64,000 bases of DNA from the NCBI GenBank assembly GCA_002327685.1, contig DCXN01000003.1, positions 6,981 to 70,980 of the forward strand, written 5' to 3'. The position numbers were made by a program, and so were the translations under genes. The first letter of the stretch is position 1, and each line of letters opens with the position of its first letter. Below the pieces are notes generated by a model. The model saw only the letters and a list, made by a program, of their open reading frames with translations. It ran no database searches and was not told the origin of the DNA. The stretch comes from Patescibacteria group bacterium UBA2135. GTDB taxonomy: Bacteria; Patescibacteriota; Minisyncoccia; Phycocordibacterales; UBA2135. Positions 1 through 64,000 of the stretch are shown here, piece after piece.

Positions 1-153
1 CGGAACTATCCCAAAACAATAGAGTTTGCACGAAAAATAATGCTCCTTTGTAGGCTGCCAGAAGAATCCGAAATCAAAGACGAGATATTCGGCAAGCTCT
101 CACAACCACTACAAGAGCTTCTTCAAGAAGTGATTGCCAAGTGGCGACCATAA
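1..153 (+). CDS. C-terminal fragment of an unknown protein, truncated by the window start
   Basis: Open frame 1 runs from the window start to a TAA at 151-153 (...QELLQEVIAKWRP*). An intrinsic terminator follows. Confidence 0.4.
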   Translation, partial: RNYPKTIEFARKIMLLCRLPEESEIKDEIFGKLSQPLQELLQEVIAKWRP

Positions 154-183
154 TCTACTCTTGCCAACAGTCCACAAAACAAA

Positions 184-216
184 GGCGTCCTCACAACCAC
201 GAGGACGTTTTTTTAC
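184..216 (+). terminator. Rho-independent terminator
   Basis: Hairpin CGTCCTC-N8-GAGGACG followed by TTTTTTT. Confidence 0.6.
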
Positions 217-235
217 ACCCCCCCCTTTTTTTTCT

Positions 236-301
236 CCGCAAGGCCCGGCCTTACATGGGGATAACCTGTTGATAAACTACCCCGCAAGGCCGGGCCTTGC
301 G
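236..301. repeat. REP-like element, family 1 (copy 1)
   Basis: CCGCAAGGCCCGGCCTTAC-ATGGGGATAACCTGTTGATAAACTACCCC-GCAAGGCCGGGCCTTGCG: two inverted arms around the palindromic core AAGGCCCGGCCTT. About 10 copies occur in the window. Confidence 0.8.
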
Positions 302-314
302 AATCAATAAACTT

Positions 315-360
315 TTACAAAAAAGGCTGCCACACAGACACCGTGTCTGTGTGGCAGCCA
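315..360 (-). terminator. Rho-independent terminator for the 392-991 gene
   Basis: Perfect 17-bp stem GGCTGCCACACAGACAC/GTGTCTGTGTGGCAGCC preceded by an A6 run (T-run on the minus strand). Confidence 0.7.
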
Positions 361-391
361 ATGAAACGCGTAGTCTTTAGCCCGTCGAAAC

Positions 392-991
392 CTAACCATT
401 AAGACAACGTTGCTCAAAATATTCCAGTCCAGCAGGCGCAAACTTTCCTTCGCGTGCATCAAATCTCATCATGGAAGAAAATGCGTTTTCGAAGAACCTT
501 GGATCGTGGTGTTTCTCAGCAATCTTACGTCGCCGATCTGAATCTGCAAAAATCGCAATCGGCAAAACATGAAGATCAACAAGTGGCATCTCGAGCAAAT
601 CTCGGATGTCAAGATCATTTCTCGAAAACCCAAACCATCCCTCAGAGAGCCGTGTAAGATTATCTCTAAGGAATGCGTTACTAGAATCTCCCGTCAGGCC
701 TTTAGTGAATTCAACCGATAGAACGTTCGAGTAGAATCCCCTATCAAAGACCATGAGATCAATGTCACCCACCTCGTCGGAATCGTTCGATTTGGCAGTA
801 GAGCCAAAAAGGATGATTTCCACAATACTCGGATCCAGTGCTTCGGTATCCTTATTTTTCATCGCCGACATTATGGAAAGAGTGCCCATAATGGTTTGAT
901 TTGTTGCGGAGGTTCTTTCGACTTGCCGTGAACCAGAGAGAATGAGCTGGGCAATTTTTTCTGCCCATTCAAGAGCTTCCGTACGTTTCAT
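392..991 (-). CDS. Minimal nucleotidyltransferase (Pol-beta superfamily)
   Basis: Motif ILFGSTAKSNDSDEVGDIDLMVF matches the G[GS]-x9-13-DxD signature of nucleotidyltransferases, and a third acidic cluster lies downstream. 199 aa. Confidence 0.6.
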   Translation of the reverse strand: MKRTEALEWAEKIAQLILSGSRQVERTSATNQTIMGTLSIMSAMKNKDTEALDPSIVEIILFGSTAKSNDSDEVGDIDLMVFDRGFYSNVLSVEFTKGLTGDSSNAFLRDNLTRLSEGWFGFSRNDLDIRDLLEMPLVDLHVLPIAIFADSDRRRKIAEKHHDPRFFENAFSSMMRFDAREGKFAPAGLEYFEQRCLNG

Positions 992-1117
992 GGTATTAAC
1001 CTCTCAGCTTTGTTCGTTTTCGGAAAATAAAGCTAACTCCAACTACATTATACACGATAATAAGTATTTGTCAAGAGGCGCCACAGCCTAGACATCAAAC
1101 CCCTATCTCCTACCACC

Positions 1118-1190
1118 CCTCCCTCCAAAACACACCAAATCACCACCAAACACCCTAAAGCCCCAAAATGCCCCGCATTTGGGGGTTTCA
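1118..1190. repeat. C/A-rich ~75-bp intergenic repeat (copy 1)
   Basis: Contains CAAAACACACCAAATCACC ... AAAATGCCCCGCATTTGGGGGTTTC. A near-identical copy is at 12038-12112. Confidence 0.6.
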
Positions 1191-1217
1191 TCTAAAAAAA
1201 CAACGAAAATCCTTAAC

Positions 1218-1853
1218 CTATATCACCCCCATCTTATCCACCAAAACCTCATGCGGATAGTCAAAAACGTCCCGAATAAATTTATCATATACACTTTTCC
1301 TATAGAGAAAATCATCTGTTTTAAGCACTGAATATTGCAATTCCCGCCCTATTTCAGACTCCAAATTCTTAAGAGATACCTTAATAATCCGATGTTTAAG
1401 ATGATCCCCCACCACAAGAACATCAATACGTCCGCGATTTTCAGTCCGCTCAAGCTCATCAACAAATATCCCAGATACCACAAGCAATTTCAATCTCCCA
1501 ACTTTTTTAAAACGATTAACAATATTTTCTTTCTGAAATGAATCACTATTCAAAAGAATATGCCGCAATGGCTCAATATATTGAAAATTCTCATCCAAAA
1601 CCCAGCCACGAACCTTTCGCTTCACAACCTTCTCCCCGCTTTTTGTTTTCTTTACCACTTCTTTAACAAAATTCTTTCGTTTTATGAGCCCAAGACTATG
1701 AATATATGCAAGTTCACGTCTCGTAGTATCAGCAAGTACTTGTGTGCGCATTCGCACATCTTTCGTCTCAAACGACACACCCGGATTAAACAAAAACAGC
1801 CGCATTATTTTCACATACGCAGTACTCCCAAATAATTTAGTAAGAATATCCAT
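1218..1853 (-). CDS. Winged-HTH domain protein, possible antitoxin or regulator partner of the downstream nucleotidyltransferase
   Basis: N-terminal LFGSTAYVKIMRLFLFNPG...RRELAYIHSLGLI resembles an ArsR/PadR-type wHTH. 211 aa. It sits directly upstream, on the same strand, of the nucleotidyltransferase gene. Confidence 0.5.
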   Translation of the reverse strand: MDILTKLFGSTAYVKIMRLFLFNPGVSFETKDVRMRTQVLADTTRRELAYIHSLGLIKRKNFVKEVVKKTKSGEKVVKRKVRGWVLDENFQYIEPLRHILLNSDSFQKENIVNRFKKVGRLKLLVVSGIFVDELERTENRGRIDVLVVGDHLKHRIIKVSLKNLESEIGRELQYSVLKTDDFLYRKSVYDKFIRDVFDYPHEVLVDKMGVI

Positions 1854-1893
1854 GATAGATTTTTAACGAGCGTAGCGAGTATAAAAATCATCA
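1854..1893. promoter_or_regulatory. Duplicated 5' leader/promoter-proximal sequence (copy 1 of 2)
   Basis: GATAGATTTTTAACGAGCGTAGCGAGTATAAAAATCATCA immediately upstream of the start codon. The identical sequence precedes the rplJ start at 4559-4590. Confidence 0.5.
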
Positions 1894-2000
1894 AAATATA
1901 ATCACTTCGCTCATTATTTTATCAATTGTACCACCATTAAAACACCTGCCAACTTGACAACCCACAAAGCTCTCCCTCCCAACACCGTCCCACCCCCCCC

Positions 2001-2063
2001 GCCGCAAGGCCCGGCCTTACATGGGGATAAGTTGTGGAAAACCTACCCCGCAAGGCCGGGCAT
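2001..2063. repeat. REP-like element, family 1 (copy 2)
   Basis: CCGCAAGGCCCGGCCTTACATGGGGATAAGTTGTGGAAAACCTACCCCGCAAGGCCGGGCATT. Confidence 0.75.
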
Positions 2064-2140
2064 TAAAGAGAAACTTACAGATTTTTCACCACCACGCAAA
2101 AGAGCCCCTCTTAACTAGAGGGGCCCTTCACACAGAACAG

Positions 2141-2569
2141 TTATACTCCATACTTCTGCACCAACGCTAAGAATTTTTTTAATTCTTGCAACAGTTCGTT
2201 AAGAGGAACTTCCTTAAAAAGCACGACACGGCTTGCTCCGTCAAAATCTCCTTCATATTCATACCCAAGACGCCTATTAAGACTTTTCTGAAATTCCACG
2301 GAATGCGTTAAGAACGCATCACGGCCATAATACGAGGCAAGCAAGCGAATCCAGATTTCAGCGACACCTTGTCTTATTTTCTCGCCATCATGCCTCACCT
2401 CAAAAGTATCCACAGGGAGAGTCCATTTCTTAGGGAAAGAAGAAGGAATAAGAAACGTTGCTTCTCCGTCACCTCCGTTACGTTCAACACATAAACCCAC
2501 GGACTGAACAATACCTTCAAATGTAGAAAAATATGACATCCTTTCCATCACACACCTCTTCCATGCCAA
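2141..2569 (-). CDS. Hypothetical protein
   Basis: 142-aa ORF with mixed composition and no recognisable motif. Flanked by REP copies. Confidence 0.4.
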   Translation of the reverse strand: MAWKRCVMERMSYFSTFEGIVQSVGLCVERNGGDGEATFLIPSSFPKKWTLPVDTFEVRHDGEKIRQGVAEIWIRLLASYYGRDAFLTHSVEFQKSLNRRLGYEYEGDFDGASRVVLFKEVPLNELLQELKKFLALVQKYGV

Positions 2570-2775
2570 TTATTAACTTTCTAAAATAACCATAACACCA
2601 TAACGCACTGAAAGAAAGGAAACAATAGCCCCACACCGCCGCCGCAGGGAAAAACGAGTTAAGCACAGAGAATTATATCTTGTATACCAACTTCACGAAC
2701 AGAGAAGTTAAAATTGAACAAGAAAAGAAAAGCCACTCAACCGAGAAGGTCAAGTGGCTACTAATCAAGAGTTGA

Positions 2776-3240
2776 TCAAGCAACGGAAGCGTCGTTTTCT
2801 TGTTGAATTTTTTCGGCCAAAATGGCGCGCACTCCTTCGGGCTCCTGCATAAATTGCTTGAAAAGCTCATCCGCCGCTTGTCTATGTTGATCTTCTTCCG
2901 ATAACTGCTGCATCCTGGTTCGCTTCAGAGAGTCGTCAATAGACTGCAGCACTTCAATCAACGGCGTTCTGAGCTTAGCTCTCGGAACATCTTTCGCGTC
3001 CACGCCAAGAGCTTTGAGCATCCAGCGCAAGTTGAGCTGATGTCCACGATAACGCATTTCAGAGATTGTCTGAGACACGAAAAACATTCCGCTGAATGGT
3101 CCATCTCCTCCAGTATCCTCAATAATCTTATTACACAAAGCAATGCATTCATCACAGATATGCACTGCCGGACCAGCAATGAGCTTATGGACTTCATGCT
3201 GACTTTTACCGCAGAATGAACAATCTAAGGCTTTAGGCAT
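2776..3240 (-). CDS. Standalone ClpX-type zinc-binding (ZB) domain protein
   Basis: N-terminus [40 protein letters not shown] closely matches the ClpX N-terminal C4 zinc-finger, but there is no AAA+ domain (155 aa). Start adjusted to ATG 3238-3240, which has an AGGGAG RBS 8 nt upstream. Confidence 0.6.
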
Positions 3241-3357
3241 ATCAAAACTCCCTTTGAACAACAAACGATAGAGTCCTAATCTATTGCTATTGTAACATAA
3301 ATAAAACTAATGTCAACAAGATATGTACACAAAATATTCCTAAAACACCCTAAACCG

Positions 3358-3426
3358 CCGCCGCAAGGCCCGGCCTTACATGGGGATAACCTGTGCATAA
3401 ACCACCCCGCAAGGCCGGGCCTTGCG
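3358..3426. repeat. REP-like element, family 1 (copy 3)
   Basis: CCGCCGCAAGGCCCGGCCTTACATGGGGATAACCTGTGCATAAACCACCCCGCAAGGCCGGGCCTTGCG. Confidence 0.8.
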
Positions 3427-3499
3427 TAAGCTCCTCGCATGCCACACACAAAAAGCCCCTACAAAAGGGACTTTCCGCTCAAACCACTCAAAAAAACAA

Positions 3500-3940
3500 T
3501 TACTTCAACTCAACCTTCCCCCCTGCCTCTTCAATCTTCTTTTTCATATCTTCCGCGTCTTCCTTCTTCACCCCTTCCTTAAGCATAGCCGGCACACCAT
3601 CAACAAGATCTTTCGCATCCTTAAGCCCAAGACCAAGTATCTCTTTTACAGCTTTGATAACCTGTATTTTTTGTTCTCCGCTAGAAGTAAGCTCAACATT
3701 AAATACAGATTTCTCCTCCGCCGCTCCACCAACATCTCCACCTGCAGGAGCAGCAGCAACAGCCGCAACAGCTTGCGCCGACACGCCAAATTTCTTTTCC
3801 AAAACCTTAACCAATTCAGAAAGATCAAGAACACTCATTTTCTCAATCTCCTCAACTAATTTCTTAAATTTTTCAGGAACCTCTACAACCTCGTCCTGCT
3901 GTGATTCCTCTTTAGATTCAGATTTCGTTTCTTCAACCAT
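3500..3940 (-). CDS. rplL: 50S ribosomal protein L7/L12
   Basis: Ala/Glu-rich hinge and the C-terminal domain [29 protein letters not shown]...GGKVELK. Confidence 0.9.
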
Positions 3941-3945
3941 GTTAC

Positions 3946-4027
3946 TAGGCTCTAGATTTTAGGCTCTAGGCTCTAGGAAAGAATCCGTGTTCCGTCCTAA
4001 AGCCTAATGCCTAATGCCTAATGCCTT
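3946..4027. repeat. Short tandem repeats in the rplJ-rplL spacer
   Basis: GGCTCTAG x3 followed by GCCTAATG x3. Confidence 0.5.
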
Positions 4028-4036
4028 TGTTAATTA

Positions 4037-4558
4037 TTAATTCTTCGCCTCCGCGACCTGGTGCAACACACTCACAAACGACTGCGTCATCCCATTTAAC
4101 ACCTGAACAGTCTGCTGAACAGGCGCGTTTATAACCATAACAAATTGCCCAAGAAGAACTTCTCGAGAAGGTATCTTCGCAAGAGCAACAACCTCTTCTT
4201 TCCTCAAATACCTTTTTTCAAGAATACCACCCACAGCCGATACCGCATTTTCAAATTTCTTCTGAAATTCCGCGATACCCTTTGCCGGCAAAACCATATC
4301 CTCACCATAAGCAAGCGCAATTTCTCCCTCAAGCTCCGGCAAATCCCCTTCCATCTCAGCATCTTGAAGTACTCGCTTAAGCAATGTTTTCTTCACTACA
4401 ACATACGAAACCCCCTCCTTACGAAGCGCGCTCCGCATTTCACTTGCGTCAGTTACAGACAACCCATGAAAATTAACAAACACAACAGAGTTCGCATTCT
4501 CCACTACATCAGCAGCCTGTTTGACGATTTCTTCTTTTTTCTGTTTTGTTAAAGCCAT
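4037..4558 (-). CDS. rplJ: 50S ribosomal protein L10
   Basis: MALTKQKKEEIVK...VVFVNFHGLSV...LKR signature of L10. Immediately upstream of rplL. Confidence 0.9.
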   Translation of the reverse strand: MALTKQKKEEIVKQAADVVENANSVVFVNFHGLSVTDASEMRSALRKEGVSYVVVKKTLLKRVLQDAEMEGDLPELEGEIALAYGEDMVLPAKGIAEFQKKFENAVSAVGGILEKRYLRKEEVVALAKIPSREVLLGQFVMVINAPVQQTVQVLNGMTQSFVSVLHQVAEAKN

Positions 4559-4586
4559 GATAGATTTTTAACGAGCGCAGCGAGTA

Positions 4587-4900
4587 TAAAAATCATCACC
4601 CCCTCACTCGAAAATTAATTGGAAATGCTTCTTTTTATTCTCCTCTTTAAACTAATAAGAGCCCCCGCTCTTCGCTTAATTTGCCGTTCTCTTTCACGAG
4701 CATCCTGTTCTGATTTATACGCTTCATAATACACAACATCAAATGGCTTTCTATTTTCTGTTGATGACACATTTCCATTATTATGTTCTTTCACTCTTTT
4801 CTGTAAATCACTGGTATATCCAAAATATAAATCTTTATCTTTCAATGATTGTAATGTGTAGAAAAAGAACATAATAATTAATTTTCGAGTGATGGGGGTT
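4587..4900. mobile_element. Small element bounded by 24-bp terminal inverted repeats and carrying a GIY-YIG nuclease gene
   Basis: Left end CACCCCCTCACTCGAAAATTAATT (4587-4610). Right end AATTAATTTTCGAGTGATGGGGGTT (4876-4900). The same inverted repeats bound the non-coding element at 26880-27034. Confidence 0.55.
4615..4872 (-). CDS. GIY-YIG nuclease superfamily protein
   Basis: FFFYTLQSLKDKDLYFGYTSDLQKRVKEHN matches the GIY-x10-YIG...R...E...N pattern. 85 aa. Confidence 0.7.
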   Translation of the reverse strand: MFFFYTLQSLKDKDLYFGYTSDLQKRVKEHNNGNVSSTENRKPFDVVYYEAYKSEQDARERERQIKRRAGALISLKRRIKRSISN

Positions 4901-5123
4901 AAGAATTAAAAAGAGTCCTTCAAACAAAGGACCGGAGAAACGCTAGCCAACAAAATGGCTAACGAACAATTTCGACCTCGGCAGGACTTCTCGCGAGCTA
5001 CGCTCACGCGCCTACTGTCTCCGATCTTAGATAAAGTAAGTATATTCAATTTAGCCCCCTTGTCAATGCTTCAAATACTTAAACTTTAAATATTTAAACT
5101 CTTCCGTCTTTAACAAGAAACCA

Positions 5124-5144
5124 GCCGCCAATAAATTGGCGGCC
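5124..5144 (-). terminator. Putative terminator hairpin
   Basis: GCCGCCAAT-AAA-TTGGCGGC, with a T-rich tract on the minus strand. Confidence 0.4.
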
Positions 5145-5197
5145 GATAAGCCCATATCCATTAACCCCACTTCTAGCCATCTTCTTAAAATGACCAA

Positions 5198-5413
5198 TTA
5201 AGCGCGGTGGCCATGAACCGGACATCCTGGCCAAAACCTGTGAACACTCGGACAAGTACATTTATACTTCTTCCCCATTCTCTTTGTTTCTTTCCTCATC
5301 CTTTTCTTCATTTTTTTTCTTAACTCTTTCTTCGCCTCCTTCAACTCTTCCCTCATCTTTTTCTTCGCTTCTTTATTCAACTTTTCACCTAGCGTTTGGA
5401 CACCCTTCGCCAT
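5198..5413 (-). CDS. Small Lys-rich protein with a C-terminal Cys/His cluster
   Basis: 71 aa. ...KYKCTCPSVHRFWPGCPVHGHRA. A duplicated 90-bp leader lies directly upstream. Confidence 0.4.
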   Translation of the reverse strand: MAKGVQTLGEKLNKEAKKKMREELKEAKKELRKKMKKRMRKETKRMGKKYKCTCPSVHRFWPGCPVHGHRA

Positions 5414-5503
5414 GATCTTACTCCTCTAGTCTTAGGTTTATGTGAACCAATCTGTCACCTATATAACACAACTTACAATTTAACACCAGCGTTGCAAGAA
5501 AAT
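5414..5503 (-). promoter_or_regulatory. Duplicated 90-bp 5' leader (copy 1)
   Basis: Identical to 5824-5913. Ends ...AGACTAGAGGAGTAAGAT(C/T)AT-ATG, with a GGAG RBS. Confidence 0.55.
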
Positions 5504-5625
5504 TACAAAAAAGCAGGCCGCCCGCTTCGCCACCACCCGCTCCGACGAGTCGGAGACGAGGCGAGAGGCAAGCAAACGACCCGTTACAAGACTTCTTCCC
5601 TATTCTCTTCATCTCTGTGTCTTTA

Positions 5626-5823
5626 TCAGATATCCATGTCATCAATCGACACCCTCATCCCCTCTGCCATTTTTTTATCCGCCTCTTCTTTCTCTTTTAC
5701 TTTAGCCAATTTACCACTATCCACCACCATGATCGAATTAATCCTATCAATCGTCTTCTCCATTTTCTCCATTTTTTTCTTTAATTCTGCCACTTGTACT
5801 TCAATCTCCTCCAAAGTCGACAT
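5626..5823 (-). CDS. Small coiled-coil protein
   Basis: 65 aa, charged heptad-like sequence. Preceded by the same 90-bp leader as the 5198-5413 gene. Confidence 0.4.
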   Translation of the reverse strand: MSTLEEIEVQVAELKKKMEKMEKTIDRINSIMVVDSGKLAKVKEKEEADKKMAEGMRVSIDDMDI

Positions 5824-5913
5824 AATCTTACTCCTCTAGTCTTAGGTTTATGTGAACCAATCTGTCACCTATATAACACAACTTACAATTTAACACCAGC
5901 GTTGCAAGAAAAA
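5824..5913 (-). promoter_or_regulatory. Duplicated 90-bp 5' leader (copy 2)
   Basis: Identical to 5414-5503. Confidence 0.55.
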
Positions 5914-5925
5914 AGGCAGACTACG

Positions 5926-5947
5926 AACAGTCTGCCCTCACATATCT
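5926..5947 (-). terminator. Rho-independent terminator
   Basis: GGCAGACT-ACGAAC-AGTCTGCC hairpin with a T6 run on the minus strand. Confidence 0.55.
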
Positions 5948-6285
5948 TTAGTCGAATGAATCTCAAATCCTTCATCCTGAACATCCTGAGCCCACCGCGT
6001 ATCTTTCCCAAGATACGGATTATGATCCTTACACACCCTATATTTCTCTAATTTTACACTTCCCTCACTTCCGCCACTTCGCAAATCACGTGATGCTGAC
6101 TTACCCGGCGGAATAAAAAAAACGGTAAATTGAGCTTTGTTTAAACATTTTTCTCCCGTATTCGTATGCGGACACTCGCAACAAATCTCCCGCAAAACCT
6201 TGCCCTTCCTAAATTTTCTAAACATCCTAAACTTTCTCAAAAAAGCAAACCAATTCCACAACATCAGCTTACCTCCTTTTTTCAA
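5938..6285 (-). CDS. Hypothetical protein (Cys-containing)
   Basis: 115-aa ORF containing CCECPH...C. Confidence 0.35.
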   Translation of the reverse strand: MKKGGKLMLWNWFAFLRKFRMFRKFRKGKVLREICCECPHTNTGEKCLNKAQFTVFFIPPGKSASRDLRSGGSEGSVKLEKYRVCKDHNPYLGKDTRWAQDVQDEGFEIHSTKDM

Positions 6286-6328
6286 ATCTCCAAACTAACC
6301 ACATCTTACCACCTTATCGCCGCGCTAT

Positions 6329-6397
6329 CGCCGCAAGGCCCGGCCTTACATGGGGATAAACTGTGGAAAACCTACCCCGCAAGGCCCGGCCTTGCGG
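6329..6397. repeat. REP-like element, family 1 (copy 4)
   Basis: CGCCGCAAGGCCCGGCCTTACATGGGGATAAACTGTGGAAAACCTACCCCGCAAGGCCCGGCCTTGCGG. Confidence 0.8.
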
Positions 6398-6720
6398 GTT
6401 TTTATATCCCACCCCTAAACACAAAATCACCTCATTTCCTAGAGCCTATTCACAATCTCGCCGCAAGTGAAAGAAATACTGCTCGCCGGCCAAAATCTCG
6501 AAATTCAGGCTGCAAATTATTCAAGACTCGTCGCCATATCTCGATATGCCTCCTCGTCTTTCATAATTTTCGCTCTGAATTTCGAAATTTATGGCTCGGC
6601 GCGAGATCGTAAACAGGCTCTAACGTCTCAAAATTAAAGCATCATTTTTTAAAAAACAATCCCGAAAATACATTATAAATTAAGGGTATTTTAGGAGCAT
6701 AAACAATCACCAAAAAACAC

Positions 6721-6749
6721 TTGACAAACAGATTTAACCATGATACACT
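6721..6749 (+). promoter_or_regulatory. Sigma70-like promoter (TTGACA-17-TACACT)
   Basis: TTGACAAACAGATTTAACCATGATACACT followed by RBS AGGAGG and ATG at 6794. A near-identical motif is at 14810-14838. Confidence 0.55.
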
Positions 6750-6793
6750 CTACATGGAGACTAGAACTTCACACTTGACTAGGAGGACATCAA

Positions 6794-7210
6794 ATGTCCA
6801 AAAAGGATGCGACGAAAGAAAGACAGCCCAGCGGTCCTTTCAGCGGACTCAGGTCTTGGCTACGTAAAGCCAAAACACCGGAGACCAGCCTAACAGCTAG
6901 CTCCCCAGAGAACCAGCCTGAAAAGCAACCGCCAGAGCTAGTCTTGACGCATCAAACCCATAAGCACAAACGGATCGGCTCGATCAGTGTATCGGTGCCA
7001 GTGCTCGCCAAAGGGAAAATTCTCACCCTTAACTCCCGCCAAGACAAGGGTCAGACACCATTGACTCGTGTCTTATTCAACGAGGTAGCAGGGATCGAGG
7101 GTATGATACTTCGACAGCACAGGGTTCAGATCAGAAGAGTCAAGGGTTCTCACTGGAACCAAATCTTTCCCGATGCAGAAAAAGTTATCCGTCAACATCT
7201 GACGGGCTAA
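6794..7210 (+). CDS. Hypothetical protein
   Basis: 138-aa ORF with a consensus RBS and promoter. Confidence 0.55.
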   Translation: MSKKDATKERQPSGPFSGLRSWLRKAKTPETSLTASSPENQPEKQPPELVLTHQTHKHKRIGSISVSVPVLAKGKILTLNSRQDKGQTPLTRVLFNEVAGIEGMILRQHRVQIRRVKGSHWNQIFPDAEKVIRQHLTG

Positions 7211-7272
7211 TACGCCCGTCACAAAACCAGCCGGCCCACACAGGGTCGGCTTTGTTTTTCACCCCCTCCCTC

Positions 7273-7341
7273 CGCCGCAAGGCCCGGCCTTACATGGGGA
7301 TAACTTGTTGATAAACTGCCCCGTAAGGCCGGGCCTTGCGG
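7273..7341. repeat. REP-like element, family 1 (copy 5)
   Basis: CCGCCGCAAGGCCCGGCCTTACATGGGGATAACTTGTTGATAAACTGCCCCGTAAGGCCGGGCCTTGCGG. Confidence 0.8.
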
Positions 7342-7378
7342 AAACAAAAACACGACCGAACCTTTTGGGTTCGATCGT
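7342..7378 (-). terminator. Rho-independent terminator for the 7401-7823 gene
   Basis: ACGACCGAACC-TTTT-GGGTTCGATCGT hairpin with a T-run on the minus strand. Confidence 0.55.
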
Positions 7379-7400
7379 ATAAAAATTGACACATATCTAT

Positions 7401-7823
7401 TCAGCCACCTGTATTCTCATCACCGTCACCTTGCGCCACAAAATGTTTCTCCGCACCACGACGTGTTACAAAAGCAAACATAAACGCGCCAACATAAAAA
7501 GAAAGAAGAAAGCCAATAATAAGCCAAAGTGGTGTTAAAGACCAAAACGAGATTTCAAAAAGGACTATCGCAAAAAGCATAAGAATGAAAATTTTGACGT
7601 GTGTATAAATCCAAGATTTTTTATGGCGAACTTGCGCCAATAGACCAAAAGCAAACGGGGTAATCAATATACCGATTACTCCAAGAGGTTCTATCGCAAA
7701 ATACATTCCGGTCATTCCGGAAGATTCTATACTTGTTACCGCCACAAAATACATTCTAGCTATCAAACCAAGACCCAAACTGCCCAACAATACCGGAAGT
7801 GTAGACCAGTTAATAATGCGCAT
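7401..7823 (-). CDS. Integral membrane protein
   Basis: 140 aa with four predicted transmembrane segments. Confidence 0.55.
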   Translation of the reverse strand: MRIINWSTLPVLLGSLGLGLIARMYFVAVTSIESSGMTGMYFAIEPLGVIGILITPFAFGLLAQVRHKKSWIYTHVKIFILMLFAIVLFEISFWSLTPLWLIIGFLLSFYVGAFMFAFVTRRGAEKHFVAQGDGDENTGG

Positions 7824-7955
7824 GATAATTTCCTTTCATATCTATTCGCATTTATTCACATTTCTGCGATAAACTCATGAGACTTATGTAACTTCTAAAA
7901 CTAAGTATCCCCAAAAACATTTTTTTGTCAACAGTCAACACACCACCCCACACCC

Positions 7956-8024
7956 CGCCGCAAGGCCCGGCCTTACATGGGGATAAGTTGTTGATAACCC
8001 ACCCCGCAAGGCCGGGCCTTGCGG
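7956..8024. repeat. REP-like element, family 1 (copy 6)
   Basis: CGCCGCAAGGCCCGGCCTTACATGGGGATAAGTTGTTGATAACCCACCCCGCAAGGCCGGGCCTTGCGG. Confidence 0.8.
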
Positions 8025-8079
8025 CATACCCAACCTTTCCCCCCCCACACAACACTGCTCTTACCTAACCACAGCCCAC

Positions 8080-10323
8080 CTACGGCCCCACCCCATACCT
8101 CCAATTCAAAACACCATAATCAAGATGCGGTGGAGCCCCCGCGCCAGTTTTAAAAAACGCCCTAAAATCAGCGACGTCATTATAAGAGAAACTATTACGC
8201 ACCTTATAAATCGCAGCAAACAATCGCTCCCCCTGAATAGGATTCAAAATGTCATCATTTTGCTGAGAACTAGGGCTCGTACCCAAAGAATGCCCATTAA
8301 CAATCGTTGAACTCGCCACAACCCCCCGATATAAATCACCATACACCGTCCCAGATATACCAGAATAAACATACTTGCAAGAGCCACTCTCTGGAATATA
8401 ATATCCCCCTTCAGAAAAACTTGAAGTCTCCGACGGGCAAAAATAACCAATCGCGAGAAGCGAAACACTGTTCTGCGCGCGCGGAGTACCATTAAGCGCG
8501 CCGCCATCCGCATCCGTGCCATTCACGGTAAAAGTATTATTTGATTTCCAATTCGTAGCAAGCGCGCCGTCTACCCCAAAGCTCACCCGCTCCATAGAAA
8601 GATAGTCAGAACCAGCGCTCCCGCCACACCATCCGCCGCCACAATCAGAAAGCGCCGGCGTCTCATCAAGCGTCGTAGTAGCAAAACCACCAAGATACTG
8701 AACAAGACTCAACACCTCGCCGCCATTCCCCAGATCAGAACTGCCGCCCGATCCGCTAAACGCTACTACTAAATCTTCAACAACACTCGTAGTATTACCG
8801 TCAGTCCGCTCTATAAGATAAAATCCGCTTGACGTCGCAGTCGCAGCCCCATCCCCTAACGAAATATCAGGCGCGCCATCTTCAGCGACAAGCGAAACAT
8901 TCGCAAGGGTAATGTCATGATTTGAAGGACTAAACAACTCCACCCACTCATCCGCACTTGACGCGTCCGTTCCTCCCCAGGCAATTTCATTAATAACAAG
9001 CGGGCGCGTAACCACCTCAACAGATTGCGCAGTCGTAGTAGCGCCATTTCCAACGGCATCATAAACAGCAGCTTGTAGATTATACGAGCCATCAGCTGAA
9101 ACCGTTATCGTCCCCGACGCGTCTGTCGTCGTAGCGGTCAACACACCGTCCCGGACGAGCGCGTAATACGCTATGTCAGTTGAAGAAGAACTCCACGAAA
9201 GGTTAAGCGTCATTCCGCCTGACAAACATGTCTCTGACGAAAGAGAATATTCACATTGAAGAACCGAGAACGAGCCAAACACAGGCGCGATGGTGTCTAC
9301 CGAAATAGTTTTCGCCGACGATGTCGCCGTCATCCCCTCACTGTTGGCGGCAATAATTTGAATAGCCGTTTCCCCTTCTGGAAAATTACTCAGCACAAGC
9401 GTCCAACTTTCGTTTTCATCCGCTGTCGTAGTCGCATTATTAAAATTGTTTGAGATGACAAGCGTTGACGAAGCAGTGCCGGAAAACGTGAGCGACGTCG
9501 TCGCGGTGTCAAAAACATCATCCGCGGGAGAAATAATAATCGGCGCGGAAATGACAACAGCCGCTGACTCCTCTTCTTCTTCAGCCTCTTCCTCTTCTTC
9601 TTCCTCCGCAGACTCACTCTCTTCAGCGTCATCCTGCGGCGCCTCCGGCGCCGTACCACCACCCCCACTCCCACCACCAAACCCCGGCTGATACGGTTGC
9701 GGCTGATATGGCTCCGACTCCAACAGGTCATCACCATCAATATCCGTCAATAAATCATCAACATCCGTCGCCACCTCCTCAGACTCAACCGGAATCTCCG
9801 CAAGCGGAGATTCCCCCACAGGCACAACCACAACTTCCGGCGCAACCACATCCACATCCCCCCCAAAAACCTCCCCCACCGACGGCTCCGCAAGCGGAGC
9901 CGTCACACTCACAAGCGGCGCCTCCGGCGCCGCCACAATTGAGAAAAAGGCTTCTTTGTCAGTTTTTTTATCAAGCTCAAAATTTTTTATTCTTTCTATA
10001 ACTTGAGATAGTTGCTGTTCTTGTTTTGCTTTTTCTAAATCACTTTTCATCTCCTCCCTATCATCCGGCAAAAAATACTTACTCGCCAACTCCACATCCT
10101 CCGCCTCAAGCGCTTCAATAAAAAGCGCGAGTGTTTCTTCCGGTGTTGCGCCGCCGAAGGTGTCATTTTCATATTCCTTCTCCAAATTTTCAAAATATTC
10201 AATCGCCGCGCGCTCCTGCCGCCCCTCGGGATTCAAATACGCCACCCCAACCCAAACAAGCAAGCCAACGACAATAATCCCCAAAAACCCTAATAAAAAC
10301 CTTTTACTTGTACCATTTAACAT
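8080..10323 (-). CDS. Large membrane-anchored surface protein with a lamin-tail domain, Ig-like repeats and an acidic/Pro-rich linker
   Basis: N-terminal transmembrane segment. Glu-rich and PQPYQP repeat tract. VINEIAWGGTDASSADEWVELFSP matches a lamin-tail domain. 747 aa. Confidence 0.7.
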   Translation of the reverse strand: MLNGTSKRFLLGFLGIIVVGLLVWVGVAYLNPEGRQERAAIEYFENLEKEYENDTFGGATPEETLALFIEALEAEDVELASKYFLPDDREEMKSDLEKAKQEQQLSQVIERIKNFELDKKTDKEAFFSIVAAPEAPLVSVTAPLAEPSVGEVFGGDVDVVAPEVVVVPVGESPLAEIPVESEEVATDVDDLLTDIDGDDLLESEPYQPQPYQPGFGGGSGGGGTAPEAPQDDAEESESAEEEEEEEAEEEEESAAVVISAPIIISPADDVFDTATTSLTFSGTASSTLVISNNFNNATTTADENESWTLVLSNFPEGETAIQIIAANSEGMTATSSAKTISVDTIAPVFGSFSVLQCEYSLSSETCLSGGMTLNLSWSSSSTDIAYYALVRDGVLTATTTDASGTITVSADGSYNLQAAVYDAVGNGATTTAQSVEVVTRPLVINEIAWGGTDASSADEWVELFSPSNHDITLANVSLVAEDGAPDISLGDGAATATSSGFYLIERTDGNTTSVVEDLVVAFSGSGGSSDLGNGGEVLSLVQYLGGFATTTLDETPALSDCGGGWCGGSAGSDYLSMERVSFGVDGALATNWKSNNTFTVNGTDADGGALNGTPRAQNSVSLLAIGYFCPSETSSFSEGGYYIPESGSCKYVYSGISGTVYGDLYRGVVASSTIVNGHSLGTSPSSQQNDDILNPIQGERLFAAIYKVRNSFSYNDVADFRAFFKTGAGAPPHLDYGVLNWRYGVGP

Positions 10324-10395
10324 AAGTCCTCATATTATATAAAGCTAATAAAAAATAAACTTGACTGACAAAAAATATATACTCTAACAAGCAAA

Positions 10396-10575
10396 CGAAC
10401 GGGAAAGGTCTGACCTTGAGGAAAAAACTGTGTCGCCAGGTCTGGCCTTGAGGAGGAGCGGAGCGACGGGAGAAGACCAGACCTTGCGGTACAGTTTTTG
10501 GGAAAAGGTCGGACCTCGCGGAGTCCATTTGCCGAACTGAGGAGTTTCAGCCCGAGACTGATCCGCCTCAGGCGG
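10396..10575. repeat. Family-2 GC-rich repeat array
   Basis: Units such as GGTCTGACCTTGAGG / CCAGGTCTGGCCTTGAGGAGGAGCGGAGCGACGGGAGAAG / ACCAGACCTTGCGG / GGTCGGACCTCGCGG. The core resembles the family-1 arm (CCGCAAGGYCCGGCCTT). Confidence 0.75.
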
Positions 10576-10595
10576 AAACACAAAACAAAATGCTT

Positions 10596-10835
10596 TTATT
10601 TGAATAGCCTTAATATATCCTCCTTGGTTATAGAAGAATCGCACTTCAAAACAAATTTAGCAATATTATTCACAACCTCACTTTTTATTTTTTTATGTCG
10701 CGGTAATGGACATTTAGTACCAGTATTCTCACAAGGAATTTGATCATGTTTTTTCCCGTTTATAATTGAAAACCCCAGTGTCTCTAGGGCTTTAGTAATT
10801 TTCCTATGGGTACTTTCAAAGAAGTAGTCACTCAT
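10596..10835 (-). CDS. hicA: HicA-family toxin (YcfA-like mRNA interferase)
   Basis: KITKALETLGFSIINGKKHDQ...PLPRHKKIKSEVVNNIAK follows the HicA pattern (LeklGF...kGSHh...vPvH.k.ik.g.lk.Ilk). 79 aa. Confidence 0.5.
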   Translation of the reverse strand: MSDYFFESTHRKITKALETLGFSIINGKKHDQIPCENTGTKCPLPRHKKIKSEVVNNIAKFVLKCDSSITKEDILRLFK

Positions 10836-10838
10836 TTT

Positions 10839-11222
10839 TTAGGCAACAATTTTTTCCATAACAAAATTTCTATCCAAATATTCATTTGGTATTGTCATGC
10901 CAAATTTTTCAACAAGTTCTTGTGACGGCTGATAATGTGTTACAAATTTTCTGTAATCCTCAGGAATTCCCAAGGAAGTATGCATGGCATCGTTCACCAT
11001 TTCAATTATTTCTTTTCCAGAATTTGCTTGTGTTATACAGTTATCAATATTTCCTATTTCAGCAACATAGCCGCCATCTTTAGATGATTGTATTCTGACG
11101 TCTATGGAGTCCGGAATTTTGGAGTTAAAAGCGACGATTAACTCCGGACGAATTGGTTCTTTGGTCCTAAAAAGAAAGTCTGTAAAAGACATATTTATAT
11201 TTATACTACATAAGCAAGACAT
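10839..11222 (-). CDS. hicB: HicB-family antitoxin (UPF0150-like)
   Basis: ...SSKDGGYVAEIGNIDNCITQANSGKEIIEMVNDAMHTSL matches the HicB N-terminal fold pattern. A 4-nt gap separates it from hicA. The true start may be the internal Met at 11192. Confidence 0.5.
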   Translation of the reverse strand: MSCLCSININMSFTDFLFRTKEPIRPELIVAFNSKIPDSIDVRIQSSKDGGYVAEIGNIDNCITQANSGKEIIEMVNDAMHTSLGIPEDYRKFVTHYQPSQELVEKFGMTIPNEYLDRNFVMEKIVA

Positions 11223-11529
11223 TGCAAGAAGCCCATCTCACAAACTTTTCAGCGCACTAACTAAAAGAACACTCTCACACCAAACACAAGAAGCCCGATA
11301 ATGACAACAGCGATAAAAATAAAAACGAGATACAAGAAAACTTCTTTCACAAACGAACGCCCTTTTTTAGACTCCTTTCCTGTTAATTCTTTATCCATAT
11401 TTTTATTTTACCAAAACGATACTCCTCTTCCTACAAACTGCACTCAATTCTGAAAGCAATAAAACGTCTTGCTCTAGAGCAAATTCAGGAGTTTGCTATG
11501 AAGCTCTTTTAAAAAATTTACACTGCCCG

Positions 11530-11817
11530 TCATTCGAAAAATTCAACTTCAATATCAATAGAATTATTTTGTTCGTTAAGAGTCCCTACCATCGCTATAA
11601 TGTGACGTCCTCCAGTTACTTCATTGGCTTGATACATGACAAGCGGACCCTCAAAGCTGCGCCCCTTAGGTAACGCATCTTTAATTCTCTGCACAGCATC
11701 ATCTTTTGAAGTAGCTTGTGCCATCGCTTCCTCCATAGCTTTTTTTGTCGGTACGACAACCTCACGCTTGAATTTTTCTCGTGATGTTTCAACACCAGGT
11801 GCATCTTCTTGTGACAT
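11530..11817 (-). CDS. Hypothetical protein
   Basis: 95-aa ORF with protein-like composition. Confidence 0.4.
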   Translation of the reverse strand: MSQEDAPGVETSREKFKREVVVPTKKAMEEAMAQATSKDDAVQRIKDALPKGRSFEGPLVMYQANEVTGGRHIIAMVGTLNEQNNSIDIEVEFFE

Positions 11818-11929
11818 AAATTTATGTTTAATTATAAATATAAAGTTATATTAACACGATAAGCAAAATTTAATAAATGATAAATGATAGCCCAAAATAA
11901 GGCCAGTCACTTTTTTGCAATTATTAATC

Positions 11930-12033
11930 ACTCGTCTGCCAAATATTATTACACGCCGCGCTTTTCTGCCATCCAGCCGCCATAGCCTCCTCTTCGGCAC
12001 AAAACCACTGCTCCCCTTTCCGCGGGTCAATCC
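11930..12033 (-). pseudogene. Duplicated 3'-terminal fragment of the thermonuclease gene
   Basis: About 105 bp at ~90% identity to 12690-12795, which is the last ~35 codons plus stop of the 12684-13475 gene. Confidence 0.6.
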
Positions 12034-12037
12034 TCAC

Positions 12038-12112
12038 CCCCCCCACTTCAAAACACACCAAATCACCTCCTCCCCAAAAAAACACTATAAAATACCCCGC
12101 ATTGGGGGGTTT
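12038..12112. repeat. C/A-rich ~75-bp intergenic repeat (copy 2)
   Basis: CAAAACACACCAAATCACC...AAAATACCCCGCATTGGGGGGTTTG. Hairpin plus T-rich tail. Confidence 0.6.
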
Positions 12113-12239
12113 GTTTATTCTTTCAAATCATATCCTTGACATATAGCATGTATCGTGCTAGGATTACCGTAGAAAGCCTACATCATGGTAGTTCAAACGA
12201 CAAATATATTGTCCTAATCTGAAACGAAAGGAGTCCATA

Positions 12240-12485
12240 GTGTTGAAAGAGAGAGACGACGAAATCATTAGCAAACACGTTCGCGTTAAGGCATGTGAAG
12301 CACTCGAGCACGGCGATAACGTTGGATGTGTTTGTCATCTTATCGGCAAGGTGGTTAAGATCAAAAAGCGCTACAACGCACCACTCGCTGGCACACCCTC
12401 ATATCACATCAAGGGTATGAATCAGCGCGTCCGGCGTAGTGAAGTCACGCTGCTGAGAGACCAGTCAACACCCTTGAGTAAGTAG
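12240..12485 (+). CDS. Hypothetical small protein (GTG start)
   Basis: 81 aa. AAAGGAG RBS upstream. A hairpin GAGAATCC-GTC-GGATTCTC follows the stop. Confidence 0.4.
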   Translation: MLKERDDEIISKHVRVKACEALEHGDNVGCVCHLIGKVVKIKKRYNAPLAGTPSYHIKGMNQRVRRSEVTLLRDQSTPLSK

Positions 12486-12683
12486 CCCTCGAGAATCCGT
12501 CGGATTCTCAATCGAACTCTCAAGAAGTAACCAGGCGCACGACCTTCGGGTACGGCGTCTTTTATTTTGGAAAATAGGGACAGTTTAGAAAATAAGGTCA
12601 CCCACTTCCCCAACAAACCCCAAAATCACCCCTCCGCGTTACTTAACAAAAAATCAAATCCAAAATCATAAATCATAAATCCC

Positions 12684-13475
12684 TCACCCTTTCGTCTGCC
12701 AAATATTATTACACGCCGCGCTTTTCTGCCATCCAGCCGCCATAGCTTCTTTTTCCGTACAGAACCACTGCTCCCCTTTCCGCGGGTCAATTTTCACACG
12801 TTTGTAATTCGGACATCCCGGAAAGAAATAGTCCTTTTCATAACGCTTATTAATATTCCCCTTTATCACACACTCATCACTAAACGGATCACTCGCTTGC
12901 TCCCGCTCCGCGCTCGCTGACGCTTTTTCATAATCACACGCGCCCCACATTCCCAATTCTTCTTCCTCGGCTTCGCTTTGAGTCGCTTGCAGTTGCGATA
13001 AATATCGCCTGTTGGGTTTCACATAAACGCTCTCCGCATAACCACCACGCACAAGTTCTTTGTTCACAAACACATCATCAATTTCCGGATTCTCGCTACG
13101 CAAAACAACATACCGAAGTAATCTATCATAATTATCACTCGCAGTTTGATCCTTCTCTAAAAGAATCTCTTGTCCTAACACCAATCCAGTCAACTCTTTT
13201 TTAGCTTCCTCACCAAAACACTCCGCGCTCTCCGGAGCATCAATTCCTAACAAACGCACACGAATGTTGTTTTCAATAATTAAAGTATCACCGTCTACGA
13301 CTTGCTCCACAAGATGCAGTCGCTCTTCAAAATTAGCCCCATATTTCCCATAATTTTTAACAACCGTATACCCGCCATAACCCCCAGCCGCCATCACAAA
13401 CGCCAACACGCCCATAATCACCTTGTGCGAAAAAATATTCTTAACCATACCCTTAATTATGCACCATATACTCAC
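12684..13475 (-). CDS. Thermonuclease (staphylococcal nuclease-like, SNc) family protein with an N-terminal membrane anchor and a C-terminal Cys-containing domain
   Basis: VVDGDTLIIENNIRVRLLGIDAPES...DNYDRLLRYVVL...VNKELVRGGYAE is the SNase fold signature. The C-terminus carries ...GEQWFCTEKEAMAAGWQKS. Confidence 0.7.
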   Translation of the reverse strand: MSIWCIIKGMVKNIFSHKVIMGVLAFVMAAGGYGGYTVVKNYGKYGANFEERLHLVEQVVDGDTLIIENNIRVRLLGIDAPESAECFGEEAKKELTGLVLGQEILLEKDQTASDNYDRLLRYVVLRSENPEIDDVFVNKELVRGGYAESVYVKPNRRYLSQLQATQSEAEEEELGMWGACDYEKASASAEREQASDPFSDECVIKGNINKRYEKDYFFPGCPNYKRVKIDPRKGEQWFCTEKEAMAAGWQKSAACNNIWQTKG

Positions 13476-13535
13476 AAAAAAATATCATAAAAAAGCCAGC
13501 TGTTTGGGGCAGAACAACTGGCAAACCATTTTTGA

Positions 13536-13736
13536 TTAAAAAAACAGGTAGAACACTAGGCCGGCAAAGACCATGCCCTCCAATATATAGGTGAATTCGT
13601 GTAATGCCCTCTGAGCCCACCCGTGCGTCTCGTAGTAACTCCGCTTATAGTCAGTCAGGTGGTCAGAAACCATTATAACCCCCATGCTGACCACAGTAAA
13701 AAAGGTAAATATTACGACAATCTTGACGTCTACCAT
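13536..13736 (-). CDS. Small membrane protein
   Basis: 66 aa, two hydrophobic segments. Confidence 0.3.
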   Translation of the reverse strand: MVDVKIVVIFTFFTVVSMGVIMVSDHLTDYKRSYYETHGWAQRALHEFTYILEGMVFAGLVFYLFF

Positions 13737-13875
13737 AACGCCCTCCTTTTCTCGGTTGAACTTTAGGATTACTGGAAAACGAGTCTAAATACATTATACA
13801 CAACGATAAGTATCTGTCAAGTAAAAGCCGCACTTGCATTGCAAAAGTGCGGCTTCATAATTACATGACCCTCGT

Positions 13876-14061
13876 TCAGTCGCTCTCTTTCGTAATGAGC
13901 CATTTCGAGAGAAGATAAGCTGCGACGAGAGCACCGACAGCCACAATGGTCATGTTGATTTTGTCGGTGACCTGGTACGCGGCTAAAACGACACCGCTTG
14001 CGCCCAGCCATACAATAACGAGTGCGATAAGTTCGGTCGGTGAAAAACTTCTCATTGACAT
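13876..14061 (-). CDS. Small membrane protein
   Basis: 61 aa, two hydrophobic segments. An overlapping alternative frame (13817-14086) looks less protein-like. Confidence 0.3.
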   Translation of the reverse strand: MSMRSFSPTELIALVIVWLGASGVVLAAYQVTDKINMTIVAVGALVAAYLLSKWLITKESD

Positions 14062-14129
14062 TGATTGTACTCCTCATAGCTATCAAATAACCTCAATCAT
14101 ATTATCATACTTAAAAGATTACGTCAACC

Positions 14130-14199
14130 CCGCCGCAAGGCCCGGCCTTACATGGGGATAAGCTGTTGATAAACTACTCCATAAGGCCGGGCCTTGCGG
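14130..14199. repeat. REP-like element, family 1 (copy 7)
   Basis: CCGCCGCAAGGCCCGGCCTTACATGGGGATAAGCTGTTGATAAACTACTCCATAAGGCCGGGCCTTGCGG. Confidence 0.8.
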
Positions 14200-14285
14200 A
14201 CAAATGAATTTTTACCAAAACAAAAAAGACCGCCCCCTCGCATACGAAGCGAGGGTTTGGTCTCTCGTTTCGCCGAAGTGGCGGT

Positions 14286-14708
14286 TTAAGGGAACGTCCC
14301 ACAACACTCATAGCAATAGAAGGTGAAACCAACGTGGCTCGGGCCAACGCTACCTCTCGTGTTGCAATGCGGACAGACGGGATACTCCCTCGCCAGCTCC
14401 ATGTCGGTGGCAGTTTCAAATCCCGCTTTGTTGACTCTCCTAAGGAAGATGTTGATACCCACCCTCAGAGAATCTGACAGCGGTTCTACGAAGACATCAT
14501 CCTCCTTTCTAATCAACTGTTCTAGAACACCGATCTGCTGAAACTGGGTCATCGCTTCAACTTGTTCCTTAGTCGTACCGTCGGGAAAAGTTATCCCTTC
14601 TTGAAACACACAATTGATGAGACGGGCAAGCTCATCCTCATCTTGTAAAAGTTTGAGGTTTTGGGCACTCGCCCAATCTCTGATCTTTTGCGCCATTGCG
14701 TCGTCCAT
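14286..14708 (-). CDS. Hypothetical protein with a C-terminal zinc-ribbon-like Cys cluster
   Basis: 140 aa. ...CPHCNTRGS...FYCYECCGTFP. Confidence 0.45.
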   Translation of the reverse strand: MDDAMAQKIRDWASAQNLKLLQDEDELARLINCVFQEGITFPDGTTKEQVEAMTQFQQIGVLEQLIRKEDDVFVEPLSDSLRVGINIFLRRVNKAGFETATDMELAREYPVCPHCNTRGSVGPSHVGFTFYCYECCGTFP

Positions 14709-14809
14709 CGTTACCTCGCTTTCTTTACAATAAATAGGTAATTGACTAAATTGTTTATTCTAAAGCAATTATACTCTATCTAATCCAACATGTCAAGCTC
14801 GCTAAACAT

Positions 14810-14838
14810 TTGACAAATAGATTTAGTTATGACACACT
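14810..14838 (+). promoter_or_regulatory. Promoter motif paralogous to 6721-6749
   Basis: TTGACAAATAGATTTAGTTATGACACACT, 23/29 identical to the 6721 copy. Precedes the 14884 gene. Confidence 0.5.
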
Positions 14839-14883
14839 TTAGATAGACAAAATCGACAAACCCACCTTTTCGGGAGAATCATA

Positions 14884-15177
14884 ATGCCGAAAGAAGCAAC
14901 AACGCGCGAAAGACAAAAATCTTGGGGCTTGGTCATCTTCATGTTAGGATCCGCCGTCTGGATCTTTGTCTATGGAGGAATGTTATACGGAGAAACGCAA
15001 TTCGCGGAATCGGACTACATGACAATAGTTGGAATCATAACCGCAGGCGCACTTCCTCTCGCTATAGCTATCACCATTATCTTCCGGCTTGGAGTTGAGT
15101 ACGGGAGATCGTACGCCGAACGCGCACAGGGGCATAGAGATATCACCACCTGCCACTTCATGAATGATACGAACTAA
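14884..15177 (+). CDS. Small membrane protein
   Basis: 97 aa, two transmembrane segments, GGAG-type RBS. Confidence 0.5.
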   Translation: MPKEATTRERQKSWGLVIFMLGSAVWIFVYGGMLYGETQFAESDYMTIVGIITAGALPLAIAITIIFRLGVEYGRSYAERAQGHRDITTCHFMNDTN

Positions 15178-15268
15178 CCACGCCCATCACAAGCCTCGCC
15201 GACCTCGCCAAGAGGTCGGTTTTTCATTTCCCCCTCTGGCTTCTTTCAAAAAAAATATGGGCGAGATT

Positions 15269-15784
15269 TTACCCTCGCCCATTTATTAGCCTCGCCGCTT
15301 CATCTCCACAATAATGATCACTGTATAAGAATTCAATTATCTTATCACGCTCCCAGTCGGCAATGTCAGGAATCTCATCAAGTCCTAAGGAAAAAGCTGC
15401 CGCAGAAAGATGAATCCTGTCTCTAAGAGGACTCTCAGCAACACTTTCTATCTTGTGACCAGACTCGTGACCAAACCAACCACTCTCGTTTATATATTCA
15501 TAATCGTAATACATAGCAAGCAAGATAGACAATCCGCATTTTGCTTTCTCTTCATAGCCATCCGTTAGCCAAGAGAACACTTTTTCTAGAATACCACTCC
15601 GAAGACTTCTACCACATGAATGCCCTCCAGAATCATAACCACGACATACTTCTATGATGCAATAAAGTGCGATGTCTTTTTTAGAGCCTTCCCTTTCTAG
15701 TAATTTCGCAACTTCTTCTTCAAAATATTCCATTTGTAGTGGAGGAATATTTTTATCCTTGCAAAGAACTTTTAAAGACCTCAT
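15269..15784 (-). CDS. Hypothetical protein
   Basis: 171-aa ORF with no recognised motif. Confidence 0.45.
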   Translation of the reverse strand: MRSLKVLCKDKNIPPLQMEYFEEEVAKLLEREGSKKDIALYCIIEVCRGYDSGGHSCGRSLRSGILEKVFSWLTDGYEEKAKCGLSILLAMYYDYEYINESGWFGHESGHKIESVAESPLRDRIHLSAAAFSLGLDEIPDIADWERDKIIEFLYSDHYCGDEAARLINGRG

Positions 15785-15863
15785 CTCAACCTCCTTAAAT
15801 AGCGCTACTTTCTATCACAGATACTACATATATCTTAGCGAGAGTAAAGAATTAAATTAAACC

Positions 15864-15884
15864 ACGCAGGGCCGGGCCTTGCGG
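15864..15884. repeat. REP-like half-element (family-1 arm) downstream of the RAYT gene
   Basis: ACGCAGGGCCGGGCCTTGCGGG. Confidence 0.6.
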
Positions 15885-15890
15885 GAATCT

Positions 15891-16046
15891 ACGGAATTCT
15901 TTCAGAAGACGTTGGTTGATATGTACGAGCTTCTTTTTGCTCCACGTCAATATATCCGGCAACTAGAGCGCCGACAACGCCAATAAGTACAATGAGCACA
16001 AAACGAGTTAAGAATTTGAGAAATGTTGGAGTAAATACTTCCCTCA
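15891..16046 (-). CDS. Possible 52-aa membrane peptide
   Basis: MREVFTPTFLKFLTRFVLIVLIGVVGALVAGYIDVEQKEARTYQPTSSERIP from a hand translation of the minus strand. Not in the ORF track (under 60 aa). Confidence 0.2.
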
Positions 16047-16054
16047 TCACATTA

Positions 16055-16891
16055 TTATACCACAGTCACCCGTTGTTCTTGTTCTTGTTCTTGTGTTTGT
16101 TGCTGTGATTGTGTGCTTTCAATGTCTTCAGCACCTTCAGCATCTTTAACGTCTTCAACAATCTCAATCCGCGCATCTGCCTGCATATCCACCCTCCCCT
16201 CCTCACCCTCCAATTCAAGAATCTCTTTACTATACGTCAACCACGCGTTGATAAATTCATCAAATTCAGCAAAATCCTCAAAATATTCAGGGAAAAATTC
16301 TTTAGCGTTACTGACAATAGCGCCCTCCGGACGTACTTTCCCGATGAAATCCAAATAGCTTGAATAGTCATAATGCAAAAGCTGTGTGCGAGCTTCTTGC
16401 AGATTTTGAATACCTTTTTCTTTCCATGTTGAGTCAACTAGTTTCACCGGATTTAAATGAATATATGCAAAAAGATATCTCAAGTAATTATCGTGGATGG
16501 CGCGTTTTGACTTAAATCTGCCCTCAAACAACGTACCAGAACGTTCATATTTCGTATTGAAGTACATTGAATACGCCGTCATCAATTTTTGCATGAATCG
16601 TGAAATACCGTTTGGCTGTATTTGTCTTATGAGAATGTGAAAATGATTGGGCATCAAGCAATACGCGCCAATCGCCACAAGAGGTTTTCGTCGTGAAAAC
16701 ATTTTAAGCAATTCAGAAAAAGAAAGCGTTCTTAGAACTTCCATCCTAATTTCACTTTCACCATTACACACATACAATAAACGCATAAAACGATCATAAT
16801 CTTCCCTTTTGAGAAAAATATCACGCTTATCAACACCTCTATTATAGAGATGATAAAATTCATTTTCTGCAAATTGTTCTTTACGAGCCAT
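16055..16891 (-). CDS. REP-associated tyrosine transposase (RAYT; IS200/IS605-like Y1 HUH transposase)
   Basis: YHLYNRGVDKRDIF...AYCLMPNHFHILI (the HUH motif) ...GTLFEGRFKS...YLRYLFAYIHLNPVK (the catalytic Tyr). REP-like elements lie on both sides. Confidence 0.75.
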   Translation of the reverse strand: MARKEQFAENEFYHLYNRGVDKRDIFLKREDYDRFMRLLYVCNGESEIRMEVLRTLSFSELLKMFSRRKPLVAIGAYCLMPNHFHILIRQIQPNGISRFMQKLMTAYSMYFNTKYERSGTLFEGRFKSKRAIHDNYLRYLFAYIHLNPVKLVDSTWKEKGIQNLQEARTQLLHYDYSSYLDFIGKVRPEGAIVSNAKEFFPEYFEDFAEFDEFINAWLTYSKEILELEGEEGRVDMQADARIEIVEDVKDAEGAEDIESTQSQQQTQEQEQEQRVTVV

Positions 16892-16957
16892 ATGTTTGAA
16901 AATTACGCTTAATTACATCATTGTGTTTAATTACATGATTCTATCTTACAAGCACCA

Positions 16958-17031
16958 CCCCCGCAAGGCCCGGCCTTGCAAGTTATCCACAGGTTATCCC
17001 CCAAAAACCTCTCTCAAGGCCGGGCCTTGCA
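16958..17031. repeat. REP-like element, family 1, inverted variant (copy 9)
   Basis: CCCCGCAAGGCCCGGCCTTGCAAGTTATCCACAGGTTATCCCC...CAAGGCCGGGCCTTGC. The central part is the reverse complement of GGGGATAACCTGTGGATAA. Confidence 0.7.
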
Positions 17032-17116
17032 GAAAATCATCCACTCAAAAACCGCCTCACTTATTAGCAAGGCGGTTTTTAATGATTTGCTTTATCTTCG
17101 TATTAGCTTCTTTTCT

Positions 17117-18427
17117 TTATTGCGAAAGCAAAGTTTGCAGTTGCGCCTGAAGTTCTTCTACTTGCTTCAAAGCGTCCTGAATACTCTGCTGAAGCACTGC
17201 GCGTTCTGCAGTCTCCCCGCTTGTTGCCGGAGTTGTCGGCACAACCGGAGCTGTTGGAGTGGTCGGCACAGTAGTACCGCTAAACACTTCCTGCAGTTTC
17301 GCCCGTGTCTTAGGACCAACATACCCATATCCCACATCTCCCGAGCTAGCAACACCATATTTCACTTGGAATTTCTGCACGGCCTTTTCAGTCAAAGAGC
17401 CAAAGAATTCTGTTTCACTGCCCGCCGAACCAACACCTGAAGCCGCAATACTCGTATCAGGATCAGAGTTCAGAAGTTGTTGAAGTCGTTTGATATTAGT
17501 AGATGACATACCGCGACTCATTCCTGTACTAAACACCGGAGAAACTACTGACGCAACTGGACTTGGCGTTGCAACAGATGGCGCCACTGGTGTTACTCCT
17601 GTTGAGAACACTGTGAACAATTTCGCCCGCGTTGCAGGACCAACAAGTCCGTATCCGGTTGTTTCTGGCGTACCAGATGAAGCAAGACCATATTTCGCTT
17701 GAAATTTCTTGACGGCCGCTTCAGTCAAAGAGCCATAATAATTTGTTTCTTTTCCTGGAGAACCAACACCTGAAGCCGCAATGCGCGTGTCAGGATCAGA
17801 GTTCAGAAGTTGTTGAAGTTGCTTAATGTCAGCAGATGACATTCCTTTCTTCATCGTGCTCGTAAAGACAGGAGCAACTGATATCACAACTGGCGTTACT
17901 GTTGGCGTAGTTGCAGTCGGAACTGCCACAGCTGTAGCAGCTGCAGTAGTTGCAGGAGGAGTATATCCTCCTCCTCCACCACCGCCGCCTCCTCCACCGC
18001 CAGAGACACCACCACCACCAGTATTACATGTACCAGAAGATGCTGGTGTGACCGTAACAGTTATCGTACCCGTTCCACTTGGCGGACCCTTCAGGATTAG
18101 GACAGAACTTGATGAGCCGCATTCAAAAGATTCCATTTGGGCAGCTGGGCTAACAGTAAACGTCCTTCGGTTGGTTGAAGTGATTGACATCCCAGAACCG
18201 GTTGGCATATCAACAGTAAAATTACCTGAATTTACCGTAATTGATTCTGCACCTGATTCCTTGACTGTAACAGTCTCGCCATTAGCAGTAATTTCTGTTC
18301 CTATATTGAGGAGCACAGTATCATACGCGGCAAATGTGAGAAGCGGCAGGAAAAGAAAGCTTACCAAGAATACTACGAGGGCATATAGCCACGATTTATC
18401 TGAATTGACTTGAGAATAAACTTTCAT
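17117..18427 (-). CDS. Secreted protein with two peptidoglycan-binding-like (PG_binding_1-type) repeats, a Gly-run and Thr/Pro-rich linkers
   Basis: Signal peptide. Two repeats of ...SSADIKQLQQLLNSDPDTRIAASGVGSPGKETNYYGSLTEAAVKKFQAKYGL.... A G14 tract. 436 aa. Confidence 0.6.
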   Translation of the reverse strand: MKVYSQVNSDKSWLYALVVFLVSFLFLPLLTFAAYDTVLLNIGTEITANGETVTVKESGAESITVNSGNFTVDMPTGSGMSITSTNRRTFTVSPAAQMESFECGSSSSVLILKGPPSGTGTITVTVTPASSGTCNTGGGGVSGGGGGGGGGGGGYTPPATTAAATAVAVPTATTPTVTPVVISVAPVFTSTMKKGMSSADIKQLQQLLNSDPDTRIAASGVGSPGKETNYYGSLTEAAVKKFQAKYGLASSGTPETTGYGLVGPATRAKLFTVFSTGVTPVAPSVATPSPVASVVSPVFSTGMSRGMSSTNIKRLQQLLNSDPDTSIAASGVGSAGSETEFFGSLTEKAVQKFQVKYGVASSGDVGYGYVGPKTRAKLQEVFSGTTVPTTPTAPVVPTTPATSGETAERAVLQQSIQDALKQVEELQAQLQTLLSQ

Positions 18428-18471
18428 GAGATTAATAAATGATTAATTAACAAAAGTAAACGATGGAAACT

Positions 18472-19665
18472 TTACGGAGTTTCACACAAACCTGCCTCTA
18501 TGACAAGGTCAAAGAAATTATCTGTTTGAGAAGCGGGGGTAGTGGTTGCATAGATCCTTACTACCGCACCGTCAGTTGTTCTCATTTGAATACAAGTTCC
18601 AGTATTTGCTGCCCCAGCGTGGAGGCGCAATGTCGTCGTTCCAACAGTACCACCGGCAGAAATGTCACCGTTTACCCCAAGTTTCGCGCCGATATCAGGA
18701 GTTGAGGTTCCTACACCAAGCATGCTACCAAAAGTATTACCACCAAGGGTTGTTGTCGCAAATGTGTCAGCAATTGAAACAGTTGTCGTCGCGTATCCCG
18801 CAACATCAAATGATAATCCTCTTACTGTAAACGCATTTGACGTCGTCGCGTTGCCAGTAATAATAATCGCATCTCCCACAGCATCACCGAGGGTAACCGC
18901 ACCATTTAACGTGGTGTTACCAGTAACGGTTAAAGTACCTTCTGTTTGAATATTACCTGTTGAACCTGAAGTAGTCGCGTATCCGGAAACAACAAGAGCA
19001 TCAGCGACAAGAGCAGTTGTTGACAGCATAGTGGTAGAGGCATTCCCTATTGTATCAATAGAAAACACTTCAGTTTGTAAATAATTGTACGCGTTCAAGA
19101 GATTCCCACCGTATGCACCCTTTCCCATAATGACAAGTGGCACAGATGCTGATGTTGTCGCGTTCACATGCAAAATTGCATTTCCACTATCAACTTCTGT
19201 AACAGGAAGAGTTGATGTTCCAAGCGCCATGTAGCCAGTTGCAATGGTATTAAACCGAACCCCCCTAGAAGCGCCGAGAACGAGTCCCTCGCTTGATGTG
19301 GTAGACGCAACAGTTCTCCAATCCACCCCATCATAAACTTTGATGACACGGTCATCGCTATCAAAGAAAATTGCGCCTGTTGCATCAGCCGTTGGATTTG
19401 CAGCTTGTGACAAAAGAGTAACCTGGTCATAGAAAAATGCCTTACCGGTTACAGCAAGAGTACTAGTTGCAAATACACTTCCAGCTGTTGTCACATCTCC
19501 GGTTAACGTTGATGCGCCGCTAACGGTTAACGTTCCGCCAGTGTTAATGTTTGTACTGATAGTTGTCGCACCATTTACCATTATTGCGACAAATGCAAAT
19601 GAAATAACGACCGCGAGTAATACTGAATAGAAATTTCTATTCGTTAATAATTTTCCCATACTCAT
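18472..19665 (-). CDS. Membrane-anchored Thr/Gly/Ser-rich repeat surface protein (beta-helix-like)
   Basis: N-terminal transmembrane segment, then low-complexity T/G/S/A-rich repeats. 397 aa. Confidence 0.5.
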   Translation of the reverse strand: MSMGKLLTNRNFYSVLLAVVISFAFVAIMVNGATTISTNINTGGTLTVSGASTLTGDVTTAGSVFATSTLAVTGKAFFYDQVTLLSQAANPTADATGAIFFDSDDRVIKVYDGVDWRTVASTTSSEGLVLGASRGVRFNTIATGYMALGTSTLPVTEVDSGNAILHVNATTSASVPLVIMGKGAYGGNLLNAYNYLQTEVFSIDTIGNASTTMLSTTALVADALVVSGYATTSGSTGNIQTEGTLTVTGNTTLNGAVTLGDAVGDAIIITGNATTSNAFTVRGLSFDVAGYATTTVSIADTFATTTLGGNTFGSMLGVGTSTPDIGAKLGVNGDISAGGTVGTTTLRLHAGAANTGTCIQMRTTDGAVVRIYATTTPASQTDNFFDLVIEAGLCETP

Positions 19666-19867
19666 AATGTAACTTTTGAACGCCCAGAAGCGTTCTTAAT
19701 ATTAGAAAGCTAATAATAACTAATAAAAAAGACCTTTAAATTAAGTGACCAATTACTACAGTAAGGAACGCACATATCTTTTAAAAAAGATATACGCACA
19801 GATTACTTCTCATTATTATATAATCTTACTGTAAAGACTCCTAAAAAAACACTGTGGATAACTTCCA

Positions 19868-20065
19868 AAAATTAGGGAGTCCTCCGACCCGAGTCGGAGG
19901 ATGACCATAATTTTTGCGAACCCCCACACCTTTCAAACCGTTGTTTTGCGAAGCAATATCACTATAATTTGAAAAACCAACTTCGTGAGCTATTTTGGCA
20001 CAGAGCGTTTTTTAACAGCAAAACGAAAGCTACGGTTTGAAAGGTGTGGGGGTAATAAAAACATA
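19868..20065 (+). ncRNA. Candidate structured small RNA or MITE-like element with a 21-bp perfect inverted repeat
   Basis: CCTCCGAC-CCGA-GTCGGAGG hairpin, then AACCCCCACACCTTTCAAACCG ... CGGTTTGAAAGGTGTGGGGG enclosing ~95 nt with nested stems. No ORF. A TATAAT-like box at 19819-19824 upstream and a bidirectional terminator at 20118-20152 downstream. Confidence 0.3.
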
Positions 20066-20117
20066 GCCGCTTCACTCCTTATCTTTATTAGCTTTCGTGC
20101 TTTCTACTCATAGCAAA

Positions 20118-20152
20118 AGCACCCCGCCTTACACAGGCGGGGTGCTTTTGTA
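20118..20152. terminator. Bidirectional rho-independent terminator
   Basis: GCACCCCGCC-TTACACA-GGCGGGGTGC flanked by an A-run and a T-run. Lies downstream of the 20165-20869 gene on the minus strand. Confidence 0.65.
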
Positions 20153-20164
20153 AAAGTCTAAACG

Positions 20165-20869
20165 TCAATGGTCAATGGTTGCGCGTAGCGCAGCTTTAAG
20201 CATTTCATCATCCGGAATCTCTGAAATCCCTTTTTCAAGTATACTCTTCGCTTTTTCAGTGCTATCCATCACTTCCACATAAAAATCAGCTATTTGCACA
20301 TAAAGATACGGCAATTTTGGGTCATTTTCAAGCGCTTTCAGGTAGTTTTCCTCCGCAAGAACCGGATTTTGAAGATAATAACCATACAAAACACCTAGAT
20401 TGCCAAACGATAGTGAGTTTTGTGGCCGTATAGCACCTGCGTATTCCCAAACTTGCCGCGCTCCTTCGTAATCTTCAATAGATTTGCGCAAAAGACCCAA
20501 ACCAAGCCATTGATTAAACAAATCAGCGTCTTGCCTCAAAAGTGCAATAATATTCTCTATTTTGTTGGTTATTTCCTCTTTCTGCTCCAAAGAATATGAA
20601 TCTGGGATAATGATCCCCCCATCTAAATCTGGTATGTTAGGCAAAATAACCGCATCGCCTCCATCTTCCGCCCCCACTTCAACAATTTCCACCACTGCAT
20701 CTTCCACTTCTTCCACTAACGTGTTAACAGGTTGCTCTTCAGATAATACTGACGTAGCAACAAAGTCATCTCTCACCATCAGGTCAGTATATATAAAGTA
20801 GCCAATAAAACCTCCTAAAGTAAGCACAATAAGTGCTATAAATATGTTGTTTTTGTTCATGTTAAACAT
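20165..20869 (-). CDS. Membrane-anchored TPR-repeat protein
   Basis: N-terminal transmembrane segment (NIFIALIVLTLGGFIGYFIY), acidic linker, TPR-like repeats. Start placed at the internal Met at 20869 because the 5' extension runs into REP copy 10. Confidence 0.55.
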   Translation of the reverse strand: MFNMNKNNIFIALIVLTLGGFIGYFIYTDLMVRDDFVATSVLSEEQPVNTLVEEVEDAVVEIVEVGAEDGGDAVILPNIPDLDGGIIIPDSYSLEQKEEITNKIENIIALLRQDADLFNQWLGLGLLRKSIEDYEGARQVWEYAGAIRPQNSLSFGNLGVLYGYYLQNPVLAEENYLKALENDPKLPYLYVQIADFYVEVMDSTEKAKSILEKGISEIPDDEMLKAALRATIDH

Positions 20870-20909
20870 ATTATACCTAACAAATTGATTTACGCAACAC
20901 TCATACTCA

Positions 20910-20950
20910 CCCCGCAAGGCCCGGCCTTACATGGGGATAACCTGTGGATA
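20910..20950. repeat. REP-like element, family 1 (copy 10, left arm plus centre only)
   Basis: CCCCGCAAGGCCCGGCCTTACATGGGGATAACCTGTGGATAG. Confidence 0.65.
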
Positions 20951-21105
20951 GTGCCCGGTCTTCGCATTGCTTCGCGTCCCTAGGCAACTTCGTGCCGGGA
21001 TCCCGGCGGTAATGCCGTCTAGGGATTACCATTCGCATCATTTCGCATGGTATATTCGCACCGATTCGCATTACCCGTTCACGTTCTTGCGCTTATCATA
21101 AATAC
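20951..21105. other. GC-rich structured non-coding segment with palindromes and spaced TTCGCA(T) repeats
   Basis: GCCGGGATCCCGGC palindrome, TCCCTAG...CTAGGGA inverted repeat, and five (A/T)TTCGCA(T/C) motifs at roughly 10-bp spacing. About 55% GC in a ~40% GC context. Confidence 0.4.
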
Positions 21106-21107
21106 AC

Positions 21108-21138
21108 ACAAAAAATCCCCCGTGAGGGGGATTTTTTG
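21108..21138. terminator. Bidirectional rho-independent terminator for the 21199-24822 gene
   Basis: AAAAAATCCCCCGTGAGGGGGATTTTTTG. Confidence 0.75.
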
Positions 21139-21198
21139 TGACTCTCCACATCATCTCTTTAGATAAGAGGTGGATCACAAGATAGCCATTTTTAGATT

Positions 21199-24100
21199 TT
21201 AGTGAATAAAGACTCTGTTTGGCAAATCTTGACCAACTGTTGGGAATCCAGGAAGTCCGTAACTGTTTGTCCAGTCAGTCGTCTGATTTGAAGCCGCTGC
21301 TGCTGAAATTGTCGTCGTTGAGTTCGGAGACCATACAAATCGGTCAGTCGTTGACGCACTGTTAAGCACATCATCAACACAACTCATGTGATTATCGTTA
21401 TTGAACCAACATGTCTCTCCTACTCCTGAAGGCTCAGCAGTGTCAGTAAGCAACCTAATACTTAACGTTTCAGTGCTACCCGAAGTAAGTGTAGTTATTG
21501 TGTCTGCGCGCAATGCATATGTCTTTGAAGTTCCTGCTTGAACGATTCGGTCTGGGGCAGTCGGATCAAAGATAATCTTCAATTTCTCCTGCGCGCCAGC
21601 ACCGGCTATAGCCGAAGTTGATGTTGCTACAGTCGTTCCGTTTAAGCTTCCTGATGGGCCGCGAAGTTGGAATCCAGAAATCCCAGACAATCCAACAACG
21701 CCCACGTTAAATGACATTGAGTGCAATGTCACGTCACGCCCCGAAGCAGCAGTTAGCTTAACTTTGTAGAGGTCTGTTCCTGCAGAAAGAGCAGTAGTAG
21801 TGGTAACGTCTTCAATAGTAATCAAGCCGCGGTAAATCTTCGTTGCATTTGACGCTGTATCACTGCTTGAGCCACTAATTGTTACCCCTGAATCAGCGCC
21901 GGTCGCGTAGTTACCATTAAGACCATTGTTGCTTCCGTCATAGTCAACCGAGATTACTGCGCCGAACGCGCCTACAGAGCTGTTTGTGTCTTGCGGTGTA
22001 AAGTCACCCTTAACCGTCAACACAACAGACTCAGATTTCGGAACATGAACCGCAGTCGACAGTGTTGATGTCGCATAGTCAAGGTTCGTGCCCAAACCAA
22101 ATTGTCCTTCACCAACCTTGGTACTTCCCTTCCAGATTGACACTTTTTGGTTAAGGAGGTCATTTGTCGTGTTAGATGCAGTGTTGCCTAACTGAAGCGC
22201 GATTCCTTTAATGTCAATGTCTTCCTGTGCACCCGCGTCAAATCTGTATTTCGCCAAGACAACATCTGTTGCTCCGGCTTGCGCCGCTTTGAAGAGAACT
22301 GACGTGTCGTTTGCAACCGTGTATGAACCACTTGCGGCCGCAGTCATCACCTGACCATTCGCGTCAGTAAATGACTCATTAATTGTCTGGCCAGATGTAA
22401 CTCCTGATGCACCAGTGTACGATGCGTCGCCATCAATACCCCACCAATACAGCGCAGTAACACCAGTCTTGATGTTACATCGGAGAGACAGTGTCTTTGA
22501 AGTTCCCTTTGGAAGGACAAGGCCTGTCCCATCAAATGTAATTGTTGTTGAAGACGCTGTGCCATCCGTTGCCGGGTTTTTCACATTTGAACCAGTTGTC
22601 AATGATGTTGCATTTGTCGCAGTACCATCATAGAGCTGACAGTTGGTAAGGTCAGTTCGCGTACCACTTGTGGAATAATACAGCGGAATAGTGGTAACTC
22701 TAATGTCCTCACCTGACTGCGTTACATCAAAGATGTAGCGAGCAAATTCAAACTGTGTTGCTCCCGCAATAACAGTTCGCGCAGTCGGCTGTGCTGAAAC
22801 AGATACCGCAAACGTTCCGGCTTTCACTGTCTGTGATGAACCAGATACCGCCGATGCCGGCGCCGGTGTAATTGTATTTCCGGTTACCTGTCCGGTTACT
22901 GTGGTGAAGTCTGAACTTGGTGTCGTTGATGCCGCGATTGTATTATCAGACACGAAATCGGTGCCCAACTTTGCCTTCAAGATTGCATTAGTAACACCAA
23001 CTGGGAATGTCACAGTATCGGTAAGTGTTATTGTCCCGTTATTTGCAGTTGCTCCTGCGCCATCTACTGGTCCTGCAAGCACCGAGCCATTTTCGTCAAC
23101 CAAAGTGACATTTGTAACATCCGCCAATCCAAGTGCAGCTGCGCTACCTGTCAAGGTGACGTTAAACGCCATGGACGCAACTGAAATTGGTTCACCCTTT
23201 ACGTCAATGGTAAACCCTGCAATTGGCTGGTCACTCAAGTTTATCGCTACGTTTTGCGCGGGTACTCCCACAGTCCATGAAGATACGTTCAAGGTTCCTG
23301 CAGAAATAGTAACCTGTGCCGCGTCGTAATATGGATTGTTCGAGTTGTTCACGTCAGCGCCATCTGCTGCTGCTGCTGTTCCATCAAATGGTAGTAGGAC
23401 ACCGAATCCATAAGTATTTCCAACCAAATGAATGTCAGTACGCCGTTCAACATCAAAGTCAACTGTTCGATTTGACCCATCAATAAGGTCAGCTCTCACA
23501 GAAACATCCTTTGAAAATCCTTTCTTAATCTCTAAGCCGCCATCAGGGAAGACGGTTGTGTGGAACCGTCCATTTATGACAGTCGGATACTCCACTCCAT
23601 CAAGCAGTGTAACGATATTTGTAAGATCGTCACCTGTTGCTGAACCAGATTGGTACCACCTGATTGACCTAAGAGTTAAGTCTTCGGCTGATCCTGCAGT
23701 TAACTTAACACCTGAGAATATGTAGTTGGTAACGCCAACCTCTTTGGTCTGATTCGCGCCAGGATCAAGTGCACCACGCTGTATCGTAACCGATCCAATG
23801 GAAAGCGATGAGTTCACCGTGTGATTCGCACCAGCAATTGGAAGTGTTCCATAAACTGTTGCCGCGGTATTGACCGCAATGACTGCAAGTGCTGGAACTT
23901 CTCCCGCCTCACCTGAAAGGTTTGAAGCAGTATCCATGTTTCCACCAATGATCACTGTTTTTGTTGTCCCCGCGGGAATAGTGAAGTCTACTCCAATAGT
24001 TGCTTGATGAGATGAATTCAGTGTTTTTTCAATACCGATCAACGTTCCATCATCATTCATAAGGACAATACCGACGAATGAAGTGTCAGAAGCAATGCCC

Positions 24101-24822
24101 CGCCGCTCAACAACCAAACTGTTGACGACAACATCGCCGTCAGCGCTTGCGGTCAAGTCAACTTTGGTAAACGGCACTCGTGTTGCGCTTCCCGGCGCAA
24201 GTGAGTTTGCCGGCTGATTTGCTGACGCAGAAACCGTCAAGCCGCTACCAAGTGGTACAACCACTGGTGTAGTCGGCGTTGTAGGTGTCGTTGGCGTTGT
24301 AGGCGTAGCAACCGCTACAGAACAAAGATCATTTGCTTTCGCGCGTGACATTGTTCCGAAGTATCCGGTACCTGCCGAAAGGCCAATAGGTGTCAGAACT
24401 TCTGAAGCATACTTGTTCTGCCATTTTACAACTCCAGTTTTGGTGATTGAACCAAAGTATGATGTTTCATTTCCTGGAGATCCAGCTCCACTTGAACCAA
24501 GCGAGGTCGTAGAATCTGAATTCAAGAACTGTTGAAGTTTCATAACATCATCTCCAGAGCTACCAGATGTCAGACTGCGAGTCCATGTGTACGGACACAC
24601 ACCCGCACCGACTGTTGCTGTTGTGCCTCCTCCGATTGAAGTAATCTGCGCTTGCAGTGCCGCAATCGTATCAAGCAAACTTTGAATTTGTGCTTGAAGT
24701 GATTCAACGGTTTGTGCTGATGCTTTACCTGGTGCCACCGCTACGAAAGCAGTTGCAAAAAGCAAAACCGCAATAACCAAACCGATGATTTTGACAGTTT
24801 TAGATGAAATAATAGTACTCAT
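21199..24822 (-). CDS. Giant secreted/surface protein (1207 aa) with a PG-binding-like domain and many Ig-like beta-repeat domains
   Basis: Signal peptide. Coiled coil LQAQIQSLLDTIAALQAQI. PG-binding-like SGDDVMKLQQFLNSDSTTSLGSSGAGSPGNETSYFGSITK. TPTTPTTP linker. Long Thr/Ser/Gly/Val-rich repeats. Confidence 0.7.
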   Translation of the reverse strand: MSTIISSKTVKIIGLVIAVLLFATAFVAVAPGKASAQTVESLQAQIQSLLDTIAALQAQITSIGGGTTATVGAGVCPYTWTRSLTSGSSGDDVMKLQQFLNSDSTTSLGSSGAGSPGNETSYFGSITKTGVVKWQNKYASEVLTPIGLSAGTGYFGTMSRAKANDLCSVAVATPTTPTTPTTPTTPVVVPLGSGLTVSASANQPANSLAPGSATRVPFTKVDLTASADGDVVVNSLVVERRGIASDTSFVGIVLMNDDGTLIGIEKTLNSSHQATIGVDFTIPAGTTKTVIIGGNMDTASNLSGEAGEVPALAVIAVNTAATVYGTLPIAGANHTVNSSLSIGSVTIQRGALDPGANQTKEVGVTNYIFSGVKLTAGSAEDLTLRSIRWYQSGSATGDDLTNIVTLLDGVEYPTVINGRFHTTVFPDGGLEIKKGFSKDVSVRADLIDGSNRTVDFDVERRTDIHLVGNTYGFGVLLPFDGTAAAADGADVNNSNNPYYDAAQVTISAGTLNVSSWTVGVPAQNVAINLSDQPIAGFTIDVKGEPISVASMAFNVTLTGSAAALGLADVTNVTLVDENGSVLAGPVDGAGATANNGTITLTDTVTFPVGVTNAILKAKLGTDFVSDNTIAASTTPSSDFTTVTGQVTGNTITPAPASAVSGSSQTVKAGTFAVSVSAQPTARTVIAGATQFEFARYIFDVTQSGEDIRVTTIPLYYSTSGTRTDLTNCQLYDGTATNATSLTTGSNVKNPATDGTASSTTITFDGTGLVLPKGTSKTLSLRCNIKTGVTALYWWGIDGDASYTGASGVTSGQTINESFTDANGQVMTAAASGSYTVANDTSVLFKAAQAGATDVVLAKYRFDAGAQEDIDIKGIALQLGNTASNTTNDLLNQKVSIWKGSTKVGEGQFGLGTNLDYATSTLSTAVHVPKSESVVLTVKGDFTPQDTNSSVGAFGAVISVDYDGSNNGLNGNYATGADSGVTISGSSSDTASNATKIYRGLITIEDVTTTTALSAGTDLYKVKLTAASGRDVTLHSMSFNVGVVGLSGISGFQLRGPSGSLNGTTVATSTSAIAGAGAQEKLKIIFDPTAPDRIVQAGTSKTYALRADTITTLTSGSTETLSIRLLTDTAEPSGVGETCWFNNDNHMSCVDDVLNSASTTDRFVWSPNSTTTISAAAASNQTTDWTNSYGLPGFPTVGQDLPNRVFIH

Positions 24823-25829
24823 AGTTTAAGTTGTTTACACATATTACTCAGATTACTTAGTTTAGAGTGATATATGTTTAATACAATTTTTTACTAACAA
24901 TAAATTAGCTGATAAAGGGTTTCGAGACATGCTCTAACCCCGCGAATAAACTTGTGAACAAATTCAGTGTTCACAGCAAGATAATAAATTTAAAGTGTGA
25001 GTTGTGTAAAATGCGAATGAACATTTTACAACATTTGCACTCTACACAACTCACACAACGATATGTATTTCCACTTCGATCACCGCACACAATAAATGAT
25101 TGGCAATTATAAGCGACGTAGAGCGAGCGCAATCTAAAAGACGAAACGAAGTGGAGTTTTTCAGATTGCCAAGCCGAGGAGCTTATACAAGACGAAGTGC
25201 TTTTATTTTCGACTATTTTCGACCTTTGCTATTTCTCTGTTTTTGAGTGGCAACATACCACTCGACCATTCATTAATTTTAATTTCAGATTTAAGATTTC
25301 AGATTAAATTAAATAAATTTGCAATTTAAAACTTGCAATTATTTTAATTTCTTTTCATTCGGTATCTTTATTTAATTGTCAAAGTGCGCGTACCTATTCT
25401 TTCAATCTTCAAGTATCTTAATTCATTCTACTCACACTCCTATTTCAACCAACCCCAAAAGGGTTACAAGTTACAGAAACTACAGAAAAAATCAGCGCGT
25501 ATTTTTCGCATCAATACTTTTCCATTTCCTACACATTATTATAATACGAATACAATAATGCACAATAATGTTGTACAAAAAAACTGTGGATAACTTCACC
25601 ATTTTTTCGCAACAACTAGTAAGTTATATTACCTCAAAATAAAGGAAAAATACCTTGAAATTATATAGATTTGTGGGATAATTAATTTCAGATTTATGAT
25701 TTAAGATTTATGATTTTGGGAATTTTAGATTTACGATTTTCGATATATGATTTATGCCTTGCGTGATGTTTTACGCGTCGCTACCATTTTCGTCTTTGTT
25801 CGTAAATCTTATATCATATATCTTAAATC
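24823..25829. promoter_or_regulatory. About 1-kb ORF-poor AT-rich upstream region of the giant surface protein gene, with inverted and tandem repeats
   Basis: TTGTGAACA-N7-TGTTCACAG palindrome near 24957-24982. GTGTGAGTTGTGTAAAATG...CATTTTACAACATTTGCACTCTACACAACTCACAC inverted repeat near 24996-25060. AGATTTATGATTT-like tandem repeats at 25680-25760. ATTTCAGATTT repeats near 25290-25320. Confidence 0.4.
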
Positions 25830-26654
25830 TTAAATCAGCGTATACCTACTCCACCGTCTCTCCCCTATACGACTCACTTTCCCTAAGCGTATCAAAGACA
25901 TAAGTTCCCGCTGAATTGTCTTTTCACTACATTCAGAAATAATTTCAGAAATGTCTTTTATATTCGCCTCACCTCTCGTGCGAATTACTTTTAAAATCAT
26001 ATCCCGACGCACTCCCTTTTTCCCTGTCAATGACACATTGTCACTGTTATTGCTGGGGCTCTGCGAGCAAGACACCTTCTCACGATTAGTCCCCTGTTCA
26101 GTATCATAAAGGACATTTCCATCTGCTTTTTGTCCTTTATGATATTGTCTTTTATTTTGTCCTTTATCTAGAGTGTTTGATACCTCGAAAAGATCTTTTG
26201 AAAGAAAAAAGTTGTCAACAATACTTTGGGTTGATAATTGCGCGTGCAGTATGTCATACAATGTACTGTATTCTGACTGCAAAATTGAATAATTCATACG
26301 AGAAATAAGACGTATAGATAGACCTAGCCTCAAAAGAGACATCGTTTCTGAAAGAATAGGAAGTATATCTACAATAATATGTTCTTTTTTGGTTGCAGAA
26401 GAAGCGCTGGAAAAAAGTGTTATAAGAGACAAAAAATGAACAGCTTTCTCTCTAATCTCCCATTTAAATGGTTCTTTAAAATTCAAAAAGTCAGTAATCA
26501 TATAAAGCGCTGTGGTTAATTTTTCTGCCTTTTTCGCCACAAACAACATTTGTTCGTTATATTGTATTAAACCAAGCCTTGATATGCCTTGTTTGTCATT
26601 ATTGTGATATCTCTGCTTCTGGTTGTCTTTTTGATGTCTTTCATTTGAATACAT
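25830..26654 (-). CDS. Putative transcriptional regulator with a C-terminal winged-HTH
   Basis: C-terminus ...ILKVIRTRGEANIKDISEIISECSEKTIQRELMSLIRLGKVSRIGERRWSRY is DeoR/GntR-like wHTH. 274 aa. Confidence 0.45.
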   Translation of the reverse strand: MYSNERHQKDNQKQRYHNNDKQGISRLGLIQYNEQMLFVAKKAEKLTTALYMITDFLNFKEPFKWEIREKAVHFLSLITLFSSASSATKKEHIIVDILPILSETMSLLRLGLSIRLISRMNYSILQSEYSTLYDILHAQLSTQSIVDNFFLSKDLFEVSNTLDKGQNKRQYHKGQKADGNVLYDTEQGTNREKVSCSQSPSNNSDNVSLTGKKGVRRDMILKVIRTRGEANIKDISEIISECSEKTIQRELMSLIRLGKVSRIGERRWSRYTLI

Positions 26655-26879
26655 AGAATTGTCCTAAAGAGAAGAAGGATAATGTAGTGTCCGTTATTCT
26701 GTATTATATAAAAGACATGCATCGTGCATAGTTTACAGTCGCGAAGTTATAGGTTGTAGGAAGTAATACATTTGACCTTTGACAATTGACTCGACGAATA
26801 AGTCACGGGTTAAATGTCAAATGTTGGTAATATGTTATGATTAAATAAAATAACGAACGAAGTGAGTATATTTTGTTAA

Positions 26880-27034
26880 CCCCCCTCACTCGAAAAATTA
26901 TTGACGACGTAGAGCGAGGTAAATGGACGGGAAAGGTCTGACCTTGAGGAGGAGCGAAGCGACGGGAGAAGGTCGGACCTTGCGGAGTCCATTTGCCGAG
27001 CCGAGGAGTTAGTAACTTTTCGAGTGAGGGGGTG
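26880..27034. mobile_element. Non-coding MITE-like element with the same inverted repeats as the GIY-YIG element, carrying a family-2 repeat core
   Basis: Inverted repeats CCCCCTCACTCGAAAA (26881-26896) and TTTTCGAGTGAGGGGG (27017-27032) enclose GACGGGAAAGGTCTGACCTTGAGGAGGAGCGAAGCGACGGGAGAAGGTCGGACCTTGCGGAGTCCATTTGCCGAGCCGAGGAG. Confidence 0.55.
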
Positions 27035-27072
27035 CTCAAAAATTATAGTCGCTCCGCTCCTTAATTTTTAGC

Positions 27073-29355
27073 ATGACAAGAAAATACAAAAAAAGACGCG
27101 GGAAATCTTCTTTCCTGCCCGCATTAAAAGAAGAGACGCGGCGCTTCATATTCTCAATCCTCTCGTTTGTTATCGCGATCTTTTTTCTGCTTGCATACGC
27201 TAATCAAGCTGGAATTGTAGGAGAATCAATACGAAACATATTCAACAAATTCTTCGGTGTCGGATATTTCCTCTTTCCCGCCTTTCTCGTAGGAGCTGGT
27301 ATAGTATTTCTTTCAATAAAACGCACACATATTGCCGCGGCAACTTTTTTAGGCGGTCTTTTATTTCTCACATCCGGCCTTGCGCTAATCAGCACATTCA
27401 ATAGTGAGGCTGGAGGCATTGTGGGAGCGATACTCTCTTCTCCTTTTGTCGCACTCTTTGATACATTTGCCACAAAAGTGATCCTTATCGCTTTACTATT
27501 CGTCTCGTTACTAATCTTATTTGACGCAACCCCTACAAAGATTATTTCCTCTCTCTCCGAGCTGGCAAACTGGTTAAAAAATTTGGTGAGCAGAAAACAG
27601 GAATCACTAGATTCTGATGAATACGAGGAAGATGAAGACGGTGAAGAGGGTGAATATGATGATGAGGAGTATGATGAAGAAGACGAGATAGAGGCACAAG
27701 ACGAATCGGAAGGAGAGACTACGCACAAAGAAGACGCCGAGAAACGTACTGCGCCTTTTGCGCAAACACTATCGCAAACCAAAGAAAACATTCTTTCATT
27801 CGTACAGGCTACCTCAAAAGAGTACACTCCTCCCCCACTATCGCTTTTTGAAACAGACAAAGGCAAACCTGATGTTGGAGACATAAAAGCAAATGCGAAT
27901 ATTATCAAAAGAACGCTTCAACATTTTGGTATAAATGTTGAAATGGACGAGGTGTCTATCGGTCCATCAATTACACGTTACGCGTTAAAACCGGCACAAG
28001 GAGTAAAACTTTCCCGCATTATAGGACTTCAAAACGATCTATCGCTCGCGCTTGCGGCACACCCTCTTCGCATTGAAGCACCAATACCTGGAAGATCTTT
28101 AGTCGGTATTGAAATACCAAATAATAAAAAAACTATCGTTGGTCTTGGTTCACTTCTAAAATCGCCTGAAATAAAGAAAACATCTGCTCCACTTGCGTTT
28201 CCTATCGGACGCAGTATTACAGGAAATCCAATTGTCGGAAACTTAAACAAAATGCCGCACCTGCTAATCGCCGGAGCAACTGGTGCGGGAAAATCGGTTT
28301 CCCTGCACACGATTATTACATCGTTACTCCACCGTAATGCACCTACAAACCTTAGGATTATCATGGTAGACCCTAAGCGAGTAGAATTGACACTCTATAA
28401 CAATATCCCACATCTTCTGACACCAGTCATCACCGATCCTAAAAAGGCAATTTTAGCACTCAAGTGGGCCGGCAAAGAAATGGATCGCCGATATGATGTT
28501 TTAGAAGCAGAATCAGTACGCGATATCGCTTCATATCATAAAAATGTTGTTGAACCTGCTTATGCAGAACAAGCGCAGAACAAGCGCGGAACAAGCGCGG
28601 CGGAACAAGAACAAGAACAGGAAGTAAATCCACTACCAGAAACAATGCCGTATATTGTTGTCATCATTGATGAGCTAGCGGATATTATGAATCTATATCC
28701 ACGAGAACTTGAGTCAGCAATTGTACGCATTGCGCAGATGGCGCGCGCTGTAGGTATTCATCTCATTCTCTCAACACAACGACCACAGGTAAACATCATC
28801 ACCGGACTAATTAAGGCAAACATTCCAACACGCATCGCGCTTCAAGTCGCTTCACAAACCGACTCAAGAACAATTCTTGACATGGGTGGTGCCGAGAAAC
28901 TCTTAGGTTCCGGTGACCTACTCTATCTTTCAAGTGAGATGTCAAAACCGGTACGTCTGCAATCTGCCTATATCGGAGAATCAGAAATAAAGAAGATAAC
29001 TAAATTTCTCGCAAAGCAAAACAAAGACGGTAAATTTGATGTTGACGTACACATTAACTCTCCCAAGAAAGACGTATTATTTGAAGCAAACCTTGAAGAA
29101 AATCTGGAGGACAAAGAAGGCACCGAGGAAGATGAATTGTATGAAGATGCCCGGGAAATCGTCATTCAAAGCAAAAAAGCATCAACAACGTACCTTCAAC
29201 GAAAATTAAGAATTGGATACGCTCGCGCGGCGAGCATCATGGACATGCTTGAAGAGCGCGATGTTGTAGGGCCCGCGGAAGGATCCAAGCAAAGAGAGGT
29301 ATTAATATCCGCTGGTGAGGAGACAGATTATGATGATGAAAACGAAAGTATTTAG
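27073..29355 (+). CDS. ftsK: DNA translocase FtsK/SpoIIIE
   Basis: N-terminal transmembrane segments, an acidic linker (EYEEDEDGEEGEYDDEEYDEEDE), Walker A GATGAGKSV, and a C-terminal gamma winged-helix TTYLQRKLRIGYARAASIMDMLEERDVVGP. Confidence 0.9.
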   Translation: MTRKYKKRRGKSSFLPALKEETRRFIFSILSFVIAIFFLLAYANQAGIVGESIRNIFNKFFGVGYFLFPAFLVGAGIVFLSIKRTHIAAATFLGGLLFLTSGLALISTFNSEAGGIVGAILSSPFVALFDTFATKVILIALLFVSLLILFDATPTKIISSLSELANWLKNLVSRKQESLDSDEYEEDEDGEEGEYDDEEYDEEDEIEAQDESEGETTHKEDAEKRTAPFAQTLSQTKENILSFVQATSKEYTPPPLSLFETDKGKPDVGDIKANANIIKRTLQHFGINVEMDEVSIGPSITRYALKPAQGVKLSRIIGLQNDLSLALAAHPLRIEAPIPGRSLVGIEIPNNKKTIVGLGSLLKSPEIKKTSAPLAFPIGRSITGNPIVGNLNKMPHLLIAGATGAGKSVSLHTIITSLLHRNAPTNLRIIMVDPKRVELTLYNNIPHLLTPVITDPKKAILALKWAGKEMDRRYDVLEAESVRDIASYHKNVVEPAYAEQAQNKRGTSAAEQEQEQEVNPLPETMPYIVVIIDELADIMNLYPRELESAIVRIAQMARAVGIHLILSTQRPQVNIITGLIKANIPTRIALQVASQTDSRTILDMGGAEKLLGSGDLLYLSSEMSKPVRLQSAYIGESEIKKITKFLAKQNKDGKFDVDVHINSPKKDVLFEANLEENLEDKEGTEEDELYEDAREIVIQSKKASTTYLQRKLRIGYARAASIMDMLEERDVVGPAEGSKQREVLISAGEETDYDDENESI

Positions 29356-29432
29356 TATCTGGTATTTAGTATTTAGTATACGATTAAATTTTTTTATACT
29401 AGATACTAGATACTAAATACTTGATACCCATG
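29341..29432. repeat. AT-rich inverted-repeat region built from ATACTAAATAC / GTATTTAGTAT units
   Basis: GTATTTAGTAT x3 followed by ATACTAGATACTAGATACTAAATAC. The same unit family occurs at 33781-33875. Confidence 0.5.
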
Positions 29433-29786
29433 AAATTCAAATCAGGCATCAAAATTGCCCTCGGAGCAATTGTCATCACAACTATACTCGGATATGCTTA
29501 TTCAAAGACTGAATCATTTCTGCGCGGACCAACTATAGACGTTACTACCCCGCAAAGTGGGTCCAGCGTACATCAACAAATTACTGTTATAGAAGGAACA
29601 ATTGAACGCGCGGCGCATATTACGTTAAATGGACGGCAAATTTACACAGACGAAGCAGGCGTATTAAAAGAAGAGGTGTTGCTCGCGGAAGGATACAATG
29701 TTCTTGAACTTTCTGCGAGAGATAGGTTTGGAAGAGAGACGAGGGAGATTATAGAGATAGTGTACAATCAGAGTCTCCAATTTTGA
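29421..29786 (+). CDS. Membrane-anchored hypothetical protein
   Basis: 121 aa with an N-terminal transmembrane segment. Confidence 0.45.
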   Translation: MIPMKFKSGIKIALGAIVITTILGYAYSKTESFLRGPTIDVTTPQSGSSVHQQITVIEGTIERAAHITLNGRQIYTDEAGVLKEEVLLAEGYNVLELSARDRFGRETREIIEIVYNQSLQF

Positions 29787-29789
29787 ATT

Positions 29790-29900
29790 TTTAATTTCGA
29801 ATTTCGAATAAATTTTAAATGAATGAATGTTTCAAAATTAGTACATTCGAATTTGATTCAAAATTCAAAATTAGAAATTCGAAATTAAATGTTAGAGTAA
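29790..29900. promoter_or_regulatory. AT-rich inverted repeat upstream of recA
   Basis: TTAATTTCGAATTTCGAAT ... AGAAATTCGAAATTAAAT arms about 70 nt apart. Confidence 0.35.
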
Positions 29901-29925
29901 TTATATTAATTTATATCCCATATTT

Positions 29926-30930
29926 ATGACAAATAAAAAACAGACAAAACCCAAAAAGGAGACAAACACCGGTCTTGAAAACACCATTGAATCAATTAAA
30001 ACAAAGTTCGGCGAAGGCGCTATTATGAAACTTGGCGACAGGCCAAAGGTTAACATTGATGCAATTCCAACCGGTTCAATTGGACTTGACGCAGCACTTG
30101 GTATTGGAGGACTCCCGCGCGGACGCATTGTTGAAATCTACGGCCCAGAATCTTCCGGAAAAACCACGTTGGCACTCCACGTAGTCGCAGAAGCACAAAA
30201 AAAGGGCGGCGTATGTGCATTTGTTGACGCAGAACACGCCATGGATCCTGAATATTCAAAAAAGCTAGGAGTAGAAACAAAAGAATTACTCATTTCACAG
30301 CCGGATACCGGCGAACAAGCGCTTGAAATCACAGAAAGTCTCGTTCGCTCTGGAAAAATTGACGTAATTGTCGTTGACTCTGTCGCAGCGCTCACTCCTA
30401 GAGATGAGATTGAAGGCGAAATGGGAGCGCACCATGTAGGAAAACAAGCACGATTGATGTCACAAGCGCTTCGGAAATTAACTGCAATTGTCGCGAGAAG
30501 CAAGACCGTCGTTATTTTTATAAATCAAATTCGCATGCAAATAGGCGTGATGTTCGGAAATCCAGAAACTACTCCGGGAGGTAAGGCGCTTAAATTTTAC
30601 ACTTCAGTCCGTATTGATATCAGGAGAATCGCACAGATTAAAAAAGGAGATGATGTGATCGGCTCGCGAACACGAGCAAAAGTTGTTAAGAACAAAGTTG
30701 CCGCCCCATTCAGAAAAGCAGAGTTTGACCTAATCCACAATGAGGGAATCTCTCGCGAGGGAGAAATACTTGTCATCGGAGAAAATATAGGAATTATTTC
30801 AAAGTCCGGAGCATCATACAGTTTCGCAAAAGAAAAATTAGGCAGAGGATACGACGCAGCACGCATCACCCTCAAAGAAAACACCAAACTACGAAACGAA
30901 CTCCTAAAAGAAATTAAGGGACAATTGTAA
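29926..30930 (+). CDS. recA: Recombinase RecA
   Basis: [36 protein letters not shown]...[22 protein letters not shown]. Confidence 0.95.
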
Positions 30931-30942
30931 ACTAAATCATGT

Positions 30943-31070
30943 AGCCAGGTCTAGCCTTGAGGAAAAAACTGTACGGCCAGGTCTGACCTTGAGGAGGAGC
31001 GGAGCAACGGGAGAAGGTCGGACCTTGCGGTATAGTTTTCGGAAGAAGACCAGACCTTACGGACCTTGTC
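30943..31070. repeat. Family-2 GC-rich repeat array
   Basis: CCAGGTCTAGCCTTGAGGAAAAAACTGTACGGCCAGGTCTGACCTTGAGGAGGAGCGGAGCAACGGGAGAAGGTCGGACCTTGCGG...GACCAGACCTTACGGACCTTG. Confidence 0.75.
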
Positions 31071-31230
31071 GGAATAAAACGATAACAATTACTATCACAA
31101 TAACAACGTTATGGTTATAGTTATTAGTTACGGTTATAATTATTGTTTCTCACAAAAACCCATTTTCCTCTTGCTACGCCGCTACCAAAAACTCTCCGAC
31201 TTTCATCGATGAGTTTTCAATTTACAAGCT

Positions 31231-33078
31231 CTAATCCCCTATTGAAAGATTAGGATATTTGGTACGCAGGTCATCTCTTTCCGACAAAATGAGACCACTA
31301 AGATGAACGTTGCCGTCTACACGTTTTGGTAATTTAAGACCTTCGGATGATGTTAAGCCACTAAGATGAAGATTGCCGCTTACATTTTCGGGCAACTTAA
31401 GACCTTCAGATGATATTAAGCCATCAAGATTAAGACCACCGTCCATATGCTCGGGAAAATTGAGGTCTTTAGCTGACGTTAATCTTTCGAGATTAAGGCC
31501 GTCGCCTATATATTCGGGAAGATTGAGGCCTTTGATTGAGGTTAATCTGTTGAGAACCAGATGCCCACCTACATATCCGGGTAGCTTAAGACCTTCGACT
31601 GATGTTAATCTGAAGAAGTCAAGGTTGCCACCTACACGATTAGGTAATTTGAGCCCTTCGAACGAGGTTAAGTTATTGAGATAAAGGTTGCCACCTATAT
31701 ATTCAGGTAATTCAAGACCTTTAGTTGACGTTACGTCTTTGAGGTCTAAATGACCAAGGTGAAAAAGTATGCCACCTTGTAGAGCTTCTTCTTTGGTTAT
31801 ACTTACCTTATCTTTTGGCACATCAAATGCGAAAGATAAATCTTCTTTAACGTCTCTTTGATTTTGTATCTCTTTAATACGCGAGTCTCGTTGATGACCG
31901 AATCCTTCAATCTTAGAATCAATTTCGTAAAGAAATTTTATGTCGTCTTTTGAAAGTTCTTCGCCAGCCCGCCCTGAGTCTTGTCGAAGGGTTTTTCTCT
32001 CAATCTCGGTAAGCCGCTTCATGTCAGAAGTCTTCTTTTTGTATTGCTCTCCGTCAGGGAATTCCTGGAGTTTTTCTTCCACCACAGGAGCAATGTTTGA
32101 ATCAAGGTTTTGCTGTTCAGCTATGCCACGGACTTCTGCGATTTTGCCTTGTTGCATACGAATAGCAGCTCTCGGAATTATTGGTTTCCCATCTTCGTCG
32201 TATGAATAATATACATAAAAGTCACCTCCTTTAAGTTGTGTTTCCGCGGTTGACTCTCCCGCGGTACACCATCCTGTACCATGTCCTTGGAGAGAATGTA
32301 CCAATGGCATATGGTCTGAATTTCTGTCATATTTTATCCATTTTCCTTCTGTTCCGATTAGTTGTTCTTTTGACGCAGGTGTAATGCTTTCTATCGCGAA
32401 AGCATAGAGTTTGGAGAAGTTTTCGCCCTGGAGGAGTTCGTTAAATTTTTTCTGCTTTTCTTCATCAAACAAATACACGTCTAAATCTTCTCCCTTTGCT
32501 TTCTCTTCTATAGAATCAAGGACATAAGCCAAAGCTTCTCTGTTTAAGTCTGGGAATGGTTTTACAGTACCTTTTGTTCGCTTGGTGAATGATTTTTTCT
32601 CTTTGTCGTATTCACCCATTCCAAGCATACTTCGAAATGCGTAGTACTTTAACCAATCGGGGTATGTGGCATCTTTTGATGACAGATAGTCAGTCCATAC
32701 ATCCATGGAGCTTTTTTGGTCTGTGATGATAACTTCTGTCGCCTGCTCGCGAAGTTCTCCGCTAATCTCTACATCGCCGTGTCCTTGTTCACGCGCTATT
32801 CTCTGTTGAGCATCAAAATAGCTTTCGGATATTTCATCTTCCTTTATGACAAACTTGTCATAAAGCACCTTTTTCAGAGCTCGCATGCCGCGTTCGCGTT
32901 TTTCGGGATCTTCACGTTCAATAATCTCCTTAAAGCGATTAAGGTAGTTTTGTATCTGCTCTGTTGGTTTTTGTGGCACACGCTCACCCGTGATGGTTTC
33001 CGCACGCCTTGTAGCAGATTTCACCTCCGGTTTATTATGTAAATCGTATTTTTTCTTTAGAAATTCAGGATTTTCCAT
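31231..33078 (-). CDS. Leucine-rich-repeat protein (unknown N-terminal domain plus ~8 C-terminal LRR-like 23-24-aa repeats)
   Basis: Repeats LKLPxxVGGNLxLxxLTSxEG at the C-terminus. 615 aa. Confidence 0.55.
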   Translation of the reverse strand: MENPEFLKKKYDLHNKPEVKSATRRAETITGERVPQKPTEQIQNYLNRFKEIIEREDPEKRERGMRALKKVLYDKFVIKEDEISESYFDAQQRIAREQGHGDVEISGELREQATEVIITDQKSSMDVWTDYLSSKDATYPDWLKYYAFRSMLGMGEYDKEKKSFTKRTKGTVKPFPDLNREALAYVLDSIEEKAKGEDLDVYLFDEEKQKKFNELLQGENFSKLYAFAIESITPASKEQLIGTEGKWIKYDRNSDHMPLVHSLQGHGTGWCTAGESTAETQLKGGDFYVYYSYDEDGKPIIPRAAIRMQQGKIAEVRGIAEQQNLDSNIAPVVEEKLQEFPDGEQYKKKTSDMKRLTEIERKTLRQDSGRAGEELSKDDIKFLYEIDSKIEGFGHQRDSRIKEIQNQRDVKEDLSFAFDVPKDKVSITKEEALQGGILFHLGHLDLKDVTSTKGLELPEYIGGNLYLNNLTSFEGLKLPNRVGGNLDFFRLTSVEGLKLPGYVGGHLVLNRLTSIKGLNLPEYIGDGLNLERLTSAKDLNFPEHMDGGLNLDGLISSEGLKLPENVSGNLHLSGLTSSEGLKLPKRVDGNVHLSGLILSERDDLRTKYPNLSIGD

Positions 33079-33111
33079 GTGTTTAGGTTATCATAGTTTC
33101 GTTATGTGTTA

Positions 33112-33141
33112 AACATTCCAACATTCTGCAGAATGTTGGAA
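33112..33141. promoter_or_regulatory. Perfect 15-bp-arm palindrome upstream of the LRR gene
   Basis: CATTCCAACATTCTG/CAGAATGTTGGAATG. Confidence 0.4.
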
Positions 33142-33429
33142 TGTTAATGATATGCGAAAAAATCAAAACATATCCTTGATTATACGCTAATCTACATATC
33201 CCATCACTATACGATCGTGAGATAATAGGATATGTGTAGGATGGGCAAAAGAAACTATTGAAGTCCGACTTCAACAATAAGCAATCTAAAATCTAAAGCA
33301 CCTCTACCAAAACAGCCCCGCCATTCGGCGAGGATGTTTTGGTGTTTTTATTTCCACTAACTACCTTTGAGTTATTTAAATCTCTTATCAGCGTTAGTTC
33401 AGCGTTGCTATCAGCGTAATTTCAGCGAT

Positions 33430-33765
33430 CTACACAGGCATAAATGCTTCGGTTGTAATTTTTCGTCTCTGAATAATATCTCGTGCTAGAAGCGCAGTAA
33501 ATGCGATCATACCGAGTACAAGTATTTGCGTCATTACTTCAGTATTCAAAACCGCAGACTCAAGAAATGTAAAACTTCCCGTAAGTCCCCCGTCAAGATT
33601 CCAATTAGCAATGACATGTTTAATTGAAACATATGAAGTAATCTGCCATCCCAAGAGAACAATCAACACAGCTTTTATTGAAAGTGGATTAAATACATGC
33701 CTTAGAAACCACAGAAGATATATTCTCCGCATAATATATGCTTTGTTTTGTTCAGGTGTTTTCAT
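33430..33765 (-). CDS. Membrane protein, possibly the anti-sigma partner of the upstream ECF sigma factor
   Basis: 111 aa with transmembrane segments, immediately downstream of the sigma factor gene on the same strand. The function is inferred from position only. Confidence 0.4.
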   Translation of the reverse strand: MKTPEQNKAYIMRRIYLLWFLRHVFNPLSIKAVLIVLLGWQITSYVSIKHVIANWNLDGGLTGSFTFLESAVLNTEVMTQILVLGMIAFTALLARDIIQRRKITTEAFMPV

Positions 33766-33780
33766 TTTTAAATCAAAGTA

Positions 33781-33875
33781 TCTCGTATCTAGTATCTCGT
33801 ATTTTGTATAAAAACTAAAAAAAATTAACCGTATATACCATACTAAATACTAAATACCAGATACTAAATACTTTC
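33781..33875. repeat. AT-rich ATACTAAATAC-type repeat region
   Basis: ATCTCGTATCTAGTATCTCGTA...ATACTAAATACTAAATACCAGATACTAAATAC. Confidence 0.5.
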
Positions 33876-33876
33876 G

Positions 33877-34434
33877 TTAATTGTTAATTTTACTATTTAC
33901 TTTTTTAAACTCTCGCTTTGCGCGATAAATGCGTGTTTTTACCGCAGATATGGAAATGCCTTCAAGTGCGGCAATTTCTTTCTGTGGCATGCCATCAAGA
34001 AAATGAAGTTTTAACGCCCTACCCAACTGTTTAGGCATTCTCGTCAAAACAGAAGCTACAAAATCATATGTTTCAACATCCTCTACTTTGTCGGGAAATG
34101 CTTCATATACTTCCTTTTCAACCCGTAATAACGCGCCATCACTTTTCTTTAACTTCTGATAGTGTGAAAAGGTTGTGTTCAATAGTATTTTATATCCCCA
34201 TGATTTGAATGAAGCGCCCTGCTGAATTTTAAACCGGCCCGCATTTACATAAATTTTTACAAATGTTTCTTGCACAATATCATCAACTTCTTCCCGAGGA
34301 CCCAATATCCCACGCACCTTATTAAGAAACGGTGTTTGATAACGTTCAATCAACACCTCAAATACTGCCGGTTTTTTTACCGACAGAAAAAGAATCTCCT
34401 CATCACTTTTATCATGAAGTTCTTCGTGTTTCAT
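33877..34434 (-). CDS. RNA polymerase sigma factor, ECF (sigma-70 family)
   Basis: Region 2 (...DIVQETFVKIY...) and region 4 HTH (LDGMPQKEIAALEGISISAVKTRIYRAKREF). Start placed at the internal Met at 34434. Confidence 0.75.
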   Translation of the reverse strand: MKHEELHDKSDEEILFLSVKKPAVFEVLIERYQTPFLNKVRGILGPREEVDDIVQETFVKIYVNAGRFKIQQGASFKSWGYKILLNTTFSHYQKLKKSDGALLRVEKEVYEAFPDKVEDVETYDFVASVLTRMPKQLGRALKLHFLDGMPQKEIAALEGISISAVKTRIYRAKREFKKVNSKINN

Positions 34435-34444
34435 ACCTTTAATA

Positions 34445-34534
34445 CCTACAACATACAACTAACAACCTACAACTTAAAACCGATTGTGTTGATTGCTAGT
34501 CACCAGTTGTTAGTTGTTAGTTGTATGTTGTTGG
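34445..34534. promoter_or_regulatory. Long hairpin (29-bp arms) between rpsR and the sigma factor gene
   Basis: CCTACAACATACAACTAACAACCTACAAC ... GTTGTTAGTTGTTAGTTGTATGTTGTTGG. Confidence 0.5.
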
Positions 34535-34723
34535 TTATTTTGAGACATACGGCAAAAAACCCATAAAACGAGCTCGTTTCACCGCTTCAGAAATTTTTCT
34601 CTGATTGCGAGCGCTCACTTTTGTATATTTCTTTGAGACAATGCGAGCATGCAAATTAATATACTTTTTCAGCGTCTCAGTGTCCTTATAGTCTATATAT
34701 TTTAAGTTTGTGGCGTTATTCAT
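34535..34723 (-). CDS. rpsR: 30S ribosomal protein S18
   Basis: ...YIDYKDTETLKKYI...ARNQRKISEAVKRARFMGFLPY. Start taken at the internal ATG, which has a GGAGCGAAGGAAC RBS. Confidence 0.8.
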   Translation of the reverse strand: MNNATNLKYIDYKDTETLKKYINLHARIVSKKYTKVSARNQRKISEAVKRARFMGFLPYVSK

Positions 34724-34738
34724 GTTCCTTCGCTCCAC

Positions 34739-34873
34739 TCAGTCAAATTAAAAATGTAAAGCTCAAAACGAAAAATGACGGAGTAAAATGTAAAAATTAG
34801 AAAAATTTTAAAATTGTGGTATTTTGAATTTTAAATTGTAGTTTTGATTTTTGATTCTTGCACTTTGAGTTTA
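34739..34873 (-). promoter_or_regulatory. Duplicated ~130-bp leader (copy upstream of rpsR)
   Basis: About 90% identical to 35363-35489. Ends with GAGTGGAGCGAAGGAAC-ATG. Confidence 0.5.
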
Positions 34874-35347
34874 CTAGAACGGTATATCCCCTGGTTTAAT
34901 ATCTTCTTCCGGATATTCAATCGTGTCAAGCTCTTCTTTTTTTTCACCAACTGACTGCGTCTGTCCGGCGGAATCTTTTTGCGAAGACTGGGTCGGTGCC
35001 ATACCACCACCTCCCCCACTTGACCTTGGACCAAATTGCACGCGATCTGCCACAATTTCGGTACGATATTTCTTTTCCCCATCCTGTCCATCCCAACTTC
35101 TGTTTTGTATTCGTCCTTCAATTAAAGCAGAGCTTCCTTTGCGCAAATACTGTGAAACAGTTTCAGCTTGCCGTCCAAATACAACTACATTATGAAAATC
35201 AACACTTTCTTGCTGTTTACCGTCTTTGTCTTTCCAGACACGATTAGTTGCAATAGAAAAATTGGTAACAGGTGTACCTGATGGAAGTGATTTCAATTCA
35301 GGATCACGCGTAAGATTTCCAAATATGAATGCTTTGTTTAGATACAT
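34874..35347 (-). CDS. ssb: Single-stranded DNA-binding protein
   Basis: OB-fold (LNKAFIFGNLTRDPELK...), Gly-rich tail and C-terminal DIPF. Confidence 0.85.
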   Translation of the reverse strand: MYLNKAFIFGNLTRDPELKSLPSGTPVTNFSIATNRVWKDKDGKQQESVDFHNVVVFGRQAETVSQYLRKGSSALIEGRIQNRSWDGQDGEKKYRTEIVADRVQFGPRSSGGGGGMAPTQSSQKDSAGQTQSVGEKKEELDTIEYPEEDIKPGDIPF

Positions 35348-35362
35348 GTTCCTTCGCTCCAC

Positions 35363-35489
35363 TCAGTCAAATTAAAAATAAAAAACTCAAAACTAAAAAT
35401 GACAGAGTAAAGTGTAAAAATTAGAAAAATTTTAAAATTGCGGTATTTTGAATTTTAAATTGTAGTTTTGATTTTTGCGCTTTACGTTT
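35363..35489 (-). promoter_or_regulatory. Duplicated ~130-bp leader (copy upstream of ssb)
   Basis: About 90% identical to 34739-34873. Confidence 0.5.
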
Positions 35490-35996
35490 TTAGTTTCCTA
35501 CAAGTTCTTCAATCGTCTTATCAAGTTCTTCTTCCGAAAGCTGTTTTCCAGGCTTCTGCACCTTTTGCTCTTTTGTTATGCGGCCTGTTGGCTGTTTCGG
35601 TTTAAGAAACGTCATCTTCTTTACTGATGGCAGCTTCTCGCGAGCTATTTTCACTAAAATAAATCGCAATATATGTTTATTATGCTTTAATTCTTTGTCA
35701 AATTCAAGAAGATCTTTTGGAGACATCTGAAATTTAATCCAACCAAAAAGCGCGGTATCAAAATACTTTCGCTTTTGACCCATAATTTTAGACATAGAGT
35801 ACGCAAGAGACATAACTCTAGGCATCTGATCAGAGACCATAGCACCGCTATGTTTTTCAATACCGTCCTTAAGAACCCCCACTTCCTGTGGAATTTCTTC
35901 TTCAGAAAGTGTTGGCAATAGATGATAACCGAGCTCGTATAAGCGCGGTTCTTTGTCGTCTATATTCTCTTGTAATTCTATATCAACTTCTGTCAT
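35490..35996 (-). CDS. rpsF: 30S ribosomal protein S6 with a C-terminal extension
   Basis: YELGYHLLPTLSEEE... S6-like N-terminus. Position is the conserved rpsF-ssb-rpsR order. Confidence 0.65.
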   Translation of the reverse strand: MTEVDIELQENIDDKEPRLYELGYHLLPTLSEEEIPQEVGVLKDGIEKHSGAMVSDQMPRVMSLAYSMSKIMGQKRKYFDTALFGWIKFQMSPKDLLEFDKELKHNKHILRFILVKIAREKLPSVKKMTFLKPKQPTGRITKEQKVQKPGKQLSEEELDKTIEELVGN

Positions 35997-36087
35997 GTGA
36001 AAGAATGGTAACAGAAGGATTATTAAAAGTCAAAACCCGTTCTACGCGAGATCAAAAACGGCGGGCATAATGCCCGCCGTATATACG

Positions 36088-37491
36088 CTACTTTTTCATC
36101 TCAATAGCAACAAATCTAGGCCCAAATTCACTTTCAACGTACAACAACACATCCGTACGCCCAGCTGTACGCAGTTCATCAAGCACACGCAAAACATCAA
36201 CAACATCAGTGACACTCTGATTTTGAATCTTTGAGATGATATCTCCAAACTTCACGCCCTTTTGCTCAGCAGGACTACCTTTTTCAACTGCAATAACCAC
36301 TACACCCTGTTCATTAATATTATATACCTCACGCAATAACGGAGTAACAAGTGAAAGCGTAACACCTAATTGTGGAATTTTTTGCCCTTTAACAACCTGC
36401 GAATCTTCTTCTTTCTCAGAAGAATCGTCCTCAACCTTACCTATGGTAACAAAAACTTTCTTTTCTTCTGACTCGCGCCACACAGTGACAACGACTTTGC
36501 TGTTGGGTTGAATATTCGCAATCATATGAACCAACATGCGCTTTTCAGAAATTTTTTTCTCGCCCACAAAAAGAATTATATCACCCATCTTGATTCCTGC
36601 CTTGTGAGCTGGACCACCCTCAATCACATGTGTAACGATAACGCTAAACGCTTCTTTATTAAAGCCAAATGCCTTAGCTATTCCTAGAGTTATTGTCTGA
36701 AGATGAACACCAAGCCATCCTCGGCGTACTTCTCCATGTTGAATCAGTTGCTCAACAACAGATTGCGCTATTGAACTAGGGATCGCAAATCCGATACCGA
36801 TATTGACACCGGTTAGTGAAAAATGACCTGAGACAATACCAATGACTTTGCCAAAAATATTAAACATCGGGCCACCCGAATTCCCCTTATTAATGGCCGC
36901 ATCAGTTTGAATAAAACCAACGAAGGAACTGTTACTAAGTTTGCGACCGAGTGCCGAAATAATACCCCAGCTCATTGTGTCAACAAAATCAAGCGGACTG
37001 CCAATTACAATAATCAAATCTCCAACCCGAGCTGTATCAGAATTACCAAACCTCACAAACGGTAATTCTTTTTCTGAATTAATCTTCAAAACAGCAAGGT
37101 CTGTCATTGGATCATGTCCAACAAGTTTTGCATCAAATTCTGCACCATCTAGCAGAACAACAACAATTTCCAAAGCATCTCTAATGACATGAACGTTGGT
37201 CACCACATAGCCATCACTACTGATAATAAATCCTGAACCGGAACTTCTTTGTTTGTGTTTCGGAGCTTGCTTTGGTACAGGAAGATCAGGGACATCGGAA
37301 GGAACTTCGACCCGCTTCACTAAAACACGAACCACAGCAGGACGAACTTTTTCTGCCAAGTCAGCTAAATCAGTTAAGCCAACAGGGTTAACTAGCGTAT
37401 CTTTGGTATATATAAAACAAGCAAAAACAATTGCTAAAGAAAGACATACTGATACCAATACAGTAATTACAGGCACAAGATATCGTTTCAT
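36088..37491 (-). CDS. htrA: HtrA/DegP-family serine protease with two PDZ domains
   Basis: Trypsin-like domain with GNSGGPMFN, then two PDZ domains. N-terminal transmembrane segment. Confidence 0.85.
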   Translation of the reverse strand: MKRYLVPVITVLVSVCLSLAIVFACFIYTKDTLVNPVGLTDLADLAEKVRPAVVRVLVKRVEVPSDVPDLPVPKQAPKHKQRSSGSGFIISSDGYVVTNVHVIRDALEIVVVLLDGAEFDAKLVGHDPMTDLAVLKINSEKELPFVRFGNSDTARVGDLIIVIGSPLDFVDTMSWGIISALGRKLSNSSFVGFIQTDAAINKGNSGGPMFNIFGKVIGIVSGHFSLTGVNIGIGFAIPSSIAQSVVEQLIQHGEVRRGWLGVHLQTITLGIAKAFGFNKEAFSVIVTHVIEGGPAHKAGIKMGDIILFVGEKKISEKRMLVHMIANIQPNSKVVVTVWRESEEKKVFVTIGKVEDDSSEKEEDSQVVKGQKIPQLGVTLSLVTPLLREVYNINEQGVVVIAVEKGSPAEQKGVKFGDIISKIQNQSVTDVVDVLRVLDELRTAGRTDVLLYVESEFGPRFVAIEMKK

Positions 37492-37635
37492 TTGTTGCCC
37501 TTTCTACGTATACGACATATCTAATATTCATATTAAAGACAAGAAAGACGCTTGTCAAAAATTCTTGATTTTTCATACATCATCTGGTACTTTCAAGTCA
37601 GAAGACGAGAGAAATTAGACGACAGGAGACATCTC

Positions 37636-38367
37636 GTGAACACATTCAAAGCACTTACTTTATTGGTGTTTCTTGCTATTTTTGCTTTTTCTCCAGTCCT
37701 TGCGGACGAAAGCAACACTATAGCTCCCACACAAGCAACGGATAAAACACCTTCCAGCTACGATCTGGTCAAAAAAATTTTAGGTAAGGATTTCCTTCCA
37801 CCAGAAGAAGTAACAAAAGCGCGCGGCTTCTATTATCTTAAGACACAGCTTGCTAAATTCAAAAAATCACTTCCTTCAAAAGAAGTGCTTGAGTGGCTCA
37901 AAGCAAACGACTATATGCTCGTTGCCGGTCCTCCGTACACACTCTCACTCTTGAGTATGCAAAGACGCGATGACACGCTATTCTATCACGATAGCGAAGA
38001 AGGATGGTACGCAAACTATAAAGAGAGATTTTTCTACGCCGACACCATCAGTCCAGGTTGGCTCGCGCTCCGTAAGTCATCAGTTCCCGGTTCAACGGAA
38101 AAAACATGGGGTGAACAGCAAGCATCACTTTCAGATAACGAACGCGTTCCAAACGCAGCGGAAGTCGCATGGGGATTGACGACATACCAAAAAGTCCGCG
38201 ACACATACCTCATGAGCGGTAATGTCTTGGTACGAACCTCGTCCGTGAGCTCCAGAGGTGTTCAAGTCTACGTTGGCGGCTTCGCCTCACACAAACTAGA
38301 CATCAACGACTGGAAAGGCGAGGCTCCCAATAGCCACTTAGGTGTTGCCGCCGCTCTAAAACTTTGA
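37636..38367 (+). CDS. Secreted hypothetical protein
   Basis: Signal peptide (NTFKALTLLVFLAIFAFSPVLA). GTG start with an AGGAG RBS. The ORF track extends it upstream to 37552. Confidence 0.45.
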   Translation: MNTFKALTLLVFLAIFAFSPVLADESNTIAPTQATDKTPSSYDLVKKILGKDFLPPEEVTKARGFYYLKTQLAKFKKSLPSKEVLEWLKANDYMLVAGPPYTLSLLSMQRRDDTLFYHDSEEGWYANYKERFFYADTISPGWLALRKSSVPGSTEKTWGEQQASLSDNERVPNAAEVAWGLTTYQKVRDTYLMSGNVLVRTSSVSSRGVQVYVGGFASHKLDINDWKGEAPNSHLGVAAALKL

Positions 38368-38458
38368 GCTTTGAATCCTCAAAGCTCAACCCTCAAACCC
38401 CCGAGCCCCGCTTTTAGCGGGGCTCTTTCCTTGATTGAAAAAATATCACCATGTGTGG

Positions 38459-39241
38459 CTAAACACTAAACACCCTCTTCGCATTCGCCACCAACACCTC
38501 CCGAACTTTCTCAAAATCCTCCCCACGAATTTCAGCGATTTTCTTTACCACTTCTTTAACATAAATCGGCTCATTTCGCCGACCACGATACGGAACCGGA
38601 GCAGCAAAAGGACAATCAGTTTCAGATAAGATTGACTCAAGCGGTAAACCACGCACCACATCATCATAGTCTGAAGTGAAAGTAATCACCCCGGGAAAAG
38701 AAATAGTAAAACCTAGTTCCACATATGCATTCGCCTCCGCAAGCGAACCGGTAAAAAAATGAATGTTGCCGAATAATTTTTCTCCATATATTTTTTTCTT
38801 CTCTTGAAGTATTGCTGTTGTTTCTGTATGCGCATCCCGACAGTGAATCATCAGTGATTTTCCTAACTCCACACCAAGTTCAACGTGTTGCATAAACACC
38901 TCTTTTTGTTTTTCAAGTTCTTTCTCACTCCACTCTTTAGTACGAAATAAATCAATTCCGCATTCACCAATCGCAACAACGCCCTCCTTCTGCGCAAGAG
39001 TTTTATAAAAACTTGTAGAAAATTCCTCTTTTAGAGCATCATTTGGATGAAGCCCCACAGCCGCGAATATTCCATCCTTCACAGAAATCATATCGCACGC
39101 CTTCTGCGATGATTCTTTATCAGTCCCAACAACAACAGTAGAGACACTTTCTTCTTTCATTCGTCCCAAAACCTCCGCCAAATCTTCGTCAAAACCGAAA
39201 AATTGAAGATGCGAATGTGTATCAAAATATTTTGGTATCAT
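38459..39241 (-). CDS. tatD: TatD-family metal-dependent hydrolase (DNase)
   Basis: MIPKYFDTHSHLQF...GLHPN...GECGID.... Confidence 0.85.
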   Translation of the reverse strand: MIPKYFDTHSHLQFFGFDEDLAEVLGRMKEESVSTVVVGTDKESSQKACDMISVKDGIFAAVGLHPNDALKEEFSTSFYKTLAQKEGVVAIGECGIDLFRTKEWSEKELEKQKEVFMQHVELGVELGKSLMIHCRDAHTETTAILQEKKKIYGEKLFGNIHFFTGSLAEANAYVELGFTISFPGVITFTSDYDDVVRGLPLESILSETDCPFAAPVPYRGRRNEPIYVKEVVKKIAEIRGEDFEKVREVLVANAKRVFSV

Positions 39242-39261
39242 ATTTAATTTTTTTTCTTTTT

Positions 39262-39300
39262 ATCTATGGGCTAATTCGTGCGAATAAGCCCATAGATACT
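39262..39300. other. Hairpin with core TTATTCGTGCGAATAA (copy 1)
   Basis: TATCTATGGGC-TAATTCGTGCGAATAA-GCCCATAGATA. The same loop core sits in a perfect 18-bp-stem hairpin at 62493-62532. Confidence 0.5.
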
Positions 39301-39800
39301 AGGATCACTCTTGCTCTGCATCGCTGATAAAAAAGCTCCGCTGAAGCGGAGCAAGCCTTGTTTAACGCAAAGAGTTAAACTCATCGGTGGAAAGTCGCGC
39401 CGCTTCAACGGGGGAAATCCTCTCAACAGGGACTTCTCACTCCTCAGCGGTTGCCCAAAGGGGCTCGCGAACAATCCACCGACGCCGAAAAATGGTTCAT
39501 TCAAATTCGATAACAACAGATATTATAATCGCCCTAATTAATTGAATGCTCCTTTGGCTACATCGCTGGAGCAGGACGGGAAACTGCATCAGTGCTCACC
39601 TGCAAATATCCATTGTCATTGTAACATAAAGCAATCAAATTTGTCAGGCAAAACTAACTAACTACTTACCATCCCAAACAAGCCTTGCAATATAAGGGTA
39701 TTTAGGAAGCAGACAAAATTTTCTTTTGTACTTTTTTGAAGTCACCCCTTCCACAAAAAAGGCCCCAAAGAATGCACACGCACTCTTTGGGGCTTAATTT
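39300..39800. ncRNA. Candidate structured non-coding RNA of unknown class
   Basis: About 500 nt with no protein-like ORF and locally elevated GC (~50%). Multiple short GC stems (GCTCCGC-TGAA-GCGGAGC; GTTTAAC-GCAAAGA-GTTAAAC). The only ORF (39271-39516, minus) has an implausible composition. Confidence 0.3.
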
Positions 39801-39811
39801 ACATCCACTTG

Positions 39812-40114
39812 TCATATTCTATCCCCAGGCTTTTCTCTCTGAATATCTCTCCAGCCTTTCCCCTCCTCTATAGGGCAACTCATGCCTTTGGGAGTGGTAA
39901 GCATAATGGTGAAACTTCCTCCAGACGAGATGAAAACCTCTACCAAATTGCCTTTATTGCTAAGTCCGACAGACTTCAGCGCTTCCGAATGTTCCTTTTT
40001 TAGAAATGCGATGACTCTTTTACGTTCGTAGCAATCAATACTAAAACCAGTGTTTGCCGGCGCCGCACAACCATATATTAAAAACAAGAACAACACAACG
40101 AATAAACACCTCAT
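39812..40114 (-). CDS. Small lipoprotein
   Basis: Signal peptide with lipobox LFLIYGC. Start at the internal ATG, which has an RBS. Confidence 0.5.
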   Translation of the reverse strand: MRCLFVVLFLFLIYGCAAPANTGFSIDCYERKRVIAFLKKEHSEALKSVGLSNKGNLVEVFISSGGSFTIMLTTPKGMSCPIEEGKGWRDIQREKPGDRI

Positions 40115-40171
40115 TTCCCTTCTCCTAGCCAAAATTTACGAACTACAACTAACTACTTTCAGTATGTCAAA

Positions 40172-41662
40172 TTAATCCGCTTTTATCAATACAGTCGGAA
40201 TTCTTACAAACAACGGTTCAGGCGCTTTATTTTCCGCAATCGCTTTTTTAATTTTCTCTGCCGTTTCGGGCAAAAATGGCATTAACATACGCGCAACACC
40301 CATTAGCCCATTCACGAGATACACAATGTCGTTTTTTGCTTTATCTTCATCTTCTTTTATTGTTTTAAACGGTTGAGTCTCTTGAACATAAACATCAAGT
40401 TCACCAATTCGCTTCCAGATAATATCAGCTGTTTTTTGAATTTCATACTGCCCCATCAATTGTTCATATTCCCCTTTCGTTACTTCACTCCAGCCTGAGG
40501 CTGGTCCGCCTTGGGCGGAAAATGTCCCGTCACCGACAACGACAGGTTCTTGAAGATGTGTCTCCGCCATTTTCATAACTCTGCTCACTAAATTTCCCAA
40601 ACCGTTGGCAAGGTTCGCATTATACACTTCTCTAAATTTTTCCATTGTGAAGTCAGAATCTTCAAACGGATGAACGTGACGAGCAAGATAATACCGAAGA
40701 GCATCAGTTCCGTATTCATCAATAATTTTGAATGGGTCAACAACATTGCCAATACTTTTGCTCATTTTCTCTCCCCCGCTGGTAATAAAGCCGTGAATGA
40801 CAATTTGTTTTGATGGAGATAATCCGGCAGACAAAAGCATTGCTTGCCACATTGCCGCCTGCTGACGAATTTGATCTTTCCCCGCAAGTTGTACAACTGG
40901 CCACCACATTTCAAACTTTTTCATGTCATCAGGCCAGCCAACTGTAGAGATATAATTAACAAGCGCGTCAAACCAAACAAACATCACATGCTCATCATCC
41001 CCAGGCACAGCAACTCCCCATGGCATTTTTTCCTTTAATCGTGAAATACTGAAGTCCTTTAAGCCGCGCTCTGCAAGCGCTTTTATTTCATTAAAACGAA
41101 AATCTGGAACAACAAAATCCGGCTGTCTTTCGTAAAGTTCCAATAATGGTTTTTGATATTTTGAAAAACGAAAAAAATAATTTTCCTCGTCAATTATTTC
41201 AAGCTCCTGATTAGAATGAAGCGAACAACATCCTTTTTCATTTAATTCTGAATCAGTTTTTTCTAATTCACATCCAACGCAATATTTTACTTTGTAATTC
41301 TTCTTATAAATATCTCCACTTGCATCGCAACGTTTCCAAAATTCCTGCGCCGCTTTTTTATGACGCTCATCTGTTGTCCGTATAAAATTAAGCCCTTCCC
41401 ATAAATTAAGCGCAGGCTGTAAACGTTTGAATTTTTCCGCATACTCATCCACATACGCCTGCGGTTCAACTCCACCCTCTTGCGCCTTCCTATAAATTTT
41501 TATTCCATGCTCATCCGTTCCCGTATTAAAAAAAACTTCATCTCCATTAAGGACATGATAACGAGCAAGTATATCAGCAGACACAATCTCTAAAGCAAAA
41601 CCGACGTGAGGATCGGCATTTACGTACGGTAGAGTCGTTGTAATGTAAAAGGATTTTTCCAT
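40172..41662 (-). CDS. metG: Methionyl-tRNA synthetase
   Basis: Class I aaRS with PYVNADPHVGFALE (HIGH-like), KMSKSIGNVV, and CxxC...CxxC knuckles. Start at the internal Met (MEKSF...). Confidence 0.9.
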   Translation of the reverse strand: MEKSFYITTTLPYVNADPHVGFALEIVSADILARYHVLNGDEVFFNTGTDEHGIKIYRKAQEGGVEPQAYVDEYAEKFKRLQPALNLWEGLNFIRTTDERHKKAAQEFWKRCDASGDIYKKNYKVKYCVGCELEKTDSELNEKGCCSLHSNQELEIIDEENYFFRFSKYQKPLLELYERQPDFVVPDFRFNEIKALAERGLKDFSISRLKEKMPWGVAVPGDDEHVMFVWFDALVNYISTVGWPDDMKKFEMWWPVVQLAGKDQIRQQAAMWQAMLLSAGLSPSKQIVIHGFITSGGEKMSKSIGNVVDPFKIIDEYGTDALRYYLARHVHPFEDSDFTMEKFREVYNANLANGLGNLVSRVMKMAETHLQEPVVVGDGTFSAQGGPASGWSEVTKGEYEQLMGQYEIQKTADIIWKRIGELDVYVQETQPFKTIKEDEDKAKNDIVYLVNGLMGVARMLMPFLPETAEKIKKAIAENKAPEPLFVRIPTVLIKAD

Positions 41663-41666
41663 TCCA

Positions 41667-42764
41667 TTACGTTTTTTTACTAGACCGTCTCTCTTCCTTT
41701 TCAAGACGCTTTTCTTCTTCAAGCTTGTCTTGTTTATCTTTTTGAATGTCGTCAGTAAATTCAACAAGGGCAGCCGCAATCGGTACCGCAAGGATAATTC
41801 CTAAAAGCCCTGCAAGTTCTGCTCCGACAATAAGCGAAATGATAACTAAAATAGGAGAAACACCAACAACTTTTCTCACAACCAACGGATAAATCAGGTG
41901 GTTTTCAAATTGTTGAATAATAACATAAAGTCCAATAACCATAAGCCCTAGAGAAAAGCTTTGAAGAAAACCTAAAGCAATAGCTGGTATGGAGGCAAGA
42001 ATAGGGCCAAACAACGGAATTAATTCAAACAACGCCGCAAGTACCGCAAGTAAAAGCGCGTACGGTACCCCTAAAATAGTGAGTCCTAAATAGACCAAAA
42101 CACCAATAATAACACCCAGAAGAAGTTGTCCCTGCATCCATTTGCCGATTTTCATTTGCGAGCGATTCCACAGGTCCACTATATATTTTTCATGATGCAA
42201 CGGTGTAATGAGACGAAGAAAATTCTCAATTCCTTTTTTTTGAACTGCAAGATAAAAAGATATAACAATAATAAGTACGAAACTAAAAAGACCACCGAAG
42301 ACAGCGCTTAGAGACTGAACAAGCCCACCAGAAATACCTGTAGCAACATTTCTCAATTCTGCAACTGTCTCTTGAATTGAAAATTCCTGTGAAAATTGCT
42401 CAATAAAGGACTGTCCGCTTAAGAACCCACCGGCTTCTGGCGCAAAGAAAGTCAATGACTCAACATATTGCGGAAATGAGGAAAGAAGACCCGATGTCTC
42501 GTTAAGGAGAGGTGGTAGAAAGAGATAAAAGATTCCAATTAAAACAATTGCAAAAAAGAGATAGATAAAAATGACTGCCAAAACACGCGGTATCTTATAT
42601 CGCTCAAACAATTTTGTCATGGGTTCAATTGCTGATGCAATAACAACAGCAGTGAGAAGCACAAGAACAAGATCGCGCAAAATATATAAAACAACAAAAA
42701 GGAGCGCAACTAAAATTGCCTTGAAAAATGCAGCCGCATTGATGTTAATAGTCGTATTTCCCAT
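41667..42764 (-). CDS. AI-2E family transporter (PerM/UPF0118)
   Basis: 365 aa with eight transmembrane segments and a charged C-terminal tail. Typical AI-2E topology. Confidence 0.75.
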   Translation of the reverse strand: MGNTTININAAAFFKAILVALLFVVLYILRDLVLVLLTAVVIASAIEPMTKLFERYKIPRVLAVIFIYLFFAIVLIGIFYLFLPPLLNETSGLLSSFPQYVESLTFFAPEAGGFLSGQSFIEQFSQEFSIQETVAELRNVATGISGGLVQSLSAVFGGLFSFVLIIVISFYLAVQKKGIENFLRLITPLHHEKYIVDLWNRSQMKIGKWMQGQLLLGVIIGVLVYLGLTILGVPYALLLAVLAALFELIPLFGPILASIPAIALGFLQSFSLGLMVIGLYVIIQQFENHLIYPLVVRKVVGVSPILVIISLIVGAELAGLLGIILAVPIAAALVEFTDDIQKDKQDKLEEEKRLEKEERRSSKKT

Positions 42765-42811
42765 TATTTATACTTTATCACACGAAGATACTCCCGCATA
42801 GGGATATTTCA

Positions 42812-44092
42812 CTACAGACTTTTCGCGAGCAAGGAAAGAAATTGCTTATCGTCTTTTGCGGCAATAGGCCCAATAAGCGCGAGGCTCCCTTTCTCCGGTT
42901 TAAATATATCCTTAGCAATTCTTTTCACATCGCTAGCAGAAACCGCCTGTATATCTCGCGCGCGCTCCTGTGGCGTTTTTAATTTCTTCACCATCACTTC
43001 TTCAAGCCCATAGAATTGCGCGCGGGCATGCGAAGTCTCAAGGGATGAAAACAAATTGCCTGTGAGATAATTTTTCACTTTTTTTAATTCCGCTTCAGAA
43101 ACTAAATCTTGTTTTATCAAACGCACTTCATCTAAAATCGCATGGAGTATTTCCGTCACTCGTTTGTTATCAACACCCGTATATATTGTCAGAAGCCCAT
43201 GGTCAGTCAGCGCATCATGTTCAGCGCCGATGTAATACCCCGCGCCCAGCTGATCACGAATACGATGAAACAAACGCGAACTCATACCGCCACCCAACAC
43301 AGCCGCCAGAACAGAAAGCGCGGCATTGTCTTTGTGCCCCGCGCGATATCCGCGAAACCCAAGTGCGAGATGCGTCTGGCTTGTTTTTTTATGCTTGATA
43401 AATACTCGCGGTTTATCCTGCGCATCTTTTGTTTTTTCTTTTTTACCCTTTCTTGATGTGGAAATGTCAGAGAACGCATTTTGTACCGCGCGAACAACTC
43501 CTTTTTCGTCATATTTCCCCGCGACAACAACAACCGTTGAGGAAGCAACATAATGCTCTTGTTTGTACGAAACTATATCTTCACGTTTTATTCGCCGCAC
43601 AGTATCACGAGTTCCTGCGATTGGCCATCCGGCCGGCTGATTACCATACAACAAATCGGTCAAAACGTCCCAAATGTCCCGCCGTGGATCATCTTCGTAC
43701 ATTTCAATCTCGCCAACAATAACACCTCGTTCCTTTTCAATCTCTTCTTTAGGAAGTGTAGAATTAAGATAAATGTCTGACAGCACATCAAGAACGCGCT
43801 TGAGGTGCCGTGACTCTGTTTTTGCGTAATATCCGGTATATTCAAGGCCTGTAAAAGCATTATACTGCGCGCCAAGACCGTCAAGTTCTTCCGAAATAGC
43901 TTTTGAACTCGGCCTTTTTACAGTACCCTTAAAACAAAGATGCTCCAAAAAATGCGAGATACCGTTAATACGTTTTGTTTCGTATTTAGAACCAGTTTCA
44001 GTTAACACCAAAACAGTCGTGGTAAGACTGTTTTTCATGGGAACTAAAATAACCCGCACACCATTTTTCAATGTTTTCTTTTTAAATTTCAT
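42812..44092 (-). CDS. M16-family zinc peptidase (pitrilysin-like)
   Basis: HxxEH motif in GISHFLEHLCFKGT. Confidence 0.8.
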   Translation of the reverse strand: MKFKKKTLKNGVRVILVPMKNSLTTTVLVLTETGSKYETKRINGISHFLEHLCFKGTVKRPSSKAISEELDGLGAQYNAFTGLEYTGYYAKTESRHLKRVLDVLSDIYLNSTLPKEEIEKERGVIVGEIEMYEDDPRRDIWDVLTDLLYGNQPAGWPIAGTRDTVRRIKREDIVSYKQEHYVASSTVVVVAGKYDEKGVVRAVQNAFSDISTSRKGKKEKTKDAQDKPRVFIKHKKTSQTHLALGFRGYRAGHKDNAALSVLAAVLGGGMSSRLFHRIRDQLGAGYYIGAEHDALTDHGLLTIYTGVDNKRVTEILHAILDEVRLIKQDLVSEAELKKVKNYLTGNLFSSLETSHARAQFYGLEEVMVKKLKTPQERARDIQAVSASDVKRIAKDIFKPEKGSLALIGPIAAKDDKQFLSLLAKSL

Positions 44093-44223
44093 CCCGTTAG
44101 AGGTAGGACACGGTCTCCGTAAACCAACCCTACATAATTAAACTTTTGAATTTTTAAACTTTTAAATCTTTAAATAATATGTGCTATGTATGTTCCCATA
44201 ATGACCATGGCTTCGTACGGGAT

Positions 44224-45594
44224 TCATCGTAATTTTGTTGTCAATTCTTTAACAGAAACTCGCTCCTGTTTTCCAGTATCCCTATCACGCACCGTCACAC
44301 TGTCATTTTCAAGAGTTTCAAAATCAATCGTAACGCAATTCGGCGTACCAATCTCATCCTGCCGACGATAGCGTTTACCAATATTCCCATTATCGTCCCA
44401 CATTATTTCAGGAATTTCTTTTTTCAACGCACCAAAAACTTCTTCTGCTTTTTTTACTAATTCCGGCTTATTGCGCATAAGAGGAAAGACAGCCGCTTTA
44501 ATAGGGGCAATGCTTGGCTTCAAACGCAACACAACTCTTTTCTCGCCGTTCATTTCGTCTTCATCGTAACTCTCCGCAAGCACCGCAAGTATTGTGCGAT
44601 CCAACCCCGCAGATGTTTCAACAACATAAGGAATATAACGCTCTTTCGTTTCTTCGTCCATCACCCTGAAATCAACTCCTGAAAACTTTTGATGTTGAGT
44701 AAGATCATAATCACCACGATTATGAACACCCTCAAGTTCATCCCAACCAAACGGATATTTATACTGTATATCCCAGGCGTCTCTTGCATAAAATACCAAA
44801 TGTTCATGTTGCTTCCATCGTAAGTTTTCCTTTTTTATACCAAGATCAATATAATATTGCATACGCTCTTTCTTCCAGTCTTCGTATGCTTTTTCCGCAT
44901 CGCGTGGATGTACAAAATACTGCATTTCCATCTGCTCAAATTCGCGTTTTCTAAAAAGAAATTGTCGCGGACTGATTTCGTTTCTAAATACTTTACCGAC
45001 TTGAGCAATACCAAAAGGAACATTATAAAAACCGGTATTCAGTACATTTTTAAAATTAATAAAAATACCCTGCGCAGTCTCCCCGCGAAGATACGCTTCT
45101 TCGTCTTCTTCCTCAAATTTTCCAAGTGTGGAGGTCGCTAAAAGATTTTTCTGCACAACCTTTCCAAAATTTTTCTTTCCACATACCGGGCATTTGAGTT
45201 TCTCTCGGTTAGTATCAAATAATTCATTCAACTCTGTTTCAGACATTTTTTCATCTGCCTGCACATCTACACTTTCCAAAAGATGATCCGCTCGCAACTT
45301 ACTATGGCAAGAAAAACACACAACCAGCGGATCATTGAAGCCTGACACATGTCCGCTTGCTTCCCACACTTTGGGTGAAGTAAAAATACTTGAATCAAGA
45401 AAAGCCATTTTCCCATGCATCCGCATCGTGCGCATCCACGCATTTACTATATTCTGCCGAAGCGCTACTCCGTGATGCCCATAGTCATACATTCCGGCAA
45501 ATCCGCCATAAATCTCTGACCCTTGAAATACAAAACCCCGCCTTTTAGTAAGACTTACTATTTTGTCTAATTTGGATAAATTGTTGTTTTCCAT
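44224..45594 (-). CDS. glyQS: Glycyl-tRNA synthetase (single-chain class II)
   Basis: Class II motifs and a C-terminal anticodon-binding domain. Start at the internal Met (MENNNLSKLDK...). Confidence 0.85.
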   Translation of the reverse strand: MENNNLSKLDKIVSLTKRRGFVFQGSEIYGGFAGMYDYGHHGVALRQNIVNAWMRTMRMHGKMAFLDSSIFTSPKVWEASGHVSGFNDPLVVCFSCHSKLRADHLLESVDVQADEKMSETELNELFDTNREKLKCPVCGKKNFGKVVQKNLLATSTLGKFEEEDEEAYLRGETAQGIFINFKNVLNTGFYNVPFGIAQVGKVFRNEISPRQFLFRKREFEQMEMQYFVHPRDAEKAYEDWKKERMQYYIDLGIKKENLRWKQHEHLVFYARDAWDIQYKYPFGWDELEGVHNRGDYDLTQHQKFSGVDFRVMDEETKERYIPYVVETSAGLDRTILAVLAESYDEDEMNGEKRVVLRLKPSIAPIKAAVFPLMRNKPELVKKAEEVFGALKKEIPEIMWDDNGNIGKRYRRQDEIGTPNCVTIDFETLENDSVTVRDRDTGKQERVSVKELTTKLR

Positions 45595-45744
45595 ACGCAG
45601 TTTTAATGCACACATCGGCGAGGCTCGCCTCTTAGGCGGCCCGCCTTTTGGCAAGTGAAACTATTTTTGATAATTTATCCATAAATTGCTTACAACTTTC
45701 AACTGTTTCTATGGCGAAAATTAAATCATCACGGTTTCGTTGTT

Positions 45745-45882
45745 CGTCATAGGTCGTAGGTCGTTCGTTGTAGGTCGTTCGTTGTAGGTTGTTTGTCGTA
45801 GGTCGTTCGTTGTAGGTCGTTCGTTGTAGGTTGTTTGTTGTAGGTTGTTTGTTGTAGGTTGTTTGTTGTAGGTTGTTTGTTA
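45745..45882. repeat. Tandem repeat, 14-bp period x ~10
   Basis: (C/T)GTTGTAGGT(C/T)GTT repeated. Lies between the 45880-47808 gene stop and the glyQS start. Confidence 0.8.
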
Positions 45883-47808
45883 CTCGTCTTTAGGCAACAC
45901 TACCTTCCCCTGACTAAAAATAAAGTTCGGGTCAGTGCTAAGCGAAGTATCAAGCGCCTTACTTGAAAGACGCGCGACTGTCTCTGTAAACTCATCAACT
46001 CCTGAAAACGTTGACTCACCAATTACCGTCGGAGTCTGGTTGAGATGCGACAAGCTTGGCATAAGTTTTACCTGAAATGCAACCTCTCGCGGCGGCAATG
46101 TCATACCCGACCCCGCCTCAAGCCGATCAATGTTCCATACCACTTCGCGAGACGATTCATTGTATGAAATATTTTCACTCATTGGCGTAAAAACTCCCAC
46201 CCATTTAACATAAGGAGGTAAAACTGCTTTGACCATTGAGCGAGAGACATGATTTGACGAATTAACAGCCGTAAAAACAACTGTGTATGTTGTTTCGCGC
46301 TCAACTTCCGGCGGTACAGGACCTGTGTTTATAAACGGTCCAACAAAATATACCATACGAGACGTAAATACAACATCAGAGGCAATTTTAATCGTACGCT
46401 CAATTGAATTTTCAACTCGCTCATCAACGCCTGACTCCGAAAGTCGCTTACCACTTGTAGTTACAACAATATCAACAGTTGGATTTTTAAATAGTGAACC
46501 GCTTGTGGTAAAAAGCGGCTGCAACGCAAACCGAAAACTTGTTCTTCCCTGCGCGCCAGACTCAATGTCCGCAAGATCCGGCAGTGAATTCTTATCCCAC
46601 AAAATCGTGTTATCAGCTGAATCAAAGAATCCATTACGCGGCTTCACTGAAAGTTCATTAATAACATCACCTGAAAGCTTTGCTTCAATGCGCGCGTCAA
46701 CAATTTTGGTCGGCAAGTTATTTGTCCATACGACCTCAACGTCAACAAGCGAGCCGCTTCCCACAGCTGGTTCTTTTCTTGTTTCTCCATTGACAAACAA
46801 AAGCGTACTCAAGAAAGGGCGCGCAATTGAAATAGTAGATATTGATGTATTGTATGTAACCCCGAGTTCATTTTCTTTCTCTTTGGATTTAGCGCCGCTT
46901 GAAACCCGGAATACTTTCTCTTCCCCATCTTGCCCTTCAAGAATTCCGCGAACAACAATCACGCGCCGTGCCCGCGGCGCCAAATCACCAATAAGCCATT
47001 TGTTATCGCCAGATACGGCCTGCGGCTCAGCCCCAAGAAATGAAAAACCAAACGGATAGTCTATCTCGACAGCAAGATCACGAGTTATTATGTCGGTATT
47101 TGATATGACTGTAGCTTTAATTTCAAATTCCTGCCCTGCCACCGCTTCAGAAAGTGTCTCTACGGTAAGGCTGGTAGCAGAAGAGCTGATATGTATTTCA
47201 TGTTCTTTTTCTTTTACAAAAATGGCATTAGAATCTTCTACTCTATACTCAAGTGTAATATTAAATTTCTTTTCATCTCCTTCTTGTCCAAACAATACAA
47301 GCCGCAAAGGTTCTTCAATAACCTCCCCTGCTTCAATACGATCAAGCGATTTACGAAAGTTGGAAAGTTCTGTTTTAAGTTTGCCAACACTTCTTGTTCC
47401 TTGCGGATATTCAACCAAAAAATCAACAAATTCAAGAGGGACACTATTGTTATTTTCAATTACAATTTGGAGTTGCACTTCTTCACCCGCGGGCGCCGCA
47501 ACAGGGCCTGAAACAAGAATGTCCACATTTTTTGTGGAGATAACATTAGAATCACGCAGCAAAACAAATGAAGCAACAATCATCGCAAGAACAAAAAAGA
47601 GTATTGAGATAATGAAAAATTTTTTCCAGAATGGCATGATTGGTTTTTTTGCGTCCGCAGGATCCGCTTCTTCGGCTTCCCACCCGCTTTCACCCTCCCC
47701 GTCATGTGTATGAAGCTCAAAGCGTTCACTTGGAGGCAAATTCGCGCCACGCCTATACAAAGACTTTTTAAGCCGCTCTATCTTCCCCTCTTTTTTCACC
47801 TTAGACAT
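45880..47808 (-). CDS. Membrane-anchored large hypothetical protein with repeated beta-rich domains
   Basis: 642 aa. N-terminal transmembrane segment after a charged cytoplasmic head. Extracellular Ig-like repeats. Confidence 0.6.
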   Translation of the reverse strand: MSKVKKEGKIERLKKSLYRRGANLPPSERFELHTHDGEGESGWEAEEADPADAKKPIMPFWKKFFIISILFFVLAMIVASFVLLRDSNVISTKNVDILVSGPVAAPAGEEVQLQIVIENNNSVPLEFVDFLVEYPQGTRSVGKLKTELSNFRKSLDRIEAGEVIEEPLRLVLFGQEGDEKKFNITLEYRVEDSNAIFVKEKEHEIHISSSATSLTVETLSEAVAGQEFEIKATVISNTDIITRDLAVEIDYPFGFSFLGAEPQAVSGDNKWLIGDLAPRARRVIVVRGILEGQDGEEKVFRVSSGAKSKEKENELGVTYNTSISTISIARPFLSTLLFVNGETRKEPAVGSGSLVDVEVVWTNNLPTKIVDARIEAKLSGDVINELSVKPRNGFFDSADNTILWDKNSLPDLADIESGAQGRTSFRFALQPLFTTSGSLFKNPTVDIVVTTSGKRLSESGVDERVENSIERTIKIASDVVFTSRMVYFVGPFINTGPVPPEVERETTYTVVFTAVNSSNHVSRSMVKAVLPPYVKWVGVFTPMSENISYNESSREVVWNIDRLEAGSGMTLPPREVAFQVKLMPSLSHLNQTPTVIGESTFSGVDEFTETVARLSSKALDTSLSTDPNFIFSQGKVVLPKDE

Positions 47809-47862
47809 TACACTTCATTATAGCATTGAATAAGCAAGGTACTAGGTTTTAAGCTAATCGCG

Positions 47863-48053
47863 CCGCCAGGTCTGGCCTTGAGGAGGAGCGGAGCCGAGTC
47901 TGACTCGGCGCAGCGACGGGAAAAGGCCGGACCTTGCGGAACGGTTTTTTCTAATTTGCAGACCTTGAGAAAAAAACTGTGCAGCCAGGTCTGGCCTTGA
48001 GGAGGAGCGAAGCGACGGGAAAAGGCCGGACCTTGCGGAACAGTTTTCCGCAG
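47863..48053. repeat. Family-2 GC-rich repeat array (two large units)
   Basis: CCAGGTCTGGCCTTGAGGAGGAGCG(G/A)AGC...GACGGGAAAAGGCCGGACCTTGCGGAAC(G/A)GTTTT x2, one unit with an inserted CCGAGTCTGACTCGG hairpin. Confidence 0.8.
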
Positions 48054-48150
48054 TTTCCCCCCATTCCATCAGAACCTTGCAAGGTTTTGATAGAATGTTA
48101 ACAATTTAGGCAAAATTCCCCTCAATTTTATATGAATACAGCAATTTTTA

Positions 48151-48190
48151 AACTATTTCAGTTTATCAAAATGAAGGTTCCTCGTGCGCA
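48151..48190. repeat. 36-40-bp direct repeat abutting a stop codon (copy 1)
   Basis: AACTATTTCAGTTTATCAAAATGAAGGTTCCTCGTGCGCA. Copy 2 is at 49075-49113. Confidence 0.6.
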
Positions 48191-48844
48191 TTAGTTCTCT
48201 AAATCAACAACAGTAATATCAGAAAAAACCTCTTGCAATACACGTAATCGTTCTGATGATTCTGTTTGTGACTTCTTTGAAAATTCTTTAATACTGTTTT
48301 CAATGTCATTTGTCATCTCTCCTGTTTTTTTAAATTTTTCTAATTCTCCATTTGGTAACATTGGCCAAAAATCTTTTGGTAAGCCACTCGTACCCTTTCT
48401 AACTCCTCCAATAAATCTCTTGTAGATACGGGATGTATATTTTTCTATTGGTGTGGGGTGAATGTATATAAATTCAAAATCAGACAACGTATCTGAAAAA
48501 ATACTTTTTAATGTATGTGGGTTTGCCATTGAACCTTCCACTACAACATTACCTCGCAATATAGCTTTTCGTAACTCTTGTTGAGCACCGGTAATAAAAG
48601 CTTCTCTCCATTCTGATGGTTCACCAAAACGATATGCCACAACATAAGCTTTAGGAACATCATCTACACCAAATTTTTCAACAACATTTTTTTGTACAAT
48701 TTGATCAAATGAAATCGATACATACCCAAGATCCTCTACTAGTTGATGAGCGAATGTTGTTTTTCCTGTTGAGGTTTTACCACTGATATATACAATCTGT
48801 GGTTTTGTGTTTTTAATCTTCTTATATACTCCCTCAAGATTCAT
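48191..48844 (-). CDS. P-loop NTPase / nucleoside(-tide) kinase-like protein
   Basis: Walker A IVYISGKTSTGKTTFAHQL. 217 aa. Confidence 0.55.
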   Translation of the reverse strand: MNLEGVYKKIKNTKPQIVYISGKTSTGKTTFAHQLVEDLGYVSISFDQIVQKNVVEKFGVDDVPKAYVVAYRFGEPSEWREAFITGAQQELRKAILRGNVVVEGSMANPHTLKSIFSDTLSDFEFIYIHPTPIEKYTSRIYKRFIGGVRKGTSGLPKDFWPMLPNGELEKFKKTGEMTNDIENSIKEFSKKSQTESSERLRVLQEVFSDITVVDLEN

Positions 48845-48909
48845 AAAATTATTATAACGCTGAATACTTAATATATTGAATAAATATAGTACCTCGTGCT
48901 AGCTCTAAG

Positions 48910-48995
48910 ATGCGGAGACTGAGGGATTCGAACTGTCTCGGTCACCCCGATACTAAATGTTAAGTGCGGGGTGTTAGGGATTCGAACACTTCTCG
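48910..48995. other. tRNA-like T-loop motifs (GGGATTCGAAC x2) that do not fold into a canonical cloverleaf
   Basis: Two GGGATTCGAAC motifs 52 nt apart plus a 7-bp stem CACCCCG...CGGGGTG. Manual folding on either strand failed to give T-stem pairing. Possibly a degraded tRNA or att remnant. Confidence 0.2.
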
Positions 48996-49074
48996 TGCGT
49001 AATCACTACGCTCAAATTGCCTAACCTCCTCAAGCTAAAACTTTTGTCGATCAAGCCCCGTAAAGTTTATTTTT

Positions 49075-49113
49075 AACTATTTTAATTTATCAAAATGAAG
49101 GTCCTCGTGTACC
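49075..49113. repeat. 36-40-bp direct repeat abutting a stop codon (copy 2)
   Basis: AACTATTTTAATTTATCAAAATGAAGGTCCTCGTGTACC. Confidence 0.6.
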
Positions 49114-49824
49114 TTAATTTTTAACATCATATTTTAAATGAAGATAGGAATGTTCTAATTGTTTGCAAGATACTAATGTAAGTGGTCTCAACTTCATCAA
49201 CTCGAAGTTATTATGTAATGACTCACCATCAATAAGTGTTGCTGTATTCTTTCCTCCGACTAAAATTGGTGCAACAACAATGGAAAGATGGTCAATCAAT
49301 CCAGCTCTTAACAAAACGGAGTTTAGTGTTCCTCCAGATTGAATTGTGAGCTTGTCAGCCCCATTCTTTTTTAACTTATAGAGTACATCTTGAAAATCAA
49401 TTTCATTATTATATAAAAGAAAAGTAATCTTATCATTCTGACCTGAAAGAATTTTTGCAGGATGATTAGCGTTTGTACTTACAACAAACACGCCTCTAGT
49501 TTTTTCAGCCAAGTATTCAATCCCTTCAGAAGTTAGGTGTGGCTTATTATCAACTACCACGAATGAAACAGGAATACCATCTTGAAATACCTTTTTCTCA
49601 TTTACTCCAATTTTTTCAAAAACTCTACCCGAGTTAAGCGAAAAAGGATCCGTAGTCTGTTCAATATCATAGTATTGTTTCAATCCTTCTTTTACCCCAT
49701 CAACATTAAGGAAATCCTTATCGACATCCATTGCGTCGGTATCTCCAGTCGATATTTTCCCATCGACAGACATAAGCATGAATAGTGTTGTTTCTGGTCT
49801 TTCCATATATTTATCATAACGCAA
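49114..49824 (-). CDS. RibD C-terminal domain / dihydrofolate-reductase-like reductase
   Basis: TLFMLMSVDGKISTGD...VVVDNKPH...IVVAPILVGGKNT. Confidence 0.6.
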   Translation of the reverse strand: MRYDKYMERPETTLFMLMSVDGKISTGDTDAMDVDKDFLNVDGVKEGLKQYYDIEQTTDPFSLNSGRVFEKIGVNEKKVFQDGIPVSFVVVDNKPHLTSEGIEYLAEKTRGVFVVSTNANHPAKILSGQNDKITFLLYNNEIDFQDVLYKLKKNGADKLTIQSGGTLNSVLLRAGLIDHLSIVVAPILVGGKNTATLIDGESLHNNFELMKLRPLTLVSCKQLEHSYLHLKYDVKN

Positions 49825-49894
49825 TCAATAAAATTGCATAACAAATTGCCTACAGATAAATGTGAATAATCGCCATTAATTTTCTGATATTTTT

Positions 49895-51361
49895 TTATTC
49901 CTCTCGCAACTTATCCAACTCAAGAGTTTCGTCTATGCGAATCTGATTTACAAAATCCGAAACGTGAGAAACAAGCACCATGGCCCCTTTATATTGATCT
50001 AGCGCCTTTGCGATGATGGGTAGATGGCGAAAGTTTATATGATTAGTAGGTTCGTCTAAAATAAGCAGGTTCGGTCTCATAAGTGCAAGTTGTGCAAATG
50101 ACACGAGTCCTTTTTGTCCTTCGGACAAATTTCCTATCTTTGTGTATATAAGCTCTCCTGTTATCAAAAATCCTGCCGCCAAACTCCTCATCATCTGTTC
50201 ATCCTCTCTGTCCATTGCCTTCTTCAGCGTGTCATACACAGTCTCATCAAAATCAAGCATGGAAAAATCCTGTCTATAATAGCCCACTCTCACACCATCT
50301 GAAATCTTTGCACCCTGCTCTGTGCCATGCGCCAAATTATTAAGCAAAGTACTTTTTCCTATGCCATTTGGGCCAGTTAAAAGAAGATGCCTATTTTTCG
50401 TTAAAGATACGTCCGCCACTCTAGAAGACAACTTATCGCCTTGCATAATAGAGAGTGCGTGAATCCGCAAAATCTCGCCTACGTGATGCTCCTTAACGTC
50501 TATATCAAATTTTCGTATAGTTTTGTCTTCACGACGCACATCCACTTTGGATTCTTCCGCCTCTTGCGCACTTTCACGCATACGTTTTGCCAAGATCCTC
50601 ATGCGACCTCCTTTGTTTGCGAAAAAGTTTGCCTTGTCTTTTTTCTCTTGAATATGTTTTTCAAATTGAGCGTTTTTTCTACGTTCTTTTTCTACACGAG
50701 CTACTATCTCCTTAACCACGTCTTTGTAGTCACCAACATATTTTTCTATTTTTCTCGTAAAGACATCTAGATACAAAACGCCTTCCGTGAAAGCATTTAA
50801 AAAATCTGCATCATGAGAAATCACGATAACCGTTTTTTTGTAATCAATCAAAAACTTTTTCAAATGTGAAATCCCATCTTTATCTAGATTGTTTGTGGGT
50901 TCATCTAAGAGCAATATGTCAGGGTTCTGTATTAAAGCAGATGCCAAAAGAAGGCGCGCCTGCTGTCCTCCAGAGAAATCTTTTATGAGCTTTTCCTTTG
51001 GGGCGTGTAGGTTTACGACTTCTAAAATCTTATCTATACGCACATCAATGTTATATATTTTCTCCGTGAAGCACTCTTGAAAAAACTCACGCACAGAAAT
51101 TTCAAGCTGGTCACGTGGTATTACCTGTCTAGCTATCGCCACGGAAAGATTCGGCGCGAAATGAATATCCCCTTCTGCAGGCGTACGCTTTTTTGTGATT
51201 AGCTCAAACAAAGTGCTTTTCCCTGATCCATTTTGCCCCATGAGAGTTATTTTTGAGCCACGACGCACAGTAAAGCTCACCTCATCTAATATGGGTTTCT
51301 TTGCGCTGTATTCAAATGACACCTCGTCAAATCTTATTATTACTTCTGTTTTTTCTGACAT
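49895..51361 (-). CDS. ABC-F family ATPase (tandem ABC domains, no transmembrane domain)
   Basis: Two Walker A motifs (GQNGSGKST; GPNGIGKST), two signature motifs (FSGGQQAR; LSEGQKG), and a charged interdomain linker. Confidence 0.85.
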   Translation of the reverse strand: MSEKTEVIIRFDEVSFEYSAKKPILDEVSFTVRRGSKITLMGQNGSGKSTLFELITKKRTPAEGDIHFAPNLSVAIARQVIPRDQLEISVREFFQECFTEKIYNIDVRIDKILEVVNLHAPKEKLIKDFSGGQQARLLLASALIQNPDILLLDEPTNNLDKDGISHLKKFLIDYKKTVIVISHDADFLNAFTEGVLYLDVFTRKIEKYVGDYKDVVKEIVARVEKERRKNAQFEKHIQEKKDKANFFANKGGRMRILAKRMRESAQEAEESKVDVRREDKTIRKFDIDVKEHHVGEILRIHALSIMQGDKLSSRVADVSLTKNRHLLLTGPNGIGKSTLLNNLAHGTEQGAKISDGVRVGYYRQDFSMLDFDETVYDTLKKAMDREDEQMMRSLAAGFLITGELIYTKIGNLSEGQKGLVSFAQLALMRPNLLILDEPTNHINFRHLPIIAKALDQYKGAMVLVSHVSDFVNQIRIDETLELDKLREE

Positions 51362-51371
51362 AGTTAGCAAA

Positions 51372-52090
51372 GCATTTTAATCAATTTAATCAAAAAGAAC
51401 GCACGCGGTGCGTCCTTGCTCCTTGTTGACAGAACTATACTACAAATCCACTACCTACGCAATCATCTTTTTGAAACGCCGTCAGGTCTGGCCTTCCCGC
51501 CTGCCATCGCCCGACTGACCTTTGCGGACGATTAGGCAGTGGCGGGCAGGGAGGAGGAGCGGAGCGACGGGCCTCGGTCTCGGATAATTCTATACCAAGC
51601 ACTACAAGGCTTTTCTGACGGCTTTTAGTTTACTGTTTCAATGCTCCTCGGAACAAAGTGTAAATTGCTTATCCTCGTAAAACAAGCTATCCTTAGATTG
51701 GATGCTTGAGCAGTGCCGAGGCTAATACGGCGAGATCAGCACGCTAGCCCGAATACCTCGACAGTACTTTGACCGGCCTTAGCTTCAAAGTTGAGGAACG
51801 TCGTCCGTAACTATAACGGACCTTCGCTTGAGCATCCACTTTCTTCTAGCCATTTCTTTGGAAGTGGTTTTTCTATTATAAGAAGCTCTTCATACTCTGA
51901 TCATACTCTGAACCTACCCCGAACTACCTGACTGCTTAGAACGATGTTGAAACCTGTTTTATTTTATCAAATTAATCACTCGACAAAGATTCAAATGGCA
52001 GATAATGCTCGAATATTTTAATGAACATCGAGCTGTCCACAGAAACAAGAAAGCCGCCTACTTCAAACATAAAGTGACGGCTTATATTAA
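51372..52090. other. About 720-nt ORF-free region (candidate leader or ncRNA) containing a disrupted family-2 repeat
   Basis: No ORF of 60 aa or more in any frame. Mixed GC. Several stems (AACGCAC-GCG-GTGCGT; CCGCCTGCC...GGCAGTGGCGGG). The family-2 core (51481-51584) carries a 50-nt insertion. Confidence 0.35.
51481..51584. repeat. Family-2 repeat, disrupted copy
   Basis: GTCAGGTCTGGCCTTCC-[50-nt insert]-AGGGAGGAGGAGCGGAGCGACGGGCCTCGGTCTCGG. Confidence 0.6.
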
Positions 52091-52477
52091 TTAGGAATCT
52101 CCGAGAAAAGAATCCAGACTCTCTTTATTAAATTCCATGCAATGACCAACGATAACCAGAACATCACGTGGCTTAAACCACACTGCTTCAAGATTCCGCC
52201 CTTTGAACTTATCTTCGCCTTCACGAAAATTTCGCTGAAATACAGCAGTTGAGGCACCGTGTGTTCCATATTCATGAAAAAACCAACGCTGTCCATCATC
52301 TTCTAAAGGATCCCCTCGAAAGAGGAGGCATGGAACAGTACTTTGTTCACTTGGACCAGAAAACGCGACAGCATCGATTTTTGGAAAAGTACGTCCTTTG
52401 CAATCAAAAAGGTGTTGCCCTTTTACCTCAACCACTTTTAACACAGTAACAAACAAACCTTTTGATATCTCAAACAT
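52091..52477 (-). CDS. Hypothetical protein
   Basis: 128-aa ORF with a protein-like composition. Confidence 0.4.
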   Translation of the reverse strand: MFEISKGLFVTVLKVVEVKGQHLFDCKGRTFPKIDAVAFSGPSEQSTVPCLLFRGDPLEDDGQRWFFHEYGTHGASTAVFQRNFREGEDKFKGRNLEAVWFKPRDVLVIVGHCMEFNKESLDSFLGDS

Positions 52478-52604
52478 TTCTACCTACCTTTAAATTTAAT
52501 ATCAAAATTCTAATACAGTAATAACACTATGTAATTTCTTTTGCAACAGATTACCGCGGGCTAACGAGATAGTTTTTTATGCGACGTAAACGGAAACAGT
52601 CACA

Positions 52605-53459
52605 TTAATTTCTCACATTCTTCCCATCGCTCTTAAAAATAATCGTCCCCTGCTCGTCTGTCCTCAAAATTTCACTTTCAAATTGTTCAAGGCGCGCAAT
52701 CACCTCTTCGTGAGGGTGACCGTATCTATTTGCCACGCCAGCCGATATGACAGAAAATAATGGTGACGCATACCCAAGAAACAAATCGGATGTAGAGGTT
52801 TTTGAGCCATGATGACCAATCTTCAACACATCAACGTCAATCATTTTCCCATCAAGCGAAACAACAAAGTTTTCCATCTTTTGCGACGCGTCACCTGTGA
52901 AAAGAAATGATGTATCTTCATAAATCAGTTTCGCAATAATTGATGCATCATTCGCGCTCACTCCAGACATGTCTCTGTCAGGAAACAAAACAAGTAAGTA
53001 CACTTTTTCATCCAAAAATATTTTCATTCCACGCCGCGCTATAACATTCTCACTTCCCTCTAACGCAATCAAACGCACTAGCTCCTCGTACGCACCTGTT
53101 TCTACCGCAATACCAGGCTCAATAAAATAATCAACTTTAAAATTTTTCAAAACCGCCGGAAGCCCACCGATATGATCTTTGTCCGGATGTGTTGCAAGCA
53201 CAACATCAATTGAACGATCATAAAATGGCATAACAGTGGAAAGCTCCTGCAAAACGCGAGTATTCCCTCCACCGTCTATAAGCATTTGATTCCCATTTGG
53301 CGCTTCAATAAAAACCGCATCCCCCTGCCCCACATCCAAAAACGCAACCGTCAAAATCCCCGCGCGTTCCTCACCAAAAATCGCACACCAAATCAAGGCG
53401 TTCGCAAAGAAAAGCACGCCAAGAAAATACCATTTTGCGTTTTGGCGGATAGATTCCAT
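52605..53459 (-). CDS. Metallo-beta-lactamase-fold protein (ComEC/Rec2 C-terminal domain-like), membrane-anchored
   Basis: LDVGQGDAVFIEAPNGNQMLIDGG...HPDKDHIGG...GHHGS. N-terminal transmembrane segment. Confidence 0.75.
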   Translation of the reverse strand: MESIRQNAKWYFLGVLFFANALIWCAIFGEERAGILTVAFLDVGQGDAVFIEAPNGNQMLIDGGGNTRVLQELSTVMPFYDRSIDVVLATHPDKDHIGGLPAVLKNFKVDYFIEPGIAVETGAYEELVRLIALEGSENVIARRGMKIFLDEKVYLLVLFPDRDMSGVSANDASIIAKLIYEDTSFLFTGDASQKMENFVVSLDGKMIDVDVLKIGHHGSKTSTSDLFLGYASPLFSVISAGVANRYGHPHEEVIARLEQFESEILRTDEQGTIIFKSDGKNVRN

Positions 53460-53533
53460 TTAGGAGAGTATAGCAAAGAGAACAAAAAGAAAAAGCCGTC
53501 TCGCCAAACGACGAGACGACAAATATAAAACTT

Positions 53534-53926
53534 CTAGATATCAAAGAAAAGATACCCAAGCTCCTCACCAGCTGGTTGGCTTGAAAGCGACACGCAATCT
53601 TCACGCGAAGAAAACTGTTTCACTAAACGAAGACATGTCGCTACCCCCTCTACAATATCAGAGTGTAGTGAGAGATTCTGGTTTTGCGTGCTCCAATTGC
53701 ACGGAGCATGTCGTGCCCTTCGCAAGATTCCCAAAACCATGTCGCCGTTGCTGTTTTGGGACACGCCTGCTAACTGCTCAATGAGACGGTCTAGATTTTC
53801 GTGCGAATGGTTGATATCTGGACGCGGAATTGACGGCATTGGTCCCTTCCGAATCAGTTCATCCGCGGCGTTGAATGCTAACAGCGCTAAATCGCTAAAA
53901 ACTAAGGCCACAAGGTCCTCCTTCAA
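53534..53926 (-). CDS. Hypothetical protein in a locally GC-rich, probably acquired segment
   Basis: 130 aa. Local GC is about 50%. Confidence 0.4.
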   Translation of the reverse strand: MKEDLVALVFSDLALLAFNAADELIRKGPMPSIPRPDINHSHENLDRLIEQLAGVSQNSNGDMVLGILRRARHAPCNWSTQNQNLSLHSDIVEGVATCLRLVKQFSSREDCVSLSSQPAGEELGYLFFDI

Positions 53927-54004
53927 GGGTAATTCTGCATTCTTTTTACATGTAACTCAAAAACTTGTCAAGCAACAGTGACGCTCCTGTACATACACAA
54001 AAAA

Positions 54005-54277
54005 TTACCGATAAATATCCTTCCGATTGCCAACGTAAAGAAAATGTACGTTCTTGGCATCAATAAAACGAAATTTGATACGATAGTCTTTATTAATCCA
54101 AAAACTCCACACTTGCTCATGATGTGGTTCCAATTTTTTAGCACGAAGAGACGTGTGAAATGGGTTCTTACGAAATAATTCTGTCTTCATTTCTGCTCTT
54201 CGTTGAACAACAGCTGGTAGCTTCTTATATAACCGAGTAAACGTTGGTGTGATAAAAATCTCCAACATACATATCAT
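54005..54277 (-). CDS. relE: RelE/ParE-family toxin
   Basis: ...LPAVVQRRAEMKTELFRKNPF...KLEPHHEQVWSFWINKDYRIKFRFIDAKNVHFLYVGNRKDIY matches the RelE/StbE pattern. Confidence 0.75.
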   Translation of the reverse strand: MICMLEIFITPTFTRLYKKLPAVVQRRAEMKTELFRKNPFHTSLRAKKLEPHHEQVWSFWINKDYRIKFRFIDAKNVHFLYVGNRKDIYR

Positions 54278-54474
54278 TTACGAAGTTCGCGCAAGGATTT
54301 TATTTTGCGCGCCTTACCTTCTTTTGATTCTTTCAATGATTTGTTGAGAGATTTTAGAAAGTCAGAGTTATACAACCCAAAAACATCCGCCAGCTTTTCC
54401 CACTGGTTGAGGTCAATTTCTATCTTAATTTTTTTCCGTGAGTTTAGTTTATCTAAAATAGTTATTGTTGCCAT
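54274..54474 (-). CDS. Antitoxin (RelB/Phd-like small protein) overlapping the relE start
   Basis: 66 aa. Its stop overlaps the relE start by 4 nt (ATGA). Confidence 0.5.
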   Translation of the reverse strand: MATITILDKLNSRKKIKIEIDLNQWEKLADVFGLYNSDFLKSLNKSLKESKEGKARKIKSLRELRK

Positions 54475-54547
54475 TCGCTTTAATTTATCACACTTTTACC
54501 GATTTCGCAATTTCGTTTCACCCGAAAAATGAAAGGTTGCAATGCCT

Positions 54548-54672
54548 GTTTTACATCCACATCGTCAAAACCGCGCGCTCCTCACCAAAAATTGCGTACC
54601 AAATCAAAGCATTCGCAAAAAAAAGCACGCCAAGAAAATACCATTTTGCGTTTTGCTTAATATTCTTCATAA
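54548..54672 (-). pseudogene. Duplicated 5' fragment (promoter-proximal region plus first ~40 codons) of the metallo-beta-lactamase gene
   Basis: About 125 bp at roughly 85-90% identity to 53327-53459. Forms direct repeats around the 130-aa gene and the relBE cassette. Confidence 0.6.
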
Positions 54673-55581
54673 GGACAGCGATTCAACTACCTTGTTGCCC
54701 ATCTCTAATCCAGTCTGCCAAGCGGCTTTAAGCATTTTAGGGTCAGTAGTTCTTGATCGAACATTAAAATTATTCGGAGGAGCAATAAGTGTTATGTGGG
54801 GATTGTTTTGTATTGATTCCAAGTCCATTTTTAACCTGTCTTCTGTTGTTGCATATGAACGATACAAAGTTGGATCGTCAAACATCCAACTCATAAACTT
54901 TCCCTCAAATATGTTTTTCATCTTGTAACTAAATTTTCTTCGGATTGGGCTGTTCAAAATAATAATTATCTTGCTATTTGGATGCAATTTCAAAAGAGAG
55001 TCCAGCCCGATGATATCCATAATGGCTCCGTCTATATACCGAGAGCCATCAATGACTGGAACTTTATGAACGTATGGAAATGGTTTAACACCAGCTTTTA
55101 GTATCTCCAGGATATCTGGACGACGTGCTTCAATATATTCAACAGTATGAGTCTCTAGGTTGAAAAGCTTCACATACAACGGAATTGACTGAGAAAGAAT
55201 CCGATTGGTATTCAAATACTTTTCGTTTTTCACAACATTCATTAAATAATCAACGTCAAGCGCATCTTGTAACTTATTTTGTGGAACCGATTTTATAAAT
55301 TTATTTTGGAATCGTTGCCAAGTGCCAATCCAAAACCCCTTAGTAGAAATGAAATTTTTATTTAAATCCTCCCAAAACATAGACGACCCATACGGTGTTT
55401 GTCTTGCTAAAAAATATGCTCCGATCAAAACACCGGCGGATGCTCCATAAACAGCCTTTATCCTTGGATAAATACTATGTCGTTCAAATGCTGTGGAAAC
55501 TCCTGCCCCGAATGATCCTGTCATGGTGCCTCCGGCAAAATATATAACAAACTTATCTGAAGAGTCTTTTTTATTATTCAT
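54667..55581 (-). CDS. Patatin-like phospholipase
   Basis: Oxyanion hole FAGGTMTGSFGAGV (GGxxxG) and nucleophile elbow GASAG (GxSxG). Confidence 0.75.
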   Translation of the reverse strand: MNNKKDSSDKFVIYFAGGTMTGSFGAGVSTAFERHSIYPRIKAVYGASAGVLIGAYFLARQTPYGSSMFWEDLNKNFISTKGFWIGTWQRFQNKFIKSVPQNKLQDALDVDYLMNVVKNEKYLNTNRILSQSIPLYVKLFNLETHTVEYIEARRPDILEILKAGVKPFPYVHKVPVIDGSRYIDGAIMDIIGLDSLLKLHPNSKIIIILNSPIRRKFSYKMKNIFEGKFMSWMFDDPTLYRSYATTEDRLKMDLESIQNNPHITLIAPPNNFNVRSRTTDPKMLKAAWQTGLEMGNKVVESLSL

Positions 55582-55745
55582 TAGTCTTCATTTTACAAGA
55601 TTACCTATTTTTTAAAAGAATCTTTTTACCTCACTGAAGTTTTACAAAAGGATTCCATTGCAGATTAACATACATATCAGTACAAAAAGAAAAAGCCGCG
55701 ACTACCCAAAGCAATCGCGGCTCTACCTGGAGGATTTAAAGCAAA

Positions 55746-56399
55746 TCAACCAAGACATTCCCTAATTCTATTCAACGTCTCTCTACCATCTAAATCACGA
55801 ACGCTTGATGCCGGAATATTTACATGAGCTAATGTACGGTATCGTTCAAGTCGCCTTTTAAGCAAAATTGGATAACACCGCCTTAAGGCGTCCTCTTTGG
55901 ACTCACCTGCGTTCATTGAAAAATGACCGCACCAAATAACAGGTTTTGGATTACTAAAAAATTGCTCTATCATGCAGTCTAGAGAATCATTACCAACGTC
56001 AAGGTGAACTACAAGACAACTCTCGTACAAAACCTGAAGAGTCTCTGCATTAAGATGAACAACACTTCCTGTCGTGTCAAGCACAAGGTTTTTACCGCTT
56101 GTCTGAATTGATGCGCGTCTAGTAAGTTGGTCTTCAGATCTTAAATAACATTTTTCACGCTCTTGATAACCTGTATCAGAAGGATGCCCTAGCCATGAAG
56201 ATATATCTGTCATGGAATGAAAATTAAACATTTCCTGGATTTTTTCATCAACATGATGCCAGGAAAAGCCTAGTTTACAACAAAGCACCTTTGATCTATA
56301 ACTTTTCCCTGCATTTGACATCCCGACGAAAGAAAGTCTCAGGGTTTGCCCAGCAACGTGCGTATCAAACTCGCTCTGCTTCAACTGTCCAATGCTCAT
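55746..56399 (-). CDS. P-loop kinase (shikimate/gluconate-kinase-like fold)
   Basis: Walker A FVGMSNAGKSY, then LVLDTTG. Confidence 0.5.
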   Translation of the reverse strand: MSIGQLKQSEFDTHVAGQTLRLSFVGMSNAGKSYRSKVLCCKLGFSWHHVDEKIQEMFNFHSMTDISSWLGHPSDTGYQEREKCYLRSEDQLTRRASIQTSGKNLVLDTTGSVVHLNAETLQVLYESCLVVHLDVGNDSLDCMIEQFFSNPKPVIWCGHFSMNAGESKEDALRRCYPILLKRRLERYRTLAHVNIPASSVRDLDGRETLNRIRECLG

Positions 56400-56623
56400 A
56401 AATTTCCCCTTATGTACTTTTTACAAGAATTATCTGGAGCAATAGTATCAAAGATATATTTTTTAAGCAACGAAATCACAAGAAGAAATGCTTTTGTTCG
56501 GTTTTTAAATCTGAAATTAAATGTTATCCACACCACACGCTTGCGAATTCTACTGTTTAGACTATCATGTTGTTAATTTGTGTCGATTTATAAAAAATTA
56601 AAAGCTAAACAAGCAATATATTT

Positions 56624-57508
56624 ATGCAAGAAACTACATTGCGGAAAAGTGATTCCGTGCAACATAATGTCTCACAATTTATTGACCCCATTGACCCTAT
56701 TGAATTTGATTCCACCGCAAAGAAATTGCGGTATTTTTTTGCCTCACGAGGCTTTATTGAGGTCCCAACGCAACACCGGCTTTCTATTTTAGCGGCCTGT
56801 GAAGACCCGCAAACTATCGCAACATATTCATATCTTGGCACTAAATGGCCCCTCCCTCAGACCGGACAAATGTGGCTTGAACACGAACTCCTGAGACGGC
56901 CGGATATTCCCGGTCTTTTTTGTATAAGCTACAGCTTTCGCGCCGAACCAAACCCTATTCCCGGGCGGCACAATCTTACATTCCCTATGTTTGAGTTTGA
57001 AGCAAAGGGCGATATGGAAACACTTCGCGAACTTGAGATAGATCTCGTAGAATATTTAGGTTTCGGCGCGCGAGATTCTTTCCACGATGCCGACTACGCT
57101 GAAACAGCAGAACGTTACAATACCAAAGAACTTGAAGCTGAACATGAATTAAAACTTTACGATGAGTATGGTCCTGTCGTACTCCTCAAAGATTTTCCAC
57201 AATACACGTCACCATTTTGGAACATGAAAAAAGAAAGAGATAAGGCGCGAAAAATAGATGTTCTCCTTCACGGCGTTGAAACAATTGGCTCAGCAGAGCG
57301 TGGTACAGACCCTGAAGAAATGCGCGAACTCTTTTATACAATTTCAGATGGCATGTATGCTGACATTCTTTTTTCACAATTCGGCCGCGAGCGAGTTGAA
57401 CATGAATTAGAAGATTTCCTTTCGAATGATTTCTTCCCCCGCTGTGGCGGCGGCATCGGCATGACACGAATAATCCGCGCGCTTAATCTAACAAAAAAAA
57501 CGACTTAG
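56624..57508 (+). CDS. asnA: Aspartate-ammonia ligase (AsnA-like class II aaRS paralog)
   Basis: Class II aaRS catalytic core ending ...FFPRCGGGIGMTRI. 294 aa, the archaeal-type AsnA size. Confidence 0.65.
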   Translation: MQETTLRKSDSVQHNVSQFIDPIDPIEFDSTAKKLRYFFASRGFIEVPTQHRLSILAACEDPQTIATYSYLGTKWPLPQTGQMWLEHELLRRPDIPGLFCISYSFRAEPNPIPGRHNLTFPMFEFEAKGDMETLRELEIDLVEYLGFGARDSFHDADYAETAERYNTKELEAEHELKLYDEYGPVVLLKDFPQYTSPFWNMKKERDKARKIDVLLHGVETIGSAERGTDPEEMRELFYTISDGMYADILFSQFGRERVEHELEDFLSNDFFPRCGGGIGMTRIIRALNLTKKTT

Positions 57509-57581
57509 GAAACAACAGCTAATAAGTAAAAAGCCGGAGTTTACGTCCGGCTTTTGCGCAGTATTAAATTTTTGTACAACA

Positions 57582-58859
57582 TCACTCGGAACTGTCTCGT
57601 AAAAGAGAACGCGCCATCTCAAGTTGCGCGTCATAACTAAACGGACCATTAGGATTCCGAGTGTCTTTAACGACATGATTAGGAGAAATACCAAATCCTT
57701 GAACCGACATTCTTGAATTTCCAACCAGAAACTTAAAAGTTGTAAGAATTAACCCTGAATTGTCGGCAAGCTTAAACAATGTCTGTCCTACACCCTTGCC
57801 AAACGATTTCTCTCCGACAACGAAAAAATTACCACTTGAAATACCCCAGTCTTTTATGGTACCTGCATAAATTTCAGATGCGGAGACACTGTATCCATCA
57901 ATCAAAACAGCAACTTTAAAATCGCTGAATTCTCCTGGAGACTTTCTATCTTCCGCGCTCAAAACTTTTTCTCCAGTCTTCGAGTTAGTAGATATTCCAA
58001 GTGGATTTTCAATCGTACGAACATCTTCCCCGTCTCTGGATTTTATGACAAGCATTACATCTTGTGGATTCGCGCTGAAATAATAAAGCATCTTTAGGGC
58101 TTCCGATAATTTACCACCCAAATTGCCGCGAAGATCGATGATAACGCGCGGATTGAGATTCTCCGCACGAAAAGTTCTAAGCGCAATCTCTAAGTCATCT
58201 GCCGTACCCTTTAAAAATTCACTGACACGCGCATATCCGATTCCATCCTTTAGTTCTTTAAAAAATACGGTTTGTGTTTTAGCTTTAATCCTGACTCTTT
58301 GAATCGCCGGTAATCCAATTATGTCTTCACCTCGCTTAATTGTCATGAAAACTATAGACCCAACTAATCCTCCTAGTTTTTCTGTAGCAATTTCAATATT
58401 AGTGATTTGATAAGATTCTGTCTCACCAGCTTGGCGAATATTCAAAATCTTGTCACCTGTTTGTACACCAGCATACCATGCAGGTGTACCGTCTATCACC
58501 TTCGTTATAATCACTTTTCCATTATCTTCTCTAATCTTTATCCCAATACCAACGAAATATCCACGAATATGAGATAGTTTTTTCTTAAGCTCAACAGGAG
58601 TTAAGAATTCAGAATGCCTATCAAGACATACAGATTCATTCTTTTTGTCTCCATCACCCGAAAGCGAACTTCCTGACAATTCTTTTAAAATGTCATCCTG
58701 GCATTTTGTCCAATCAATGTCATATAAATACCTCTCTTTAACAAGTTTTAAAGCATGTTCAATTACGGTAGCTTCTGTTTTCCAGTCAGCATGCGTACTA
58801 GGAATAGAAACTGTAAATAGAAAAATAAAGACTGCAACAACTTTCAAAGCAGTATTCAT
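57582..58859 (-). CDS. ctpA: S41-family C-terminal processing peptidase
   Basis: Signal peptide, PDZ, S41 catalytic region (...IDGYSVSASE... / ...KSFGKGVGQT). Confidence 0.75.
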   Translation of the reverse strand: MNTALKVVAVFIFLFTVSIPSTHADWKTEATVIEHALKLVKERYLYDIDWTKCQDDILKELSGSSLSGDGDKKNESVCLDRHSEFLTPVELKKKLSHIRGYFVGIGIKIREDNGKVIITKVIDGTPAWYAGVQTGDKILNIRQAGETESYQITNIEIATEKLGGLVGSIVFMTIKRGEDIIGLPAIQRVRIKAKTQTVFFKELKDGIGYARVSEFLKGTADDLEIALRTFRAENLNPRVIIDLRGNLGGKLSEALKMLYYFSANPQDVMLVIKSRDGEDVRTIENPLGISTNSKTGEKVLSAEDRKSPGEFSDFKVAVLIDGYSVSASEIYAGTIKDWGISSGNFFVVGEKSFGKGVGQTLFKLADNSGLILTTFKFLVGNSRMSVQGFGISPNHVVKDTRNPNGPFSYDAQLEMARSLLRDSSE

Positions 58860-58991
58860 CTGTCAAACTCCATCACACTAAACTTCTGTTATTGTTTGTA
58901 TCACACAGAGAGCCAATAAACAAAAACATAATCAGCCTCGGGGCGACTTTTCATTATCGGGATCAAACATTAGTTATGTTACAATCAATTC

Positions 58992-59588
58992 ATGCAAAAA
59001 TATAAAGAACAGACATTTAATACCCCTGACTTAGAAGGACTGTCGACGAAACAGATTGAAATACATCTTAAGTTATACGCCGGATACGTAAATCATGTAA
59101 ATTTAATTAGAGAAAAAATCCACGAACTTGAAGCGGAAAGTAGCGAAAAACATGTATACGCTATTGCCGAGCTTCGCAGGAGATTCAGTTTTGAGTTTAA
59201 TGGAATGCGAATGCACGAATATTATTTTGAACAGTGGGAGAACGGGCCCAAAGTACCTGACGAATCGTCAGCGCTTGGACAAGCGATTTCAGAAAAATAT
59301 GGGAGTTGGGAAAAATTTATTGAACATTTTAGAGCAGTTGGTGCGACACGCGGAGTCGGTTGGACAGTCCTCTACTATGACTCTATTGGCATGACTCCAC
59401 ACACGACATGGGTTGGCGAACACGAACTCGGAGTACTCGCGGGACTCCCTGTTATATTAGCAATGGATATGTGGGAGCACGCATTTATGGTTGATTACAC
59501 TCCAATGGAAAAAAATAAATACATAGACGTATTTTTCACAAACCTCAATTGGAGCATCCCTGAAGAACGATTCAATAAAACACAATAA
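58992..59588 (+). CDS. Fe/Mn superoxide dismutase
   Basis: N-terminal HLKLYAGYVNHVN and C-terminal DMWEHAF metal-ligand motifs. Confidence 0.85.
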   Translation: MQKYKEQTFNTPDLEGLSTKQIEIHLKLYAGYVNHVNLIREKIHELEAESSEKHVYAIAELRRRFSFEFNGMRMHEYYFEQWENGPKVPDESSALGQAISEKYGSWEKFIEHFRAVGATRGVGWTVLYYDSIGMTPHTTWVGEHELGVLAGLPVILAMDMWEHAFMVDYTPMEKNKYIDVFFTNLNWSIPEERFNKTQ

Positions 59589-59610
59589 TCATTGAAAAAT
59601 CCCGTCCCGC

Positions 59611-61098
59611 TTACAACTGGACGGGTTTTTTCTTTACAAGATATAAGAGCGCCAGTCCATAGAGAGCGTAAACAACCACCATCACCCACACAGGAAAAGA
59701 TGGCACAGAAACAGAAGCAAACGGTAAACGTGAAAATATATCTACAATGGTAAGCTCATAACTTAAAAGAGCGTAGGCAATATATGCAAATGGTAACGAC
59801 AAAATAATGTGTACAATGCCAAACACGCCGGTTAAAAATCCGAACAACATAGTAAGTGGAATAAATGCAAGAATAAGAATATTGACAACAACGGCGACAA
59901 TACTAAACTGCCCTGTCATATATAAAAGAAGTGGCAAAACAAAAATCTGTGTTGCAATAGTTGCCGTTGCAAACTCTCTTAATCCAAATTTTTTGGGCAC
60001 AAAAGAAAATATGCCCTGCATATGCGGCGCGAGATAAATCAACCCAACCGTAGCAAGAAAAGAAAGCTGAAACGAAGCGTCAAATATTAAAATTTTGGGA
60101 TTATGCACGAGCATTGCAATACCGGCAATTAAAAGTGCTGTTGTAATAGCGTAAAGTCTCCCTGTTGCTCTCGCGAGAAGTACTAACAACGCCATGATGC
60201 TCGCGCGGACAACAGTCGCCCCTGCTCCTGTCATCAAAGCAAAGCCTACAATTCCAAACACTGAAAGCCCTAGTGCAATACCGCGCGGAGCAAATGAGGC
60301 AAGACGTCCGATCCATTCCGCGACAATAGTTACGTTATACCCCGACAAAACGACTATATGGATAATGCCGACTGCGCGAAATGCTTCAAGAAGTTCTTCT
60401 CCAAGCGATTGCTTTGCTCCGAACACGACACCACCTACAAGTGATGCATGCGGTTCAGGAAGTGTAAGCGAAACGCTTTTAAGAAGCTTATTCTTGATTA
60501 AAAAAAGCTTCTGCGCAAATATATTTCCGCCGCCAACCCCAATTTTTTCAACTTCAGGATAAAACATCTGATAAAAAACATTGTCTTTTTTCAGATACCC
60601 AACATAATCAAACACTCGATCAGAGTCGTCTTGAGCAAAATTTTCCGGCTCATCTAAAATGCCCGACACTCGTACAACATCCCCATATTGAAATTCGGGA
60701 TATTTATCTACCACTAATAAAACATTTACCTTTTCCAGAATCTGTCTATCGGGAAGTATGGCATCAGCGCGTACAGTTAATTTTGTATGTCCCTCTCTAA
60801 CATCCGGCTCACGAACAACAGCGCCCTCCAGCACAATCTGTGTATCAATATGTTCTCCAAGTGGTGGTAAAATGTCTCCGATATCAAAACGAATGGTTCC
60901 AAGAGCAAGCGCGAAAATAAAAATTCCTGCCACAACAAAATAGTGTCGATTGCGTATACTCAAAACCGTAAGAATAAAAAACGTAACAGCAAGAAAGGTT
61001 AAAAAATAAACAAAAGTATCACCAAAATCAAAAAACGAACGAAATGCAATTCCGCCCGTAAAACCAACAAACGCAACAAGAAGCCATTTATTTATCAT
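59611..61098 (-). CDS. comEC: ComEC/Rec2 competence channel protein (DUF4131 plus Competence domains; no attached beta-lactamase domain)
   Basis: Polytopic membrane protein with ...AVGIIHIVVLSGYNVTIVA.... The beta-lactamase-like domain is encoded separately at 52605-53459. Confidence 0.8.
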   Translation of the reverse strand: MINKWLLVAFVGFTGGIAFRSFFDFGDTFVYFLTFLAVTFFILTVLSIRNRHYFVVAGIFIFALALGTIRFDIGDILPPLGEHIDTQIVLEGAVVREPDVREGHTKLTVRADAILPDRQILEKVNVLLVVDKYPEFQYGDVVRVSGILDEPENFAQDDSDRVFDYVGYLKKDNVFYQMFYPEVEKIGVGGGNIFAQKLFLIKNKLLKSVSLTLPEPHASLVGGVVFGAKQSLGEELLEAFRAVGIIHIVVLSGYNVTIVAEWIGRLASFAPRGIALGLSVFGIVGFALMTGAGATVVRASIMALLVLLARATGRLYAITTALLIAGIAMLVHNPKILIFDASFQLSFLATVGLIYLAPHMQGIFSFVPKKFGLREFATATIATQIFVLPLLLYMTGQFSIVAVVVNILILAFIPLTMLFGFLTGVFGIVHIILSLPFAYIAYALLSYELTIVDIFSRLPFASVSVPSFPVWVMVVVYALYGLALLYLVKKKPVQL

Positions 61099-61550
61099 AA
61101 AGACAATGACATATTTTCTTTAGAATTTTCCCCTCTGTCCATCGCGTCATTTGCCAGCTTATCCGCTTTTTTATTTTTCTCGCGCCGCACGTGCGTAAAT
61201 GTAATATTTGGAAAATCAGTAACGCGCATGTTGTTCACCGCAATAAATTGCGAAAACAATGTTTCTTTTTTGACTTGATATTCACCGCGCAATTGTTTGA
61301 CAACAAGCTCACTGTCAGTATGCACTTCAACGGAAGATTTTTGGAGTTTTTCTTTTCCTAAAAATTTTTTCAGATATTGAAGCCCTAAAATAATCGCCTG
61401 ATATTCCGCCCAGTTATTAGTACGCGTACCCAAAAATTGAGATATTTCTTTTAAAACGTTCCCCTGCTCGTCCGCGATAACAACACCCGCGCCAGCAGGC
61501 CCCGGATTCCCCCTCGCACCACCATCTGTATAGATAATAACTTTTGACAT
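61095..61550 (-). CDS. rnhA: Ribonuclease HI
   Basis: MSKVIIYTDGGARGNPGPAGAGVV...EYQAIILGL...VHTDSELVVKQ...NKKADKLAN. Confidence 0.85.
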   Translation of the reverse strand: MSKVIIYTDGGARGNPGPAGAGVVIADEQGNVLKEISQFLGTRTNNWAEYQAIILGLQYLKKFLGKEKLQKSSVEVHTDSELVVKQLRGEYQVKKETLFSQFIAVNNMRVTDFPNITFTHVRREKNKKADKLANDAMDRGENSKENMSLSL

Positions 61551-61677
61551 TTAACATTTAACATTTGACACTCAACCAGTCATTTTTTATTGGTTGATCG
61601 TCAAATATCAGATATTAGATCGTTCCAGAGGTTCAATCTCCAAACAAAACCTCCAAACAAATAATTACATTTTTAGT

Positions 61678-61707
61678 GTATCAGAAATTGGCTCCGCGCA
61701 AAGCGCG
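61678..61707. terminator. Strong GC-rich hairpin (13-bp perfect stem) at the edge of the GC-rich island
   Basis: ATTGGCTCCGCGC-AAA-GCGCGGAGCCAAT. Confidence 0.5.
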
Positions 61708-61758
61708 GAGCCAATAGTAAAGTAGCCAAGTACAAGATTCAAGACCACAATTCTCAGT

Positions 61759-62412
61759 TCAACTCGCTGGGACAATAAACGCAAACACGTTGCCAACATC
61801 CCGCCGGTCGCAAGGCTCAAACCAAGTCGCACTGAGCCAAAGACCATCATCGTGTGGACTCAAGCAGAACACGCTCGGACTGCCCTGGCGATCCTTGATG
61901 GGATTATGGGGAACAATAATATGCCGAAATCCCATTTCCTTCATCTGTCGATCCGAGACGGATTCCAGGATGCGCGGCGCAATACCCGCAAGCGGATTTC
62001 CATAGCCGTACTTTTCTGTTCCCCTCTTGCGCAGGTTGTCGTTCGTGCAGTCGGTATCGCACATGATTTCATCGGTGGGCATGAGCACGATTTGGTACTC
62101 CTGTCCCTCGACGAGCCGATGGTTCTTGTCGTAGCCGTCATGCCTCTTGCTCAAGAGGCACGATCGGGGCCAATCGTCCGTGCAGAATCCGGCGGCAGTA
62201 AGCCGCCTAAGCTCCTCCTTGCCCGTAAGGTCAAGCCCTGTGACCTTAAAGACAAAGTGACCGTGCTCGTTGCGCATGAACGAGAACGGGTTCTTGCGCT
62301 GTGTAAACAGCGCAAGTTCGTCGAGCGTAAGACCTCCATGCTGAACCTTGTGGCACAGGTCAGCAAGAAGACCAGCCAAGCGTTCGCCCGGCAAGGTTCC
62401 GATGTCACCCAT
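61759..62412 (-). CDS. Hypothetical protein encoded in a GC-rich (~57% GC) island
   Basis: Start at the internal ATG with an AGGAGAA RBS. Overlapping ORFs in all frames reflect the high GC. Confidence 0.5.
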   Translation of the reverse strand: MGDIGTLPGERLAGLLADLCHKVQHGGLTLDELALFTQRKNPFSFMRNEHGHFVFKVTGLDLTGKEELRRLTAAGFCTDDWPRSCLLSKRHDGYDKNHRLVEGQEYQIVLMPTDEIMCDTDCTNDNLRKRGTEKYGYGNPLAGIAPRILESVSDRQMKEMGFRHIIVPHNPIKDRQGSPSVFCLSPHDDGLWLSATWFEPCDRRDVGNVFAFIVPAS

Positions 62413-62492
62413 CAGAGTTCTCCTGTTTTGCCAGTGGGCTCTCCGACTACCGGAGTTTGCCATAGCAGAAAACCCTGAGCACAATTGCAAGT

Positions 62493-62532
62493 TCGTTGTT
62501 GTAGGCTTATTCGTGCGAATAAGCCTACAACA
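62493..62532. other. Hairpin with core TTATTCGTGCGAATAA (copy 2), perfect 18-bp stem
   Basis: GTTGTTGTAGGC-TTATTCGTGCGAATAA-GCCTACAACAAC. Confidence 0.55.
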
Positions 62533-62722
62533 ACACAGTCTAAGAGCTTTCTGCTACGGCAAACATATTTCAAAATCTGCGCACACTATACCCTACTTAA
62601 TACCACCTTGTCAAAAACTTTTTTTGCACCGCACGCTAAAATCCCAACAGCAACATAAAATCTATTCTAATATTCTCAAGAATTCAAGAATAGATTCAAG
62701 CTCTTGTTTTACATCCCACGTT

Positions 62723-64000
62723 CTACGTTCTCCTTATATCAACAAGTCGCAACCGCGGCTCACGGCTTCCGCGGAAACCATTACGCTCCATGTGGACCGT
62801 GAGAGTTACCCTCTCTCCTTCTTTGAAATCAGTAAGTTTTTTGTCGGCAAAAAAAGAAATTGCTGAAACGATTTTATCATCATTATTTTTAAAAAGAAAT
62901 GTCATGTGATTTTTTTCTTTTCCGAAAAATTGTATATCGTGAATTTTGATATTTTCAAATAAAAATATTGGTTTAGGATTACCCATACCAAATGGTGCAA
63001 GTTGTTCAACAGCAGAAAGCGTACGCTCATTAACTTCGTCAAGTAAAAGTGTAGTATCAACTGGTTTGTCTTTTTGTTCAGATGTATATTTAGGCACCAA
63101 TTCACGCGCGCGCAAAAGAGCTTCTTCAAACGTATGAATCTTTTCATTATGTATTGTAAAACCACCAGCGCGCTCATGCCCTCCGAAGTCACTAAAAACA
63201 TCTCCTTCAACACCCTGCATGAACTCAACAACATGAATACTGCCATCTGAACGACATGAGCCACGAATAATGGGAGACCCTAATCGTCCCCAAAGAAATA
63301 CCGGTCGTTCAAATTCTTTAGAGAGAGTATTCGCGGCAAGACCAAGCACTCCTGGCTGCCAATTAGGATTACCGGCCACAATAATTTCTTTTATTTCATC
63401 CCTGTTTATCTTTTTTCTTGCTTCTTTTACAATACCCGCAACCACACCTTTCCTTTTATCATTCAAACGATTCAATTGTTTAAGCGTTTCCAGCGCCGCC
63501 GTCTCGTCACGTTCAGAAAGAAAATTAAACCCTAAAACAGGGTCATCCATCCTGCTTGCGGCATTAATACGTGGGCCAATCACAAACCCAATGTCATCTT
63601 CAGTTAAAAATCTCTGATTAATATACAAATTTCTGAACAAGCGCATGAGACCGGGACGAGGACTCTTGCGAAGCACTTTAAGCCCAAAGTGAGCAAGTAC
63701 TCTATTCTCTCCAACAAGTGGAACCATGTCCGAGACAGTTGCAATGGCAACCATGTCCAAAAGCCACTTCTCCCAACCATCATGGATATCAAAAATTTCC
63801 TTTTCTTTTCCTTTCTGTATCACGCCTTGAAGAAATTTAAACGCGACACCACATCCGCATAATTCTTTAAATGGATACTCATCCCCTTTTTGATGAGGAT
63901 TTAATATCGCATATGCTTTTGGAAGATCTTCGGAAACTTCACCTGCTTTATCACGAGGCAAATGGTGGTCAGTTATAATTACATCAATATCCAAAGTACG
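62723..64000 (-). CDS. recJ: Single-stranded-DNA-specific exonuclease RecJ (N-terminally truncated by the window end)
   Basis: DHH motif (VIITDHH), DHHA1 (GGHERAGGF), and a C-terminal OB-fold region. RecJ is normally longer, so the gene probably continues past 64000. Confidence 0.75.
   Translation of the reverse strand, partial: RTLDIDVIITDHHLPRDKAGEVSEDLPKAYAILNPHQKGDEYPFKELCGCGVAFKFLQGVIQKGKEKEIFDIHDGWEKWLLDMVAIATVSDMVPLVGENRVLAHFGLKVLRKSPRPGLMRLFRNLYINQRFLTEDDIGFVIGPRINAASRMDDPVLGFNFLSERDETAALETLKQLNRLNDKRKGVVAGIVKEARKKINRDEIKEIIVAGNPNWQPGVLGLAANTLSKEFERPVFLWGRLGSPIIRGSCRSDGSIHVVEFMQGVEGDVFSDFGGHERAGGFTIHNEKIHTFEEALLRARELVPKYTSEQKDKPVDTTLLLDEVNERTLSAVEQLAPFGMGNPKPIFLFENIKIHDIQFFGKEKNHMTFLFKNNDDKIVSAISFFADKKLTDFKEGERVTLTVHMERNGFRGSREPRLRLVDIRRT

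Follow-up and report, generated by a model that had tools for sequence, protein, structure and literature searches.

The cellular DGRs of Patescibacteria/CPR correspond to clade 2 of Roux et al. 2021 (PMC8144416) and to the CPR set of Wu et al. 2018 (PMC5758913), and no remote targets were observed among the CPR DGRs in the latter survey. For a gene to count as a remote target, such as that of the Treponema DGR (PMC5758913), its genome must also carry a template repeat that matches it. The DGR targets TvpA (Treponema denticola variable protein 1, PDB 2y3c), Mtd, TaqVP and AvpA have C-type-lectin/FGE-sulfatase folds. In the BPP-1 phage, GC-rich inverted repeats downstream of the variable region (VR) promote homing (Guo et al. 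2011, PMC3240598); hairpins of this type have a GC-rich stem of 7-10 bp and a GRNA loop, and lie 4-34 bp from the VR.

The window examined here (the whole 64,000-nt stretch of DNA that was analysed, from the Patescibacteria genome UBA2135) contains a GC-rich island between an RNase H gene (rnhA, 61095-61550) and recJ (62723-63994), both of which had been correctly recognised in an earlier note on this DNA; the 'RVT_3' Pfam match in this neighbourhood is the RNase H gene and not a reverse transcriptase (RT). We consider it likely that the island is an insertion of ~1.08 kb that consists of a stand-alone DGR variable-protein gene with its own leader and terminator-like hairpin, the DGR module being absent locally (Table 1). 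The encoded protein is comparable to the Patescibacteria/CPR targets in its identity to them (46-64%) and in the placement of its variable region at the extreme C-terminus; by prediction, it may also have a C-type-lectin-like fold. It differs in that no template repeat, Avd or RT is found in ~71 kb and in that its VR scaffold carries substitutions; in addition, its family lacks a Pfam model and has a distinctive N-terminal domain of 45 aa. There is no detectable sequence similarity to TvpA, Mtd, TaqVP or AvpA. At 217 aa, the window protein is also smaller than these targets, and its N-terminal domain is unrelated to theirs. Like the remote targets, the window gene is a target-type gene far from any RT, but no matching template repeat was found for it in the ~71 kb.

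Table 1. Positions of the features of the GC-rich island and of the second palindrome, in window coordinates.
Feature	Position	Strand	Remarks
Putative lineage-specific insertion, ~1.08 kb, recJ-rnhA	61570-62650	minus	ends approximate; empty site in relatives
Sigma-70-like promoter, TTGACA-18-TATAGT	62585-62614	minus	agrees with the consensus at 11 of 12 positions
Structured 5' leader RNA of the target-gene family	62410-62568	minus	covariation; covariance model R1
Leader stem P1, 25-nt inverted repeat	62455-62479 / 62540-62564	minus	
Perfect 19-bp palindrome, core GGCTTATTCG-NN-CGAATAAGCC	62495-62534	.	at the apex of leader P1
SD of the island ORF, AGGAG	62424-62420	minus	
ORF, 217 aa	61759-62412	minus	homologue of Patescibacteria DGR variable (target) proteins
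VR-equivalent segment	61762-61891	minus	final ~130 nt of the ORF; seemingly frozen and eroded
Conserved 3' spacer, CTTG/CTTTG-rich	61716-61758	minus	from stop codon to hairpin
GC-rich 13-bp hairpin, ATTGGCTCCGCGC-TTT-GCGCGGAGCCAAT	61687-61715	minus	terminator-like, of the target gene
Second palindrome, core GGCTTATTCGCACGAATTAGCC on the minus strand	39262-39297	.	between a terminator and the tatD start codon

The target gene and its variable region

The island contains a single ORF, as previously described, with a length of 217 aa from its ATG (243 aa from an upstream TTG) instead of the 218 aa given earlier. Seventy-six homologues were found in Patescibacteria, 46-64% identical to the ORF over the full length, and by sequence comparison the ORF is a homologue of DGR variable proteins. 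The length of the protein is conserved, and 48 residues are invariant among 12 diverse family members. The N-terminal domain (~45 aa, helical) is conserved in the family and is also common to proteins with other C-terminal domains. Structure prediction, which was confident, suggests a C-type-lectin-like fold for the C-terminal domain, with the last ~40 residues as the predicted variable region. Searches of Pfam, PHROGs and PDB sequences with the ORF or its profile returned no match, and Foldseek found no significant match to the protein in PDB or BFVD. The ORF has no paralogues in the window, where two other ORFs of 217 aa (48191-48844 and 55746-56399) are only 19-25% identical to it.

In most homologous loci with enough flanking sequence, the VR occupies the final ~130 nt of the target gene and a template repeat lies ~470 nt downstream of it; an A-tolerant scan identified the template repeat in ~10 homologous loci. 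Mismatches between VR and template fall at template adenines in 19 of 20 cases in locus L003 and in 13 of 13 cases in locus L004. Genes encoding Avd and RT adjoin the target gene in homologous loci, bAvd and RVT_1 genes lie beside the homologues P0009 and P0014, and Avd, RT or both were found wherever the contig reaches far enough, with the exception of L009, where a VR and a template repeat were found but neither Avd nor RT. The module of Avd, template repeat and RT begins directly after the terminator in these relatives, and rewrites the variable region by adenine-specific mutagenic retrohoming.

Read against the VR and template repeats of L003 and L004, the equivalent segment of the window gene aligns codon for codon, and contains NNC/NNT codons where those template repeats show AAC/AAT. 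No template-repeat copy of this segment was detected on either strand of the 64-kb window by a repeat finder or an adenine-tolerant scan, and no cognate template repeat was present in the 10 kb past the window. Searches of the window by tblastn with the RT and Avd of the family were negative, as was the search for RVT_1 and bAvd among the genes called on L044, 10 kb on the other side. The TACAAT...CGGTAGTAGG element found after the terminator in complete DGRs is also absent from the window locus. Together, the DGR-free surroundings of the gene comprise ~61 kb downstream and 10 kb upstream (~71 kb); the source genome is a fragmentary MAG, other contigs of which may carry a DGR. A protein search for RTs from the same MAG returned at least 7,992 RTs at E <= 1e-60, and the CL630 locus tag was found on none of the 120 matches listed.

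The window protein departs from its family at 13 of 98 conserved columns. Residues that are invariant in 49 of 49 relatives are altered in the VR scaffold (L182F, R186P and W204R) and upstream of the VR (R149L), and the GC content of both the VR (0.57) and the last 36 nt, the IMH equivalent (0.50), is the lowest in the family. In a protein cluster at 90% identity (five members), two amino-acid variants occur outside the VR and none inside it. However, the seven contigs that carry the island all match the window at 100% identity over 2-12 kb, and the invariance of the VR therefore has little power; consensus assemblies also mask minor variants. The window copy is probably no longer diversified. 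Since its ORF, promoter, RBS and leader are all intact, however, what appears eroded may instead be adapted.

It is conceivable, but unlikely, that an active DGR elsewhere in the genome has the ORF as a non-adjacent (remote) target, the VR still being rewritten in trans and the 3' hairpin acting as a recognition hairpin or cruciform. Non-adjacent and remote targets have been documented for other DGRs (PMC5758913), a local RT is absent at other loci as well (e.g., L009), the MAG is incomplete, and the gene is intact and has kept its conserved promoter, leader, spacer and hairpin. However, ~71 kb contain neither a template repeat nor an RT, and CPR DGRs are mostly single-target, with remote targets (>100 kb) reported only in another lineage (PMC5758913). 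In addition, the templates of relatives do not have adenine at the positions of L182F, R186P and W204R, no other family member has so low a GC in the IMH-equivalent segment, and the VR has no variants compared to two elsewhere in the protein. The role of the hairpin would follow that of the GC-rich inverted repeats 3' of the VR that aid homing in BPP-1 phage (PMC3240598), which the window hairpin resembles in its position 3' of the VR, its GC-richness and a stem that varies with pairing kept. It differs from them in having a 3-nt TTT loop rather than a 4-nt GRNA loop, in its distance (43 nt past the stop codon, compared to 4-34 bp from the VR in the phage), and in being followed by a T-run in homologues, as in an ordinary intrinsic terminator; its 13-bp stem is GC-rich, but its loop and distance place it outside the description of BPP-1-type hairpins.

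The recJ-rnhA interval and its composition

The interval from the recJ stop codon to the rnhA start codon is 112 nt in a close relative (L049-L052), and 6 nt (L053) and 77 nt (L055) in two more distant relatives; RnhA is 89% identical to that of the window in the close relative, and the other two lineages have RnhA identities of 74% and 72%. Because these sites are empty, the island is regarded as an insertion. Homology to L049 in blastn ends at window position 62651 (..TTTTATGTTG) and restarts at the rnhA ATG (61550), and ~1.08 kb is therefore specific to the window lineage. Parsimony over the three related lineages favors a gain in the window lineage rather than losses elsewhere. An ATGTTR motif at both junctions weakly hints at either a duplication or microhomology, between which it is ambiguous. 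No matching inverted repeats were found at the junctions (~62650 and ~61570), no recombinase (transposase or integrase) is encoded in the insert, and the window contains no tRNA or tmRNA usable as an integration site.

The GC content is 0.53-0.56 across 61750-62500 and 0.36-0.42 in the flanks (300-nt windows), with a host GC of 40-42%. The island is thus GC-rich as proposed, although the value of ~57% originally suggested was too high, since 61650-62540 has a GC content of 52.5% and the ORF one of 55.4%. Just 0.3% of the 891-nt windows in the 64 kb reach the value of 52.5%. The island ORF ranks first of the 40 non-overlapping ORFs in the window that are 150 aa or longer, for both GC (0.553; mean 0.418, sd 0.044) and GC3 (0.643; mean 0.359, sd 0.073), and therefore the composition and codon usage within the normal range of the genome that the earlier note had named as counting against its proposal were not what was found. 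Elsewhere in the 64 kb, one comparable GC peak was observed, at ~9051.

That the island was acquired is supported by the empty site in three related lineages and by the codon usage of the ~1.08-kb insert, which is foreign to the host. The use of high GC as a sign of horizontal acquisition was not borne out. Members of the family have a GC content of 0.52-0.63 whatever the GC of their host, and in seven of seven complete DGR loci (five with full-length homologues and two with N-terminal-domain relatives) the target gene (0.55-0.63) is richer in GC than its own avd (0.37-0.53) and RT (0.39-0.52). High GC is intrinsic to the gene family, and so is not independent evidence of (recent) transfer.

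This family composition would by itself explain the GC contrast if the gene were ancestral at the site and had been deleted independently in the sister lineages, a history that we regard as very improbable. Gene loss is frequent in Patescibacteria genomes, and GC-richness that belongs to the family is no proof of transfer. However, this history needs repeated clean deletions, leaving recJ and rnhA 6-112 nt apart in three lineages, and the nearest homologue of the ORF is just 64% identical and lies in unrelated contexts.

Leader, palindrome and 3' hairpin

As in the window, TTGACA/TATAMT boxes are found upstream of the leader in homologous loci. Within the leader, P1 is a covarying stem of 22 bp in which GCAGAAAG/UUUUCUGC is nearly invariant, and a second small hairpin followed by the SD lies downstream of it. 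Compensatory changes were identified in 12 of 22 P1 pairs in an alignment of 19 sequences, and 95.2% of cells are paired compared to ~45% when the partners are slid, with the observed values reached in 0 of 500 shuffles. Conserved G-U pairs indicate a sense-strand RNA. The covariance model R1 scores 54.5 bits at the window leader, its sole match in the window, and the leader has a fold energy of -82 kcal/mol (z = -6.5). Apart from tRNAs, neither the window nor nine homologous loci had gathering-level matches in Rfam 15, and permissive thresholds yielded only sub-threshold hairpin-like miRNA noise at the leader and nothing relevant there or in the rest of the island. The leader may have a regulatory role; it is possible that the stretch after its second hairpin sequesters the SD, and the leader may be linked to the N-terminal domain that these proteins share and not to the variable one.

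The palindrome at the apex of P1 is nested within the 25-nt inverted repeat. A perfect hairpin had been recognised here before, with a stem of 18 bp; the stem is 19 bp long (arms 62495-62513 and 62516-62534), and the pattern of its core is also given as GCTTATTCG-NN-CGAATAAGC. Most homologues have merely a short apical hairpin at this position (GGCTTA-loop-TAGGCC). The reported recurrence of the core held up, as TTATTCGTGCGAATAA is found again, with one mismatch, at 39272-39287 in the second hairpin, compared to a chance expectation of 0.09 for matches with <=2 mismatches. The 22-nt core of this second hairpin, with its single asymmetry, is also present in a sister genome (L049 7985-8006), and unrelated intergenic sites in the window genome and two other genomes carry palindromes with the shared core. 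A core match in L040 was discarded as chance, being located within a coding region without an extended stem, and the exact core had no matches in viral contigs. The second hairpin was rejected as another copy of the leader because R1 has no match there; Rfam likewise gave nothing relevant in the 39.3-39.8 kb region at gathering or permissive thresholds.

The two palindromes are reminiscent of REP/BIME repeats in that they share a core while their outer stems are variable and compensated, are both located in intergenic or UTR sequence, and vary between sister genomes in whether they are present. They differ from such repeats in that just four independent copies have been found so far and in that the core has no known counterpart in described REP families. 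The 5' hairpin would be a small palindrome of REP-like type, by which the loop at the apex of the leader stem is enlarged. No RAYT-like gene was noticed among the genes of the window.

The hairpin at the other end of the ORF is also real (13 bp perfect, 3-nt loop), but its arms are at 61687-61699 and 61703-61715, ~9 nt from the 61678-61707 previously assigned to it. A spacer of the same pattern, 45-65 nt long, precedes the hairpin in ~18 homologous loci. The stem GGCTCCGCG is identical or near-identical in L003, L004, L016, L017 and L020-L023, and covaries in L007, L009, L018 and L025. Tails of T4-T9 follow the hairpin in homologues; the tail in the window (TTCTGATA) has a weak T-run, and the terminator scan made no call. 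Based on this conservation, the 3' hairpin appears to be the conserved terminator-like hairpin of the target gene.

Neither hairpin can be retained as a boundary structure of the island, as the earlier note had suggested, since both lie inside the inserted transcription unit and the junctions are found ~115 nt beyond each. Very little probability therefore remains for a self-mobile or site-specifically mobilised cassette (IS200/IS605-, MITE- or integron-cassette-like) with the hairpins as its recognition ends. Two strong hairpins close to where the GC-rich stretch ends on either side, the recurrence of the palindrome core elsewhere in the window genome and in others, again within a palindrome, and the short ATGTTR repeat at both junctions are what such a cassette might leave. 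However, the two hairpins are unrelated to one another in sequence, no transposase or integrase is encoded, and the same leader and terminator are found within ordinary DGR cassettes at homologous loci. Given the positions of the junctions and the conservation of the hairpins in the family, as leader apex and terminator-like hairpin, they were rejected as transposon ends. Finally, the idea of a spurious ORF in a GC-rich stretch that encodes a structured non-coding RNA, which could draw on the GC-rich islands that RNA genes often form in AT-rich genomes and on the lack of a Pfam match, is effectively refuted by conservation at the protein level (76 homologues, conserved length, 48 invariant residues in 12 members, a confident fold prediction), by a coding-like GC3 of 0.65, far above the GC2 of 0.41, and by the presence of an RBS and start codon and the absence of an Rfam match.

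Implications for Patescibacteria DGR targets

If the island is a stand-alone target gene, as we favor, the insert would carry one complete transcription unit comprising the promoter, the leader, the 217-aa ORF, the 3' spacer and the terminator-like hairpin, the last of which would end the transcript of the gene. The window copy would either have arrived without the DGR module or have lost it. Its protein would most likely be a stand-alone binding protein of fixed specificity, produced from its own promoter and leader and presumably binding a ligand.

A broader reading, which we offer as possible but doubtful, combines two proposals: the leader would represent a new cis-regulatory RNA class for Patescibacteria DGR targets and, separately, the GC content of the targets would be a footprint of retrohoming. 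The higher, 3'-graded GC content of target genes compared to the RT and avd of the same DGR may be a mutational or gene-conversion footprint of repeated retrohoming; if so, the stand-alone copy would be a natural 'switched-off' control, slowly decaying to the composition of its host. The covarying leader of the target family and the systematic target GC excess over RT and avd appear in neither Rfam 15 nor the literature considered. Neither overturns the current understanding of DGRs, and the window gene is a stand-alone DGR-type target of a kind already known.

In this marine Patescibacteria genome, what had been an anonymous hypothetical protein in a GC island can now be seen as a DGR-type variable-protein gene with no diversifying machinery nearby. 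Stand-alone copies of this kind suggest mobility and persistence of DGR target genes as single transcription units, which matters both for counts of DGR targets in metagenomes and for the domestication of hypervariable binding proteins.

Composition and identity of the recJ-rnhA island

The island lies between the two genes that an earlier note had correctly named as its neighbors, and the rise in GC content reported there is real: in 300-nt windows, GC is 0.53-0.56 across about 61750-62500, compared to 0.36-0.42 in the flanks. The reported value of ~57% was an overestimate, since GC is 52.5% for the interval 61650-62540 and about 55.4% for the ORF; the earlier description as a whole holds in part, its coordinates and GC being slightly off. 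Across the 64 kb, just 0.3% of windows of this length attain the 52.5% level. Among the 40 non-overlapping window ORFs of at least 150 aa, the island ORF ranks first in both GC (about 0.553; mean 0.418, sd 0.044) and GC3 (0.643; mean 0.359, sd 0.073). The second-highest local GC (peak 0.54 near 9051-9940) is found in a 747-aa ORF (8080-10323, minus strand), whose sole domain match is a marginal Big_13 Ig-like one.

Coordinates of the features of the island and of the repeats discussed with it
Feature	Sequence	Position	Remarks
ORF, 217 aa from ATG	window	62412-61759, minus	AGGAG upstream at 62424-62420
Island neighbors	window		RNase H gene and recJ
13-bp perfect-stem hairpin	window	arms 61687-61699 / 61703-61715	
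19-bp perfect-stem hairpin	window	arms 62495-62513 / 62516-62534	nested in inverted repeat 62455-62479 / 62540-62564
Sigma-70-like promoter TTGACA-18-TATAGT	window	62614-62585	directly upstream of leader
Core palindrome	window	62495-62534	apex of leader stem P1
Core palindrome	window	39262-39297	between terminator and tatD start codon
Core palindrome	L049 (sister genome)	7982-8009	between comEC and sod
Core palindrome	L003 (homologue locus)	5248-5279	directly after rplS
~88-nt repeat	window	236-323, 2002, 3361, 6331, 7275, 7958, 14133, 16953, 20904	
Second repeat family	window	10406-10522, 26934-26985, 30947-31063, 47868-48071	

No match to the ORF was found in Pfam, PHROGs, or a PDB sequence-profile search. 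A large protein collection contained 76 homologues, approximately 60 of them full-length (46-64% identity), from Candidatus Paceibacterota, Kaiserbacteria, Lloydbacteria, and other Patescibacteria MAGs. The contexts of the first two homologues examined are decisive and settle that the family belongs to diversity-generating retroelements (DGRs). In both, a divergent bAvd accessory gene and an RVT_1 reverse transcriptase (RT) lie ~450 nt downstream of the homologue, whose final ~130 nt recurs ~470 nt downstream. Where the two copies differ, the downstream one has an adenine in 19 of 20 cases at one locus and 13 of 13 at the other; this pattern marks the downstream repeat and the gene end as the template repeat and variable repeat (VR) of a DGR. 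An adenine-tolerant scan of every locus recovered by scanning genomes and metagenomes identified a template repeat in about ten. On contigs that reach far enough, Avd and/or RT were detected; the one exception is locus L009, which has VR and template repeat and no RT. Three loci (L007, L008, and L017) have the target gene alone, so that these and L009 are reduced in a way similar to the window copy. The island is a new stand-alone DGR variable-protein gene, a kind already known, and falls within the cellular Patescibacteria DGR clade of PMC8144416 and PMC5758913. A C-type-lectin fold is predicted for its product with only moderate support.

Within this family, GC is 0.52-0.63 and GC3 0.61-0.82 regardless of flank GC (0.40-0.62), and in full-length homologues GC usually climbs toward the VR. 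In all seven complete DGRs examined, comprising L003, L004, L019, L020, and L025 (full-length homologues) and L013 and L014 (N-terminal-domain relatives), target GC (0.55-0.63; GC3 0.66-0.82) exceeds that of the element's own avd (0.37-0.53) and RT (0.39-0.52) genes, and also that of the flanks. Because GC-richness is a family trait, the GC contrast previously taken as a sign of acquisition is not independent evidence of recent transfer.

Insertion and present state of the window copy

Close homologues of the neighboring RNase H served to locate related genomes. The distance from the recJ stop to the rnhA start is 112 nt in the sister genome (L049-L052; RNase H 89% identity), 77 nt in L055 (74% identity), and 6 nt in L053 (72% identity). 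Homology between the window and L049 covers the 3' end of recJ together with an AT-rich hairpin (62696-62659), ends at 62651, and restarts at the rnhA start codon, 61550; thus, about 1.08 kb (~62650-61570) represents an insertion in the window lineage. An ATGTTR motif is present at both junctions and may be a target duplication or microhomology. The island is an acquired cassette, as had been proposed, on the different ground of an empty site in relatives, and the hairpins regarded as its boundaries are internal functional parts.

The window copy has homology to bona fide DGR targets and the C-terminal variable-region architecture, and is without two other target features, its own template repeat and the RT and Avd genes. 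The 64 kb contain no template-repeat-like copy of the ORF 3' end, tblastn identified no RT or Avd in the window, and no DGR parts were found in the 10 kb past the window end on a 106-kb contig with an identical locus. A TACAAT box and a conserved CGGTAGTAGGYGMATAYGC element, found 3' of the terminator in complete DGRs, are also absent from the window. At L003 (6735-6760), L004 (~6745), L009, L016, and L018-L026, the box and then the element lie between the target terminator and the template repeat, where they probably represent a promoter and the start of the DGR template RNA. These searches cover the window and 10 kb beyond, and the main alternative is that a DGR at a distant site in the genome serves the window copy. 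The window protein deviates at 13 of 98 conserved columns, including R149L, L182F, R186P, and W204R at positions invariant in 49 of 49 relatives; the last three belong to the VR scaffold, and template positions there are non-adenine in relatives. The GC of the window VR and of the IMH equivalent is the family minimum. The 90% identity cluster of the window protein contains two variants outside the VR and none inside, which is a weak test because all seven contigs that bear the island match the window at 100% identity over 2-12 kb. Most likely, the window copy is a stand-alone gene whose diversification has ended.

Hairpins, palindromes, and other repeats

Both hairpins described by the earlier note exist, with slightly shifted coordinates for the 13-bp perfect stem and a perfect stem of 19 rather than 18 bp, nested in a larger inverted repeat, for the other. 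The 3' hairpin is best read as the terminator of the target gene. Throughout the family, the stop codon is followed by a CTTG-rich spacer of 45-65 nt and a GC-rich stem; nine loci have this stem, GGCTCCGCG, in the same or nearly the same form, others show covariation in it, and a T-run comes next. The window has a weak T-run, and a terminator scan made no call there. The 3' hairpin does not match the pattern of phage-type DGR target hairpins, which have a 4-nt GRNA loop and lie 4-34 bp from the VR (PMC3240598). A part in homing is conceivable.

The 5' hairpin sits within a conserved 5' leader, whose outer stem (P1) carries a short apical hairpin in most homologues; in the window this apex is ~60 nt longer and includes the perfect 19-bp palindrome. 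The reported recurrence of its core, TTATTCGTGCGAATAA, in a second hairpin was borne out, once and with one mismatch (39272-39287; 0.09 expected by chance). Palindromes, perfect or nearly so, that share the core GCTTATTCG-NN-CGAATAAGC and have differing but compensated outer stems are located at unrelated intergenic or UTR positions in the genomes of three Patescibacteria, and the comEC-sod copy is absent at the equivalent window site (59589-59610). With four independent copies, we interpret the core palindrome as a small REP-like element, not a cassette boundary.

Several other elements were observed in the window. Between metG and tatD, a ~280-nt non-coding, relatively GC-rich stretch (39335-39620, minus strand), preceded by a promoter-like TTGATT..TACAAT and ending in a canonical terminator (GCTCCGC-TTCA-GCGGAGC-T6), matches nothing in Rfam and is a candidate small RNA. 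One GC-rich intergenic repeat family (~88 nt, two hairpins, CCGCAAGGCCCGGCCTTACATGGGGATAAC...CCCCGCAAGGCCGGGCCTTGCG) has at least nine copies in the first 21 kb, and a second (AGGTCTGGCCTTGAGGAGGAGCGGAGCGACGGGAGAAGACCAGACCTTGCGG), with internal inverted symmetry, is dispersed across intergenic regions. AT-rich, 39-nt perfect inverted repeats of TACTAAATA-like units (29341-29379 / 33840-33878) lie around a 4.46-kb segment containing recA (29926-30930) and a 615-aa protein without a Pfam match that has 63-nt internal tandem repeats (31306-31733). Finally, a 14-nt-period array of ~13 GTTCGTTGTAGGTC-like units (45722-45903) abuts a 642-aa ORF (45880-47808) upstream, with a related inverted copy at 34444-34535.

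The leader RNA and the N-terminal domain

In an alignment of 19 sequences, P1 comprises 22 pairs, 12 of which show compensatory changes. P1 cells are paired in 95.2% of cases, compared to about 45% when partners are slid 1-3 columns, and none of 500 shuffles attains the observed values. Evidence that the structure forms as RNA, in the mRNA, comes from conserved G-U pairs and from covariance-model scores that are higher on the sense strand. The model identifies only one copy in the window, and Rfam contains no matching family. The 3.5-kb contig L016 has three tandem leaders (790-882, 1684-1800, and 2852-2969), pointing to an array of paralogous target genes with one leader each.

The leader is also found upstream of genes having only an N-terminal ~45-aa domain in common. 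We infer that it acts on translation or on the stability of the mRNA. This domain (IGTLPGERLAGL...LDELALF.QRKNPF), like the leader, occurs in combination with quite dissimilar C-terminal domains (homologues P0062-P0076; loci L011-L014 and L035-L043), and two of the proteins concerned adjoin DGR RT and Avd genes (L013 and L014). Three by-products of this analysis are more novel: the leader RNA with its covariation, the higher GC of targets compared with the retroelement genes of the same element, and the family of palindromes. The distribution of leader and N-terminal domain suggests that together they form a modular platform for several variable domains.
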